DNA of 47,243 bases from Patiriisocius sp. (GTDB lineage: Bacteria; Patescibacteriota; Minisyncoccia; Phycocordibacterales; UBA918): contig JBLHQB010000003.1 of NCBI GenBank assembly GCA_047624725.1, positions 1 through 47,243 on the forward strand. The letters run 5' to 3'. Every line of letters starts with the position of its first letter. Position 1 is the first letter of the stretch. A program made the position numbers and the translations under genes. The notes beneath the pieces were generated by a model. The model was not told where the DNA came from. It made no database searches and was given only the letters and a program-made list of their open reading frames with translations. This document shows positions 1-47,243 of this stretch, piece by piece.

Positions 1-1
1 C

Positions 2-274
2 ATGTCCTCAATGAAGGACTTGGCTACGTGTGGATATTTAAGTATGGAATTTGATGATGAAAAGGGAGAAGAGTATGAAATTCGAGCAAGAAATGCAGCT
101 AAGAAAGTTCGTGCAATAGAGAATGCATTTGCATCTTACATTGGAGGCAGCGCGGAGGCAGAGCTTAAACAAGCTATGGATTTAGATTATGGAAAAATAA
201 ACAAGAGAGGTGAAGTTGCCCCTGAAGGTAAAAGATTTACTATTTTAGGTGATTTAATTGACGAAACAGACTGA
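2..274 (+). CDS. hypothetical protein, probably 5'-truncated at window edge, within integrative element
   Basis: 90-aa ORF starting at the window edge, same strand as downstream island genes; no motif recognised. Confidence 0.5.
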   Translation: MSSMKDLATCGYLSMEFDDEKGEEYEIRARNAAKKVRAIENAFASYIGGSAEAELKQAMDLDYGKINKRGEVAPEGKRFTILGDLIDETD

Positions 275-309
275 GAATAAGCAGAAATTCTTAATAATTA
301 TTAATGTAA

Positions 310-1410
310 ATGAATAAAAAAGATTGGACAGAAGAACTTAAAAAAATATTCGCCAGTGAGATTGATGAGAATCCCTCAATGATAGGTTATTTTCTTGAGC
401 TGTATCCTTCAAAGGAGTTCTGGGATGAGTTTTCTAATATTGCGGAACAGGATGATGCAGCCTACGGCGTATTGGGAGCGATCCGGTCACATTTTTTTGA
501 CGAGGATGAATGTGAAAAATTTATCTTTAGATGCATAGCGGGAGAAGATGAAGCTGTTAAAAAAGGTCTATCAATTTTAAGAAGTTATTCTAAAGCTGGA
601 TTCAGGTCGTTTAAACGTGACGCTAAAACGAATAAATATCACTCACTCCGTTCTCTTGATAGATATACTCCGTATACCTCAGAAGAAAAAAAGACATATC
701 GTAAGTTTAGACAATTAACCAGAGAGAAGGGCTTTAACAATGATGTTCAATTAATTCGTGATGAATATGAACTAAACTTTGGTGACGTGTCATTTAATGA
801 GGGTGATTACAAGGAATTTAATGAATATGATATAGGTGGTTTGATATGGAATGAAACAACAGATCTGTTGATTAAATATGGTCTATCTACCAGTTTACGA
901 CGCGGTCTTGCTGTGTACATAGTTTTTACCGAGGTACCCGTGCATTTGAACAGCCCTCATGCTGGGTCTTGTGAATTAACTGATCGTAATGATTCTTTGG
1001 AACATCAAAGGTTAATACGGAGTAATAAGCTTTATATGTCTGAAGACTCAGAAGAGGATGCTTCTCATAAACGTTTTGCTAAAAAGTTACAAGTTAATAA
1101 TCTTAGAGAGTACCCTATATCAATACGTATAACTCCTCATGCCACGATAAGTGATATTAAAAAATTCGTAGAATTAAGTTCTGAAAGACTAAAAGAGCTA
1201 CAACAGGTGTATCTACAGGAAAGGGTAGATACAAAAACTTTTAAGGTTCGCATTACAAACAAAAAATATGATTACATTTGGGAAAACCAGGATAATGATA
1301 CTAGGCCAGTCTTGGCTGAAAAAGTAAATCAAAAATTTAGAACAAGACATGATGCTATTTATGTAAGGAACATAATCTCTAGAGAAAATAAGAGACGAGG
1401 CAAACCGTAG
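310..1410 (+). CDS. hypothetical protein, possibly DNA-binding (basic C-terminus)
   Basis: 366-aa ORF in AT-rich island; C-terminal LAEKVNQKF...YVRNIISRENKRR resembles an HTH-like basic tail. Confidence 0.6.
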   Translation: MNKKDWTEELKKIFASEIDENPSMIGYFLELYPSKEFWDEFSNIAEQDDAAYGVLGAIRSHFFDEDECEKFIFRCIAGEDEAVKKGLSILRSYSKAGFRSFKRDAKTNKYHSLRSLDRYTPYTSEEKKTYRKFRQLTREKGFNNDVQLIRDEYELNFGDVSFNEGDYKEFNEYDIGGLIWNETTDLLIKYGLSTSLRRGLAVYIVFTEVPVHLNSPHAGSCELTDRNDSLEHQRLIRSNKLYMSEDSEEDASHKRFAKKLQVNNLREYPISIRITPHATISDIKKFVELSSERLKELQQVYLQERVDTKTFKVRITNKKYDYIWENQDNDTRPVLAEKVNQKFRTRHDAIYVRNIISRENKRRGKP

Positions 1411-1484
1411 CAGGTTTTTGTTTGAAATATTGTTACGACATGAATAGTGGGGATTGGTTAATCTATTGTCATTAACCGATTCTT

Positions 1485-1718
1485 ATGAATTTTAATGAAT
1501 ATATAACAACAGATTTATATGAGGCAGTGGTATTAAAATACACTGATCATAAATTAGAGTGTGTTGATAAGACACAGAGGCGAGCAGAGTTCTGCTTTGC
1601 ACGAAGAGCCGATACAGATGCCATATTGAAAAGTTACCGGGAAAGGGTTTTACGGGTCGAACCTTACGCCTTTTCTCTGTGTTTACGAGACATTAAGGAC
1701 AGGCTGTACAACGGCTAA
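1485..1718 (+). CDS. DUF5659-like small protein of CPR integrative elements
   Basis: 77 aa, TTDLYEAVVL...RAEFCF...VEPYAF...IKDRLY pattern recalled from small proteins upstream of CPR recombinases. Confidence 0.55.
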   Translation: MNFNEYITTDLYEAVVLKYTDHKLECVDKTQRRAEFCFARRADTDAILKSYRERVLRVEPYAFSLCLRDIKDRLYNG

Positions 1719-1719
1719 T

Positions 1720-1905
1720 ATGAAGCTTCAGGACCGTCACATAGACGAATTCATTACATTGTATGCAAAGCATTATGGTGTGGTTCTGGAGCGTGATACA
1801 GCGCTAGAGAAGGGTATGGAGCTATGTCGATTCATTCGAATAGTGTCTATGTCTGGAGAGGACAAAAATATAAATGAGTATGAAAACGTCAAAAATAGCA
1901 CATAA
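1720..1905 (+). CDS. small hypothetical protein associated with recombinase elements
   Basis: 61 aa MKLQDRHIDEFITLYAKHYG...ALEKGMELC, starts 1 nt after previous stop. Confidence 0.55.
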   Translation: MKLQDRHIDEFITLYAKHYGVVLERDTALEKGMELCRFIRIVSMSGEDKNINEYENVKNST

Positions 1906-2692
1906 GAGTTATATATCAATACAAAAAGAATGGTTCGATATGGTGAACGGAGGGGTTCTTACATTGAGTGATTTTTTAGTGTTGTTATGGCTACGTGACA
2001 TTGCAAACATAAAAGGGGTGGCATTAGTTCAGTCCTATGCCTGGTTAGGAAGCATTCTGCCTTCTGGGAACACTTTGAAAACACATGCTATTGCCAAAAT
2101 TCTAAAGAAATTACAGAAGCTCAAGTTGATTGACTACTCAAACACCCAGGGGAGTAGAAGTGGATTTCGCATCACCTTGTCCCATTGGCCAATAGGTTGC
2201 AACATGGCAAGAGTGTTTATTGATGAAAGTGAAGATGCTCCAGTCACAACTGGAGAACAGACTAAGATGATTAGTCATTCACAAGTGGAACTTAATGTTG
2301 AAAGTATAAAACACAAGTCAGTTGTAGATACAGACGTTGTAAAACATGGTCATAAGCCATCATCTATAAAGGACCTAATCACAAGTAGACAGATAGAGAA
2401 GGGGATCAAGAGTGAGAAAAACAACGATCGTCATTCAAATAAAACAACAAAGGTTTCAACGTATGTCCCTAGTTCGGAGATTGATGACCGTCTACACCGC
2501 ATTGCAAAAAGTGTTGACGAAGAGTATATGGGTTTTGTTTTCTGGGTATATGGAGAGAAGAAAGATGAAGGTATTTCTGTTATGGATAAAGTGGCTGCTA
2601 ATTTAATTGATTATCCAGGTCCAGTATCAAAACCTCGCCTATTTAATAGCGAGGTTTGCCGAAGGTTGCAGTTAGGTAAATACGATGCATAG
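1874..2692 (+). CDS. putative winged-helix replication-initiator-like protein
   Basis: 272 aa; N-terminal wHTH-like segment (LSDFLVLLWL...AIAKILKKLQKLKLIDY), low-complexity linker, short C-terminal domain ending KPRLFNS; position in mobile element. Confidence 0.45.
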   Translation: MSMKTSKIAHKSYISIQKEWFDMVNGGVLTLSDFLVLLWLRDIANIKGVALVQSYAWLGSILPSGNTLKTHAIAKILKKLQKLKLIDYSNTQGSRSGFRITLSHWPIGCNMARVFIDESEDAPVTTGEQTKMISHSQVELNVESIKHKSVVDTDVVKHGHKPSSIKDLITSRQIEKGIKSEKNNDRHSNKTTKVSTYVPSSEIDDRLHRIAKSVDEEYMGFVFWVYGEKKDEGISVMDKVAANLIDYPGPVSKPRLFNSEVCRRLQLGKYDA

Positions 2693-2781
2693 TTGATTAA
2701 ATATCAATAAATCATACTTTTGGTGGTTTTAGGTGGAAACTGCAATATTCAGACACATTATTAGCGTATTATATAAATACT

Positions 2782-4545
2782 ATGAAAAACATGGATACAT
2801 ACAAGGCAGATAAGTATTTCTTGTATATTCGAAGGTCCCAAGATGCGGAAGATCGCCAGATGGCATCACTTGATGACCAAGAAAAAGAAATGAGGGAGGT
2901 GGCCAAGCGTCTCAACCTGAAAATTGCAGATGTCATTCATGAATCTCAATCAGCAAAACAACCTGGGAGACCTAAGTTTAATGAGATGATCGCACGTATT
3001 CACTCAGGTGAAGCTGATGGGATCCTTTGTTGGAAAATAAATAGACTTGCACGAAACCCTGTAGATGGTGGTCAGATATCTTGGCTGTTACAACAGCGTG
3101 TTATCAGCCATATACAGACATACACAAGAGACTACCAACCGTCCGATAATGTGATCATGATGGCTGTGGAGCTTGGTATGGCTAATCAGTTTGTGAATGA
3201 TTTGAGTGTGGATGTGAAACGTGGAATGAGGAATAAAGCTGAGAGAGGGTGGAACCCACAAAGACTGTTACCAATTGGGTATAAGCACAACAAAGGCTAC
3301 GAAAAAGGGGAAGATGAAATCATGACAAACGATGACATCCTGATTGTAGAGAGACTCTTTAGGGAGATGTTAACTGGTTCTTATTCCGCATCTGATATTC
3401 ATCGACTCTCTATAACTTATGGGTTGCTCAGTAAAAAAGGGAAGCCACGTACGCTCCAAACTATAGTAAATATGCTTACCAGTGAATTCTACTTTGGACA
3501 GTTTGCATGGAAAGACCAGGAGGGTAATCAGGTGAAACATGCAGGTGTACACGCCACTATTTTGACCGAAGTTGAATATAATAGGGTGCAACAGCTATTG
3601 GGTAAGAAAGGCCGCCCAACACGTGTTAACAAGCTAGATTTCGCCTTCAGGGGGCCTGTTAAATGTGGAGAGTGTAGTTGTAGTGTTACCGCTGAACATA
3701 AGACCAGGTGTATTTGCAGTAACTGTAAATTTAAGTTTTCATGCAAAGTTCAGACGGAGTGTCCAAAGTGTAATACTGATATTTCAGAGATGGAAAACCC
3801 AAAGCTCTACAACAATGTGTATTATCACTGCACTAAGAAGAACAAGGAGGTGAAGTGTTCACAGAGCGTGATTGATGAAACGGATTTAGAGAAGCAGATA
3901 TTGACGGAGCTAGGAAAAATAGAGATTAGTGATGATTTTTACCGATGGGCTGTAGAAGCTCTTAAATATATGCATGGAGATGAGATGGTGACTCAGGATG
4001 AGGTAGCTGAAAAGCTTGATAAGAAAGCTTCAGGACTACGTAACCGCCTCGACCAGCTTGTTGTGATGAGAGCTGATGGAGAGATCACAGGACAGCAGCT
4101 GTCTAAGATGAGTGAAGAATCTAACTCTGAACTAAGAGATTTAGAAGGTGAACAAAAACGATTGTATAACAGAATGTCAGAATGGGTAGTTTCTGCAGAC
4201 AAGTACTTAACCTTTGCTGAGAAAGCTTGTGAGAGATTTAATATATCGAGTAACCAAGAGAAAAGAGAGATGCTTGAAACATTAGGTTCGACACTGGAGC
4301 TAATAGATAAAAAACTTAGAGTTGTAGTGCCCAATGAGCTGTTAGGGTTCAGTAACGTATATAAAAAGATGGGTAATGACTTAGGAAGGTTCGACACCAA
4401 AAAAGCCCTTGATATACAAGGACTTTCTGGGCAAAAGCGTGAAGCTTTTACTAATCTGTGCGCCGAGCAGGATTCGAACCTGCGTAGAATAAATTCGGGA
4501 AGTTTACAGCCTCCTGCGATTGACCACTCCGCCATCGACGCTTAA
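2782..4545 (+). CDS. large serine recombinase (resolvase + recombinase + Zn ribbon + coiled coil)
   Basis: YIRRSQD catalytic Ser motif, ESQSAKQPGRPKF, WKINRLARN, PIGY, Cys-rich ribbon CGEC...YYHC, C-terminal coiled coil. Confidence 0.95.
   Translation: MKNMDTYKADKYFLYIRRSQDAEDRQMASLDDQEKEMREVAKRLNLKIADVIHESQSAKQPGRPKFNEMIARIHSGEADGILCWKINRLARNPVDGGQISWLLQQRVISHIQTYTRDYQPSDNVIMMAVELGMANQFVNDLSVDVKRGMRNKAERGWNPQRLLPIGYKHNKGYEKGEDEIMTNDDILIVERLFREMLTGSYSASDIHRLSITYGLLSKKGKPRTLQTIVNMLTSEFYFGQFAWKDQEGNQVKHAGVHATILTEVEYNRVQQLLGKKGRPTRVNKLDFAFRGPVKCGECSCSVTAEHKTRCICSNCKFKFSCKVQTECPKCNTDISEMENPKLYNNVYYHCTKKNKEVKCSQSVIDETDLEKQILTELGKIEISDDFYRWAVEALKYMHGDEMVTQDEVAEKLDKKASGLRNRLDQLVVMRADGEITGQQLSKMSEESNSELRDLEGEQKRLYNRMSEWVVSADKYLTFAEKACERFNISSNQEKREMLETLGSTLELIDKKLRVVVPNELLGFSNVYKKMGNDLGRFDTKKALDIQGLSGQKREAFTNLCAEQDSNLRRINSGSLQPPAIDHSAIDA
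4459..4541 (-). tRNA. tRNA-Tyr (GTA), CCA not encoded
   Basis: revcomp GCGTCGA-TG-GCGGAGTGGTCAATCGC-A-GGAGG CTGTAAA CTTCC-variable arm-GCAGG TTCGAAT CCTGC-TCGGCGC-A; all stems pair. Confidence 0.95.
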
Positions 4546-5160
4546 ATTTTTTGTATATTCTTCTATCCAAAAGAGAATTTGCCGTAACAATTTCTTGTCT
4601 GAGTACCGAATATGTACTAGACCATACGGCATTTTATCTTTTTTATCAAGTCTTTGTCCCTGCTTAACATATGGTTTAGTAAATTGACCCTTAGAAACCG
4701 AGAGTTTTTTAGCCCAAAAGTCTATTTGCTGAGCTTGTTTTGTGGGTGATTTTGAGTGTGTATACAAAAAAACGCGCATACGTTTTTCTTCAACACCGCA
4801 AATTACGCGAAGGAAATGAATAAATAATTTTTGCATCTCTGGATCGCTATTTGCGAAATCGATCCCTGAACTTTTTTCGGTTTTATACCCTTCTGACCAA
4901 TAGAGCATTACTCCAGAAATTTTTAATGCTTCATCATGTTTGGTAGAAATTTCCTTTAATGTGTAGGATAGTGGTTTTCTCTCAAATCGGATTTTGCTAT
5001 TTACTGAAGGTTTCCTTCGTGCAATCTCGTTCTTCCGCATTGCATAGTACACAGCGTCGATTGAGCAGTTAAGAGTCTCCGCAATTTCGCGGGCACTACA
5101 ATTCTGAGTATTGTATAAAAATGTAAGTTTCAGAATTTCTTTCTTGTTTAAACGTGCCAT
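4504..5160 (-). CDS. HTH + LAGLIDADG-like endonuclease family protein (tRNA-adjacent)
   Basis: likely start ATG 5160 (MARLNKK); N-terminal HTH SAREIAETLNCSIDAVYYAM; GVMLYWSEGYK...FANSDPEMQKLFIHFL resembles a LAGLIDADG-like fold; ORF track start 5331 is probably too long. Confidence 0.7.
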   Translation of the reverse strand: MARLNKKEILKLTFLYNTQNCSAREIAETLNCSIDAVYYAMRKNEIARRKPSVNSKIRFERKPLSYTLKEISTKHDEALKISGVMLYWSEGYKTEKSSGIDFANSDPEMQKLFIHFLRVICGVEEKRMRVFLYTHSKSPTKQAQQIDFWAKKLSVSKGQFTKPYVKQGQRLDKKDKMPYGLVHIRYSDKKLLRQILFWIEEYTKNLSVDGGVVNRRRL

Positions 5161-5281
5161 AAGAAGATTGTAATGATCAAAGTAGAGTGTACATAGAACT
5201 GCTATATTTGACTTATTATAACCCCAAGTTATCACATATTGGATAAACAGGGAAGTGGATGGGCGTGATACCATTAGGGAA

Positions 5282-6271
5282 ATGAAATGGTGTAGCGCAA
5301 TGGTTAGTCTGGTGACGGTATTCTTGTTCACGAACGTGAGTGGTGTTTTTGCGCAGGTGTTGGTTCCTGCTGGACGTAATGGTGATTTTAGCGCTTCGGG
5401 CTATGGGACGTGTGAGTTTATTGAGTTGGTGAATAATGGGATTGGGTTCCTTATTGGATTGTTTTCACTGCTTGCAGTTATTGTCTTTGTCTATGCAGGA
5501 TTCCTGATGGTTTCTTCTGCGGGTAATATGCCGAGGATTCAGCAAGCACGAGGCTTGTTTACGAACGTCGCCATTGGACTAGTGATTATGCTCTCTGCAT
5601 TTCTAGTGGTTAACACTATCTTGAGTGTTCTCTCTGGAGGGAGCGCGTTTAATTGGGAAACTATTGAGTGCTCGTATGAGAATCAGACGGGAGAGGCAGT
5701 AGGAATTGATATTACTCTTGAGCAATATGTTGCATCGGGACGGTGGGTGAGTACCGGGTCAGAATATGGTGGGGGCGGAGGTCAGGTGTCACCAGGAGGA
5801 ACTTGCAGTATCGTAACCAGCGGAGCCTGTTCAGTAGATAGCTTACGCCCATATTTTGGTGCACGTGCAGAAGAGGCTTCACAGATTTGTAATATGGAGA
5901 GTGGTGGGGCCCCTGTTGCATCCCGGTCTGATATTTGCTGTGGAAGTCATGACCCGAGTCAGTGTGATAACTACTCCTTCTCTGGTGGGTATTTCCAAAT
6001 TAACATTTTAGCCCATGGGAATTCCTTAGGATGTGCCTCTAATTTCTATGAACGAAATGGCTCTGGCACACAAGGTGATTGTATCCGCAGAACATCTGAA
6101 GGGATTTGTATCGGTTGGTCATGTAGAATTACTGATGTACCGGCATATCAAAGTTGTATGGCCAGGACTATGAGCCAGGATACAAATTTCGCTACCGCTG
6201 GTAGACTATTTAACCAAAGCGGTTTTCAGCCCTGGTCATGGTCTGCACGACGTTGTAATGTTCCGTTCTAA
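5282..6271 (+). CDS. VirB2/TrbC-like pilin fused to C-terminal lysozyme-like/lytic transglycosylase domain
   Basis: signal peptide ending VFAQ, pilin pattern VYAGFLMVSSAGN...ARGLFTNVAIGLVIML, then ICNMESGG (catalytic Glu), GYFQIN, GFQPWS. Confidence 0.75.
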   Translation: MKWCSAMVSLVTVFLFTNVSGVFAQVLVPAGRNGDFSASGYGTCEFIELVNNGIGFLIGLFSLLAVIVFVYAGFLMVSSAGNMPRIQQARGLFTNVAIGLVIMLSAFLVVNTILSVLSGGSAFNWETIECSYENQTGEAVGIDITLEQYVASGRWVSTGSEYGGGGGQVSPGGTCSIVTSGACSVDSLRPYFGARAEEASQICNMESGGAPVASRSDICCGSHDPSQCDNYSFSGGYFQINILAHGNSLGCASNFYERNGSGTQGDCIRRTSEGICIGWSCRITDVPAYQSCMARTMSQDTNFATAGRLFNQSGFQPWSWSARRCNVPF

Positions 6272-6818
6272 TAATATGTTCAAAAATAAATTATTTGTTA
6301 CTGGTGTTGTCGTAGTGGTCCTGGTAGCGACCTTAGTTTTTAGAATAGTTTTTCTTAGTGATGCACCAACTTCGTCACAATACCCAGAACTCCCTGATGT
6401 ATCACTTGGTGAGTTTGATTCTAATGATCAAACCGAACCTGGAACTGTACTGAGTGGCCCCTCTGTACTTTCAGTAACCGGACAGCGCGTGCAAGTGCGT
6501 GATTTTAGTAATGATGCCGATACGTTTGTTTTTACGCCTGAAACGATTGTTCTTGGTGAAGAAGAAGGGCTCGTCGATACGCAATATAGAATTTTCTATT
6601 TTCCCGAGGATGGGAGCATCACCATTTCACTTCTGTCAGAACCGTTACACATTTCCCGTGAACTAGCCCAAGAAGAACTTGCAACATCGCTCGGTCTTTC
6701 TGAGGCCTTGTTATGTTCTTTTACTATTAGGGTAACCACACCGCGAACGGTGTCTGACCCGTATGCAGGACGCAACCTTGGCCTGAGTTTTTGTGATACT
6801 AGTGTATCTTTGAATTAA
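6258..6818 (+). CDS. single-TM exported hypothetical protein in pilin operon
   Basis: N-terminal TM helix; C-terminal YRIFYF...ITISLL...LLC...LSFC with a Cys pair; start may be 6276. Confidence 0.7.
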   Translation: MFRSNNMFKNKLFVTGVVVVVLVATLVFRIVFLSDAPTSSQYPELPDVSLGEFDSNDQTEPGTVLSGPSVLSVTGQRVQVRDFSNDADTFVFTPETIVLGEEEGLVDTQYRIFYFPEDGSITISLLSEPLHISRELAQEELATSLGLSEALLCSFTIRVTTPRTVSDPYAGRNLGLSFCDTSVSLN

Positions 6819-6819
6819 T

Positions 6820-7716
6820 ATGAAATACCTCACACTGTTACCATTATTTATTTTCCTACTCATTCCAGAATCAATTTCTGCACAGGGTTTCCTTACCTGT
6901 GTTGGGGATGATTGTAACTACTGCACATTGATACAAACAGTAAACTCAGTTACTGACTGGGTGCTGGTTGTATCTATTTTGATTGCAGTAATACTGCTTA
7001 TGTATCAGGGATTTAGAATAGCAGGATCCCGAGGTGATGTGTCTGCATTTGCGCAAGCACGCTCAAGTTTTGCCAACATAGTTATCGGTATTTTTATCAT
7101 CATGGCAGCAGGGACTATTATCGATACATTGATGAAGTCTGTGGCTGGAGGGCAATTTGGATTATGGAATCAGCCGACTAGTTGCGGGGGAGCATTTGAG
7201 GCTGGAAGTGCTACGGACATAGATATAGAACTTCATGAGCATGAGGCTTCTGAAGCACTTACTGATAACCCATACGGTGAAGGAGGAGTCTATGCTCTGG
7301 AAGGTCCAGAAGCAGGTACGACCGCACCACCGTCAGGTACTGCTGATGGTTCATTTACCTATCAATCAGGCATCTCAGCACAGCGTGGACACGCATCGCC
7401 CGCATTAAGTTCCATGCTCAATTGTATGGCACAACGAGTTCCGGGAAATGTTGGTCAAATTTCATCGATATCCGACAGTCGTATTGTTAACGGTTCACAA
7501 ACGTTTCAGTCATGCGTATCTGGAGGTTGTGCACACGTGAGAAACTCTCGTCACTATGGTGGTGCTACCTGCACAGGAAGTTCATACGCAGTAGATTTTG
7601 GTGATGAACAAAATGTAGGGGTTATTTGTCAGGCAGCAAATGCTTGCGGAAGTGTGAGCAGTTGTAGCGTGCATAACGGTAATCACGTTCACTTAAGTCT
7701 ACCCTTGTCTTGTTAA
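6820..7716 (+). CDS. VirB2/TrbC-like pilin fused to C-terminal M15-like (LAS) zinc peptidase domain
   Basis: pilin pattern MYQGFRIAGSRGD...ARSSFANIVIG; C-terminal NSRHYGG...AVDF...HVHLS matches the H/D/HxH Zn-binding motif. Confidence 0.72.
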   Translation: MKYLTLLPLFIFLLIPESISAQGFLTCVGDDCNYCTLIQTVNSVTDWVLVVSILIAVILLMYQGFRIAGSRGDVSAFAQARSSFANIVIGIFIIMAAGTIIDTLMKSVAGGQFGLWNQPTSCGGAFEAGSATDIDIELHEHEASEALTDNPYGEGGVYALEGPEAGTTAPPSGTADGSFTYQSGISAQRGHASPALSSMLNCMAQRVPGNVGQISSISDSRIVNGSQTFQSCVSGGCAHVRNSRHYGGATCTGSSYAVDFGDEQNVGVICQAANACGSVSSCSVHNGNHVHLSLPLSC

Positions 7717-7717
7717 T

Positions 7718-8590
7718 ATGAAACTATTTTCCTTAGTCAGTCTCTTCTTTCTTTTGCCAAGTATGATCTTCGCGCAGGGTGGTCTTGTGGCGTGCACGGG
7801 CGGGGACACGTGTGGGTTTTGTGAGTTGGTGTTGATGGTAAATAATATTGTTGAATGGTTGGTAATTATTGTGACTACGCTGACCGTGCTCCTTATAGCG
7901 TTTGCTGGATTTCGATTGATTACCTCAGGAGGTGACGCGCAGGCATTACAAGACGCGAAGAAGTATCTCTTTAATGCACTTATCGGAATTTTGATTATTC
8001 TTGCTGGATGGACGATTGTGGATACGGTATTAAAATTGGTAGCAGGTGGTGACTTGGGAGTATGGCAGCCACTATCGTGTGAGTACGCGAATCCTGCTGG
8101 AGAAATTCGGGATTATGAAGTTACCAATACGGTCAATGTTGCAGAGAGTAGGCCAGCTGGAGGAGGGGGAGTCCTGCCTGTTGCGGGCACTGGTGCGAAT
8201 GGTCCAGCTGGAGGTGCAGTGCCTTCTGAAACTGGAACCACTGTTCCAGGAGGAAGTGCTGGTACAAATGGCCCGGCTGGTGGTACTGGGTCTACAGGGA
8301 ATGGATCTACGGGCAGCACACCGTTGGATATAACTATTGGCGGAAATGTTCCTCAAGAGGTGACCCCCATTACTGATACCACGGTATACACAGTTAATCC
8401 GAGTGCTTCGTATGTGATCCATGAACCTGCTATGACTGAGTATGGTATCGAGGCGGGGGAGAGTCATGGCAATGCTATTGAGATAGTGGGAGTGTATAAC
8501 AATAGAATGCTGTATGTACGGGATTTGGTTGAGGGTAGAGAGTATGCGTTGGGGTGTCAGTTGGTGATGCCGGTGTTGGAGGGGTGTTAG
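7718..8590 (+). CDS. VirB2/TrbC-like pilin with Gly-rich linker and unknown C-terminal domain
   Basis: signal peptide, GLVAC..C.FC, AFAGFRLITSGGD...AKKYLFNALIG; linker with NGPAGG x2. Confidence 0.75.
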   Translation: MKLFSLVSLFFLLPSMIFAQGGLVACTGGDTCGFCELVLMVNNIVEWLVIIVTTLTVLLIAFAGFRLITSGGDAQALQDAKKYLFNALIGILIILAGWTIVDTVLKLVAGGDLGVWQPLSCEYANPAGEIRDYEVTNTVNVAESRPAGGGGVLPVAGTGANGPAGGAVPSETGTTVPGGSAGTNGPAGGTGSTGNGSTGSTPLDITIGGNVPQEVTPITDTTVYTVNPSASYVIHEPAMTEYGIEAGESHGNAIEIVGVYNNRMLYVRDLVEGREYALGCQLVMPVLEGC

Positions 8591-8617
8591 GAAAAGAGAA
8601 AATTGAGTTAGTTACTG

Positions 8618-8952
8618 TTAATTTAGTCAGGAGATACTCTGGTCCCTGGCGGTCACAGGTTACTTACTATAACTGTTCGCATGTGCTCCACTTCTACTAA
8701 GTACCTTCGGCCCACGTGGACTCGTCCCGCTTTTTCTAATTCGTTGCACTCATAAGAACGCTGGACGCGACTCGCTGTTGCGTCGCCTAGGAAGGGCTCC
8801 TCACAACGCTCCGTCGTTCGAGCCCGCGCCGCACGTGACGCAGGTCACGTGCTTGGGCCCGCAAAAGAAAAAACTCCCCTGAGGGAGTCATTTTCTTTTG
8901 CGGGCAAGAAACCTGGCTTTCAGAACTGCATAGGAAGAGGGAGTGTATCAAG
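8618..8952. repeat. structured tRNA-flank repeat unit 1 (multi-hairpin, tRNA 3'-end mimic, conserved 53-bp arm)
   Basis: GGCGGTCACAGGTTAC motif; 8709-8724 identical to tRNA-Trp 10689-10704; 8769-8815 matches 10554-10599 with one indel; 8900-8952 matches 9937-9989 at 49/53. Confidence 0.85.
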
Positions 8953-8994
8953 TCGAGTATTGCTACTTTGCAAAGTTTGGTATCATAGACAGAT

Positions 8995-9510
8995 ATGAAA
9001 GATACTCTAAACAATATTGCGTATATTGATGGTCAAAATCTGCACCTCGGTACAACAAACCGTGACCCAAAGTGGAAGGTTGATTTAGCTCGCTTTCGTG
9101 TATACCTAGAGAAGAAATATCACGTTACTAAAGCATATTACTATCTAGGGTATGTGCAGGATGGAACTACTTACGAAAAGTTGTATGAAGAAATACAAGA
9201 AGCAGGTTTTATCCTTGTGTTCCGTGAACATAACTCTGCGATGAAAGGAACAAAGAAGGGGAATGTTGACTCTGACATTATCTTCTCGATTATGGAACGT
9301 ATGTATAAGAAAGAAGAGTTTAATAATGTCGTTCTTGTTTCGGGTGATGGTGATTATAAAAAGTTAGTTGATTTTTTGATTGCAGAGGATAGGTTGGAAA
9401 AAGTTTTATTTCCAAAGCAACGATATGCTTCATCTTTATACAACAGTATTGGTGAATGGTATCGAGCTGATTTGTCAGAACCAGATACTCGAAAGAAAAT
9501 AGGAAAATGA
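8995..9510 (+). CDS. NYN domain (LabA/PIN-like) ribonuclease
   Basis: AYIDGQNL, KGNVDSDII, VLVSGDGDY: conserved acidic NYN motifs. Confidence 0.92.
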   Translation: MKDTLNNIAYIDGQNLHLGTTNRDPKWKVDLARFRVYLEKKYHVTKAYYYLGYVQDGTTYEKLYEEIQEAGFILVFREHNSAMKGTKKGNVDSDIIFSIMERMYKKEEFNNVVLVSGDGDYKKLVDFLIAEDRLEKVLFPKQRYASSLYNSIGEWYRADLSEPDTRKKIGK

Positions 9511-9558
9511 AAAAGGGGCCTTAGGTAATTAGCCGTTCGGTCCCCTTTCTCTCGTGAT
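9510..9558 (-). ncRNA. candidate ~50-nt small RNA convergent on the NYN gene
   Basis: minus-strand promoter (9592-9565) followed by AUCACGAGAGAAAGGGGACC...GGCCCCUUUUU hairpin/terminator; no ORF. Confidence 0.45.
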
Positions 9559-9564
9559 GTTTAT

Positions 9565-9592
9565 ATAATAACGTAGCTAGGTTTTCTGTCAA
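9565..9592 (-). promoter_or_regulatory. sigma70-type promoter pointing toward the NYN 3' end
   Basis: revcomp TTGACA-16 nt-TATTAT. Confidence 0.55.
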
Positions 9593-9620
9593 GGGTTCTG
9601 GAGAATGATGTCAGGTACCA

Positions 9621-9989
9621 TTAATTTAGTAAGGAGATACTTTAGCCTGCTGGCGGTCACAGGTTACTAAGTATAATTCTTCACTTCGAAATGGGGTCAG
9701 CCACCATTAATCTAGTTAGGTAGTACTCTAATCCTGCTGCGGTCACGAGTTACTAAGTGTTCTCACTAGCTTCGCTGGTTGTGAGCACTAAGTACTCTCG
9801 ACCCCGGCTCGTCTGACGTGCTCGTAAACTCCGCGCGACATGACTCCGCCTCCCGTCAGAGCAGTAAGTGCCTCAAGGCACTTACTGAAAATAAGACACC
9901 TGATACGAAAGTATCAGGTGTCTTATTTTTGCTCTGGCGGGCAAGAAACATGGCTTTCAGAACTGTATAGGGAGAGGGAGTATATCAAG
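9621..9989. repeat. structured tRNA-flank repeat unit 2
   Basis: two copies of TTAAT(T/C)TAGT.AGG...GCGGTCAC..GTTACTAAG; 9851-9942 matches 10600-10691; 53-bp arm 9937-9989. Confidence 0.85.
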
Positions 9990-10071
9990 AGTAGTATTCA
10001 GGTGTTGCAGGAGTTTGTTCTGTAAAAAAAGCCGCCCCAGATTGGAACGGCTTTTGATCAGTAGTCACACC

Positions 10072-10245
10072 TTATCCATGAATGGATATTGACATACTGA
10101 TTGAAATCAAGCAAAGCGCAGGGATGGGGCTAAAGATAAGTGCAGTTTTGCACGCTTTAGCTTTTCCAAAATCTTCCTTCCTGATTTCGTAGATACCCAA
10201 ACCGAGCAACACGCTTGGCGCAAGTGTGAACAATAGAAAGTCCAT
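10072..10245 (-). CDS. 57-aa small membrane protein (not in ORF track)
   Basis: MDFLLFTLAPSVLLGLGIYEIRKEDFGKAKACKTALIFSPIPALCLISISMSISIHG; TAAGGAG SD, consensus promoter upstream, hairpin terminator 10024-10056. Confidence 0.7.
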   Translation of the reverse strand: MDFLLFTLAPSVLLGLGIYEIRKEDFGKAKACKTALIFSPIPALCLISISMSISIHG

Positions 10246-10274
10246 ATTTGGTACTCCTTAAATAAACCAACGTC

Positions 10275-10303
10275 ATTATAGCATGTAAAAGCCAGTATGT
10301 CAA
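10275..10303 (-). promoter_or_regulatory. consensus sigma70 promoter for the 57-aa ORF
   Basis: revcomp TTGACA-tactggcttttacatgc (17 nt)-TATAAT, perfect consensus. Confidence 0.8.
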
Positions 10304-10369
10304 TTTTTAGTTCAAATTATAACTTCGGTTATATGAATAAACACAGCAAAAGATGGATATTTTCTGAAA

Positions 10370-10691
10370 GCGGTCACGAATCACTAAGTATATCCCTTCG
10401 CTCCGCTCAGAATCTACTAAGTGTTCTCGACCCCGACTCAGCTATCGTACTCGCTTACGCTGCGTGCGATATGCTTCCGTCTCCCGCTGCGGTCACGAGT
10501 TACTAACTATTTTATTTCACTACGTTCATAAACTAGTAAGTACTCTCGACCCCGACTCGCTGTTCGTCGCCTAGGAAGGGCTCCTCACAACGCTCCGTCT
10601 CCCGCCAGAGCCGTAAGTGCCTCAAGGCACTTACTAAAAAGAAGACACCTGATACTTTTGTATCAGGTGTCTTCTTTTTGCTCTGGCGGGC
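10370..10691. repeat. structured tRNA-flank repeat unit 3, directly downstream of tRNA-Trp
   Basis: two GCGGTCACGA..ACTAA[hairpin]AAGT..TCTCGACCCCGACTC modules, AAGTGCCTCAAGGCACTT hairpin, long hairpin closed by CCCGCCAGAG/CTCTGGCGGG. Confidence 0.85.
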
Positions 10692-10757
10692 CCACGTGGA
10701 CTCGAACCACGGCCGCTGGTTTTGGAAACCAGAATTCTACCACTAAACTATAGGCCC
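10684..10757 (-). tRNA. tRNA-Trp (CCA), CCA end encoded
   Basis: revcomp GGGCCTA-TA-GTTTAGTGGTAGAAT-T-CTGGT TTCCAAA ACCAG-CGGC-CGTGG TTCGAGT CCACG-TGGGCCC-GCCA. Confidence 0.95.
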
Positions 10758-10982
10758 TTAAAATCTCTGGGAGAGATTTAAAGCATAGTGCAAAACGCAC
10801 TTCACTTTTCATCCAGCTCCTCTGCAGATCAGTGTCCGGGGGATTGTTTAAGCATAGTGCAATACTCTGCTCAACAATCACCTGTATCGGATACCAGACC
10901 TGCTTTCGCATACGTCTGGGTGAGAAATTACTCCCATCTCCAATATCGGATCGCTACATAGTAGTCGAAGCTACGCGATAGG

Positions 10983-11876
10983 TCAATTGTTCAAGAAGGA
11001 TTGTACTGTGGCGTTGATTTCTTCGGTCTGGTCTTTGGTGAACCACTGGACTGACTTATCTTTCTTTAGCCAGGCGATCTGCTTCTTTGCGTACTGCCAG
11101 TTTTTCTCGATGAACTTTTGAAGGAACTCTTCTTGGGTGATGGTCTGGTCGTATAGCTCTAATCCTAAGATGTATTCGAAGCCGATTTCGTGTAGGCGTT
11201 CTCGGGTGAGACCTGAGTCTAGGAGGTTTTTGATTTCCCCCATGTAGCCCATCTCAAGCCACGCCTCTGCGCGTTGTTTGAATCGGACTCGCAATGCTTC
11301 TTTTTCGGTGATGATTCCGATAGTCAGGACGTCGTATGGTTCGTTAGTTGGGATTACAGGCACACTTCCTATGCAAGCGATTATCTCTATTGCACGGATG
11401 AGTCGTCGTCGGTTTTGTGGATCGACTTCAGCAGCTCGGCGGGGGTCGTGTTCGCGCAGTTCGTTGTAGAGCTCTTCGGTGGTGTTTTCTTCTAGCTTTG
11501 CACGCAAGGCGGGGTTGGGGGCTACTGGGGGCGCGGTAATGCGACCGAGGAGTGTATCTACATAGAAAAAGGTTCCTCCGGCGATGATGGGGAGGCTGTT
11601 GCGTGCAAGGATACCTTCAAGAGCGTCTGTCGCGTCGTTCTTGAAGTTGTCAGCGTTGTATATAGCGGTTGGGTCAACCATGTCCAAGAGATGGTGGGGG
11701 ATGCCTTGCATTTCTTCTGTGGTGACCTTGCCACTACCGATATCGAGTTGTTTGTATACTTGTCGTGAGTCAGCGGAAATAACCTCGCCGGAGAATTGCT
11801 TTGCGAGTTTAATGGAGAGTGATGTTTTACCTGAGGCTGTGGGGCCTGCGATGGTGAGGATTTTGGGTTTTTGCAT
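10983..11876 (-). CDS. miaA: tRNA dimethylallyltransferase
   Basis: GPTASGKT, ISADSRQVY, DIGSGK, PHHLLD, AGGTFFY, YAKKQ; likely start ATG 11876 (MQKPK). Confidence 0.95.
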   Translation of the reverse strand: MQKPKILTIAGPTASGKTSLSIKLAKQFSGEVISADSRQVYKQLDIGSGKVTTEEMQGIPHHLLDMVDPTAIYNADNFKNDATDALEGILARNSLPIIAGGTFFYVDTLLGRITAPPVAPNPALRAKLEENTTEELYNELREHDPRRAAEVDPQNRRRLIRAIEIIACIGSVPVIPTNEPYDVLTIGIITEKEALRVRFKQRAEAWLEMGYMGEIKNLLDSGLTRERLHEIGFEYILGLELYDQTITQEEFLQKFIEKNWQYAKKQIAWLKKDKSVQWFTKDQTEEINATVQSFLNN

Positions 11877-11924
11877 TAAGGGGAGTGTAGCATTTGGGAG
11901 GGGAGGGCTCAATGGGAGGGACTT

Positions 11925-12204
11925 GGTCAGGAGTCGGTTATTTTTATATTCCCTTTGGTCATTAAAAATATACCGCTCACGACCCTGGCTCGTCTGTTGC
12001 CAAGGCAACATGACTGCGCCTTTCAAGTCCCTCGCGAAAGTGCCTCAAGGCACTTTCTCTCCTGCACAAATGAAAAGACTCCCACGGGGGAGTCTTTTCA
12101 TTTGTGCAGGAGGAGGGACTTGAACATTACATGTTCTGTACAGGTTGTCACCATTTTCTGAGGAAAATGCTAGGCAACCTTTTCGATCCCCTCCCAAGGT
12201 GCAG
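11925..12204. repeat. structured repeats downstream of tRNA-Leu (two families)
   Basis: 11925-12125 shares GGTCA.GAGT..CTC.CGACCC.GGCTCGTCTG..ACATGACT.CGCC and AAGTGCCTCAAGGCACTT with unit 2; 12139-12190 matches revcomp of 28150-28200; 12182-12204 is an inverted copy of the tRNA-Leu 3' end. Confidence 0.8.
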
Positions 12205-12255
12205 CTAATACTCAATTAAAAGCTCCACGTATTCGCTCTTACTTTCGTTTATCTG

Positions 12256-12337
12256 TGCCTCGGGAGGGAATCGAACCCTCACCCCTTACGGAACACGATT
12301 TTGAGTCGTGCGCGTCTACCAATTCCGCCACCGAGGC
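12256..12337 (-). tRNA. tRNA-Leu (CAA)
   Basis: revcomp GCCTCGG-TG-GCGGAATTGGTAGACGC-G-CACGA CTCAAAA TCGTG-variable arm-GAGGG TTCGATT CCCTC-CCGAGGC-A. Confidence 0.95.
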
Positions 12338-12466
12338 ATCTCTGTGTCCAAGAGTGTACCAGATTATTGCGAAGTTATAAACAGGGGGCCTGCGTATTGG
12401 GTATGGTAAAATAATTGAAACGAGTCCAGTTTTGGAAGTAAAAGCTCGCTTTTTTGTATTGTACTT

Positions 12467-14044
12467 ATGGCATTTCAAGGTGATTCTATTTTCTGGGTGG
12501 AGGTAGGGAAGGTTGTTCCTAATCCATTCCAACCACGTCGTGAATTTAACGAGGATAAACTCAAGGAGTTGTCTGAGTCTGTTCGTATGTACGGTATCCT
12601 GCAACCGCTTACGGTGACCCGTAAGGAGATTCAGCGTGCTGATGGTGCATTCTATACTGAATACGAACTCATTGCAGGAGAGCGACGTTTACGGGCTTCT
12701 AAGCTGGCAGGACTGGAGCAGGTGCCGGTGATTATCCGTTCTGGAGAAGATACTGATCAAGAGAAGCTTGAGTTGGCAATTATTGAAAACTTGCAGCGTG
12801 AAGATCTTAATGCTGTTGACCGTGCCATAGCGTTCAAGCAACTTGCTGAGGTGTTCACACTCTCTCATGCACAAGTGGCTAAGAAGGTGGGGCGATCACG
12901 AGAGTACGTTTCTAATAGTATTCGACTACTAGGGCTTCCTGAGTGCATGCTTAACTCGCTGAAGCTTGGAGATATTTCTGAGGGGCACGCACGAACGCTT
13001 TTGATGCTTAAAGAGCGTCCTGAAGAGCAAGACGTGGTGTATCGTGAGATTCTGCTTAAGAAACTATCTGTTCGTGAGGTTGAGCGTATTGCACGAAAGA
13101 TCGCTACTGACAAAGTACGGAAGAAGAAGTGGAGTGATACTGATGCGCATCTGATTGCTATTGAAAAAGAATTTACTACTACACTTGGAACTCGCGTACA
13201 GATCTCTAAGACAGACTTTGGCGGAAAACTAACGATCGATTATTTCTCAGATGAGGATCTTCAGAAGCTACTCCAGCTGATGAAGTCTGAAGAAGAGGAG
13301 AAGAAAAATGACGAAACTGAAGAAGGGGAGGAGTCAGGAACGGTGATTACTGAGATGTCCTCTGAGGCTTCTATCATGGCAAAGATCAGTGCAGCAACGC
13401 CATTGGCGGTTGTGCCAGAGGTAATAGAGCAGACACAGGAACCAGTAATCGAAGTGCCAGCCGGTATTGAACAGCTACAGGAGCTTGTAGATACTGAGGC
13501 AGTTGGGTACGTAGCGCCGGATAGTCCGATTATTGCAGATGAGGTGATCCTTGATGTAGTAGAAGACGTAGCACTCAATGAAGATCTAGAAGGTGGTGAT
13601 GGGGTTATTGATTCTCCTGCAGAAACGCTTGCAGCAATTGCGCAGCAAGCACCAGAGTCTCCAATTACCGAAGAGCGTGAAGAATTATCTTCAGCGTTGG
13701 ATACTGCAATGGCTGATCCTATTGCAAGTGTTGCACAAAGTCTTACCTCTGAAGTTCCTGAGGTAACTCCGGTAGTGGAAGTTGCATCGTCACCAGAGCC
13801 AGAACAGGCGCAAGCTCCAGAGCCTATGCGATCACCCGTTGACTTGGGAAGTGATGAGTTTTCATTTGTCCGTGAACACGGTGAACAGGCACGAGAAAAG
13901 GATCTAGTAATGCCGTACCAGAGCCAGCAATCAGAACCTGTCGTTGAGACTACAGCTCCATCAGAAATGACTGAAACTCCCGTGAAGGAGGAGGAAGAAA
14001 GTGAAGATGAAGATTTGTACTCTATGAAGAACTTCTCTCTGTAG
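12467..14044 (+). CDS. parB: ParB/Spo0J partition protein with long acidic C-terminal extension
   Basis: PNPFQPRR, GILQPL, ELIAGERRLRA, IIENLQREDLN, HTH VAKKVGRSREYVSN. Confidence 0.92.
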   Translation: MAFQGDSIFWVEVGKVVPNPFQPRREFNEDKLKELSESVRMYGILQPLTVTRKEIQRADGAFYTEYELIAGERRLRASKLAGLEQVPVIIRSGEDTDQEKLELAIIENLQREDLNAVDRAIAFKQLAEVFTLSHAQVAKKVGRSREYVSNSIRLLGLPECMLNSLKLGDISEGHARTLLMLKERPEEQDVVYREILLKKLSVREVERIARKIATDKVRKKKWSDTDAHLIAIEKEFTTTLGTRVQISKTDFGGKLTIDYFSDEDLQKLLQLMKSEEEEKKNDETEEGEESGTVITEMSSEASIMAKISAATPLAVVPEVIEQTQEPVIEVPAGIEQLQELVDTEAVGYVAPDSPIIADEVILDVVEDVALNEDLEGGDGVIDSPAETLAAIAQQAPESPITEEREELSSALDTAMADPIASVAQSLTSEVPEVTPVVEVASSPEPEQAQAPEPMRSPVDLGSDEFSFVREHGEQAREKDLVMPYQSQQSEPVVETTAPSEMTETPVKEEEESEDEDLYSMKNFSL

Positions 14045-14055
14045 AAGGTGTGATT

Positions 14056-14091
14056 AAAAAGAACGCGACCCGAATGGGTCGCGTTCTTTTT
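14056..14091. terminator. bidirectional intrinsic terminator between convergent parB and rel
   Basis: AAAAAGAACGCGACCC-GAAT-GGGTCGCGTTCTTTTT. Confidence 0.85.
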
Positions 14092-14094
14092 ATG

Positions 14095-15642
14095 TTAGTG
14101 CTCCATCTCAGCAAGTGCAGATTTTATTCGGCGCTTAGCAACTGATGTCTGTGCCATTTGTACCCATTTTGGTGTCGGGTGGGCGTTCTTCTTTGTCTCG
14201 ATCTCTACAATGTCACCATTTCGTAGTCCTTTGTCTAGTTGTACGAGCTTGTTGTTTACCTTCACACCTGCAATATGATTTCCCACCTCTGAGTGGATTG
14301 CGTAGGCAAAATCAATAGGGGTCGCACCAGAAGGAAGGTCAACCACGTCTCCGTTTGGGGTAAACACGAAGATTCGGTTACTAAAGAAGTCAGTACGCAT
14401 GTCGTCGACGAACTCTTGCCCTGATGCTTTTTCGTGTGTGTACATTTCACCGATCTGATGGATCCAGTTTGGAATTTTTTGCTTGGGAGAAATATTCTTG
14501 CTCGCATCAAGGTCTTCGTGTTCTACATTGTTTCTCCATGCGAACGGACGGAAGAGGGTAGGGACGAGGTTTGAAAACCATGCAGCCGTAGTCTTCTCTT
14601 TATTGCCGTCAGTTTCAGCCTTGTAGATAAGGTGTGCAGCGATACCGTATTCAGCCTCATGATGCATTTTCTGCGTACGTATCTGAATTTCAAGAATAGT
14701 CCCGGCTTTGGTAATTGCAGTGGTGTGGATTGATTGGTACCCATTTGGCTTTGGAAGGTTGATGTAGTCCTTTACCCGCTTCGGCAACGGACGCCATACA
14801 GTATGCACAATTCCCATTGCCCGATAACAGTCCTCAACACTATCAACGACAATACGCATTGCCAGAAGGTCATATACATTATCGATGTCCCATTCTTTGC
14901 GCTTGAGCTTGTGGTACAAGCTGTATAAACCTTTTACACGATACGATGTTTTGAAGTCCATTAATCCTGAGTCAGCAAGTTTCTTTTGAAGAATCTTTCG
15001 TTCTTTCTCCAGAAGTGTCTGAGATTTACCAACGCGTCGTTCAAGCACGTCACATACTCGTTTATGTTCCTTAGGGAGTACGTAGGGAAACGCAAGGTCT
15101 TCAAGTTCCTTACGGATAAGTCCCATCCCGAGACGGTGGGCAACAGGCACATAGATCTCAAGAGTCTCTGTAGCAATACGTAGTTGTTTCTCGGCAGGCA
15201 CGTGTTCGAGTGTCTGCATGTTATGCAGACGGTCTACGAGTTTCACAATCAGTACACGAATATCCTGACTTGTTGCTACAAACAGTTTACGCAGACTCTC
15301 GTTATGGCGGTCAGTCCCGTAGTACCGCACTGAACTTAGCTTGGTCACTCCTTCTACCAAGAACAAAATTTCTTCACCAAACTCACGCCTGATATCTTCA
15401 GAGGTAACCTCAGTATCTTCAATAGTGTCATGCAAGAGCCCTGACGCGATTGTATTTGGCCCCATACCCATTTCTGCCAGGTTCCGGCCCACAGCAGCCA
15501 CATGGCTCATATATGGCTCACCAGAGTATCGTTTGTGTCCCTCATGGGCCTTCTGTGCATACTCGTATGCCTTCTCAATAAGACGCCGATCAGCATCAGT
15601 AGGTTTGTTGAGATTTGCAATGATAGATTTTGCAGTAGTCAT
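14095..15642 (-). CDS. rel: RelA/SpoT (p)ppGpp synthetase/hydrolase (HD + SYNTH + TGS, no ACT)
   Basis: AHEGHKRYSGEPY, LLHDTIEDT, DRLHNM, DLLAMRI, KDYI..PKPNGYQSIHT, EIQIRT, TGS VFTPNG..TPIDFAYAIHS. Confidence 0.93.
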   Translation of the reverse strand: MTTAKSIIANLNKPTDADRRLIEKAYEYAQKAHEGHKRYSGEPYMSHVAAVGRNLAEMGMGPNTIASGLLHDTIEDTEVTSEDIRREFGEEILFLVEGVTKLSSVRYYGTDRHNESLRKLFVATSQDIRVLIVKLVDRLHNMQTLEHVPAEKQLRIATETLEIYVPVAHRLGMGLIRKELEDLAFPYVLPKEHKRVCDVLERRVGKSQTLLEKERKILQKKLADSGLMDFKTSYRVKGLYSLYHKLKRKEWDIDNVYDLLAMRIVVDSVEDCYRAMGIVHTVWRPLPKRVKDYINLPKPNGYQSIHTTAITKAGTILEIQIRTQKMHHEAEYGIAAHLIYKAETDGNKEKTTAAWFSNLVPTLFRPFAWRNNVEHEDLDASKNISPKQKIPNWIHQIGEMYTHEKASGQEFVDDMRTDFFSNRIFVFTPNGDVVDLPSGATPIDFAYAIHSEVGNHIAGVKVNNKLVQLDKGLRNGDIVEIETKKNAHPTPKWVQMAQTSVAKRRIKSALAEMEH

Positions 15643-15799
15643 TGCTTGATTTTACGCGTTTGTATGCGATGTGCAAGATTTTTGAGTTTACAGCAGAGAT
15701 AAAATTGACATAAATTTATTATGTAGTATAAATATGTTGTCAACAGCAGGTTGGCTAAAAAACCGTGCCTAAGGCACAGGCAACGAAAGTGATAAAAAA

Positions 15800-16120
15800 A
15801 TGAAAAAATTTACATACAATCTTCCCAATGGCTGGGAAACAATGACTGTAAAAATCGGGGGCAAAAAAGTTCTTCGTTACGGGCGCATGAAACAACGTGG
15901 CTATGAACATAATGCAGAAAATGCACCGCTGCGTGCAGATGGAGCTTTGTATGACCGCAACAATCTGCTTCTGCAAATCAAACCCCAGGGTACTGCTCAG
16001 CAAGCGTCGCTCGGGAAAAAGTCTAAGACCATGTTGCAAAAAAGTTTGAATCAACGAGTTGCCGACCTGCGGGGCACGTTGGATCCACGGCCGGGATTTG
16101 GGCTGCACGCAGATATTTAA
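15800..16120 (+). CDS. small basic hypothetical protein
   Basis: 106 aa; upstream TTGACA(15705)-16-TATAAA; hairpin terminator about 16189-16217. Confidence 0.5.
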   Translation: MKKFTYNLPNGWETMTVKIGGKKVLRYGRMKQRGYEHNAENAPLRADGALYDRNNLLLQIKPQGTAQQASLGKKSKTMLQKSLNQRVADLRGTLDPRPGFGLHADI

Positions 16121-16295
16121 TTTGCAAAATTAAACACAGAAAGAGCTCGCATATTTTGCGGGCTCTCATTTTATATAACGACCAATAAAAAACTGATGCC
16201 AATTGCATCAGTTTTTTAGTTACCCGTCCAGCGATCTTCTCAAGGGTGAGAAAAAATCGGGACATACATTCTGAATAGTCGCTACGCTCCTTTCA

Positions 16296-18674
16296 TCATC
16301 CAATTTTCAACAACTCAATCGCATCCTCAACAGTGAAGTTATCAAGATTTGCTTTCTCTGGAAGCATCACTCGCTTGAATCCTTTTCGCAGATAACGACC
16401 AGACTTTGATTCGTAGACGTTTACCAGCTTCTTGGTCTTTTGATTGATTCCAAGCTCTTTAATCAACGTTTCACCCTTACGTCCTTGCTTAGGTTCTTTA
16501 AAGATGTTCATCGCACGACGAAACGTGATGTCGTAGGGATTGTCTTTGCCTTTAAGCGAACGGTAATCTCCAGCGTGCACAATGTACGGTCCGAAGCGTC
16601 CTGTGTTTGCAGTTACTGGTTCTCCCGTTGATGGGTATTCTCCAAGATCACGAGGGAGGAGGAGTAGCTTCGTTGCTTCTTCTACGGTCACATCCTCAGG
16701 CTTAATTTCTTCAGGAAGTGCAGCACGCCGTGGCTTTATCATATCCTTCTTCTTCTGTCCCTTTACCTTTTCTGGTGTAGCCCCAAGTTGGATATATGGC
16801 CCGAATCGTCCGGTAAGTACATAAATATCCTCACCTGTTTCTGGATGCTTTCCAATAGGTTCATCATCCTTGAGTTCCTGCCCGTCGATCATTCGTGCAC
16901 CATCACACTCAGGGAAGGTTGCACATGAAAGGAATTTACCTGCGCGTCCGAGTTTGATTACCATGTCTTTCTGACAGGTCGGACATTTAAACTCTTCTGG
17001 TCCTGGTCCGAGGTTTGTTAGTTTCTCAATATCTTCCTTGGAAGCCACTGCTTTCTGGAATGGTTTATAGAAGTCACCGAGTACCTTCTTGTACTTTTGT
17101 GTTCCTTCAGCAATACCATCAAGATTCTCTTCCATTGCACTGGTGAATTCATCATCAATATAGTCAGCAAAGTGCTCTTCAAGGAAACTTGAAACCACAT
17201 CTCCGGTGTCAGTAGGGATGAGTGTTCGACCTTCTTTAATCGTATACCCACGATCAATAATAGTTCGCATGATAGACGCGTAGGTTGATGGGCGTCCAAT
17301 ACCTCGCTTCTCAAGCTCTTTAATCAGACCAGCTTCTGAGTATCGGTTTGGTGGTTGTGTTTGCTTTGCTTCAATTTCCACCTCTTTGAGGTTGAGTGTG
17401 TCACCAACAACAATCTTCGGTACTTCTGTATCTTCTCCTCGAGCACGAGGGTCAGCGATAAGCCATCCGTCAAACACAACACGCGATCCGTTTACACTAA
17501 AGTCTGGAATTTCTTCCGATGCGTCAGGTACGTTACTCAGTACTTTTGTTCGCTTGGTCATCGCGTCAGCCATTTGAGAAGCTACCGCACGCGCGAAGAT
17601 CAGTTCGTAGAGTTCTTTCTGATCACCTGTTGCTCCCGCTGACTTCTTGCTGAAGTTCGTTGGTCGCACTGCTTCGTGGGCTTCTTGGGCTGACTTACTC
17701 TTGGTCTTAAAGGTTCGCGGAGAGAGGTAGTCTTTTCCATATTCCTTTGTAACCATTGCGTAGATCTGTTTCAGTGCAAGCTGGCTCATGTTTGTTGAGT
17801 CAGTACGCATGTAGGTGATGTGTCCTGCTTCGTAGAGCTTCTGTGCAGCTCCCATTGTCCGTGATGGTGCGAATCCAAGACGTGTTGATGCAGCCTGCTG
17901 CAGGGTAGAGGTGGTAAACGGTGCCTTTGGTGCACGTTTTGCTTCCGTTTCTTTAATGTTGACGACTTTCCAAGTATTGCTTTCACCAACTTTCTTGATT
18001 CGGTCAGCTTCTTTTTGTTCTGTAGGTTCAACCGTGCAGATAAACGGAATTTCCATCTTGTCTTTCTTGGTGTGTGCAGTTAGCACGAAGAAGTCTTCAG
18101 GGATAAACGCACGAATTTCTCGCTCACGCACCATAATGATACGAAGCGCAGGGGATTGTACTCGACCTGCTGAGAGTCCGTAGCGTACTTTCTTCCAGAT
18201 AAGACCAGAGAGGTCATACCCAACAAGACGATCAAGCACTCGCCGTGCTTCTTGCGCCTCCTTAAGATTCATGTCGATCTTGCGCGGATGCTTGATTGCT
18301 TCATTTACTGCGGGTTCCGTAATCTCGTGGAAAACAATACGCTTAAGGTTCTTGTTGTCTTCTTTAATAAGCTCAGCAACATGCCATGCAATAGCTTCTC
18401 CCTCGCGGTCGGGGTCGGATGCGAGTAATACAGCTTTAGCTTCACCTGCCATATACTTAAGTTCACGAATCACCTTCTCCTTACCGGGAGACACAATATA
18501 ATTTGGTACAAAGCCCGCAGGAACATCCACCGCATCTTTATTGCTTTTAGGAAGATCGCGCACGTGACCAACAGAAGAAGTCACTCGGTACGCTGAACCA
18601 AGATACTTTTCAATTGTCTTTGCTTTAGCTGGGGACTCTACGATCACCAGTGTATATTTTTCTTTTGTTGCCAT
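16296..18674 (-). CDS. topA: DNA topoisomerase I
   Basis: LVIVESPAKAKTI, ASDPDREGEAI, SAGRVQS, ITYMRTDS, Zn ribbon, GRFGPY repeats. Confidence 0.97.
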   Translation of the reverse strand: MATKEKYTLVIVESPAKAKTIEKYLGSAYRVTSSVGHVRDLPKSNKDAVDVPAGFVPNYIVSPGKEKVIRELKYMAGEAKAVLLASDPDREGEAIAWHVAELIKEDNKNLKRIVFHEITEPAVNEAIKHPRKIDMNLKEAQEARRVLDRLVGYDLSGLIWKKVRYGLSAGRVQSPALRIIMVREREIRAFIPEDFFVLTAHTKKDKMEIPFICTVEPTEQKEADRIKKVGESNTWKVVNIKETEAKRAPKAPFTTSTLQQAASTRLGFAPSRTMGAAQKLYEAGHITYMRTDSTNMSQLALKQIYAMVTKEYGKDYLSPRTFKTKSKSAQEAHEAVRPTNFSKKSAGATGDQKELYELIFARAVASQMADAMTKRTKVLSNVPDASEEIPDFSVNGSRVVFDGWLIADPRARGEDTEVPKIVVGDTLNLKEVEIEAKQTQPPNRYSEAGLIKELEKRGIGRPSTYASIMRTIIDRGYTIKEGRTLIPTDTGDVVSSFLEEHFADYIDDEFTSAMEENLDGIAEGTQKYKKVLGDFYKPFQKAVASKEDIEKLTNLGPGPEEFKCPTCQKDMVIKLGRAGKFLSCATFPECDGARMIDGQELKDDEPIGKHPETGEDIYVLTGRFGPYIQLGATPEKVKGQKKKDMIKPRRAALPEEIKPEDVTVEEATKLLLLPRDLGEYPSTGEPVTANTGRFGPYIVHAGDYRSLKGKDNPYDITFRRAMNIFKEPKQGRKGETLIKELGINQKTKKLVNVYESKSGRYLRKGFKRVMLPEKANLDNFTVEDAIELLKIG

Positions 18675-18792
18675 AAGTAGTTGTGTAATGAATACTACCG
18701 ATACATATATAAGTCAAATTATAACCCTGAAGTACTAAGTGACAAAATGTGCAAGGAGTCACCTTACACATTTTGTTGTTCCACCTGGTGCA

Positions 18793-19656
18793 TTAGATGC
18801 ATTTTCTATATAAGTGATTTTCCGAAGTGAGGAGTCCTTTTATTTCCATCTGCATCAGGAGTGTGTTTATTTCCTGAGGTGAGAGATTGCATGCATTCAT
18901 GAGGGTGTCGATATCTAAGGGTTCGCGCAGTTGGGTCAGTATCTTTTGTTCTAATGGACTGAGGTCAACGGGTTCTTTTGTAAAGTTAGACATTTCGGGA
19001 TCTATTCGCAATGCATGGAGGATATCTATTGCGTTAGTTACTGGCGTTGCACCGAGCTTGAGGAATTGATGTGGGCCGACACTGTTGCCAGAGAATATGT
19101 CACCAGGGACAACTAAGAGCTCTCGATTGTAGTCGGTAGCCATGCGCGCGGTAATCAAGGTGCCTGACTTTTCAGTTGCCTCGATTATGAGCGTGGCGTG
19201 TGAGATGCCTGCCATGATGCGGTTGCGTTGGGTGAATGACCACTTGGTTGCGGTGAAGTAGGGTTCGAACTCTGAAAGGAGTCCACCACCACTTGCGAGG
19301 ATTTGCTGAGCTAATGGACGATGTCTGAACGGGTAGATTGTGGAATTTGAAATACCTGAGCCTGGTACGGCCATGGTGTATAAATTATTTTGCAATGCTG
19401 CTTTATGGGCGAGTGAGTCGATCCCTAGAGCGAGGCCTGAGACGATGCCGACGTTATATCCACGTAGTCCTGCAGTAAGATGATCCACAACACGCTTGCC
19501 GTAGTTTGAATACTTGCGAGAGCCGACAACGGCGAGAAGTTTCATATCGGTCGCGGGAAGTGCCCCGCGATAGTTGAGTGCTTTTGGCACATCTGGAATC
19601 TCCAGCAGGAGCTCCGAGAACTCATTGGGTTGTATGTGCTGTAGAGGATAATGCAT
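18793..19656 (-). CDS. dprA: DNA-processing protein DprA
   Basis: AVVGSRK, IVSGLALGID, FTQRNRIMAG, EATEKSGTLITA; canonical dprA-topA order. Confidence 0.95.
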   Translation of the reverse strand: MHYPLQHIQPNEFSELLLEIPDVPKALNYRGALPATDMKLLAVVGSRKYSNYGKRVVDHLTAGLRGYNVGIVSGLALGIDSLAHKAALQNNLYTMAVPGSGISNSTIYPFRHRPLAQQILASGGGLLSEFEPYFTATKWSFTQRNRIMAGISHATLIIEATEKSGTLITARMATDYNRELLVVPGDIFSGNSVGPHQFLKLGATPVTNAIDILHALRIDPEMSNFTKEPVDLSPLEQKILTQLREPLDIDTLMNACNLSPQEINTLLMQMEIKGLLTSENHLYRKCI

Positions 19657-19709
19657 GCGTGAACTCTAGCAATTTGCTGATGAAGTGTAGATAAAGCTTG
19701 ACGGATTGA

Positions 19710-20138
19710 TTGGATTGTAGTTTTCTATCAGTTGGTTCATGTAGCAGAGGAGGTACTATTGTGACCACCAGAGGGTTAGTAAAAACAAGACCAGCAAAAG
19801 AAATACTGAAGCCTACGATTTTTGATCGAAGTGTTGATCTTCGTGCGGTTACTGCTTGCATAATTCAAGCAACACTTGATCAGGATAGACGGCAGATTTT
19901 TTTTTTGGAGCTCGTTACTTTTGTAGAAGAGGTTCACAGTTCGATAAGTCAGTCTGTTGATTTTGCTGAAACATTTGATGGGTATGGCGAAGCGGATCGT
20001 AGAGAGGTTGTTTCCTTTATGGTTATTGATCTTATTACCTTTTCTTATCTGCAGACAGATTCTGGGGTTTTGATCCCTGAGGATACTGATCTTCTTACGG
20101 TAGATCCTGAGCTACGGCTCTGGGGGTATAAAAATTAA
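19710..20138 (+). CDS. hypothetical protein (start uncertain, possibly GTG 19761)
   Basis: open frame; GAGGAGG upstream of 19761; hairpin terminator about 20156-20185. Confidence 0.5.
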   Translation: MDCSFLSVGSCSRGGTIVTTRGLVKTRPAKEILKPTIFDRSVDLRAVTACIIQATLDQDRRQIFFLELVTFVEEVHSSISQSVDFAETFDGYGEADRREVVSFMVIDLITFSYLQTDSGVLIPEDTDLLTVDPELRLWGYKN

Positions 20139-20341
20139 CCCTCATACACCAAGACAACCAGCATACGAATCGTATGCTGGTTTTTCACTTGTCTTTTTAT
20201 ATATGTAATATATTGTATACTTCTATTGATTATTAGAGTTTGCACGCAGTATTTTATTTGCCTTCCGTCTGTATTCGCCCTAGGGGCAGAACGAATACAG
20301 GCATACCTAAAATATATGTGCTGCACTTATTATTTTAGGCA

Positions 20342-21613
20342 ATGTTAGACATTAAATTCATCCGAGAGAATCTGGACATCGTAAAGATGGCTGCAACTAA
20401 AAAACATATCACTATTGATATGGACCGACTTATTGCGGTTGATGATTCCAGGCGCGCACTTATGTCAAAGCTTGAAGAGAAGAAGGCAATTCAGAACAAG
20501 GCGTCTGATGGTATTGCTAGTGCACAAGATAATGAAACACGCCAGCAACTAATTGCAGGAATGCAGACCTTAAAGACTGAGATTCAGGCAGTGGAAGAAG
20601 AAATGAAGCCGGTAATGGAAGAATGGCAGGCGTTGATGCTGCAGGTGCCAAACATTCCAGACATGTCAGTACCCGATGGTGACTCTGACGCGGATAACGT
20701 TGAGATCAAGACGTGGGGAGAGCAGCCTAAGTTTGAGTTTGAACCCAAAGACCATGTGGAGATTATGACGAGTCTCGGGATGGTTGATTTTGAGCGGGGG
20801 ACTAAGGTGCACGGATTCCGAGGGTACTACCTTATGGGCGACGGCGCACGACTTTCGTGGGCTATCTGGAACTACGCAAACCAATTCTTTGGAGACAAGG
20901 GGTTTGATCCGTTACTTGTGCCTTCTATTGTGCGAAAGAACAACCTGTACGGGACGGGACACCTTCCTAATGAAGCTGATGATGTGTATCAGACACAAGA
21001 TGAGGATTACTTGATTGGAACCTCGGAAGTTTCTACTATGGGATTCTATTCTGATGAAGTGCTTGAGAAGTCACAATTCCCAATTAAGCACCTAGCATTC
21101 TCACCATGCTTCCGACGTGAAGCAGGGTCACACGGCAAGGACACGAAAGGTCTGATCCGTGTACACGAATTTTTTAAGGTTGAGCAAGTGGTTTTGTGTG
21201 AAGCTTCGCACGAAGAATCAGTTAAGAACCACGAAGAGATCAACCGAAACACAGAATCATTTATTGAATCACTCGGTATTCCGTATCACACCGTACTCAA
21301 CTGTGGGGGTGATCTAGGACAAGGGCAGGTGAAGAAGTACGATATTGAGCTATGGGTACCTCTGGAGAAGAAGTACCGGGAGATCAGCTCAGCGTCATAC
21401 TTCCACGACTTTCAGACACGACGGTTTAACATTCGGTATAAGGATGAGGATGGAAAGCTAAAGTACGCGCACTCGCTAAACTGTACCGCGATCCCGACGC
21501 CACGAATTCTCGTATCACTGATCGAGAACTTCCAACAGGCAGATGGTTCGGTGAAAATCCCTGAGGCATTGCGACCATACATGGGAGGGCGAGAGGTGAT
21601 TGAACTGAAATAA
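20342..21613 (+). CDS. serS: serine--tRNA ligase
   Basis: MLDIKFIREN, YLIGTSE, CFRREAGS.GKDTKGLIRVHEF, EISSAS, PEALRPYMGG. Confidence 0.97.
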   Translation: MLDIKFIRENLDIVKMAATKKHITIDMDRLIAVDDSRRALMSKLEEKKAIQNKASDGIASAQDNETRQQLIAGMQTLKTEIQAVEEEMKPVMEEWQALMLQVPNIPDMSVPDGDSDADNVEIKTWGEQPKFEFEPKDHVEIMTSLGMVDFERGTKVHGFRGYYLMGDGARLSWAIWNYANQFFGDKGFDPLLVPSIVRKNNLYGTGHLPNEADDVYQTQDEDYLIGTSEVSTMGFYSDEVLEKSQFPIKHLAFSPCFRREAGSHGKDTKGLIRVHEFFKVEQVVLCEASHEESVKNHEEINRNTESFIESLGIPYHTVLNCGGDLGQGQVKKYDIELWVPLEKKYREISSASYFHDFQTRRFNIRYKDEDGKLKYAHSLNCTAIPTPRILVSLIENFQQADGSVKIPEALRPYMGGREVIELK

Positions 21614-21680
21614 ATCTAACGCTTAAAAAGACGGGATCCACGTGAGCCCCGTCTTTTTTGTATGTGATATCATATTCCCA

Positions 21681-22562
21681 ATGTTACAAGCGTGGCGAAC
21701 AAAGCAAATACAACGTCGTAAGAAGCGGAAGAAGGCACAGCCTGAATCGCTTCTACGCACGCAGGTTATTGTGGGCGTGTGTATTGTCCTCGCTATTTCT
21801 CTACTAGGAGCTGGTGTGTGGTACGGATCACGTATTGCAGCACTGCAAATAACCGAAGTATCAGTAGTAGGAGGTTTCACTATTCCGCATAGCGAGATAG
21901 AAGATAAGGTATGGGAGCGTCTGACGGGAAGCTACGTTCGATTTGTACCGTACACGTTTGCACCAACCTACCCAAAGAAAGCGATTATTGAACATCTCTA
22001 TAGCATTGACCGGGTAAAGAATGTGCACATAGAGACGCTACAGAAACAAAAGATTGTCGTTGCTTTTGATGAGTACCAGCCACATGCATTGTGGTGTACT
22101 GAAGTAGGTGCAAAAGGATGTTTGTTCCTCGATGAAACAGGGTTTGCCTTTGGTATGGCTCCTGACCTCACTGGAAGTGCATTTATTCGGTATACAAACC
22201 CAAGCTCTGTGCCTGAGCGTAAGACACAAGGTTTTGAAACTGCCTTTATAAAAGAATCCCAAGCCTTCGCAGACCTGCTGGCCAAAGAACTTGATCTGTA
22301 TGTGGTGCACGTTGAAAAGTTTGATGATCTGGATAGTACGTACACGGTTTCTGGTGGTGGCGTACTAAAGGTGTCACAGTTAATGGATATCGAGTTGAGC
22401 TTTAATAACCTCAAGTCGATTCTTTCCTCAGAGCAGTTTATTCATCTGCAGAATGGGGCGTTCCAGTATATAGATCTGCGTTTTGGCGACAAGATTTTCC
22501 TGAATGAAGAGGATGAGATAGAAAAAGAAACCGCCACCTCAAGTGAGGCGGCGGGTATTTGA
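21681..22562 (+). CDS. FtsQ/DivIB-like cell division protein
   Basis: basic N-tail, one TM, POTRA-like ITEVSVVG, C-terminal YIDLRFGDKIF; likely start 21681. Confidence 0.75.
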   Translation: MLQAWRTKQIQRRKKRKKAQPESLLRTQVIVGVCIVLAISLLGAGVWYGSRIAALQITEVSVVGGFTIPHSEIEDKVWERLTGSYVRFVPYTFAPTYPKKAIIEHLYSIDRVKNVHIETLQKQKIVVAFDEYQPHALWCTEVGAKGCLFLDETGFAFGMAPDLTGSAFIRYTNPSSVPERKTQGFETAFIKESQAFADLLAKELDLYVVHVEKFDDLDSTYTVSGGGVLKVSQLMDIELSFNNLKSILSSEQFIHLQNGAFQYIDLRFGDKIFLNEEDEIEKETATSSEAAGI

Positions 22563-22563
22563 T

Positions 22564-22806
22564 TTATATTCTGATCCAACGATCTCCAGGAAAGTAGTAT
22601 GTCAGAAAAAAGGGAAGAATTGAGGGCCACCATAGTTTCCAGACATAACTGGTTACCAGGAACCATCCCACGGTTACGTTTCCCATGTTCAGGGCATACA
22701 ACAATCCAAAACCGAGGATGAGTGCTGTAAAAAATAGGAACCATGTTTGCACAGCTCCTTTAATAAGCATTTGAATTTTCAAGTCCATTTTCTGAATCCC
22801 TTGCAA
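22564..22806 (-). CDS. small two-TM membrane protein
   Basis: hydrophobic 80-aa ORF filling the gap between the ftsQ-like and dus genes. Confidence 0.55.
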   Translation of the reverse strand: MQGIQKMDLKIQMLIKGAVQTWFLFFTALILGFGLLYALNMGNVTVGWFLVTSYVWKLWWPSILPFFLTYYFPGDRWIRI

Positions 22807-22837
22807 TGTTTCTCTCTATCTGTAAAGTACTATCAAT

Positions 22838-23920
22838 ATGAATTTTTGGCAACAACTTCCAAAACCTATTATGGTCGTTGCACCGATGGCTGATGTCACC
22901 GATGCACCTTTTCGGCGTATGATCGCGAAATACTCTGCACACACACGTGCTGATGGTTCACTTGGTGGACCCGATGTGATGTGGACTGAGTTTGTTGCGG
23001 CTGATGGGCTTATGCGCGCGACTCCCGAAGGAAAGAAGAAGCTGATGGCTGACCTTATCTACTGTGAAGAAGAGCGACCGATTGTGGCACAGCTTTTCTC
23101 AAGTAATGAAGAATACATGGAGAAGGCAGCTCGCCTTGCAGTTGAACTCGGTTTTGACGGAATTGATTTAAATATGGGATGTCCGTCGGGTACTATCGAG
23201 AAGCAAGGGTGTGGAGCGGCGATGATTAAGGATCCTGCGAAGGCTCGTGCAGTTATTCGTGCAGCGAAACGTGGTGCAGGTAATTTACCAGTGTCAGTGA
23301 AAACACGTCTAGGATACAACGCTGATGAGCTTGAGACATGGATCCCTGAGATCCTAGCTGAGGAACCTGCTGTTTTAACACTGCATGCACGAACACGTAA
23401 GGAGTTGAGTAAGGTGCCTGCGCACTGGGACCGTATTGCGCGAGCGGTAGCTATTCGTGACGAACTTGGAAGTAAAACACTTATTTTTGGTAATGGGGAT
23501 GTACTTTCCTTGAATGATGCAAAGCAAAAAGCAAAAGACAGTGGTGCTGATGGAGTAATGATCGGCCGAGCACTTTTCGGTAACCCATGGTTTTTCCATC
23601 CAACAAAACAAATTCCGTTAACCCTCACAGCATTGCCTACCCACGGCGTAAACCGTGAGGATATTGTTGTCGAAGACACAAGCGACGAAACACTCGAGTA
23701 CATCCCGCTAGAAGAACGCCTTCGCGTGATGATCGAGCACACCAAACTCTTTGAGGAAATCCTTTCGTTCAAGAACTTCTCGGTGATGAAGAAACACTAC
23801 AAGGCATATGTAAATGGATTCCACGGGGCAGGGCAATTACGAGCAAAACTTATGGAAAGTAACTCCTCAGAAGAAATAGAAGTGATTGTCCACGATTTTC
23901 TCCAAAACCACGCTGCATAA
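22838..23920 (+). CDS. tRNA-dihydrouridine synthase (Dus family)
   Basis: VAPMADVTD, IDLNMGCP, VSVKTRLG, LHART, GNGDV, GVMIGRA. Confidence 0.93.
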   Translation: MNFWQQLPKPIMVVAPMADVTDAPFRRMIAKYSAHTRADGSLGGPDVMWTEFVAADGLMRATPEGKKKLMADLIYCEEERPIVAQLFSSNEEYMEKAARLAVELGFDGIDLNMGCPSGTIEKQGCGAAMIKDPAKARAVIRAAKRGAGNLPVSVKTRLGYNADELETWIPEILAEEPAVLTLHARTRKELSKVPAHWDRIARAVAIRDELGSKTLIFGNGDVLSLNDAKQKAKDSGADGVMIGRALFGNPWFFHPTKQIPLTLTALPTHGVNREDIVVEDTSDETLEYIPLEERLRVMIEHTKLFEEILSFKNFSVMKKHYKAYVNGFHGAGQLRAKLMESNSSEEIEVIVHDFLQNHAA

Positions 23921-23946
23921 GTACCTAAGCCTGTTACACTACAGAT

Positions 23947-24246
23947 ATGAATGAGATTTTACAGGCGAATGTGTTTTTCTTTATTACGAGTATTTCAGTA
24001 GTGCTGTTTACATTGCTTCTTTGCGTTGCAGTGTATCAGGCTATTAGAATCCTGAAGTCAATCCGACGTATCGTTGACCGTATTGATGAAGGAAGTGAAA
24101 TGATCGCAGATGATATGGAGAACCTACGCACATTTGTAGTAGAAGGAAGTCTTGTTTCGCAGCTTGTTGGATTCTTTTTAGGTAACCGTGCCGCGTTTAC
24201 ACGTACGAAGAAACGCAAGAGTAAGAAGACAGAGACTGAGGATTAA
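23947..24246 (+). CDS. small membrane protein with coiled coil (DUF948-like)
   Basis: N-terminal TM then amphipathic helix, basic tail. Confidence 0.65.
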   Translation: MNEILQANVFFFITSISVVLFTLLLCVAVYQAIRILKSIRRIVDRIDEGSEMIADDMENLRTFVVEGSLVSQLVGFFLGNRAAFTRTKKRKSKKTETED

Positions 24247-24304
24247 GATGTGGATGAGACTGGAGGCGTACGACTGAACGATAAATACTTAAATAACAAA
24301 TTTT

Positions 24305-24844
24305 ATGGCTAAGAAAAAAGTAACGGTATCACAGGCACAGAAGCTTGGTATTGGTGTAGGGCTAACTACGGCGGCAGTAGCAGCTGCAGGGGCATACTTC
24401 TTATACGGAGTAAACGAAGCACCAGCGAATCGTAAGAAGGTGAAGAGTGGAATCTTGCGAGCGAAGGCAGAAGTGCTTGAAGTGCTTGAAAACGCACAAG
24501 ATATTACTGAAGATGAGTTCCACTCACTAGTAGACACCGTTGTATCTTCATACAGTACGGTGAAGTCACTTTCACAAAAAGATCTTAAGGACTTTAAGAA
24601 AGAAATGGGAGAAAACTGGGAAGATCTTGTAGGAAGTGGTGTTGCTAAGATAATGACTGTTGAGCAGATCGCAAAGAAGGCTTTGAGCAGCAAGATGAAA
24701 GGGAAGGACGTGACACCTAAAAAGGCAGCGAAGAAGACTGCTAAGGAAGCAGCTCCTAAAAAGACAGTAAAGAAAGCAGCGAAGAAAGCTCCTGCTAAAA
24801 AAGTAGCACCAAAGAAGGTTGTGAAGAAAGTAGCAAAGAAATAA
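24305..24844 (+). CDS. YtxH-like membrane-anchored protein with histone H1-like Lys/Ala tail
   Basis: AAVAAAGAYFLYG segment; C-terminal KKAAKK/PAKK/PKK repeats. Confidence 0.75.
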   Translation: MAKKKVTVSQAQKLGIGVGLTTAAVAAAGAYFLYGVNEAPANRKKVKSGILRAKAEVLEVLENAQDITEDEFHSLVDTVVSSYSTVKSLSQKDLKDFKKEMGENWEDLVGSGVAKIMTVEQIAKKALSSKMKGKDVTPKKAAKKTAKEAAPKKTVKKAAKKAPAKKVAPKKVVKKVAKK

Positions 24845-24856
24845 TTGTACACAGAA

Positions 24857-24899
24857 ATACTAACGCGACCCACGGCTTTGCCTCGGGTCGCGTTAGTAT
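24857..24899. terminator. intrinsic terminator-like hairpin
   Basis: ATACTAACGCGACCC...GGGTCGCGTTAGTAT. Confidence 0.6.
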
Positions 24900-24905
24900 A
24901 TATCT

Positions 24906-25766
24906 ATGAATCGAACTCTCGGACGCATTACTATATTTGTCACATTATGCGCAGCACTCATCGGGGGTGTCTTCTTGCTTGCGTTAGGAACTGCCAACGA
25001 AGCACTTAGACAAACTGTATCGGTAGAAGTGTCTGGAGGTTTAATTAGTGGTGTTAGTGCAGAATCGGTACTTATATATGATCTTGAGTCAGGTACGGAA
25101 GTATTTACTCGTAATGCTGAGCAACAACGTCCCATTGCCTCAGTGACAAAGCTTCTCAGTAGCGCACTATTTTTAGAGCACGCGCCCCAAACCGAACCAG
25201 TCACCATTACTGCTACTGATGTGCAGACCGAAGGTCGCTCAGGTCGCCTAGAAAAAGGACAAACGTACCAAAGCAGGGAATTACTCTTCCCTGCACTCTT
25301 AGAGTCCTCAAACGACGCTACAACGGCAATGGCGAGGGTTGCAGAGCAGGACTTGGTTAGTGCAATGAACGCATATGTTGCAGAATACTCACTTGGTAAG
25401 ACTGCCTTTACTGACACTTCTGGATTGGGTGACGGGAATGTGTCTACAGCACACGAACTGGGGTCACTTGTGAAGATCATGCACGCCGACTATCCGCATA
25501 TTTTTGATATTACGCGTCTGAAGACGTACCTCAATCACGTTAACGCCTGGATGAATAATAATCCGTTTGTGAACGAAGAAGGGTATGTAGGTGGCAAGCA
25601 CGGATTCACCTATGCCGCGAACAGAACTGCAGTGGCGTTGTTTCAGGAGTCATTGGATAATCAGGAAGTACGAACGTTCGTGTATGTGCTTTTAGGTAGT
25701 GATGATTTGACTGCAGACATGCATATCCTGCGCCTATACGTCCAGCAATCGGTTCTGGTATACTAA
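24906..25766 (+). CDS. D-alanyl-D-alanine carboxypeptidase/endopeptidase (peptidase S11)
   Basis: SxxK (ASVTKL), SxN (ESSNDA), FTDTSGL, K(T/H)G motif as GGKHGFT. Confidence 0.85.
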   Translation: MNRTLGRITIFVTLCAALIGGVFLLALGTANEALRQTVSVEVSGGLISGVSAESVLIYDLESGTEVFTRNAEQQRPIASVTKLLSSALFLEHAPQTEPVTITATDVQTEGRSGRLEKGQTYQSRELLFPALLESSNDATTAMARVAEQDLVSAMNAYVAEYSLGKTAFTDTSGLGDGNVSTAHELGSLVKIMHADYPHIFDITRLKTYLNHVNAWMNNNPFVNEEGYVGGKHGFTYAANRTAVALFQESLDNQEVRTFVYVLLGSDDLTADMHILRLYVQQSVLVY

Positions 25767-25806
25767 TCAGACTTTATACATCGCACACTAACCGTACGTA
25801 TTTCCT

Positions 25807-26841
25807 ATGTCAGAACATGTAGCACTCTACCGAAAGCACCGACCCGATACCTTTGCTGATGTTCGTGATCAGGACCATATCGTTTCTGTACTTGAAGGCG
25901 CAATTGCTAAGAAGACAATTCCGCACGCGATTTTATTCTCAGGGACACGAGGAACAGGGAAGACGACACTTGCGCGTATTTTTGCCAAAGAAATTGGTGT
26001 GAGTGACGTCGACCTCTACGAGATTGATGCGGCGAGTAATCGAGGTATTGATGATATCCGTGAACTGCGTGAAGCGGTGCATACACTTCCGTACGAGTCA
26101 GAGATGAAAGTGTATATCATCGATGAGGTGCACATGCTTACCAAAGAAGCATTTAATGCACTCTTGAAGACACTCGAGGAACCTCCAGCACACGTGATCT
26201 TTATTCTTGCGACTACCGAAGAAGAGAAGCTGCTCGATACGATTCTTTCACGATGTCAGGTGTTTCGGATGCATAGTCCGTCACGATCGGTACTTGCGAA
26301 GATTGTGACCGACGTTGCAAAGAAAGAAGGGTTCACTCTAAATAAAGATGCAGCAGATCTTATCGCCATTGCAGCCGACGGGTCATTCCGTGATGCACTT
26401 GGAGTGACACAGAAGGTCATCATGGCTTCGGGGGACGAAATCGGCGAAGCTGATGAAGTTGCAACCATTATTGGCGCACCAAAAGGATCGATCCTTCAGG
26501 ATGTGCTCGCGGGGCTCCACGAGAAAAATACAGAAAAAGCACTTACTGCTGTAGGGCTTGTGGTAGATCAGCACGGCGACATTAAACTCTTTATGAAGCT
26601 ACTCCTTGAGCGGATGCGTGCAGTAATGTTGGTGCGCAACATGCCCGGCAAGGCACAAGAACTCCTTGATGCATTTTCTGAAGCTGATCAGGAACAACTA
26701 AAGACGCTTGCCGCAGATGCAGGATCCTCTCTTAACTCACACGCGCTACTTGAGCTACTTGCAGCAGCAGAAGGAATTGGAAAGACACAGTTATCACACC
26801 TGCCGCTTGAGATGGCAATAATAAATATTTGTAACAAATAG
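25807..26841 (+). CDS. dnaX: DNA polymerase III subunit gamma/tau
   Basis: ALYRKHRP, GTRGTGKTT, EIDAASNRG, IIDEVHML, NALLKTLEEPP. Confidence 0.96.
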   Translation: MSEHVALYRKHRPDTFADVRDQDHIVSVLEGAIAKKTIPHAILFSGTRGTGKTTLARIFAKEIGVSDVDLYEIDAASNRGIDDIRELREAVHTLPYESEMKVYIIDEVHMLTKEAFNALLKTLEEPPAHVIFILATTEEEKLLDTILSRCQVFRMHSPSRSVLAKIVTDVAKKEGFTLNKDAADLIAIAADGSFRDALGVTQKVIMASGDEIGEADEVATIIGAPKGSILQDVLAGLHEKNTEKALTAVGLVVDQHGDIKLFMKLLLERMRAVMLVRNMPGKAQELLDAFSEADQEQLKTLAADAGSSLNSHALLELLAAAEGIGKTQLSHLPLEMAIINICNK

Positions 26842-26846
26842 CTACT

Positions 26847-27497
26847 ATGATTGATATTTATCTTATCCGCCACGGACAGACCGGGGGCAATCTTGCCAAG
26901 CGTCATCAGCTAGAGGAGACACACATTACCCCCGAGGGGAAAGACCAAGCTCGTAAGGTTGGTGCTTTTGTGAAGACATTAAATCTCACGCGGATGATAG
27001 CCAGTAGTCACGTACGAACACTAGAGACTGCTGGGTTTATTACTGAGGGTACTGACTGTATTCCAGAATCAAACCCAATTTTTATGGAGCTTATACGACC
27101 AGATGCAATTTATGGCTATCGACACAAGAGTTCGCGGTCAATGTGGTATCTCATGAAATGGTATTTCGGTTTTGCAGGAGATGATGGGAGTGTGAAAGAA
27201 GGGGAGTCATACCAAGCATTCCGCCAGAGAATTGAAGATGCACAGAACTTACTTACACAAAGCCCAGACGGGGCACGCGTTGCCGTAGTTTCTCACTCAG
27301 TATTCATCAGTTTCTTAGTGGCGCACATGTGCGACACAACTCCAGTTTCTTTCTTCCAAGCACGAAAGTTATTCAAGAACATGCTCAAACTTCGCAACGG
27401 AAGTGTAACGCACGTGCAGTACGATAAGAACGCAGCAGAAGGCGTATGCCCATGGCAACTAGTCGCATATAACCAACACGCACACCTAGACACTTGA
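26847..27497 (+). CDS. histidine phosphatase family protein
   Basis: YLIRHGQT, GESY, VVSHS. Confidence 0.9.
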   Translation: MIDIYLIRHGQTGGNLAKRHQLEETHITPEGKDQARKVGAFVKTLNLTRMIASSHVRTLETAGFITEGTDCIPESNPIFMELIRPDAIYGYRHKSSRSMWYLMKWYFGFAGDDGSVKEGESYQAFRQRIEDAQNLLTQSPDGARVAVVSHSVFISFLVAHMCDTTPVSFFQARKLFKNMLKLRNGSVTHVQYDKNAAEGVCPWQLVAYNQHAHLDT

Positions 27498-27551
27498 TTC
27501 TCAGGCCCATTGTGGCATTCTGCATACAGATAGCTTGAAAGGGAGGCTCTT

Positions 27552-27836
27552 ATGCCATTGATTGTCTGCGACCTCTGCAACGCAATTGATAACACCTCAT
27601 TTGCAATTTACTGGGAAAGAAACGAAGATTGCTTTGATGATCCAGATTTAAAAGGTAAGGCATTGTGTTCCGCATGTTCACCATCTACGTATAGCGATGG
27701 CGAACCGACGCGTTGCAAAGGACTATGGAGTGGTCGGTTTACAAAAGTGATTGCAACCGAAGAACACATGAAAACCGAAGATTTACGAAACTTCGTCCAC
27801 CTCGGACCATTCGAACATCTACGCACCAGCGACTGA
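27552..27836 (+). CDS. small Cys-containing hypothetical protein (CxxC x2)
   Basis: GGAGG SD, CDLC...LCSAC; terminator 27847-27878. Confidence 0.7.
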   Translation: MPLIVCDLCNAIDNTSFAIYWERNEDCFDDPDLKGKALCSACSPSTYSDGEPTRCKGLWSGRFTKVIATEEHMKTEDLRNFVHLGPFEHLRTSD

Positions 27837-27998
27837 AAAAATGACATAAAGGCCAGCAACAAGTTTGCTGGCCTTTTATTTTCCCCCAGTGTATGGCAAT
27901 ATATGGGTCACCCCATTTCCAGGCGGGTGAAATATAGAGAATCGCCTAGTAGCGACTCCATGAACTACGATTCAACAACGAAGTAAAAATCGATCTCT

Positions 27999-28069
27999 TG
28001 CCAGATCGTCTAACGGTAGGACGACGGTTTCTGGTACCGTAAATCGGGGTTCGATTCCCTGTCTGGCAG
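27999..28069 (+). tRNA. tRNA-Gln (CTG)
   Basis: TGCCAGA-TC-GTCTAACGGTAGGAC-G-ACGGT TTCTGGT ACCGT-AAAT-CGGGG TTCGATT CCCTG-TCTGGCA-G. Confidence 0.95.
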
Positions 28070-28237
28070 CTCTTAACAAAAAACACCCTCAGGGGTGCTT
28101 TTTTGTTTTAGAGCTGCCAGACAAGTAACAGTCCGGGGGACTGTTACGCGGGAATCGAAAAGGTTGCCTGATATTTCGCAAGAAATATCGACAACCTGTA
28201 CTGATCCTGTAAGGATCGAATTTCCCTGTCCGCCAAC
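28060..28237. repeat. tRNA-Gln 3' flank: inverted and direct tRNA-end copies with hairpins
   Basis: TGTCTGGCAGCTCT...AGAGCTGCCAGACA; GTAACAGTCC/GGACTGTTAC hairpin; GGGAATCGAA (inverted T-arm); degenerate direct copy GATCGAATTTCCCTGTCCGCCAAC. Confidence 0.75.
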
Positions 28238-28374
28238 TCGTTATTTACCACAAGGTCTAAGCCGACTAAAATAAGTAATATTACAACACATAAAATTAGA
28301 AAATAACGGACGTATCCCCATTTTTCCATTTTTCTATACCCGCCGGAGGTTTATAACTTTGGTATACTTTAGAC

Positions 28375-28587
28375 ATGAAAAGAAAATTTTTAATTTATAT
28401 TGATATCTGTATTCTCATTGTTGTGTGGCTACTTTTTATCTTGTCATTTGGATATCTTTCGGTCGTCAACTTATACTTCCCAAGTTTAGAAATTGCAGGA
28501 AATATTGCAATAATTTCAACTTTGCTTCTCGCGGTTTCGTACACAATTTTTTGGGTTAAAAGATTTAGAAAATCTTTAAGAAAATAA
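28375..28587 (+). CDS. small two-TM membrane protein (cargo)
   Basis: 70 aa hydrophobic, AT-rich; TATACT 6 nt upstream of ATG. Confidence 0.65.
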   Translation: MKRKFLIYIDICILIVVWLLFILSFGYLSVVNLYFPSLEIAGNIAIISTLLLAVSYTIFWVKRFRKSLRK

Positions 28588-28596
28588 CTCAAATTT

Positions 28597-28887
28597 ATGT
28601 TTGAAAGTTTATCGTTCGAGTATTTTAATTTGGCAGAAGGTATTTTTTGGATCGTTTTTGGCCTTCTCTCTTTACTCGCTTACTTTAAGATTAAAAAACC
28701 TTATACGACATTAGCCTTGTTTTCATCTTTTGTGTTGATTACATTCGGTGCATCAGATTTCCTTGAAGTTGCTTACGGAAGTTTTTTAACTCATGGGATG
28801 GAGTGGTTGTTGATTTGGAAAATAATTGATGTCATTGGACTTATTGCGATCGTTCCTTGGTATCTCTTTTTAAGAATTAATGAGTAA
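28597..28887 (+). CDS. small three-TM membrane protein (cargo)
   Basis: FNLAEGIFW...FGASDFLE...WLLIWK. Confidence 0.7.
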   Translation: MFESLSFEYFNLAEGIFWIVFGLLSLLAYFKIKKPYTTLALFSSFVLITFGASDFLEVAYGSFLTHGMEWLLIWKIIDVIGLIAIVPWYLFLRINE

Positions 28888-28888
28888 A

Positions 28889-29877
28889 AAAGTTCGAACA
28901 TCGTCCCATACAGCCAGCAATTCAATTTAGTTATATTTAGCAACATATAAAAGTTTGAATCCCTGATATGTTTTGCTATAGTTTGAATATGAATTTCAAA
29001 TACATACTTAAACTAAATTTACTCTTTCTTGTGTGTCTTATGGGGAGTAATACCGCATCTGCTGCCAATTTAGCACCTGCTGTTTTTAAAGGTGATGTGT
29101 CTCCGTGGTGTAGTACAGAATATCAGCTAGAAATTTTAAATACTGATTCAAATAATGCTCCTTTAAATATTTCATATGCTGATGTTCCTGATTTTTTAAT
29201 TGAGCGTGATGCAGATAAAGATGCATCCACAGGGATTGGTGATTGGGTTTCTGTAAGTAAAAATCGAGTTGTTCTCAATCCCGGAGAAACCGACATTGTT
29301 ACTGTCAGCATCGAGCCTGCTCAGGACATAAAATCAGGGAAATACTATGGACTTGTGATGGTTGAGGGTGTTAATTCATCAGGTGCCTCTGGGCTGGGAC
29401 ATGTCATAAATTTAGATGTTGCAACCGAGTTGCAGGCAAATACTGATGTGGTTGATTTTGACATAACGCATTCTCAACTCAGCTTTGATGAAGTAATGAT
29501 TAGCGTTAAGATAGAAAATACTGAGGATCTCCCCGTTGAATCTTTAAGTGCTTTTTCTGTAGAAGTTGTAAATATGTTTGGTTATGTTGTTGATGAAATT
29601 GATATTTCAAGTGAGAAAAAACCTGCTGTGTGTCCTGGTGAAGTAAGTGAATTTTTACTTAATTGGAATCCTGGGGTGCTTAGTTTTGGTCTCTATACCT
29701 TTAAGTTAAAAAACCTAGAGCGAAGCACAGAAATTCCTAAAGAAACTACTTTCATCCTTACTCCTCTTGGTTCGCTCGTGGTGATATTGATTGTTGTTTC
29801 ACTTGCGTTAATTATTAGAAGAATTGTCGTAAGAGTGAAAATTTAATAAAGTTCGAACATCGTCTCATACAGCCAGC
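28889..29877 (+). repeat. 30-bp direct repeats (28889-28918 and 29848-29877) flanking one gene
   Basis: AAAGTTCGAACATCGTC(C/T)CATACAGCCAGC, 29/30 identical, each placed right after a stop codon. Confidence 0.9.
28989..29846 (+). CDS. exported Ig-like/beta-sandwich surface protein with C-terminal TM anchor (cargo)
   Basis: signal peptide ending ASA, WVSV...LNPGE...SGKYYG pattern, C-terminal TM plus basic tail; ORF track start 28968. Confidence 0.7.
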   Translation: MNFKYILKLNLLFLVCLMGSNTASAANLAPAVFKGDVSPWCSTEYQLEILNTDSNNAPLNISYADVPDFLIERDADKDASTGIGDWVSVSKNRVVLNPGETDIVTVSIEPAQDIKSGKYYGLVMVEGVNSSGASGLGHVINLDVATELQANTDVVDFDITHSQLSFDEVMISVKIENTEDLPVESLSAFSVEVVNMFGYVVDEIDISSEKKPAVCPGEVSEFLLNWNPGVLSFGLYTFKLKNLERSTEIPKETTFILTPLGSLVVILIVVSLALIIRRIVVRVKI

Positions 29878-29978
29878 CAATCAAGACACCTCAAACACGA
29901 AAGTGTTTGAGGTGTTTGTCTAACCAAACAAAAAACTGACCAGGGTACCCCGGTCAGTTTACTTCTTATCCTACTATT

Positions 29979-30251
29979 TTAGAACCTGCTATTCACATCC
30001 TTGAATAGATGCTCACAAGTTAGACAAGTGCCACCGCAGTGACACCTTTGCCCCTGTCTGCGCCCTTTGGCTATGTGCCGGCGCAGATCTTCTGCTGTCT
30101 CAACGTATGGTTCCTTTTTAGGGAACATGCCCTGTGAAAAATTGGTAATCCCGTCAATAATTCGCCCAAATAATTTGCGCCCTGTTATGGTATTCGTGCC
30201 ATCTTGTACGTCTACTTCACCCATAGACACGTCTCCCGAAAGAACAATCAT
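29979..30251 (-). CDS. small hypothetical protein with C-terminal Cys cluster
   Basis: CHCGGTCLTC; GAAGGAG SD, TTGACA-17-TATTCT promoter (about 30307-30279), hairpin 29932-29960. Confidence 0.6.
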   Translation of the reverse strand: MIVLSGDVSMGEVDVQDGTNTITGRKLFGRIIDGITNFSQGMFPKKEPYVETAEDLRRHIAKGRRQGQRCHCGGTCLTCEHLFKDVNSRF

Positions 30252-30460
30252 TCATTTTTCTCCTTCAAATGATCGCTGAGAATACCTTGGATGGATTGCG
30301 GTGTCAACGAGTCTTGTGCGTAGATAGTTGTGCAGATGATCCAATTTCTATAATAGATATAAAGTAAGCCATAAAATATTCATAAAACAAATTCTTGCTA
30401 CTCTAGGCTAAGGGTATATAATAAATCTACATTAGATAGTCTAAAATAAATCTAAAATAT

Positions 30461-31105
30461 ATGTCTATAAAAGATGAAGAAGCCCGGTATGGGGTAGACA
30501 TTGCGGTGAAGCGTGCTGATGATCTTGACCGGATGATGATTGAGTACACAGCTTCACTGGAGAATCCCCATATTCTTGATTTGGGCAGTGGCGAAGGAGG
30601 TCAGTCCCTACGTTTGGTGAAAGCAGGTGCACGAGTTACTGCGTTTGACATTGATGATTATTCAGAGGTATTTGAAAAGATTCGTGATAGCGATGATTCT
30701 CTATTGACGAGAATACGATTCTTTCAAGGGGACATAGTAGCACTGCCTTCTGTGTTCAATGAGCAAAGATTTGATGCATGCAGCATGCAACGTGTGTTGC
30801 ACTACGTACCATATCATCAGGCATATTTTCTTTTGAAAGATCTGAAGAAGCGCATTGAGGGTAAGTTATATGTATCGGTAAGCGGTTTAGACAGTGCTAT
30901 TGGAAATAATTATCTTGATGCGAACAAACTGGCGGAAGATCGTTTTTGTCGCCTTGAGCCTGAATTTGCAGACACTTTCTCAATTCATGAACCGTTGTGT
31001 TTATATACACAAGAAGAGTTTAGAACATTACTTACCAATGCAGGCTGGGAAGTGTTAGAATGCTGGACATCAGAGTTCGGAAACAATAAAGCGATCTGTA
31101 AATAA
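30461..31105 (+). CDS. class I SAM-dependent methyltransferase
   Basis: [25 protein letters not shown]. Confidence 0.9.
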
Positions 31106-31110
31106 TTATT

Positions 31111-31344
31111 TTGACTACTACACAACCACAACCAAAAAATCCATTACACGGAATTACCCTTAAAGCTCAAGTTGAGGCATTGGTTGAAAAGTTTGGCTGG
31201 GAAGAGCTTGGGCAAAAAATTACCATTGATTGCTTTAATGATAAGCCGAGCGTTAAATCAAGTCTCACGTTTTTGCGTAAGACAGTCTGGGCGCGCGAGA
31301 AGGTTGAGAAGCTCTATCTTTGGACGTTTCATAAAAAGTGGTAG
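31111..31344 (+). CDS. VF530/DUF2132 family protein
   Basis: [44 protein letters not shown]. Confidence 0.9.
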
Positions 31345-31350
31345 AGAGGC

Positions 31351-31382
31351 AAAAAAATCCTAGGGCTGCCCTAGGATTTTTT
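31351..31382. terminator. bidirectional terminator
   Basis: AAAAAAATCCTAGGG-CTG-CCCTAGGATTTTTT between convergent genes. Confidence 0.8.
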
Positions 31383-31391
31383 AATGGTTAG

Positions 31392-32444
31392 CTACTTACC
31401 TTGGCCGTAGTAGACCTTGAGCTGCTCTACGTGCTCTTTATAGGTCGGGGTGCAGTGGAACTGACTGTCGAGGTCATGGAAGTAGAATAGGCACTCTGTC
31501 TGGACTGGGTTCAATGCAGCGAGAACCGCTGCGGTTGAAGGGTTGCCAATTGGTTGCGGGGGAAGTCCTTTGTTTTGGTACGTGTTAAAAGGGGAGTCGA
31601 TGTACTTATCATCAGGGATTACCGGAGGGTACCAGGTACTTACATGGGTGGTGCCTTTTGCGTACTGGAGCGTTGCATCGATCTGTAGCTTCATGTCGAT
31701 AAATAGTCGATTCCAGATCACTCCTGATATCTCACGCATATCGGTAAAGTCGTAGGCTTCACGTTCGAGCATTGAAGCGATGACTAATGCGTCTTGCAGT
31801 GGGACCGCAGAGGTGACGTTTTGCGTGTATCGTGCAAGTATCTCGGTGTTAAATCGATCGATGAGGATAGTTGCCACTGTTTCTGGCGTTGCGCCTTTCT
31901 CCACAAGGTAATGAGCAGGGAAGAGTGTGCCTTCATCAAGGTTAGGGGTCGCGTCGTTTATCAGTGTTGAGAAGGTGGTCCGCTCCCCTGCGTCCCAATT
32001 AAGGATGTCCCCAAAACGTTTGGTTACTTCTTCGGTTCGGGCACCCGCTCGCACTATGAGGATACGACTGTGTGGGGAAGCGAGATTTTGATACCAATCC
32101 AATGCAGCGAATTCTGCGATGATGTAGCGCAGCCATCCTTCTTTACTACTTTTGTCGGATCTTGTGTCCTGGACCTGTAGTGACAGGCTATTGTTGAGAT
32201 AGGTGTCTACTTTTGTGTTTTCAACAATAGTCTTCTCTCGTGGATAGACACTCACGGGGAAAGGTTCGTGTGAGGGAACAGTGTCTACAATAGTCTTTAC
32301 TGATTCACTAAATGCTACTTCCTTTGTGTGGAGTAAGCCAATTGAAGCCGATGCAGAAATGATCGACAGAAAAAGAACCGTAACGTAGGTGATACGGATG
32401 AGCTTCTTTGCGGAGGCAGGCGCAATGGTGCTGTGTAAGTGCAT
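31392..32444 (-). CDS. mltG: endolytic transglycosylase MltG (YceG family)
   Basis: EGTLFP..Y, IASMLERE, VIWNRL..MKLQIDAT, SPFNTY..GLPPQPIGNP; likely start 32444. Confidence 0.9.
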   Translation of the reverse strand: MHLHSTIAPASAKKLIRITYVTVLFLSIISASASIGLLHTKEVAFSESVKTIVDTVPSHEPFPVSVYPREKTIVENTKVDTYLNNSLSLQVQDTRSDKSSKEGWLRYIIAEFAALDWYQNLASPHSRILIVRAGARTEEVTKRFGDILNWDAGERTTFSTLINDATPNLDEGTLFPAHYLVEKGATPETVATILIDRFNTEILARYTQNVTSAVPLQDALVIASMLEREAYDFTDMREISGVIWNRLFIDMKLQIDATLQYAKGTTHVSTWYPPVIPDDKYIDSPFNTYQNKGLPPQPIGNPSTAAVLAALNPVQTECLFYFHDLDSQFHCTPTYKEHVEQLKVYYGQGK

Positions 32445-32513
32445 TGCTAACATTATACACAACAAAAAAACACCCAAGAGCATGCTCTTGGGTGTTTTTC
32501 TAGCTATACAGTG

Positions 32514-33857
32514 TTATTTCTTCGCTGCAACAAATGTAAGTGCCATTCCTTTCTTGTCACCTCGTCCTGTTCGTCCGATTCGGTGAACATAATCTTCGAA
32601 GGTGTTTGGAAGGTCGTAGTTAATTACGTGCGTTACGTTATCAACGTGGATACCTCGCGCTGCTACATCAGTAGCTACAAGTACTCGAGCGTTACCACTT
32701 TTGAACTTCGCTAGTGCTTGCTGTCGTTGTCCGTGACTTTTGTTTCCATGGATTGATTCAGCCTTCACTCCTGCGTGTGTAAGTTCCTTAGCTAGTTTCT
32801 CAACACTGTGCTTCATAGCACCGAAGATGATTACTCGCTTGAAGTCATCTTTTTCAAGAAGACCAGTAAGGATGTCGAATTTATCGTGGTTGCTGTGCGG
32901 TACAACGTCCTGCGCGATACTGTTCGTAACGTCCTTCTTCTTTACTGAGATAGTCACAGGGTCCTTGAGGAAGTCGTGTACGAGCTTTTCTACGTCTTTC
33001 CCCATAGTTGCGGAGAAGAAGAGTGTTTCTCGATCATCAGGCGTCATAGACAGAATTGACTTCATGTCGTGGATGAATCCCATATCAAGCATTCGGTCAG
33101 CTTCATCAAGTACTACAGTCGTTACCTTGCTCGCATCGAATCGTTGTCGATTGATAAGGTCAAGAACACGTCCTGGAGTTCCGATAATGAAGTGATTCTT
33201 TCGTCGTAGTGCGTTGATCTGTGGTCGGATGTTTGTACCTCCAACACATACTGTTGAGTACATCTTAAGGTCCTTAGCAAGACGCTTTAGTTCGTCCTCA
33301 ATCTGGATAGCAAGTTCTCGCGTTGGTGCAAGAATCAGTGTCTGTCGAGAGTATTCGTTAAGTGTCTTTTCTAGTAGAGGAACGAGGAATGCAGCAGTCT
33401 TACCGGTTCCTGTTTCCGCTAGTCCGATTACATCGTGTCCATTAAGAATTTCTGGGATAACTTGATCCTGGATAGGAGAAGGTACTTCAATCCCCATGTT
33501 CTTGATTGTCTTTACCAGTCGTCCTGAAAGACCGAAGTCACTGAACTTGTGCTGTGCTACGTATGTTTCTTCTGCGACATCAACAGGGTTCTTGTTGATG
33601 AACTGTGATGGGTCGAATGTTGGCATCTTTCGTCCGCCACCACGTCCGCCTCCACCTCCTGATCGCGAACCTCCTCGAGATCCACCACCGTTTCCGCCTC
33701 GGTATCCACCGCCACCACGTCCTGCACTTCCACCATGTGGTCGCTTTCGTGGTCCAGAAGAAGAAGATCCTCCGTGTGAACGAGTGCTTGAGTAACTGTT
33801 ATTTGCTCGCGAAGGAGAACCACTCCGACTTGGTCGGCTATTGTTTGTTGTATTCAT
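32514..33857 (-). CDS. DEAD-box RNA helicase with RGG-rich N-terminus
   Basis: AETGTGKT, APTRELA, TPGR, LDEADRMLDMGF, FSAT, TDVAARG, YVHRIGRTGR. Confidence 0.96.
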   Translation of the reverse strand: MNTTNNSRPSRSGSPSRANNSYSSTRSHGGSSSSGPRKRPHGGSAGRGGGGYRGGNGGGSRGGSRSGGGGGRGGGRKMPTFDPSQFINKNPVDVAEETYVAQHKFSDFGLSGRLVKTIKNMGIEVPSPIQDQVIPEILNGHDVIGLAETGTGKTAAFLVPLLEKTLNEYSRQTLILAPTRELAIQIEDELKRLAKDLKMYSTVCVGGTNIRPQINALRRKNHFIIGTPGRVLDLINRQRFDASKVTTVVLDEADRMLDMGFIHDMKSILSMTPDDRETLFFSATMGKDVEKLVHDFLKDPVTISVKKKDVTNSIAQDVVPHSNHDKFDILTGLLEKDDFKRVIIFGAMKHSVEKLAKELTHAGVKAESIHGNKSHGQRQQALAKFKSGNARVLVATDVAARGIHVDNVTHVINYDLPNTFEDYVHRIGRTGRGDKKGMALTFVAAKK

Positions 33858-34102
33858 CTAGTATTTAGAGTTAGTAAAACACCGTAGTGTTTTGGGGTGT
33901 GTAGGTGTTAAATTGAGAAATGTATTCACATAGAGGCATCTTGCGATGCGTTCTTGCGACATACAGTCGCTGTACAGGTACCCCTTTTTCTCCTAAAGAA
34001 AAAAAGCAGGCAATCCTGGTGATTAAGCCTCCCAGGCTTTATCACCCCACACGAGTTTCAAAAGCTTGGCGGTACAATAATACGTATCTAGTTATTTGTC
34101 AA
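33858..34102 (-). promoter_or_regulatory. promoter and ~210-nt structured 5' leader of the DEAD-box helicase
   Basis: TTGACA-17-TATTGT near 34102-34074; hairpins GGTGATAAAGCC..GGCTTAATCACC, GCGAC..GTCGC, GCATC..GATGC, AAAACAC..GTGTTTT. Confidence 0.5.
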
Positions 34103-34137
34103 GTTCATTAAGCGATTTATACCTTTTTGTAAGCTAC

Positions 34138-34991
34138 GCACTGGAATGCAAGAAGTTAGAACCAGTATTATAGAGAGCGAGTATAATTTTCTACCAAGCT
34201 GGGTGCGTATAGAAGCTGTGTAGTGATATACTTTTGATATGGAAAATGAAACTTTAGAACATGAAAAAATGCAGGTGGAGCAAACTAGCCCACTGCACCA
34301 AGTAACCCCTTTATCAAAATACTTAGCATTAGCGTTGTTCGTCATCCTTCCGTTTCTTGGAGGGTGGATTGGGTATACGTATGCACCTGAGAAAGTTGTT
34401 GTGAAGGAAGTTATTGTTGGAAAAGAGACTGAAGCCAAATCAGCTGAAATTGAAAAGGTGTTATTTGTTGACTTCGATGTTACGTCATCTTCTGATAGTG
34501 AGTATGCAATGAACTGGTCTAGTCACGAAGATGTTCAAAAAATCTTTGGAGAACTTGATACTGCATATATTACGTTTGCTTTAGTACCTGAAGGAGAAGG
34601 GGTGAGTTACAGGAATAAAAACGGTGTACTTCAAAGTATTGGAGATGGATTTACATTTGACCAAAAATCTTACTCATTTAGTCCAAAAAGCTATGCTGAA
34701 AACTTTTCCTGGGAACTTGATTGGGGTTCAGAGTATCAAGTTTTTGCACAAGTAACATACCAACCACGCTCGTTTGAATGTGATCCACTGGTGAAAGGTG
34801 AGTGTTCCCCTGTCTATAGTAAAAATGATAAGTTACTAATTACTGAAGCAGGAGATTATGTATTCATGAGCAAACCTTTTGTTTTAGAATAAGTTCGAAT
34901 CTTCAGTTCGGCATAATAAAAATACCCTTGAAAAACAAGGGTATCTTTATTTGTGCACTGGAATGCAGGAAGTTAGAACCAGTATTATAGA
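34138..34991 (+). repeat. 37-bp direct repeats (34138-34174 and 34955-34991) flanking one gene
   Basis: GCACTGGAATGCA(A/G)GAAGTTAGAACCAGTATTATAGA, 36/37 identical. Confidence 0.9.
34239..34892 (+). CDS. membrane-anchored hypothetical protein (cargo)
   Basis: LHQVTPLSKYLALALFVILPFLGGWIG N-terminal anchor, then a soluble domain with no recognised motif. Confidence 0.8.
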   Translation: MENETLEHEKMQVEQTSPLHQVTPLSKYLALALFVILPFLGGWIGYTYAPEKVVVKEVIVGKETEAKSAEIEKVLFVDFDVTSSSDSEYAMNWSSHEDVQKIFGELDTAYITFALVPEGEGVSYRNKNGVLQSIGDGFTFDQKSYSFSPKSYAENFSWELDWGSEYQVFAQVTYQPRSFECDPLVKGECSPVYSKNDKLLITEAGDYVFMSKPFVLE

Positions 34992-35004
34992 AAGTGAATG
35001 TGGT

Positions 35005-35373
35005 TTACCGATTCAACACTGAATCCACAAACCCACGAACATCTGGTTGTCCAAATCTATTTGCAGCGGGATCACCAGCTTTATACGACACATACACAAG
35101 AAACGGTAATGCTACATACGGGACGAAAATAAGGAATGTCCAGAGGCCTGATTGGTTGATATCGTGCGCGCGCCTAAAAGCACAGATGAACTGGAAGGGT
35201 AGGCCTATAACCATGATGCCGATCAGAGAGTTAACGCTATCAAGAGAAACACCTTGCAGGCCATTTCTGAACATAAAGGCAACGATAAGGAGTGTTCCAG
35301 CGAGTAATACGAGCTGACTGTATATAAAGTTCTTTCGGCTCATTCTTCCTGCAAAGGGTTGTTTGATTTCCAT
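35005..35373 (-). CDS. DUF805 family membrane protein
   Basis: FAGRMSRKNF, RRAHDINQSG, GDPAANRFG; likely start 35373. Confidence 0.88.
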   Translation of the reverse strand: MEIKQPFAGRMSRKNFIYSQLVLLAGTLLIVAFMFRNGLQGVSLDSVNSLIGIMVIGLPFQFICAFRRAHDINQSGLWTFLIFVPYVALPFLVYVSYKAGDPAANRFGQPDVRGFVDSVLNR

Positions 35374-35395
35374 TAACTGCAGTATAGCACTGCAG

Positions 35396-35782
35396 TTATG
35401 AGCAATTCTGACAGATACCATAATAGGTCACCTCGTGATTGGTGATCTTTGTAAATGCTGGGTGGCTTGGCGTGGCGGGTTCAGCAGTATCGCACGGGGT
35501 ATGTGCTATGAAATCACAGTTGGTGCAGGCGATGTGATGATGGTGGCCGTGAGACAGTGCGTAGCGGGGGAGGGAGTCTGCAAGATTGATTGTTTCTATT
35601 AAGTGTTCTTTGCTAAACAGTTCGATATTTCGATACACTGATGCCTCGTTGCTTGAGGTTCGGTCTGCCAATTCCTGTATGGTGTGGGGGGTCGTACTAT
35701 TTTCAAGTGACTCTAAGAGTGCCATGCGCGCAAGCGTGATGCGATATCCTTTTTTCTTGAGTGCTTGGAGTGCTTTTTGCAT
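35396..35782 (-). CDS. Fur-family metal-responsive repressor (Zur-like)
   Basis: GYRIT..R, ASVYRNI, HHHHIACTNC, YGICQNC; divergent from ZIP transporter. Confidence 0.92.
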   Translation of the reverse strand: MQKALQALKKKGYRITLARMALLESLENSTTPHTIQELADRTSSNEASVYRNIELFSKEHLIETINLADSLPRYALSHGHHHHIACTNCDFIAHTPCDTAEPATPSHPAFTKITNHEVTYYGICQNCS

Positions 35783-35788
35783 AGTGAT

Positions 35789-35829
35789 TAGTATAGCTTA
35801 TTGCAAATTATTTGCAATAAGCTATACTA
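35789..35829. promoter_or_regulatory. perfect 41-bp palindrome: bidirectional promoter plus Fur/Zur-type operator
   Basis: TAGTATAGCTTATTGCAAAT-T-ATTTGCAATAAGCTATACTA; TTGCAA-16-TATACT on both strands. Confidence 0.8.
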
Positions 35830-35836
35830 GCCGGAC

Positions 35837-36727
35837 ATGAATATATTTTTAATTTTAGGAACGTCGTTGGGGATAGCACTTTTATCATTGTTGGGGGTTT
35901 TAATTTTTGGAAAATCGGGTCGCCTCACAGGAACACATCGATTTATTGTGCCGTTTGCTATAGGTGCCTTTTTAGCGGTTGCATTTTTTGAGCTGATTCC
36001 CGAGACATTGGAGGCTTCAGCAGCATATGGGCCAATTGCCATTGTTGGAGGATTCTTTCTTTTTTACTTACTCTCTAACGTGTTGCATACGTATCATCAT
36101 CACCATGACGACCACGGACACGAAGATACCTGTAGTGACACCAAGGTAACGGCAATGATTCTGTTGCTTGGAGACGCGGTGCATAACTTTACTGACGGTG
36201 TGGTTATCGCAACTGCATTTTTTGTAAATCCTGCAGTGGGATTTGTAACAGCTCTTGGTGTAGCGCTCCACGAAATCCCTCAGGAGATCGCTGAGTATGG
36301 TGTATTGCGTCACGCTGGATATGCTCCACAGAAAGCTGCGTTACTTAATTTTGCCTCAGCGCTTGGCGTTGTTGTTGGAGCGGGTGCAACGATATTATTT
36401 GCAACGTACTTCACTCCATATCTGTGGGTGCTTATGGGGGTTGCTGCTGGGAACCTTTTGTATGTGGCGACTTCTGACTTGTTGCCTGGAGTGCATCAGG
36501 AATCTCGTAAGAGTGGTGCGTTTCTTGCATCATTTATCGCAACGCTCGCTGGAGTTGTTGTTGTTGCAAGTTTGATCACGTATTCACACAATACATTTGG
36601 TCATGGCCATGAGCACGAATCAGCTCATGAGGTAGAGCACGATGAGCATGATGTGGGTCACGACGATCATGACGAAGATCATGAGGTACATCATGAAGAA
36701 GACGAACATGAGGATCGTGCGCATTAG
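35837..36727 (+). CDS. ZIP family zinc/metal transporter with His-rich tail
   Basis: GDAVHNFTDG, LHEIPQE, His-rich loop and C-terminus. Confidence 0.93.
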   Translation: MNIFLILGTSLGIALLSLLGVLIFGKSGRLTGTHRFIVPFAIGAFLAVAFFELIPETLEASAAYGPIAIVGGFFLFYLLSNVLHTYHHHHDDHGHEDTCSDTKVTAMILLLGDAVHNFTDGVVIATAFFVNPAVGFVTALGVALHEIPQEIAEYGVLRHAGYAPQKAALLNFASALGVVVGAGATILFATYFTPYLWVLMGVAAGNLLYVATSDLLPGVHQESRKSGAFLASFIATLAGVVVVASLITYSHNTFGHGHEHESAHEVEHDEHDVGHDDHDEDHEVHHEEDEHEDRAH

Positions 36728-36782
36728 TTGCATTGCTTGGGGTTTGCTAGAATGTATCCATTAACCTAATGAATGTTTTTGT

Positions 36783-37466
36783 ATGAAAGATCATGTTTGG
36801 AAGATAATTGGCGTTGTTGCAGTACTGGCTATCGGTGCATCTATTGTGTACTCGAACTCAGTAAGTGGTAAGGCGAACGAGGGGGTCGTTTTTGAAGCGC
36901 ATATTAAAGGAAATGCAGAAGCGACAGTGACGCTTACTGAATACAGTGACTTCCAGTGTCCAGCATGTGGACAGTTCTTCCCAGTAATTCAAGACATCAT
37001 GGCTGAACATGGTGACTCAATTGCTTTTGAGTACAAGCATTTCCCGCTACTTTCAATCCATCCGTTTGCAGTACCAGCAGCAAAAGCTGCTGAAGCAGCA
37101 GGGCAACAAGGCAAGTTTTTTGAAATGCATGACAAGCTGTTTGAAAACCAACAGATCTGGTCAGCTGGTGCAGCACCACAGCCATTCTTCACTAAGTATG
37201 CTGAAGAACTTGAGCTCGACATGGATTTGTTTAAGCGCCACTTGAAGGCATCAGTGATCAACGATAAGATCCAAGCAGAATTTGAAGAGGCACGAGGTCT
37301 GGGTCTTACCAGTACTCCATCATTCTTCCTTAACGGAGAACGAATGTCGTTTAGCACCTACGAAGACTTTGTGAATCAGATCACTGCAGCAGTGAATCCT
37401 GAAGCCTCTGATGCACAAGTAGCACCTACAGCAACTGAAGAGCCTGCAGTTCGATTTGGTCTATAA
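36783..37466 (+). CDS. DsbA/BdbD-like thiol-disulfide oxidoreductase
   Basis: EYSDFQCPAC, KHFPL, STPSFFLNG. Confidence 0.93.
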   Translation: MKDHVWKIIGVVAVLAIGASIVYSNSVSGKANEGVVFEAHIKGNAEATVTLTEYSDFQCPACGQFFPVIQDIMAEHGDSIAFEYKHFPLLSIHPFAVPAAKAAEAAGQQGKFFEMHDKLFENQQIWSAGAAPQPFFTKYAEELELDMDLFKRHLKASVINDKIQAEFEEARGLGLTSTPSFFLNGERMSFSTYEDFVNQITAAVNPEASDAQVAPTATEEPAVRFGL

Positions 37467-37480
37467 GACCATGAAGATAT

Positions 37481-37516
37481 AAAAAATAGGCGATCCTTTG
37501 GGATCGCCTATTTTTT
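37481..37516. terminator. bidirectional terminator
   Basis: AAAAAATAGGCGATCC-TTTG-GGATCGCCTATTTTTT. Confidence 0.85.
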
Positions 37517-38750
37517 ATATAACCTCGAACGTTATTGCTTCAAATAATTCTTTACTTGTATCAACAACTTCTTGATGTTCCTTACCTACAATATAGTGTC
37601 GAGTGACAGTGCCTCCTCCTTGGGAAACTTGCATCACATCCTTTCCAATCTTCGCCATCTTGTCTTCAGTGATCATTGGAGCGTGTTCGGCGGTAACTTT
37701 CCTCGTATACGAAATTGATTGCAGTACACCTTCTTCAGTTGATGCCTTCTGCATAACGCATACTGACTTTTTTAATTCTGGAATTTCGATAGCCTTTCCA
37801 ACTTTGTTTTTCACGTCGTTACCGAAGTGATCCATTCCGTGGCTGTATTCAAATAGTTTTTGTCGATTGCCTCCAATACGCAATCCAACTTCGAAGAATT
37901 TCCACTGTCCATTGCTGTATACAGAGTCGAAGTGCGCGCTGGTGTCTTTTAGTTCAAAACGAGCGATAACCTTTGCTACAGATTGCTTAAGATCAGTAAG
38001 CTGAGCGTCAGTAACCTCATCAGTTGTATATTGATACACACTGTACGTGTCAGTCCCACCAAGTTCTTGTGGGGTTACTACGCGCACCAATGGGCAGAAT
38101 GTTGGTGCACCCTCTGCATTAATATACACATTCACCGAATACTGCGGTCCTTCAATATATGACTCGGCAATTACCGAGATGTCTGCAAGATAGTGTTTCT
38201 GTGCAATCTCGTGCATTTGCGGTGCAAATGTTTGGTAGTGGGTTAAAAACTCTTCAGGGGAGTGCACAACACGAATCATGATGCTGCCTGCTAAACCGCT
38301 TGGCTTAATCACTAGAGGGTATGAAAGTGTGTCGAGTTTGCTCAGTAACTCTTCGTCTACAAGATGTGTTTGTGGCACCAATTCAGGATGTGTCTGCGAC
38401 ATTCCTTCTTTGAAGAGTCGCTTGTCGATACTTTCTTTGTATAGCTGTGCTTGTGTGTCGGTAATTTTCCCACATAAAAGTTGTGCCTGGATATATGCAG
38501 GCATATCACGCTCTTGTGTGCAGGTAATGGCTGCTACTGAGTCAGCATCATCTTGTAGCCGCTGCACATCTTCTGGAAGTGTTAGGTCATACAACACATC
38601 AAACAACGCAAGATTCTTCTGCTTTGCTTCAGTTTCTGGAGCGCGAGCATATGCGCAGGCAAGCGTAATATCCTCACCAGGGAAGTAGGATCGGATTTTG
38701 CGTATGTTTGCTAGTTTTGTATATCCAGCTATAAGAATTATTTTTGACAT
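37515..38750 (-). CDS. ATP-grasp ligase (L-amino-acid-ligase-like)
   Basis: DKRLFK, YPLVIKPSGLAGS, AESYIEGPQYSV, FEVGLRIGG. Confidence 0.85.
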   Translation of the reverse strand: MSKIILIAGYTKLANIRKIRSYFPGEDITLACAYARAPETEAKQKNLALFDVLYDLTLPEDVQRLQDDADSVAAITCTQERDMPAYIQAQLLCGKITDTQAQLYKESIDKRLFKEGMSQTHPELVPQTHLVDEELLSKLDTLSYPLVIKPSGLAGSIMIRVVHSPEEFLTHYQTFAPQMHEIAQKHYLADISVIAESYIEGPQYSVNVYINAEGAPTFCPLVRVVTPQELGGTDTYSVYQYTTDEVTDAQLTDLKQSVAKVIARFELKDTSAHFDSVYSNGQWKFFEVGLRIGGNRQKLFEYSHGMDHFGNDVKNKVGKAIEIPELKKSVCVMQKASTEEGVLQSISYTRKVTAEHAPMITEDKMAKIGKDVMQVSQGGGTVTRHYIVGKEHQEVVDTSKELFEAITFEVI

Positions 38751-38753
38751 CTA

Positions 38754-39707
38754 TTATTTGAGTTTAAAGTAACTACGGAGTACCTTTTCGGCAATGGTAA
38801 ATGCGGTTGTTTCGTCGTTGCATCGTTTTGGTAGGTAATACGTTGCTGGCTCACTATTGAGCTCAATGATCAAATACGAATCAGTGTCAGTGATGTCGCC
38901 GGGAATAAAGACATCGATACCTACAACGCTCGTTGAGAGGGTTTGCGCAAGTTTTTTTGCCCATTTCTTAAGTGCCGGTGGGAATTTCTCAGTTTTGTAA
39001 TACTCAGCAGAGGGTAGTCTAATCAGGTGGTATTTAAATTTTGCACCTTCTTCAAGAATAGTTGATGGTTTTGTCTTGAGTACCTTGTGTTGCAGGGCAA
39101 TGTAGGCAGTGTCTTTTGCAGATTCCTTAACTTCAGATAGAAGTTGTTTGATTGTTGATTTCCCATCTCCCACAACGCTCTGGTTATGCTTTGAGTGCAT
39201 AAGCACCACATCATTGTCGATGACCAGAATACGATATTCATTTTGGTCCAGTAATGGTTGTATCAAAAAATCATTGCTGTCTTTGTAGTATTTCTTTGCA
39301 ACTTTAGACAGTTGCGCGGCATTTTCAGAGATTGTTATACCGATACCGTCATATCCTCTGTCGGGCTTTGTGAGCACCGGGAACTTTTGTCGGATACCTG
39401 CTGCGTATAGACCGATCTCTTTAGCGGAAGAAAAAGCATCCAGACGCACCTCTCGAGTCTTGATGACATTGTATCCGTATTTCTTAAGTACTTTTTGCGT
39501 AAGCATTTTACTCACTGTGAAGTGACCTGCACTACGTCGTGAGGTTGGGTAAAAGCCCGGATATCCTTTAGATAGAAGACAAAAGGTTTGGTCATTTGAG
39601 ATGAGCAAACTCTTTTTTGTTGGAGTACCTTGAACGACTTCTACGGTAAGTCCAAGTTTTTTGGCCACTTCAGTATAGATGGTGGTAGTTGGCACATTGT
39701 TTTTCAT
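38754..39707 (-). CDS. ATP-grasp protein (cyanophycin synthetase/GshF-like ATP-grasp)
   Basis: FPVLTKPD.G..G.GI, EYRILV, VVGDGKSTIKQL, VVGIDV, IIELNSEP. Confidence 0.85.
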   Translation of the reverse strand: MKNNVPTTTIYTEVAKKLGLTVEVVQGTPTKKSLLISNDQTFCLLSKGYPGFYPTSRRSAGHFTVSKMLTQKVLKKYGYNVIKTREVRLDAFSSAKEIGLYAAGIRQKFPVLTKPDRGYDGIGITISENAAQLSKVAKKYYKDSNDFLIQPLLDQNEYRILVIDNDVVLMHSKHNQSVVGDGKSTIKQLLSEVKESAKDTAYIALQHKVLKTKPSTILEEGAKFKYHLIRLPSAEYYKTEKFPPALKKWAKKLAQTLSTSVVGIDVFIPGDITDTDSYLIIELNSEPATYYLPKRCNDETTAFTIAEKVLRSYFKLK

Positions 39708-39822
39708 AGGACGCAGTTATACCATAAAAAATGGGTTTAATCGAGAGCTGGTGCTCAGAGACTGTTTGAATACGGTGATTTTATGGTGCTACAAAATGCA
39801 TTATCAGTGTGCTTTTGAGAGG

Positions 39823-40794
39823 TTACTTGATGTTAAAGTAGTTTTTTAAGGCATTCTCAAATATTTTGATTCCCGATTCTCCATCGTTAAACCACTCAAC
39901 GAGGTAGTGCAATCCAGGGTTCGAGTTGATCTCGATGATTATGTAGTTATCGGTGTCATTAAAATCATCAGGAATGAATACATCAATACCGACAACTGAA
40001 GTGGTAGTATTTTTAGCGAGTTCCAGAGCCCATTTCTTTGCTGCAGGAGGGAATTTCTTTGTCTCATAAAATGTTGCACTCGGTCCTCGGGTAAGGTGAT
40101 ATTCAAAATGAACACCCTTTTCAAGTACTGATGTTGGCTTCGTCCCTAGCTTTTTGTGCTGCCACGCCATGTACGTTGCATCAGTTTTCTCAGGAATTAT
40201 TTCTGACAAAAGTTCCTTGATGGTTGATTTGCCGTCTCCAAGCACATGATAGGTGCTTTTTGCGTGCATAAGCTCAACTTTGTTGTTGAGTACAAAGATT
40301 CGGTATTCAGTATGATCGGTGATGATGGGCTGAATCATGAAGTCTTCTTTCTGTCTGAAGTGCTTGAGACCTACCTTTACCAGCTGAGCCTTGTCTTCAA
40401 TTACAGAGATATTCTTAGAGTTCATTCCATGATCAGGCTTGACCAGGGCAGGAAATGTGACTTTTAACTTACTCAGAGCCTCACTGCATGCTTTTTGTGA
40501 AGTGTATTCTTTTACTCGAACAGCTTTTGAAGGAATAACGTTGTATCCAATCTGCTTTAGTAGCGTCTGAGAAAGCAGCTTACTTCCAGTGAAGTGGGCA
40601 TACCAACGAGATGCACCAGGAAACATCCCTGGCGCTGCAGCGCTCGCCAGATAGAACTTCTTCCCGTTCGTGACGTGCAGGAGGTATTTTATTGGAGAGC
40701 TTGCCACTTTTTTAGTGGTGAGACCTAGGTTCTTTGCTGCAATTTTGCAAAGCTCGATGTTGTTTACATCCTTCTTTATTTTGCTGGTTTTCAT
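39823..40794 (-). CDS. ATP-grasp protein, paralog of 38754-39707
   Basis: FPALVKPD, EYRIFV, VLGDGKSTIKEL, VVGIDVFIP, IIEINSNPG; likely start 40794 (MKTSK). Confidence 0.85.
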   Translation of the reverse strand: MKTSKIKKDVNNIELCKIAAKNLGLTTKKVASSPIKYLLHVTNGKKFYLASAAAPGMFPGASRWYAHFTGSKLLSQTLLKQIGYNVIPSKAVRVKEYTSQKACSEALSKLKVTFPALVKPDHGMNSKNISVIEDKAQLVKVGLKHFRQKEDFMIQPIITDHTEYRIFVLNNKVELMHAKSTYHVLGDGKSTIKELLSEIIPEKTDATYMAWQHKKLGTKPTSVLEKGVHFEYHLTRGPSATFYETKKFPPAAKKWALELAKNTTTSVVGIDVFIPDDFNDTDNYIIIEINSNPGLHYLVEWFNDGESGIKIFENALKNYFNIK

Positions 40795-40962
40795 AGGTAA
40801 ATGTATACCATAAAAATAACTATGCTTCGAGTATATCTTGTCAAGCGTTGCTTTTAACAACATGTGTGTTGTAATAGCACAAAACCCACTTTTTGTAGTA
40901 TGCTTTTGTCTCTGATTACAGAAATGGGTGCAAACGTCAGTTTTTAAATTATATTTATTGAT

Positions 40963-42333
40963 ATGGAGAAACAGCCCAAAAACATTATTGTGTTCATTGC
41001 GACACTGCACGATCGATACGTGAACGACATTGCAGAGTATGCAGAAGCATATGGAAAGGAATATCGAATCCTTTTGCTATGGGACACAAAACTAAAGCAA
41101 GGGCCTGTAGGTAAAAAATATGACATTCTTCTTGAATGTGATTTTTCTAAACCCCACAAGATTGCAGAGGTTTTACTTCCATACCAAGATCAGCTTATGG
41201 CGGTAACGTGCCGTACTGAACAAAATATTGCTCGCTTCGCACAAGTTATTCCCCATGTACCATATCTACGAACCCCGACCACTGAATCGTTAAAATGGGC
41301 TACTGATAAGTATGAGATGCGTAAGCGCCTTAAACTATTTGATGCTAAGAACACACCTAAGTTCACGTGGGTAAAAGAGAATACTCAGGATGAACGCACA
41401 CGGGTGATTGACAAGGTGTCATTCCCGATGATTATAAAGCCCGCGAGTCTTGCAGGAAGTCTTTTTGTAACCATCTGTTACCACGAAGAAGAACTAGAGA
41501 AGACGCTCACAACGCTCTTTCGAAAAATGAAGAAAGCGTATGAATCAAACGAACGTTCTGAGATGCCAAAGATTCTTGCAGAGGAGTACATGGAAGGAGA
41601 TTTGTATTCTGTAGACTCGTATGTAAACACGCGAGGTGAGGTATATCACTGTCCGTTAGTGCGTCAGAAGACTGCGCGCGATATTGGCCACGACGATTTC
41701 TATAACTACTTACAAATTACACCTACAGCACTAAAGAGTTCTACTATTGAAAAAGCGCAGGCCGTAGCTGAAACAGCGATCCATGCACTAGGATTACGAA
41801 GTGTGACTGCTCACGTTGAGTTGATGAAGGTTGATGATGAGTGGAAGATTATCGAAGTGGGGCCACGAGCAGGTGGCGCACGCGATATATTGCATAAGCT
41901 CAGTTGTGACATCAATCACACAATGAACGATATTGCTATTCGTATCCCACGAAAGCCAACAATTCCTAAGAAGTGTAAGGGGTTCTCGGCATATCTTAAG
42001 CACTTTGCAGATAAGGAGGGAACGATTACTGAAATGAAAGGTGTGAAGAAAATTGAGTCGCTGGATTCCTTCCATAGCATGACGGTAAACAAGAAGCTCG
42101 GCGATCGTTCAGTATTTGCGCGCAATGGCGGACGTTCAATCTTTAATCTGTTCTTATATAATGAAGACCGATCGAAGCTTCTGGCGGACATTCGGCGAAT
42201 TGAAAAGATGGTTGCTATCAAAGTTTCTAACGGCTCGACACCGAGTAAGAAGACAGTGGTGAAGAAAAAGGTTGTCAAAGTTGTGAAGAAAACGGTTGCA
42301 GCAGTTGCGAAGAAAGTAACTAAGAAGAAATAA
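40963..42333 (+). CDS. ATP-grasp ligase (L-amino-acid-ligase-like) with Lys/Val-rich tail
   Basis: TDKYEMR, FPMIIKPASLAGS, AEEYMEG, HVEL, IIEVGPRAGG. Confidence 0.88.
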   Translation: MEKQPKNIIVFIATLHDRYVNDIAEYAEAYGKEYRILLLWDTKLKQGPVGKKYDILLECDFSKPHKIAEVLLPYQDQLMAVTCRTEQNIARFAQVIPHVPYLRTPTTESLKWATDKYEMRKRLKLFDAKNTPKFTWVKENTQDERTRVIDKVSFPMIIKPASLAGSLFVTICYHEEELEKTLTTLFRKMKKAYESNERSEMPKILAEEYMEGDLYSVDSYVNTRGEVYHCPLVRQKTARDIGHDDFYNYLQITPTALKSSTIEKAQAVAETAIHALGLRSVTAHVELMKVDDEWKIIEVGPRAGGARDILHKLSCDINHTMNDIAIRIPRKPTIPKKCKGFSAYLKHFADKEGTITEMKGVKKIESLDSFHSMTVNKKLGDRSVFARNGGRSIFNLFLYNEDRSKLLADIRRIEKMVAIKVSNGSTPSKKTVVKKKVVKVVKKTVAAVAKKVTKKK

Positions 42334-42336
42334 GTT

Positions 42337-42377
42337 ATACCAAAGCACGACACCCATTGGGTGTCGTGCTTTGGTAT
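42337..42377. terminator. hairpin terminator
   Basis: ATACCAAAGCACGACACCC-ATT-GGGTGTCGTGCTTTGGTAT. Confidence 0.7.
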
Positions 42378-42387
42378 CATGTACGCA

Positions 42388-43182
42388 ATGATACGCACAC
42401 GGGATTTTATATTGTTCATCTTGGTTTTTCTGTTTTTAACTATGGCAATTACCGCGACTGTGGCCACTGATACAACAAGCACTGGTCCATCGGTTACACA
42501 TGTTTCATTCTCAGACACGGAGCTCTCGCTCACTACTGAGGCGTCAGAAGAGGAAGCAGGCATCAACAGAACAGCAATTATCGAACGTCTACGCGATAAG
42601 CTTGCCAATAACACACTAAGCATCACCCCTGTCCCAACCTCTCCCGAGTCTGAAGAGCCTGAGGTGTCAGAAGAAGAGGAGACGGCGGGAACTCTGCAAA
42701 AATGTCTGTTTCCAGACGATGCACTTTCAATGATCCCACGATGGCCACTGTCTAATGTGTATGTAGAAAGCAGGGAAGGAGCGCGTTTGGTATACCTTGA
42801 AGAAACGATATCAGTACCAAGTATTGGCACGAGTACCGCAAGCACAACCATTGAGACCTCAGCAGTCATCACACCATTGCTACAGCTGACGCTGTCACCA
42901 GTAAAGCAATCAGCAGTGTCGTGTATCCCGAGTCAGATTGTCGGAGTGAGTAACACGGGAGTGCTTTTGTTCAATACTGACGCGAACGCATACCGAGGTA
43001 TTGGCGAAAATACACAAATCGGCTACGCACGCGATGGATTCCCGATTTATGGGGTCTACGGAGGTGAGGTAGATGAGTGTGGTGGATATGATCACCCGCT
43101 TGGCTATCGCTACACTGTTTCAAATGAGCGGCCGTATCTCTTGGGTTGCTTTAAAGGTTTTCCACAGCCATTTACGTTGTAA
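42388..43182 (+). CDS. exported protein with degenerate YHYH-like domain
   Basis: IGYARDGFPIYG..VDECGG..YRY..PYLLGCFKG; likely start 42388. Confidence 0.7.
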   Translation: MIRTRDFILFILVFLFLTMAITATVATDTTSTGPSVTHVSFSDTELSLTTEASEEEAGINRTAIIERLRDKLANNTLSITPVPTSPESEEPEVSEEEETAGTLQKCLFPDDALSMIPRWPLSNVYVESREGARLVYLEETISVPSIGTSTASTTIETSAVITPLLQLTLSPVKQSAVSCIPSQIVGVSNTGVLLFNTDANAYRGIGENTQIGYARDGFPIYGVYGGEVDECGGYDHPLGYRYTVSNERPYLLGCFKGFPQPFTL

Positions 43183-43197
43183 GTTTAGATATATTAT

Positions 43198-44418
43198 ATG
43201 AAAAAATTTCCTGAAGGGTTTCACTGGGGTGCTGCGACTGCTTCATATCAGGTTGAAGGGTTTAATGAGAACTGCGATTGGGCAAAGGCTGCTAAGGAAG
43301 GGAGAGTGCCTCCTGCAGGACGCTTGGCTGACCACTATCATCGATATGAAGAGGACTTTGATATTGCAAAAAACCTTGGTCATAATGCACACCGATTTTC
43401 TGTTGAATGGGGAAGGATCGAGCCTCAGGAAGGAGTGTTTGATCAGGACGAAATAGAACACTATCGTGAAGTGCTCAAGGCACTGCATAAACGCAAAATC
43501 ACACCGTTCATTACGTTATGGCATTTTACGTTGCCGTTATGGTTCGCTGAGTCTGGAGGATTTGAGCGTAAGGATGCTCCTGAAGTATTTGCGCGATATT
43601 GCGCAAAGGTAGCTAAGGAACTCGGAGATTTGTGTGACCATTTTTCAACAATGAATGAACCAAATGTATTTGGATCAAATGGGTATCTTCGTGGAAGTTG
43701 GCCGCCATTTAAGCGGTTTGCAGCAACTGACTTGGTCTCAATCACTAACTCTGGCCGAATGTTTGAATCGCGTGCTGATAAAGGGATTCGACCTTTCTTT
43801 CTCTATTTGCGTGTCATGAAGAACCTAGCAAAGGCACATAATGCTGGATATGAGGCTATTAAAAAAGTGGTACCAAAAGCAGATGTTGGGGTGGTAAAAC
43901 ATGTGATTTACTTTCACGCTAACTGGAATCCATTTAATAAGCTCAAGGCTGGAATCGCGAACTACACCTGGACCCATATCTTTATGAAGCGTACGTATAA
44001 GAAGTGCGACTCAATTGGATTAAATTACTACTTTCACAAGAAGTTTGGTGATAACGCAGTGTATGAAAAGACTGACATGGATTGGGATATTTATCCTGAA
44101 GGAATTTATGGGTCACTGCGAATGCTTTGGAAGTATAAAAAGCCTATTTTTGTCTCAGAGGCAGGATTAGCAGATGAACAAGATATCTATCGGGCGGATT
44201 ACATTACACGGCAAGTTCAAGCGGTATCAGATGCTATAGATTCAGGGGTAGACATCCGAGGTCATATGTACTGGTCGCTGTTTGATAACTACGAATGGGC
44301 ACTGGGAATTGATAAGAAGTTTGGACTGGTGGAAATTGACTACAAAACGCTTGAACGAAAGATTCGACCTTCGGCATGGGTGTATAAGGAGTTGATTGAG
44401 GAGGCTCAGAAGGGGTAG
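43198..44418 (+). CDS. glycoside hydrolase family 1 (beta-glucosidase/galactosidase-like)
   Basis: FPEGFHWGAATASYQVEG, RFSVEWGRIEP, TMNEP, VSEAG, WSLFDNYEW. Confidence 0.95.
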   Translation: MKKFPEGFHWGAATASYQVEGFNENCDWAKAAKEGRVPPAGRLADHYHRYEEDFDIAKNLGHNAHRFSVEWGRIEPQEGVFDQDEIEHYREVLKALHKRKITPFITLWHFTLPLWFAESGGFERKDAPEVFARYCAKVAKELGDLCDHFSTMNEPNVFGSNGYLRGSWPPFKRFAATDLVSITNSGRMFESRADKGIRPFFLYLRVMKNLAKAHNAGYEAIKKVVPKADVGVVKHVIYFHANWNPFNKLKAGIANYTWTHIFMKRTYKKCDSIGLNYYFHKKFGDNAVYEKTDMDWDIYPEGIYGSLRMLWKYKKPIFVSEAGLADEQDIYRADYITRQVQAVSDAIDSGVDIRGHMYWSLFDNYEWALGIDKKFGLVEIDYKTLERKIRPSAWVYKELIEEAQKG

Positions 44419-44428
44419 CTGTAATACT

Positions 44429-44540
44429 ACAAGGTTGAACCTTGTGAGGCTAGGTGCTGGATTGCTTCGTCTCTGGACTCGCAAAGACCAATGGGTGGCT
44501 GGAAGTGTAGTGTCGTCTTTGCGAGCGGAGCGCGGCAATC
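44429..44540. repeat. REP-like palindromic extragenic element
   Basis: ACAAGGTT-G-AACCTTGT palindrome; inverted pair GATTGC..CTCGCAAAGAC / GTCTTTGCGAG..GCAATC. Confidence 0.6.
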
Positions 44541-44640
44541 TAGGTTTCAATCGATAGCAGTGAAGATTTTATCTGCACTGCTATTTTTTTGTGGACAATA
44601 CCACGAGTAAATGGCACAGTTTAATGGGATACTATAGGGA

Positions 44641-45573
44641 ATGACTTGGTTACTACTTGCGACTGCGGGGCAATTTATTAATGCCATTGTTGCGTTGTTG
44701 GATAAATATATCGTCTCTGACGATGAGGCATTACCACGACCTTTCGTATACGCGTTTTATTCTTGCTTGGTGACGAGCTTTTGGGTAGTTATCTACTTTG
44801 TTGGCTTTATTCCAGGACTCTCTGAGGTCGGAGTTCCATCATTCGCGAACGTGCAGTCGCCAACTATTCAGGTGGTAGGGATGTCGTTCTTGGCGGCGTA
44901 TACCTTCTTTATGGCACTGGTGTCTATGTATGATGGACTGAAGAGTGCTGATGCGTCGGATGTGATGCCTGTAGTTGGGGCTGTGGCAGCGATCTCTTCA
45001 TTTGGGATGTCATACCTCTTTCTTGATACAGTACTGACACCTAACTTTATTTGGGGAATTTGTCTACTTGCCGTAGGGACACTCTTAGTTTCTCAGATGC
45101 GTTTCACCAGTAGCGTCGTTTTACATACTATCCATAGTGGAATATTTTTCTCACTGCACTACATAACCATGAAAGGTCTCTTTCTTGAGACATCATTTGA
45201 TGATGGGTTCTTTTGGTCGCGAGTTGGGTTCATTGCATTTGCACTTTCGTTGTTACTAGTCCCGTCATACTACGCAAAGATTACCGAACAGACCAAGAAA
45301 ACCACAAAGAAAGGTGGAATGTTGGTACTTGCTGCAAAACTACTTGCGGGAGTCGCTGCATTTATGTTGCTGAAGGCAACTGATATGGGTGACGTGACGG
45401 TTGTGCAGGCACTTGATGGTCTGAAGTATGTGTTCATCATTTTGTTTGGAATCCTCTTTGGTCGCTTTATTCCTAAGGCAGCTGGTGAGAACGCGTATGA
45501 CACGAAGACCATTGTGCGTAAGGTGCTGTACGTTGCGATCATTTCTATTGGCTTTATCATACTCTTTAGATAA
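44641..45573 (+). CDS. EamA/DMT-like multi-pass membrane transporter
   Basis: about 10 TM helices, AIVALLDKY, GDVTVVQAL. Confidence 0.75.
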   Translation: MTWLLLATAGQFINAIVALLDKYIVSDDEALPRPFVYAFYSCLVTSFWVVIYFVGFIPGLSEVGVPSFANVQSPTIQVVGMSFLAAYTFFMALVSMYDGLKSADASDVMPVVGAVAAISSFGMSYLFLDTVLTPNFIWGICLLAVGTLLVSQMRFTSSVVLHTIHSGIFFSLHYITMKGLFLETSFDDGFFWSRVGFIAFALSLLLVPSYYAKITEQTKKTTKKGGMLVLAAKLLAGVAAFMLLKATDMGDVTVVQALDGLKYVFIILFGILFGRFIPKAAGENAYDTKTIVRKVLYVAIISIGFIILFR

Positions 45574-46586
45574 TGAAGTTCTTCACGCATTACAAAAAAA
45601 TACTCATTAGTGTAGGGGTGATACTACTCCTTCTGGTGGGTACTGCCTTTGTATTGGCACAAAAGGAAAAGCCTGAGAAGATTCAATACGGAATGTCGTT
45701 TAACACGATGTATGCTCTTGAGCTTGGTTTAGATTGGCAGGAGACCTACGATGCCATCCTTGATGACCTAGGGGTGCGACACTTGCGTCTGGCTGCACAC
45801 TGGCCAATGGTTGAACCAATTGACGATGTTTATAATTTTGCTGAACTTGATTACCAGGTGATGAAAGCCGAAGAGGTGGGGGCTGATATTGTGTTTGCGG
45901 TGGGACGGAGACTTCCACGATGGCCAGAGTGTCACATCCCACAATGGGCACAGGAAAAAACATGGGAAGAGCAACAAGAAGAGCTGTTTGAATATATTAC
46001 GTTCGTGATCACTCGGTATAAAGATAGTGCTGCAATTAAGTACTGGCAGATTGAAAATGAGCCATACCTTGAAGTATTTGCGAAGGAGCACTGTGGTGAA
46101 TTTGATGAAGACTTCTTTGAAAAGGAGGTGGCACACTTTCGATCACTCGATGACACGCGTCCGTTTCTTATTACCGACAGTGGGAACCTGGGTAAGTGGA
46201 CTGGTCCATATAAGCATGGGGATGCGTTTGGAACCAGTGTATACGTGCACTTCTGGAACCCGGAGCTTGGACAGTTTAAGACTATTCTTCCACCGTGGTT
46301 CTATCGTGCAAAGGAAGGGGTGATGACGCTGTTGTACGGAGAAAAAGAAACAATGCTTATAGAGCTTGCTGCAGAGCCGTGGCTACTTGAGCCGATTACT
46401 GACGTTGCCATTGATGTGCAGTATTCACGGATGGATCTGGATAAGTTTGAAGACATTCTGGTGTACGCTGAAGATACTCGGTACGCCAAGCAGTACCTCT
46501 GGGGAGCTGAATGGTGGTACTGGCTAGACAAGCAAGGTCATCCTGAAATATGGGAGCGAGGGATTGAGCTTTTTAATTCTAAATAA
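45573..46586 (+). CDS. membrane-anchored clan GH-A glycoside hydrolase (GH5/GH42-like)
   Basis: N-terminal TM, LRLAAHW..VEP, WQIENEP acid/base motif, ITDSG, IELAAEPW, LWGAEWW. Confidence 0.8.
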   Translation: MKFFTHYKKILISVGVILLLLVGTAFVLAQKEKPEKIQYGMSFNTMYALELGLDWQETYDAILDDLGVRHLRLAAHWPMVEPIDDVYNFAELDYQVMKAEEVGADIVFAVGRRLPRWPECHIPQWAQEKTWEEQQEELFEYITFVITRYKDSAAIKYWQIENEPYLEVFAKEHCGEFDEDFFEKEVAHFRSLDDTRPFLITDSGNLGKWTGPYKHGDAFGTSVYVHFWNPELGQFKTILPPWFYRAKEGVMTLLYGEKETMLIELAAEPWLLEPITDVAIDVQYSRMDLDKFEDILVYAEDTRYAKQYLWGAEWWYWLDKQGHPEIWERGIELFNSK

Positions 46587-46591
46587 GGGAT

Positions 46592-46882
46592 ATGAAAAAT
46601 GTTACAAACGCAATGAATTCAGTGATAGACGGTGTAGAGGCAACGGTTGGTTCAGTTGAACAAGCTGTAGAGTCGCATATGGCACCAGTGCGAAAGACTG
46701 TTTTTTCTCGGTTTCCAGCATTATTTACATTGTTGGTGACTTTTGGTGTTGCTGCAACCTTTTTAGGCTTTGAACGAGTACTTACCGAGTTCGCCTATAT
46801 TAATGATCGACCGGTACTTATGTTGAGTATTGGTATTTTTGTACTACTAGGAACTGGTACACTATATAAGAAGTTAGGATAG
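46592..46882 (+). CDS. small two-TM membrane protein
   Basis: RFPALFTLLVTFG...TGTLYKKLG. Confidence 0.75.
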   Translation: MKNVTNAMNSVIDGVEATVGSVEQAVESHMAPVRKTVFSRFPALFTLLVTFGVAATFLGFERVLTEFAYINDRPVLMLSIGIFVLLGTGTLYKKLG

Positions 46883-46889
46883 TTCTTCT

Positions 46890-47075
46890 ATGATGATATT
46901 TAAATTTATTTTCCCATTTCTCTACGCGCGTGACTGGCATTCTGGTCGAGAGGAGCTATCAAAGCCCCGCGTCGCCTTGTTTGGCGCGATGTTGTGTATT
47001 ATCCTGCTAGGCGTTTTACTCGCGATAATACTCCAGGCGCCGGTAAACTATTCGACACTTCCTACTGACGTATGA
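46890..47075 (+). CDS. small single-TM protein
   Basis: 61 aa, operonic spacing with neighbours. Confidence 0.6.
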   Translation: MMIFKFIFPFLYARDWHSGREELSKPRVALFGAMLCIILLGVLLAIILQAPVNYSTLPTDV

Positions 47076-47243
47076 AATCACTCAAAAGTTTTATAATAAT
47101 TGGCCTGATCTTAATGGTTGTTGCTATTGGATCAACGACCTATATTTGGTTTACCATCCAAAAAGAAATTGTCGCGCCTGCTGTACCTGCACAGGAAGCA
47201 TCTGAAGCAATGGTTGCACAAGAGGAAGAGGAAGAGAAAGAGG
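47072..47243 (+). CDS. partial membrane-anchored protein (runs off window)
   Basis: ATG 47072 overlaps previous stop (ATGA); MKSLKSFIIIGLILMVVAIG... Confidence 0.6.
   Translation, partial: MKSLKSFIIIGLILMVVAIGSTTYIWFTIQKEIVAPAVPAQEASEAMVAQEEEEEKE

Follow-up and report, generated by a model that had tools for sequence, protein, structure and literature searches.

Large serine recombinases (LSRs) are usually linked to targets in protein genes. Recombinase genes that contain their own attP are known from archaeal viruses of the SSV type, where integration into a tRNA gene splits the integrase gene. The SSV enzyme is a tyrosine recombinase from archaea, and a large part of its gene is separated, in contrast to the 24-codon tail described here. 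In the streptococcal ICE/CIME, att-flanked elements that lack a recombinase lie beside a recombinase-bearing element and are able to leave with it, but there the enzymes are tyrosine integrases, the att cores are identical and the elements far larger. Integrons resemble our locus in that small cassettes, mostly with a single gene, are stacked in order at one site, the newest beside the site. However, the locus has no IntI, attI, Pc promoter or attC hairpin, and its recombinase resides on the mobile partner: it is not an integron.

The closest known system is that of the Dehalococcoides ssrA islands (DsiB). There the LSR gene dsiB at the island edge overlaps attP/attL as well as the antisense strand of the target RNA gene, and islands stand in tandem behind one RNA gene, some of them without an integration module (McMurdie et al. 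2011, PMC3146451); for these the same account uses the terms ‘cis-mobilizable elements’ and ‘accretion’. Its authors suggested that dsiB is perhaps complete only on the circle or beside an island with a 3′ fragment. The loci of relatives share the edge LSR that overlaps att and an antisense RNA gene; tandem accretion with recombinase-less units is shared by our locus and by those of relatives. According to the parts of that account used here, the Dehalococcoides islands differ in a tmRNA target with insertion in the T-loop, a 20-bp repeat, a size of many kb and a divergent C-terminal overlap. Here, tRNA-Trp and tRNA-Glu are targeted (other tRNAs by other LSR families) with a core of 6–8 bp at the very 3′ end, the cassettes carry single genes on 0.3–1.7 kb with gene-less terminator modules as boundaries, and the far-end tail is clearly conserved at the protein level. 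The Prochlorococcus tycheposons (10.1101/2020.12.28.424599) are alike in that repeated integration at a tRNA gene pushes older elements outward and leaves partial tRNA copies and degenerate remnants; these elements are kb-long, with tyrosine recombinases in 910/937 and LSRs in a minority, and a recombinase gene split across att is not described in the parts of that report used here. Among the papers listed on Patescibacteria/CPR and on serine recombinases at tRNAs, none describes this system for these bacteria.

The window (the whole 47,243-nt stretch of DNA that was analysed) contains two recombinase-less units and three joints in tandem at one target. Its features are as follows:

2782–4545 (+): LSR of another family, outside the cassettes (Pfam Resolvase 2.9e-18, Recombinase 5.3e-9)
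8598–8905 (−): older resident module that formerly flanked the tRNA; order when read in tRNA sense: terminator 8905–8857, antisense tRNA end with hairpin, class-2-like core, direct T-loop-to-acceptor tRNA copy 8724–8709, then one more partial module
8900–8988 (+): left arm A; core 8900–8905, putative P′ half-site 8900–8926, decayed tail GQETWLSELHRKRECIKSSIATLQSLVS, stop 8986–8988
8995–9510 (+): cassette A cargo, a 171-aa NYN-domain protein (PIN-like nuclease fold; Pfam NYN 1.4e-15)
9601–9843 (−): stacked gene-less modules of cassette A, two units at 86-nt spacing plus one class-2 core
9844–9942 (+): right arm A, a direct repeat of right arm B, with hairpin
9937–10025 (+): left arm B; core 9937–9942, putative P′ half-site 9937–9963 (27 nt), tail frame GG-QETWLSELYREREYIKSSIQVLQEFVL without start codon, stop 10023–10025
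10072–10245 (−): cassette B cargo, a 57-aa hydrophobic ORF, family unassigned
10360–10592 (−): two stacked gene-less class-2 modules at 119-nt spacing, each with a GTGACCGC end
10593–10691 (+): right arm B; stub of the antisense tRNA end, followed by a small hairpin, a 20-bp terminator hairpin and CTCTGGCGGGC
10686–10707 (+): B′ half-site, the antisense tRNA end GCGGGCCCACGTGGACTCGAAC, 22 nt from core to GAAC end (T-loop motif)
10684–10757 (−): tRNA-Trp(cca) with encoded CCA (ARAGORN; Rfam tRNA 64.9 bits)

An initial annotation of this DNA had described repeated arms, GCGGGC joints, a short tRNA copy and two integrase-less units, and we recovered all of these at the same positions. The left arm copies 8900–8952 and 9937–9989 are identical at 49/53 positions (92.5%), the right arm copies 9844–9942 and 10593–10691 are 90% identical over 99 nt and each contain a perfect hairpin of 19–20 bp, and a third terminator hairpin ends at 8905. 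GCGGGC occurs at 8900–8905, 9937–9942 and 10686–10691, and 16 bp at 8709–8724 are an exact copy of 10689–10704 in the tRNA. Neither arm has copies elsewhere in the 46 contigs (756 kb) of this genome. In an Rfam scan of 7000–13000 (E ≤ 1) only two tRNAs reached gathering scores. The recombination target is formed by the last bases of tRNA-Trp (GCCCGC in tRNA sense, then CA), and the tRNA bases 3′ of the putative crossover, including CCA, are supplied by the inserted DNA: depending on that DNA, the tRNA-Trp of relatives ends in GCCCGC, GCCCGCC or GCCCGCCA. Right arm B acts as terminator of tRNA-Trp and at the same time as the B-type arm beside the tRNA. In relatives, the sequence to the left of the arms has the same layout as this right arm.

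The left arm is a look-alike of the antisense tRNA end with the TCxGAAC motif displaced outward by 5 bp. Counted from the core through GAAC, the distance is 27 nt in all arms (43/43 Trp-type and 45/45 Glu-type copies) vs 22 nt in the antisense tRNA (15/15 distinct tRNA-Trp and 12 of 13 tRNA-Glu genes). In LSR attachment sites the zinc-ribbon motif lies 5 bp nearer the centre in attB than in attP (Rutherford 2013, PMC3783163), and P′ and B′ share this distal motif, as they do here. Because the offset equals this published difference, we regard the left arm as P′-type; judged from its sequence, the 53-bp arm is most probably the P′ half-site of an LSR attP. In contrast to the sites of that study, the distal motif here is the T-loop of a tRNA (TCGAAC) and attP is located inside the recombinase coding sequence. 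Right arm A and left arm B would then constitute an internal attL-type joint (B-like arm/P′), and right arm B together with the B′ half-site a putative attB-like site, unoccupied at present. For the left (B or P) arms we found no symmetry or spacing rule; their T-runs stand directly at the core or 5–6 nt off.

Besides its role as a half-site the left arm is coding. It encodes a conserved 24-codon tail (WLSELYREREYIKSSIQ..*) without a start codon: in 30 copies we counted 2487 synonymous and 4184 non-synonymous codon differences in the coding frame, compared with 570/5905 and 405/6039 in the other two frames. These copies also show switches between the serine codons TCG and AGT, and a stop about 24 codons past the tryptophan. 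Frame and stop are retained in nearly all arm copies that lack an LSR; tail A has decayed, its conserved Y, E and Y being replaced by H, K and C, and the G002 copy of this tail has lost the stop. Upstream of the arm there is no long ORF in any of 85 copies (at most 76 open codons), and an ORF that unites the LSR body with the WLSELY tail was found nowhere. A word-based search for long proteins with this tail at their end, which is weak evidence, returned just two ORFs of 80–91 aa for a 40-aa query. A scan of viral contigs gave a single arm match, inside an unrelated phage gene and in another frame, which we dismissed as chance.

The missing gene body was found in a relative by following the arm 12.6 kb away from tRNA-Trp. 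G049 carries a 12.6-kb element at tRNA-Trp with the arm at its far end and, at the tRNA end, an LSR ORF of 578 aa (Resolvase 1.1e-15, Recombinase 3.3e-12). This ORF overlaps the antisense tRNA-Trp, and the LSR ORF and the arm share the phase of the GGG codon within GCGGGC. The LSR thus reads into the antisense tRNA in the codon phase of the arm, and therefore its gene spans attP; the arm is, as far as sequence comparison can tell, the alternative 3′ end of the LSR gene. Joined across the ends of the element, the G049 attP reads GCTTTTTGC-GG-GCAAAAAAC, with the shared core GCGGGC, which places the putative crossover dinucleotide GG at its centre. Once the element is integrated, the LSR ORF continues into the antisense tRNA and not into the arm tail: this is the case in 8/11 loci of the Trp/Glu LSR family, one at tRNA-Trp (G049) and seven at tRNA-Glu (G129, G060 and five more). 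Only two types of arm junction exist, Trp and Glu, the same tRNAs that are entered by this family, and where a downstream tRNA could be called (n = 21) it matched the arm in 20 cases. Because the recombinase gene of the Trp/Glu family contains attP, each cassette in the window starts, on the side away from the tRNA, with a P′ half-site fused to the last ∼24 codons of an LSR.

Other loci display the stacking directly. In G129 four arms in a row are followed by an LSR that reads into tRNA-Glu, i.e. the LSR element sits beside the tRNA and three LSR-less cassettes are stacked beyond. The 87 arms are followed by 69 different sequences, hence at least 69 cargos. Gene content at the tRNA-Trp flank had been predicted to vary, and relatives do differ: in G021 (L009) the layout of the resident module directly abuts tRNA-Trp, which corresponds to the empty site, and G022 holds another cargo.

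We therefore favor, with a probability of roughly 70%, a reading in which the locus is an accretion stack from LSR elements whose integration site is formed by the terminal bases of tRNA-Trp. An LSR element would integrate between the terminator arm and the tRNA end. As static architectures suggest, its excision may join the site on the LSR side to any of the outer attL sites, so that cassettes are picked up, and excision of the inner LSR part alone may leave the outer cassettes behind. Under this scheme the end of each cassette is the terminator module that stood beside the tRNA at the arrival of the next element, and an attB-like site would be restored at the tRNA. Cassette A, with its decayed tail and shared with G002, would be the older, outer one; cassette B, with a consensus tail and unique cargo, the younger, inner one. 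Co-excision of cassettes with a neighboring autonomous element is suggested by the 69 cargos on one arm and by the conserved tail. A Trp/Glu-type LSR is absent from the assembly of the window's genome (85.7% complete), so that the cassettes would be stranded there, and among contigs of public runs there was neither an excised circle nor a cassette-skipping joint. No LSR is known to recombine attL with attB, which bears on how an LSR-less cassette gains a terminator arm of its own. Each cassette still bears the half-site at which the LSR docks, along with the final 24 codons of that enzyme; the two are thus passengers or leftovers of an integrating element of known kind, which here takes an unusually small and modular shape.

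The same arrangement could also have arisen if two full LSR elements had integrated successively and each had decayed by internal deletion, without any pick-up or drop-off; the remnants would be the far arm, one gene and terminator modules inserted later. The decayed tail A, the G002 tail without a stop, the truncated LSR genes found in the genus (L048, L055, L065) and the lack of a cognate LSR in the genome fit such a history. However, a second LSR integration requires an attB that the first one destroys, cleanly bounded cassettes of 0.3–1.7 kb, from arm to terminator, occur in dozens of loci without LSR fragments, and the tail frame with its stop is held in nearly all LSR-less copies; we consider decay in place unlikely. 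Very unlikely, in our view, is capture of folded single-stranded sites in an integron-like manner by a tyrosine recombinase, a Xer-type enzyme or some other enzyme in trans. The order of the gene-less modules (site, terminator, antisense site, core, site) does resemble an integrated attC-type hairpin, but the conserved arm of the gene cassettes is not matched by an inverted copy at their opposite end, its geometry is that of an LSR P′ and it completes an LSR ORF. Moreover, cassette B has the opposite orientation and its own promoter, and none of the 14 ORFs scanned around the locus (310–18674) contains a tyrosine recombinase domain; at the head of the array stands the tRNA gene. A single-strand attC-like dumbbell was dropped for the gene cassettes, as the arm is coding and P′-type; it may still apply to the gene-less modules. 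The hairpins at the locus are terminators and modules common to gene-less tRNA flanks. The integron-like capture platform proposed in the initial annotation did not hold up in its defining parts: no fixed platform integrase is seen, there is no common promoter, and the arm is no attC hairpin.

That one unit was locally duplicated in tandem with replacement of its cargo, or that the stack is an assembly artefact at repeats, could account for arms 90–92% identical within one genome, and contigs from public runs indeed break at the repeats, one having a hybrid right arm. Yet cassettes A and B carry unrelated cargos, at other loci this arm occurs with 69 other cargos, the NYN cassette recurs with its arm in G002 (∼71% protein identity), and contigs of run X1 tile 7800–10594 with 0 differences outside the right-arm hairpin, which makes either explanation hardly credible. 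The arms differ at 4/53 and 10/99 positions and therefore would not be expected to collapse. Cover from public runs consists of Logan contigs that tile the stretch and break at repeats, none extending across the whole stack. Separately, we noted uncovered parts in X2, X5 and X6, and a back-joint from 8981 to 8592 with 37 other letters.

The accretion reading can be extended further, although we hold the extension to be doubtful. The tail swap would act as a state switch: the LSR of the circle would end in the arm-encoded WLSELYREREYIKSSIQ, the integrated LSR in a peptide from the antisense tRNA, and activity or direction of the enzyme would depend on where the LSR is located. LSR-less cassettes would retain a working tail for their role as docking ‘last exons’, such that an LSR excising from an outer arm would regain a complete gene and take cassettes along. 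Genome-wide, a cassette economy of Patescibacteria would rely on gene-less modules that give back a terminator and a new attB to almost every tRNA, with the recombinase acting in trans; this would be a functional parallel to integrons, built on LSR chemistry and tRNA ends. An LSR gene that spans its own attP and has a conserved alternative tail makes the old Dehalococcoides suggestion directly testable.

A recombinase acting in trans had been proposed earlier, possibly an LSR like that at 2782–4545. Separate cassettes at a tRNA end and an LSR class that acts from elsewhere were borne out, but not this enzyme: it is of the tRNA-Tyr type and only 24% identical to the Trp/Glu family. As a query it is too distant, with no LSR beside tRNA-Trp among the matches listed. 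Its ORF runs into the antisense tRNA-Tyr (4458–4541) and shows the same gene-spans-att design within the genome of the window. The far end of its element was not found in the assembly, apart from one chance match. In the other LSR families of the genus, a tRNA or tmRNA lies at the ORF end in 23/30 loci, and the far ends of Tyr and Asn LSR elements display the +5 spacing and in-phase tails. LSRs here form families specific for individual tRNA ends, with the T-loop as distal recognition motif. Genome sequences directly reveal the natural attP/attB pairs, a help in the discovery of recombinase tools.

Neither unit A nor unit B encodes a recombinase. The NYN gene of unit A, besides its Pfam match, is found by PADLOC (NYN, 1.2e-4) and has homologues with 71–72% identity in three relatives: with an arm in G002 and without one in G013, while the G012 contig ends at the gene. 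The 57-aa gene of unit B does have a promoter-like site (12/12, 10303–10275) and a terminator-like hairpin with T-run around 10026–10058; its product has no match in Pfam, NCBIfam or PADLOC, and the cargo stretch none in 40 relatives. Stacked single-gene cassettes at tRNA ends (NYN nuclease, Abi protein) may rank among the main routes by which genes enter and leave genomes of <1 Mb that are without most classical mobile elements. With the LSRs, a mover is named for at least the gene-carrying part of the module family in ultra-small bacteria. The multi-hairpin modules annotated at the unit ends are present, but not peculiar to the units: gene-less copies of the same family are dispersed in the genome behind tRNA-Thr, Ile, Met, Cys, Ala, Phe, His and Val.

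The tRNA-Trp locus is a stack of cassettes that lack a large serine recombinase (LSR) gene and belong to a family of serine-recombinase elements specific for tRNA-Trp and tRNA-Glu. Each cassette starts with a conserved left arm on the tRNA-distal side and ends with a terminator-hairpin right arm on the tRNA-proximal side:

10684-10757, minus strand: tRNA-Trp(cca), CCA encoded
8900-8952 and 9937-9989: left arm, 53 bp, two copies, 49/53 identical
9844-9942 and 10593-10691: right arm, 99 bp, two copies, 90% identical

Each right arm contains a hairpin of 19-20 bp without mismatch. Another terminator hairpin, the third, has its end at 8905, and the T-arm/acceptor part of the tRNA has an exact 16-bp duplicate at 8709-8724. 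All three joints read GCGGGC, the antisense of the last bases of tRNA-Trp, and a recombinase gene is found neither in unit A (about 8905-9941) nor in unit B (about 9942-10690). These repeat coordinates bear out the initial annotation, which had parsed the DNA left of tRNA-Trp into integrase-less units with such arms, joints and 16-bp copy. The search for the arms that it proposed yielded no further copies of either elsewhere in the 756-kb assembly; both are confined to this locus.

The left arm was found in 28 of the 128 genomes of the genus. It also occurs in 54 records of metagenomes and 21 of genomes, with Patescibacteria groups named in the record titles. Only two types of junction occur, ...GCGGG/CAAGAAAC and ...GTGAC/CCATTAGC. 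The tRNA gene called on the downstream side, in the 21 copies that have one, matched the arm 20 times (16 Trp, 4 Glu); the sole exception is a tRNA-Leu 2.6 kb away. The first 27 nt of the arm are similar to the antisense tRNA end, except that the TC.GAAC motif lies 5 nt farther from the shared core: all 43 Trp-type and all 45 Glu-type arms span 27 nt from core to motif, against 22 nt in 15/15 tRNA-Trp and 12/13 tRNA-Glu genes. In LSR sites the zinc-ribbon motif of the target site attB is described as lying 5 bp closer to the centre than that of the element site attP (Rutherford 2013, PMC3783163). This published hallmark identifies the arm, as judged from its spacing, as a predicted P' half-site of attP and the tRNA end as the B' half-site of attB. 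All internal joints are attL-type sites, in which P' follows a terminator arm, and the tRNA-adjacent joint is attB-like, with B' after the terminator arm.

One frame of the arm is protein-coding, with the consensus (GGQET or GDPLA)WLSELY[RK]EREYIKSSIQ.LQELV and a stop about 24 codons past the W. Among 30 copies this frame shows 2487 synonymous and 4184 non-synonymous codon differences, compared to 570/5905 and 405/6039 in the other two, and switches between the serine codons TCG and AGT are among the in-frame changes. A start codon is lacking, and the frame is never the end of a long ORF: across 85 copies the open stretch upstream does not exceed 76 codons. In a large protein collection it appeared in only two ORFs of 80-91 aa.

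The origin of this tail is indicated by a complete element in the related genome G049, which was located by tracing an arm 12.6 kb away from tRNA-Trp, at the far end of the element. Its cargo includes an S51 peptidase, an alpha/beta hydrolase, Abi_2, a methyltransferase, an M23 peptidase and an AAA_25/DnaB-like protein, and at the tRNA end an ORF of 578 aa, carrying Resolvase (1.1e-15) and Recombinase (3.3e-12) domains, overlaps the antisense tRNA-Trp. The ORF reads ...TCT GCT TTT TGC GGG CCC ACG TGG and the arm ..GC GGG CAA AAA ACG TGG, so that the shared core is in the same codon phase in both. The recombinase C-terminus encoded by the excised circle would be ...SAFCG-QKTWLSELYKEREYIKSSIQTLQELLA. 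Since the circle-form ORF would continue into the arm, the predicted attP lies within the LSR gene, with the arm as the alternative 3′ end of that gene. The phase also agrees for the Glu type (...ATT TGT GAC CC versus TGT GAC CCA TTA GCG TGG). This LSR family is present in 10 of the 128 genomes, and 8 of its 11 loci read into a tRNA (1 Trp, 7 Glu); these targets are those of the two arm junction types. Three further members, L163 (G071), L168 (G068) and L170 (G060:C4), show no readthrough into a tRNA and carry other short tails, e.g. ...AICEEILTLARTYFEQN; their sites may be in a different state or belong to a different target.

No LSR of the Trp/Glu family was found in the window's assembly. 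In G129, another relative, four arms follow one another at flipped locus positions 485, 1090, 2066 and 3260, and then come cargo and an LSR reading into tRNA-Glu; three cassettes of 0.6-1.2 kb that lack an LSR thus lie outside an LSR element sitting at the tRNA. The architecture of the window is that of G129 minus the LSR element. From these arrangements we infer that accretion would be the simplest route to the stack. An LSR element would insert at the tRNA joint; excision from the element's own arm would then leave the cassettes in place, and excision pairing the LSR-side site with an outer arm would remove the cassettes in between. Accretion fits the 69 different sequences that follow 87 arm copies, the content downstream of tRNA-Trp, which varies among species, and the tail frame that LSR-less copies retain, which would be expected if it is the lineages with a working tail that become re-mobilised. 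The comparison of tRNA-Trp flanks among relatives had been suggested in the initial annotation, as had read mapping for circular junctions; contigs from public runs, which tile the region but break at repeats, show no cassette-skipping joint. To our knowledge, LSR chemistry as known gives no account of how a cassette gains its own terminator arm, nor of the origin of gene-less modules.

Such modules, the multi-hairpin parts of the units, are also present outside the tRNA-Trp locus. Most tRNA genes of the genome have them downstream, and one to three were seen behind nearly every tRNA gene, for example:

C26:2039-2380, behind tRNA-His
C19:8900-9075, behind tRNA-Arg
C12:12880-13045, behind tRNA-Asn

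In the tRNA sense a module opens with a terminator hairpin and an antisense copy of its own tRNA 3′ end, into which a small hairpin is often inserted; then come one of two conserved cores and a direct copy from T-loop to acceptor. With one mismatch tolerated, a cognate antisense copy of at least 12 nt was found for 19 of 29 tRNAs, compared to 35 of 780 non-cognate pairings. The direct copy is exactly as long as an LSR B' half-site, and every module hence amounts to a duplicate attB-like site. Its small hairpin is positioned where P' arms have their extra 5 bp. One such module, 8598-8905, reads as the former flank of tRNA-Trp; in the relative G021 the same layout lies directly against tRNA-Trp, as an empty site.

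Cassette A carries a 171-aa NYN-domain gene (Pfam 1.4e-15) and looks old, as its tail has decayed and the cassette is shared with G002 (L002, G002:C2:1-2704), where the arm tail lacks a stop and reads in frame into the NYN gene. There a T4SS-pilin-like gene immediately precedes the cassette, and behind the cassette come three class-1 modules with copies of the tRNA-Trp end. Cassette B, with a promoter-like site (12/12) and, on the strand opposite to the NYN gene, a 57-aa ORF that belongs to no known family, looks young: its tail is consensus and its cargo was absent from all 40 relatives searched. A further, strong promoter-like site (TTGACA-16-TATTAT, 11/12; 9565-9592, minus strand) lies directly 3′ of the NYN gene and is aimed antisense into its 3′ end; an antisense RNA against this gene is possible.

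A query with the Tyr-type LSR found LSR genes in 82 of the 128 genomes. In 23 of 30 loci the end of the LSR ORF is occupied by a tRNA or tmRNA gene of the opposite strand, and 19 ORFs end inside or past that gene. The window LSR (2782-4545, plus strand) is among these and crosses the antisense tRNA-Tyr (4458-4541, minus strand) as ...REAFTNL/CAEQDSNLRR..., the terminator hairpins of tRNA-Tyr being the antisense of its 3′ coding part. Its element extends off the contig start, and a search of the assembly did not locate the element's far end. The far ends of Tyr- and Asn-specific LSR elements also show the +5 spacing and in-phase tails; for the His element the spacing was counted by eye. A tail motif [ED]VRT[AV]...F[LI]P[NSA][FS] is common to the far ends for Tyr, Asn and His (L081, L077, L072), which belong to an LSR family other than the Trp/Glu one. 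C-terminal parts of LSR genes contain repeated palindromic GGTTCGAACC-like words with the peptide LGSN (window 4270-4290 and 4385-4400; L081, L077); this word is the tRNA T-loop motif used in att half-sites. G074 has a second LSR-less cassette, farther out than its LSR element, that carries an HD-domain-like gene.

The units had been read as tRNA-end cassettes moved in trans by a recombinase, possibly an LSR like that at 2782-4545, in an integron-like platform. The LSR class is supported; the window LSR does not qualify as the enzyme, being of another family and 24% identical to the Trp/Glu one. Integron membership fails: the 14 ORFs scanned between 310 and 18674 include no tyrosine recombinase such as IntI, and attI, Pc and attC are absent at the locus. 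A literature search, with supplements outside its scope, found no prior description of the system in these bacteria. The nearest known system is the Dehalococcoides ssrA islands. As described by McMurdie 2011 (PMC3146451), these stand in tandem behind tmRNA with the LSR DsiB; the dsiB gene overlaps attP/attL and the antisense target, and the authors explicitly suggest that it may be complete only on the circle. Some islands carry no recombinase and were read as cis-mobilizable by accretion. Set against that account, the elements here target tRNA ends, where the 6-8 bp core occupies the extreme 3′ end, and each unit is a cassette with a single gene. Natural sites display the +5 rule, gene-less terminator modules make up the cassette boundaries, and the conserved tail offers protein-level evidence that the circle-form gene would be the functional one. 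Tycheposons (10.1101/2020.12.28.424599) also integrate repeatedly at tRNAs but mostly with tyrosine recombinases.

A contig of the public run X1 carries the hairpin version of right arm B at the position of right arm A (9887-9925, 7 differences), either a graph artefact at a repeat or a true gene-conversion variant. The presence of an encoded CCA in tRNA-Trp varies with the inserted DNA (window 10684-10691, loci L005-L012): the end is GCCCGCCA in the window, L006 and L011, GCCCGCC in L008 and L010, and GCCCGC in L005, L007, L009 and L012. Immediately 5′ of tRNA-Trp lies a 31-nt direct repeat (10766-10796 and 10835-10865, 77% identical). Three successive T4SS-pilin (TrbC/VirB2-like) ORFs occupy 5255-8590, between the tRNA-Tyr and tRNA-Trp loci, and this gene type also flanks tRNA-Trp in several relatives.
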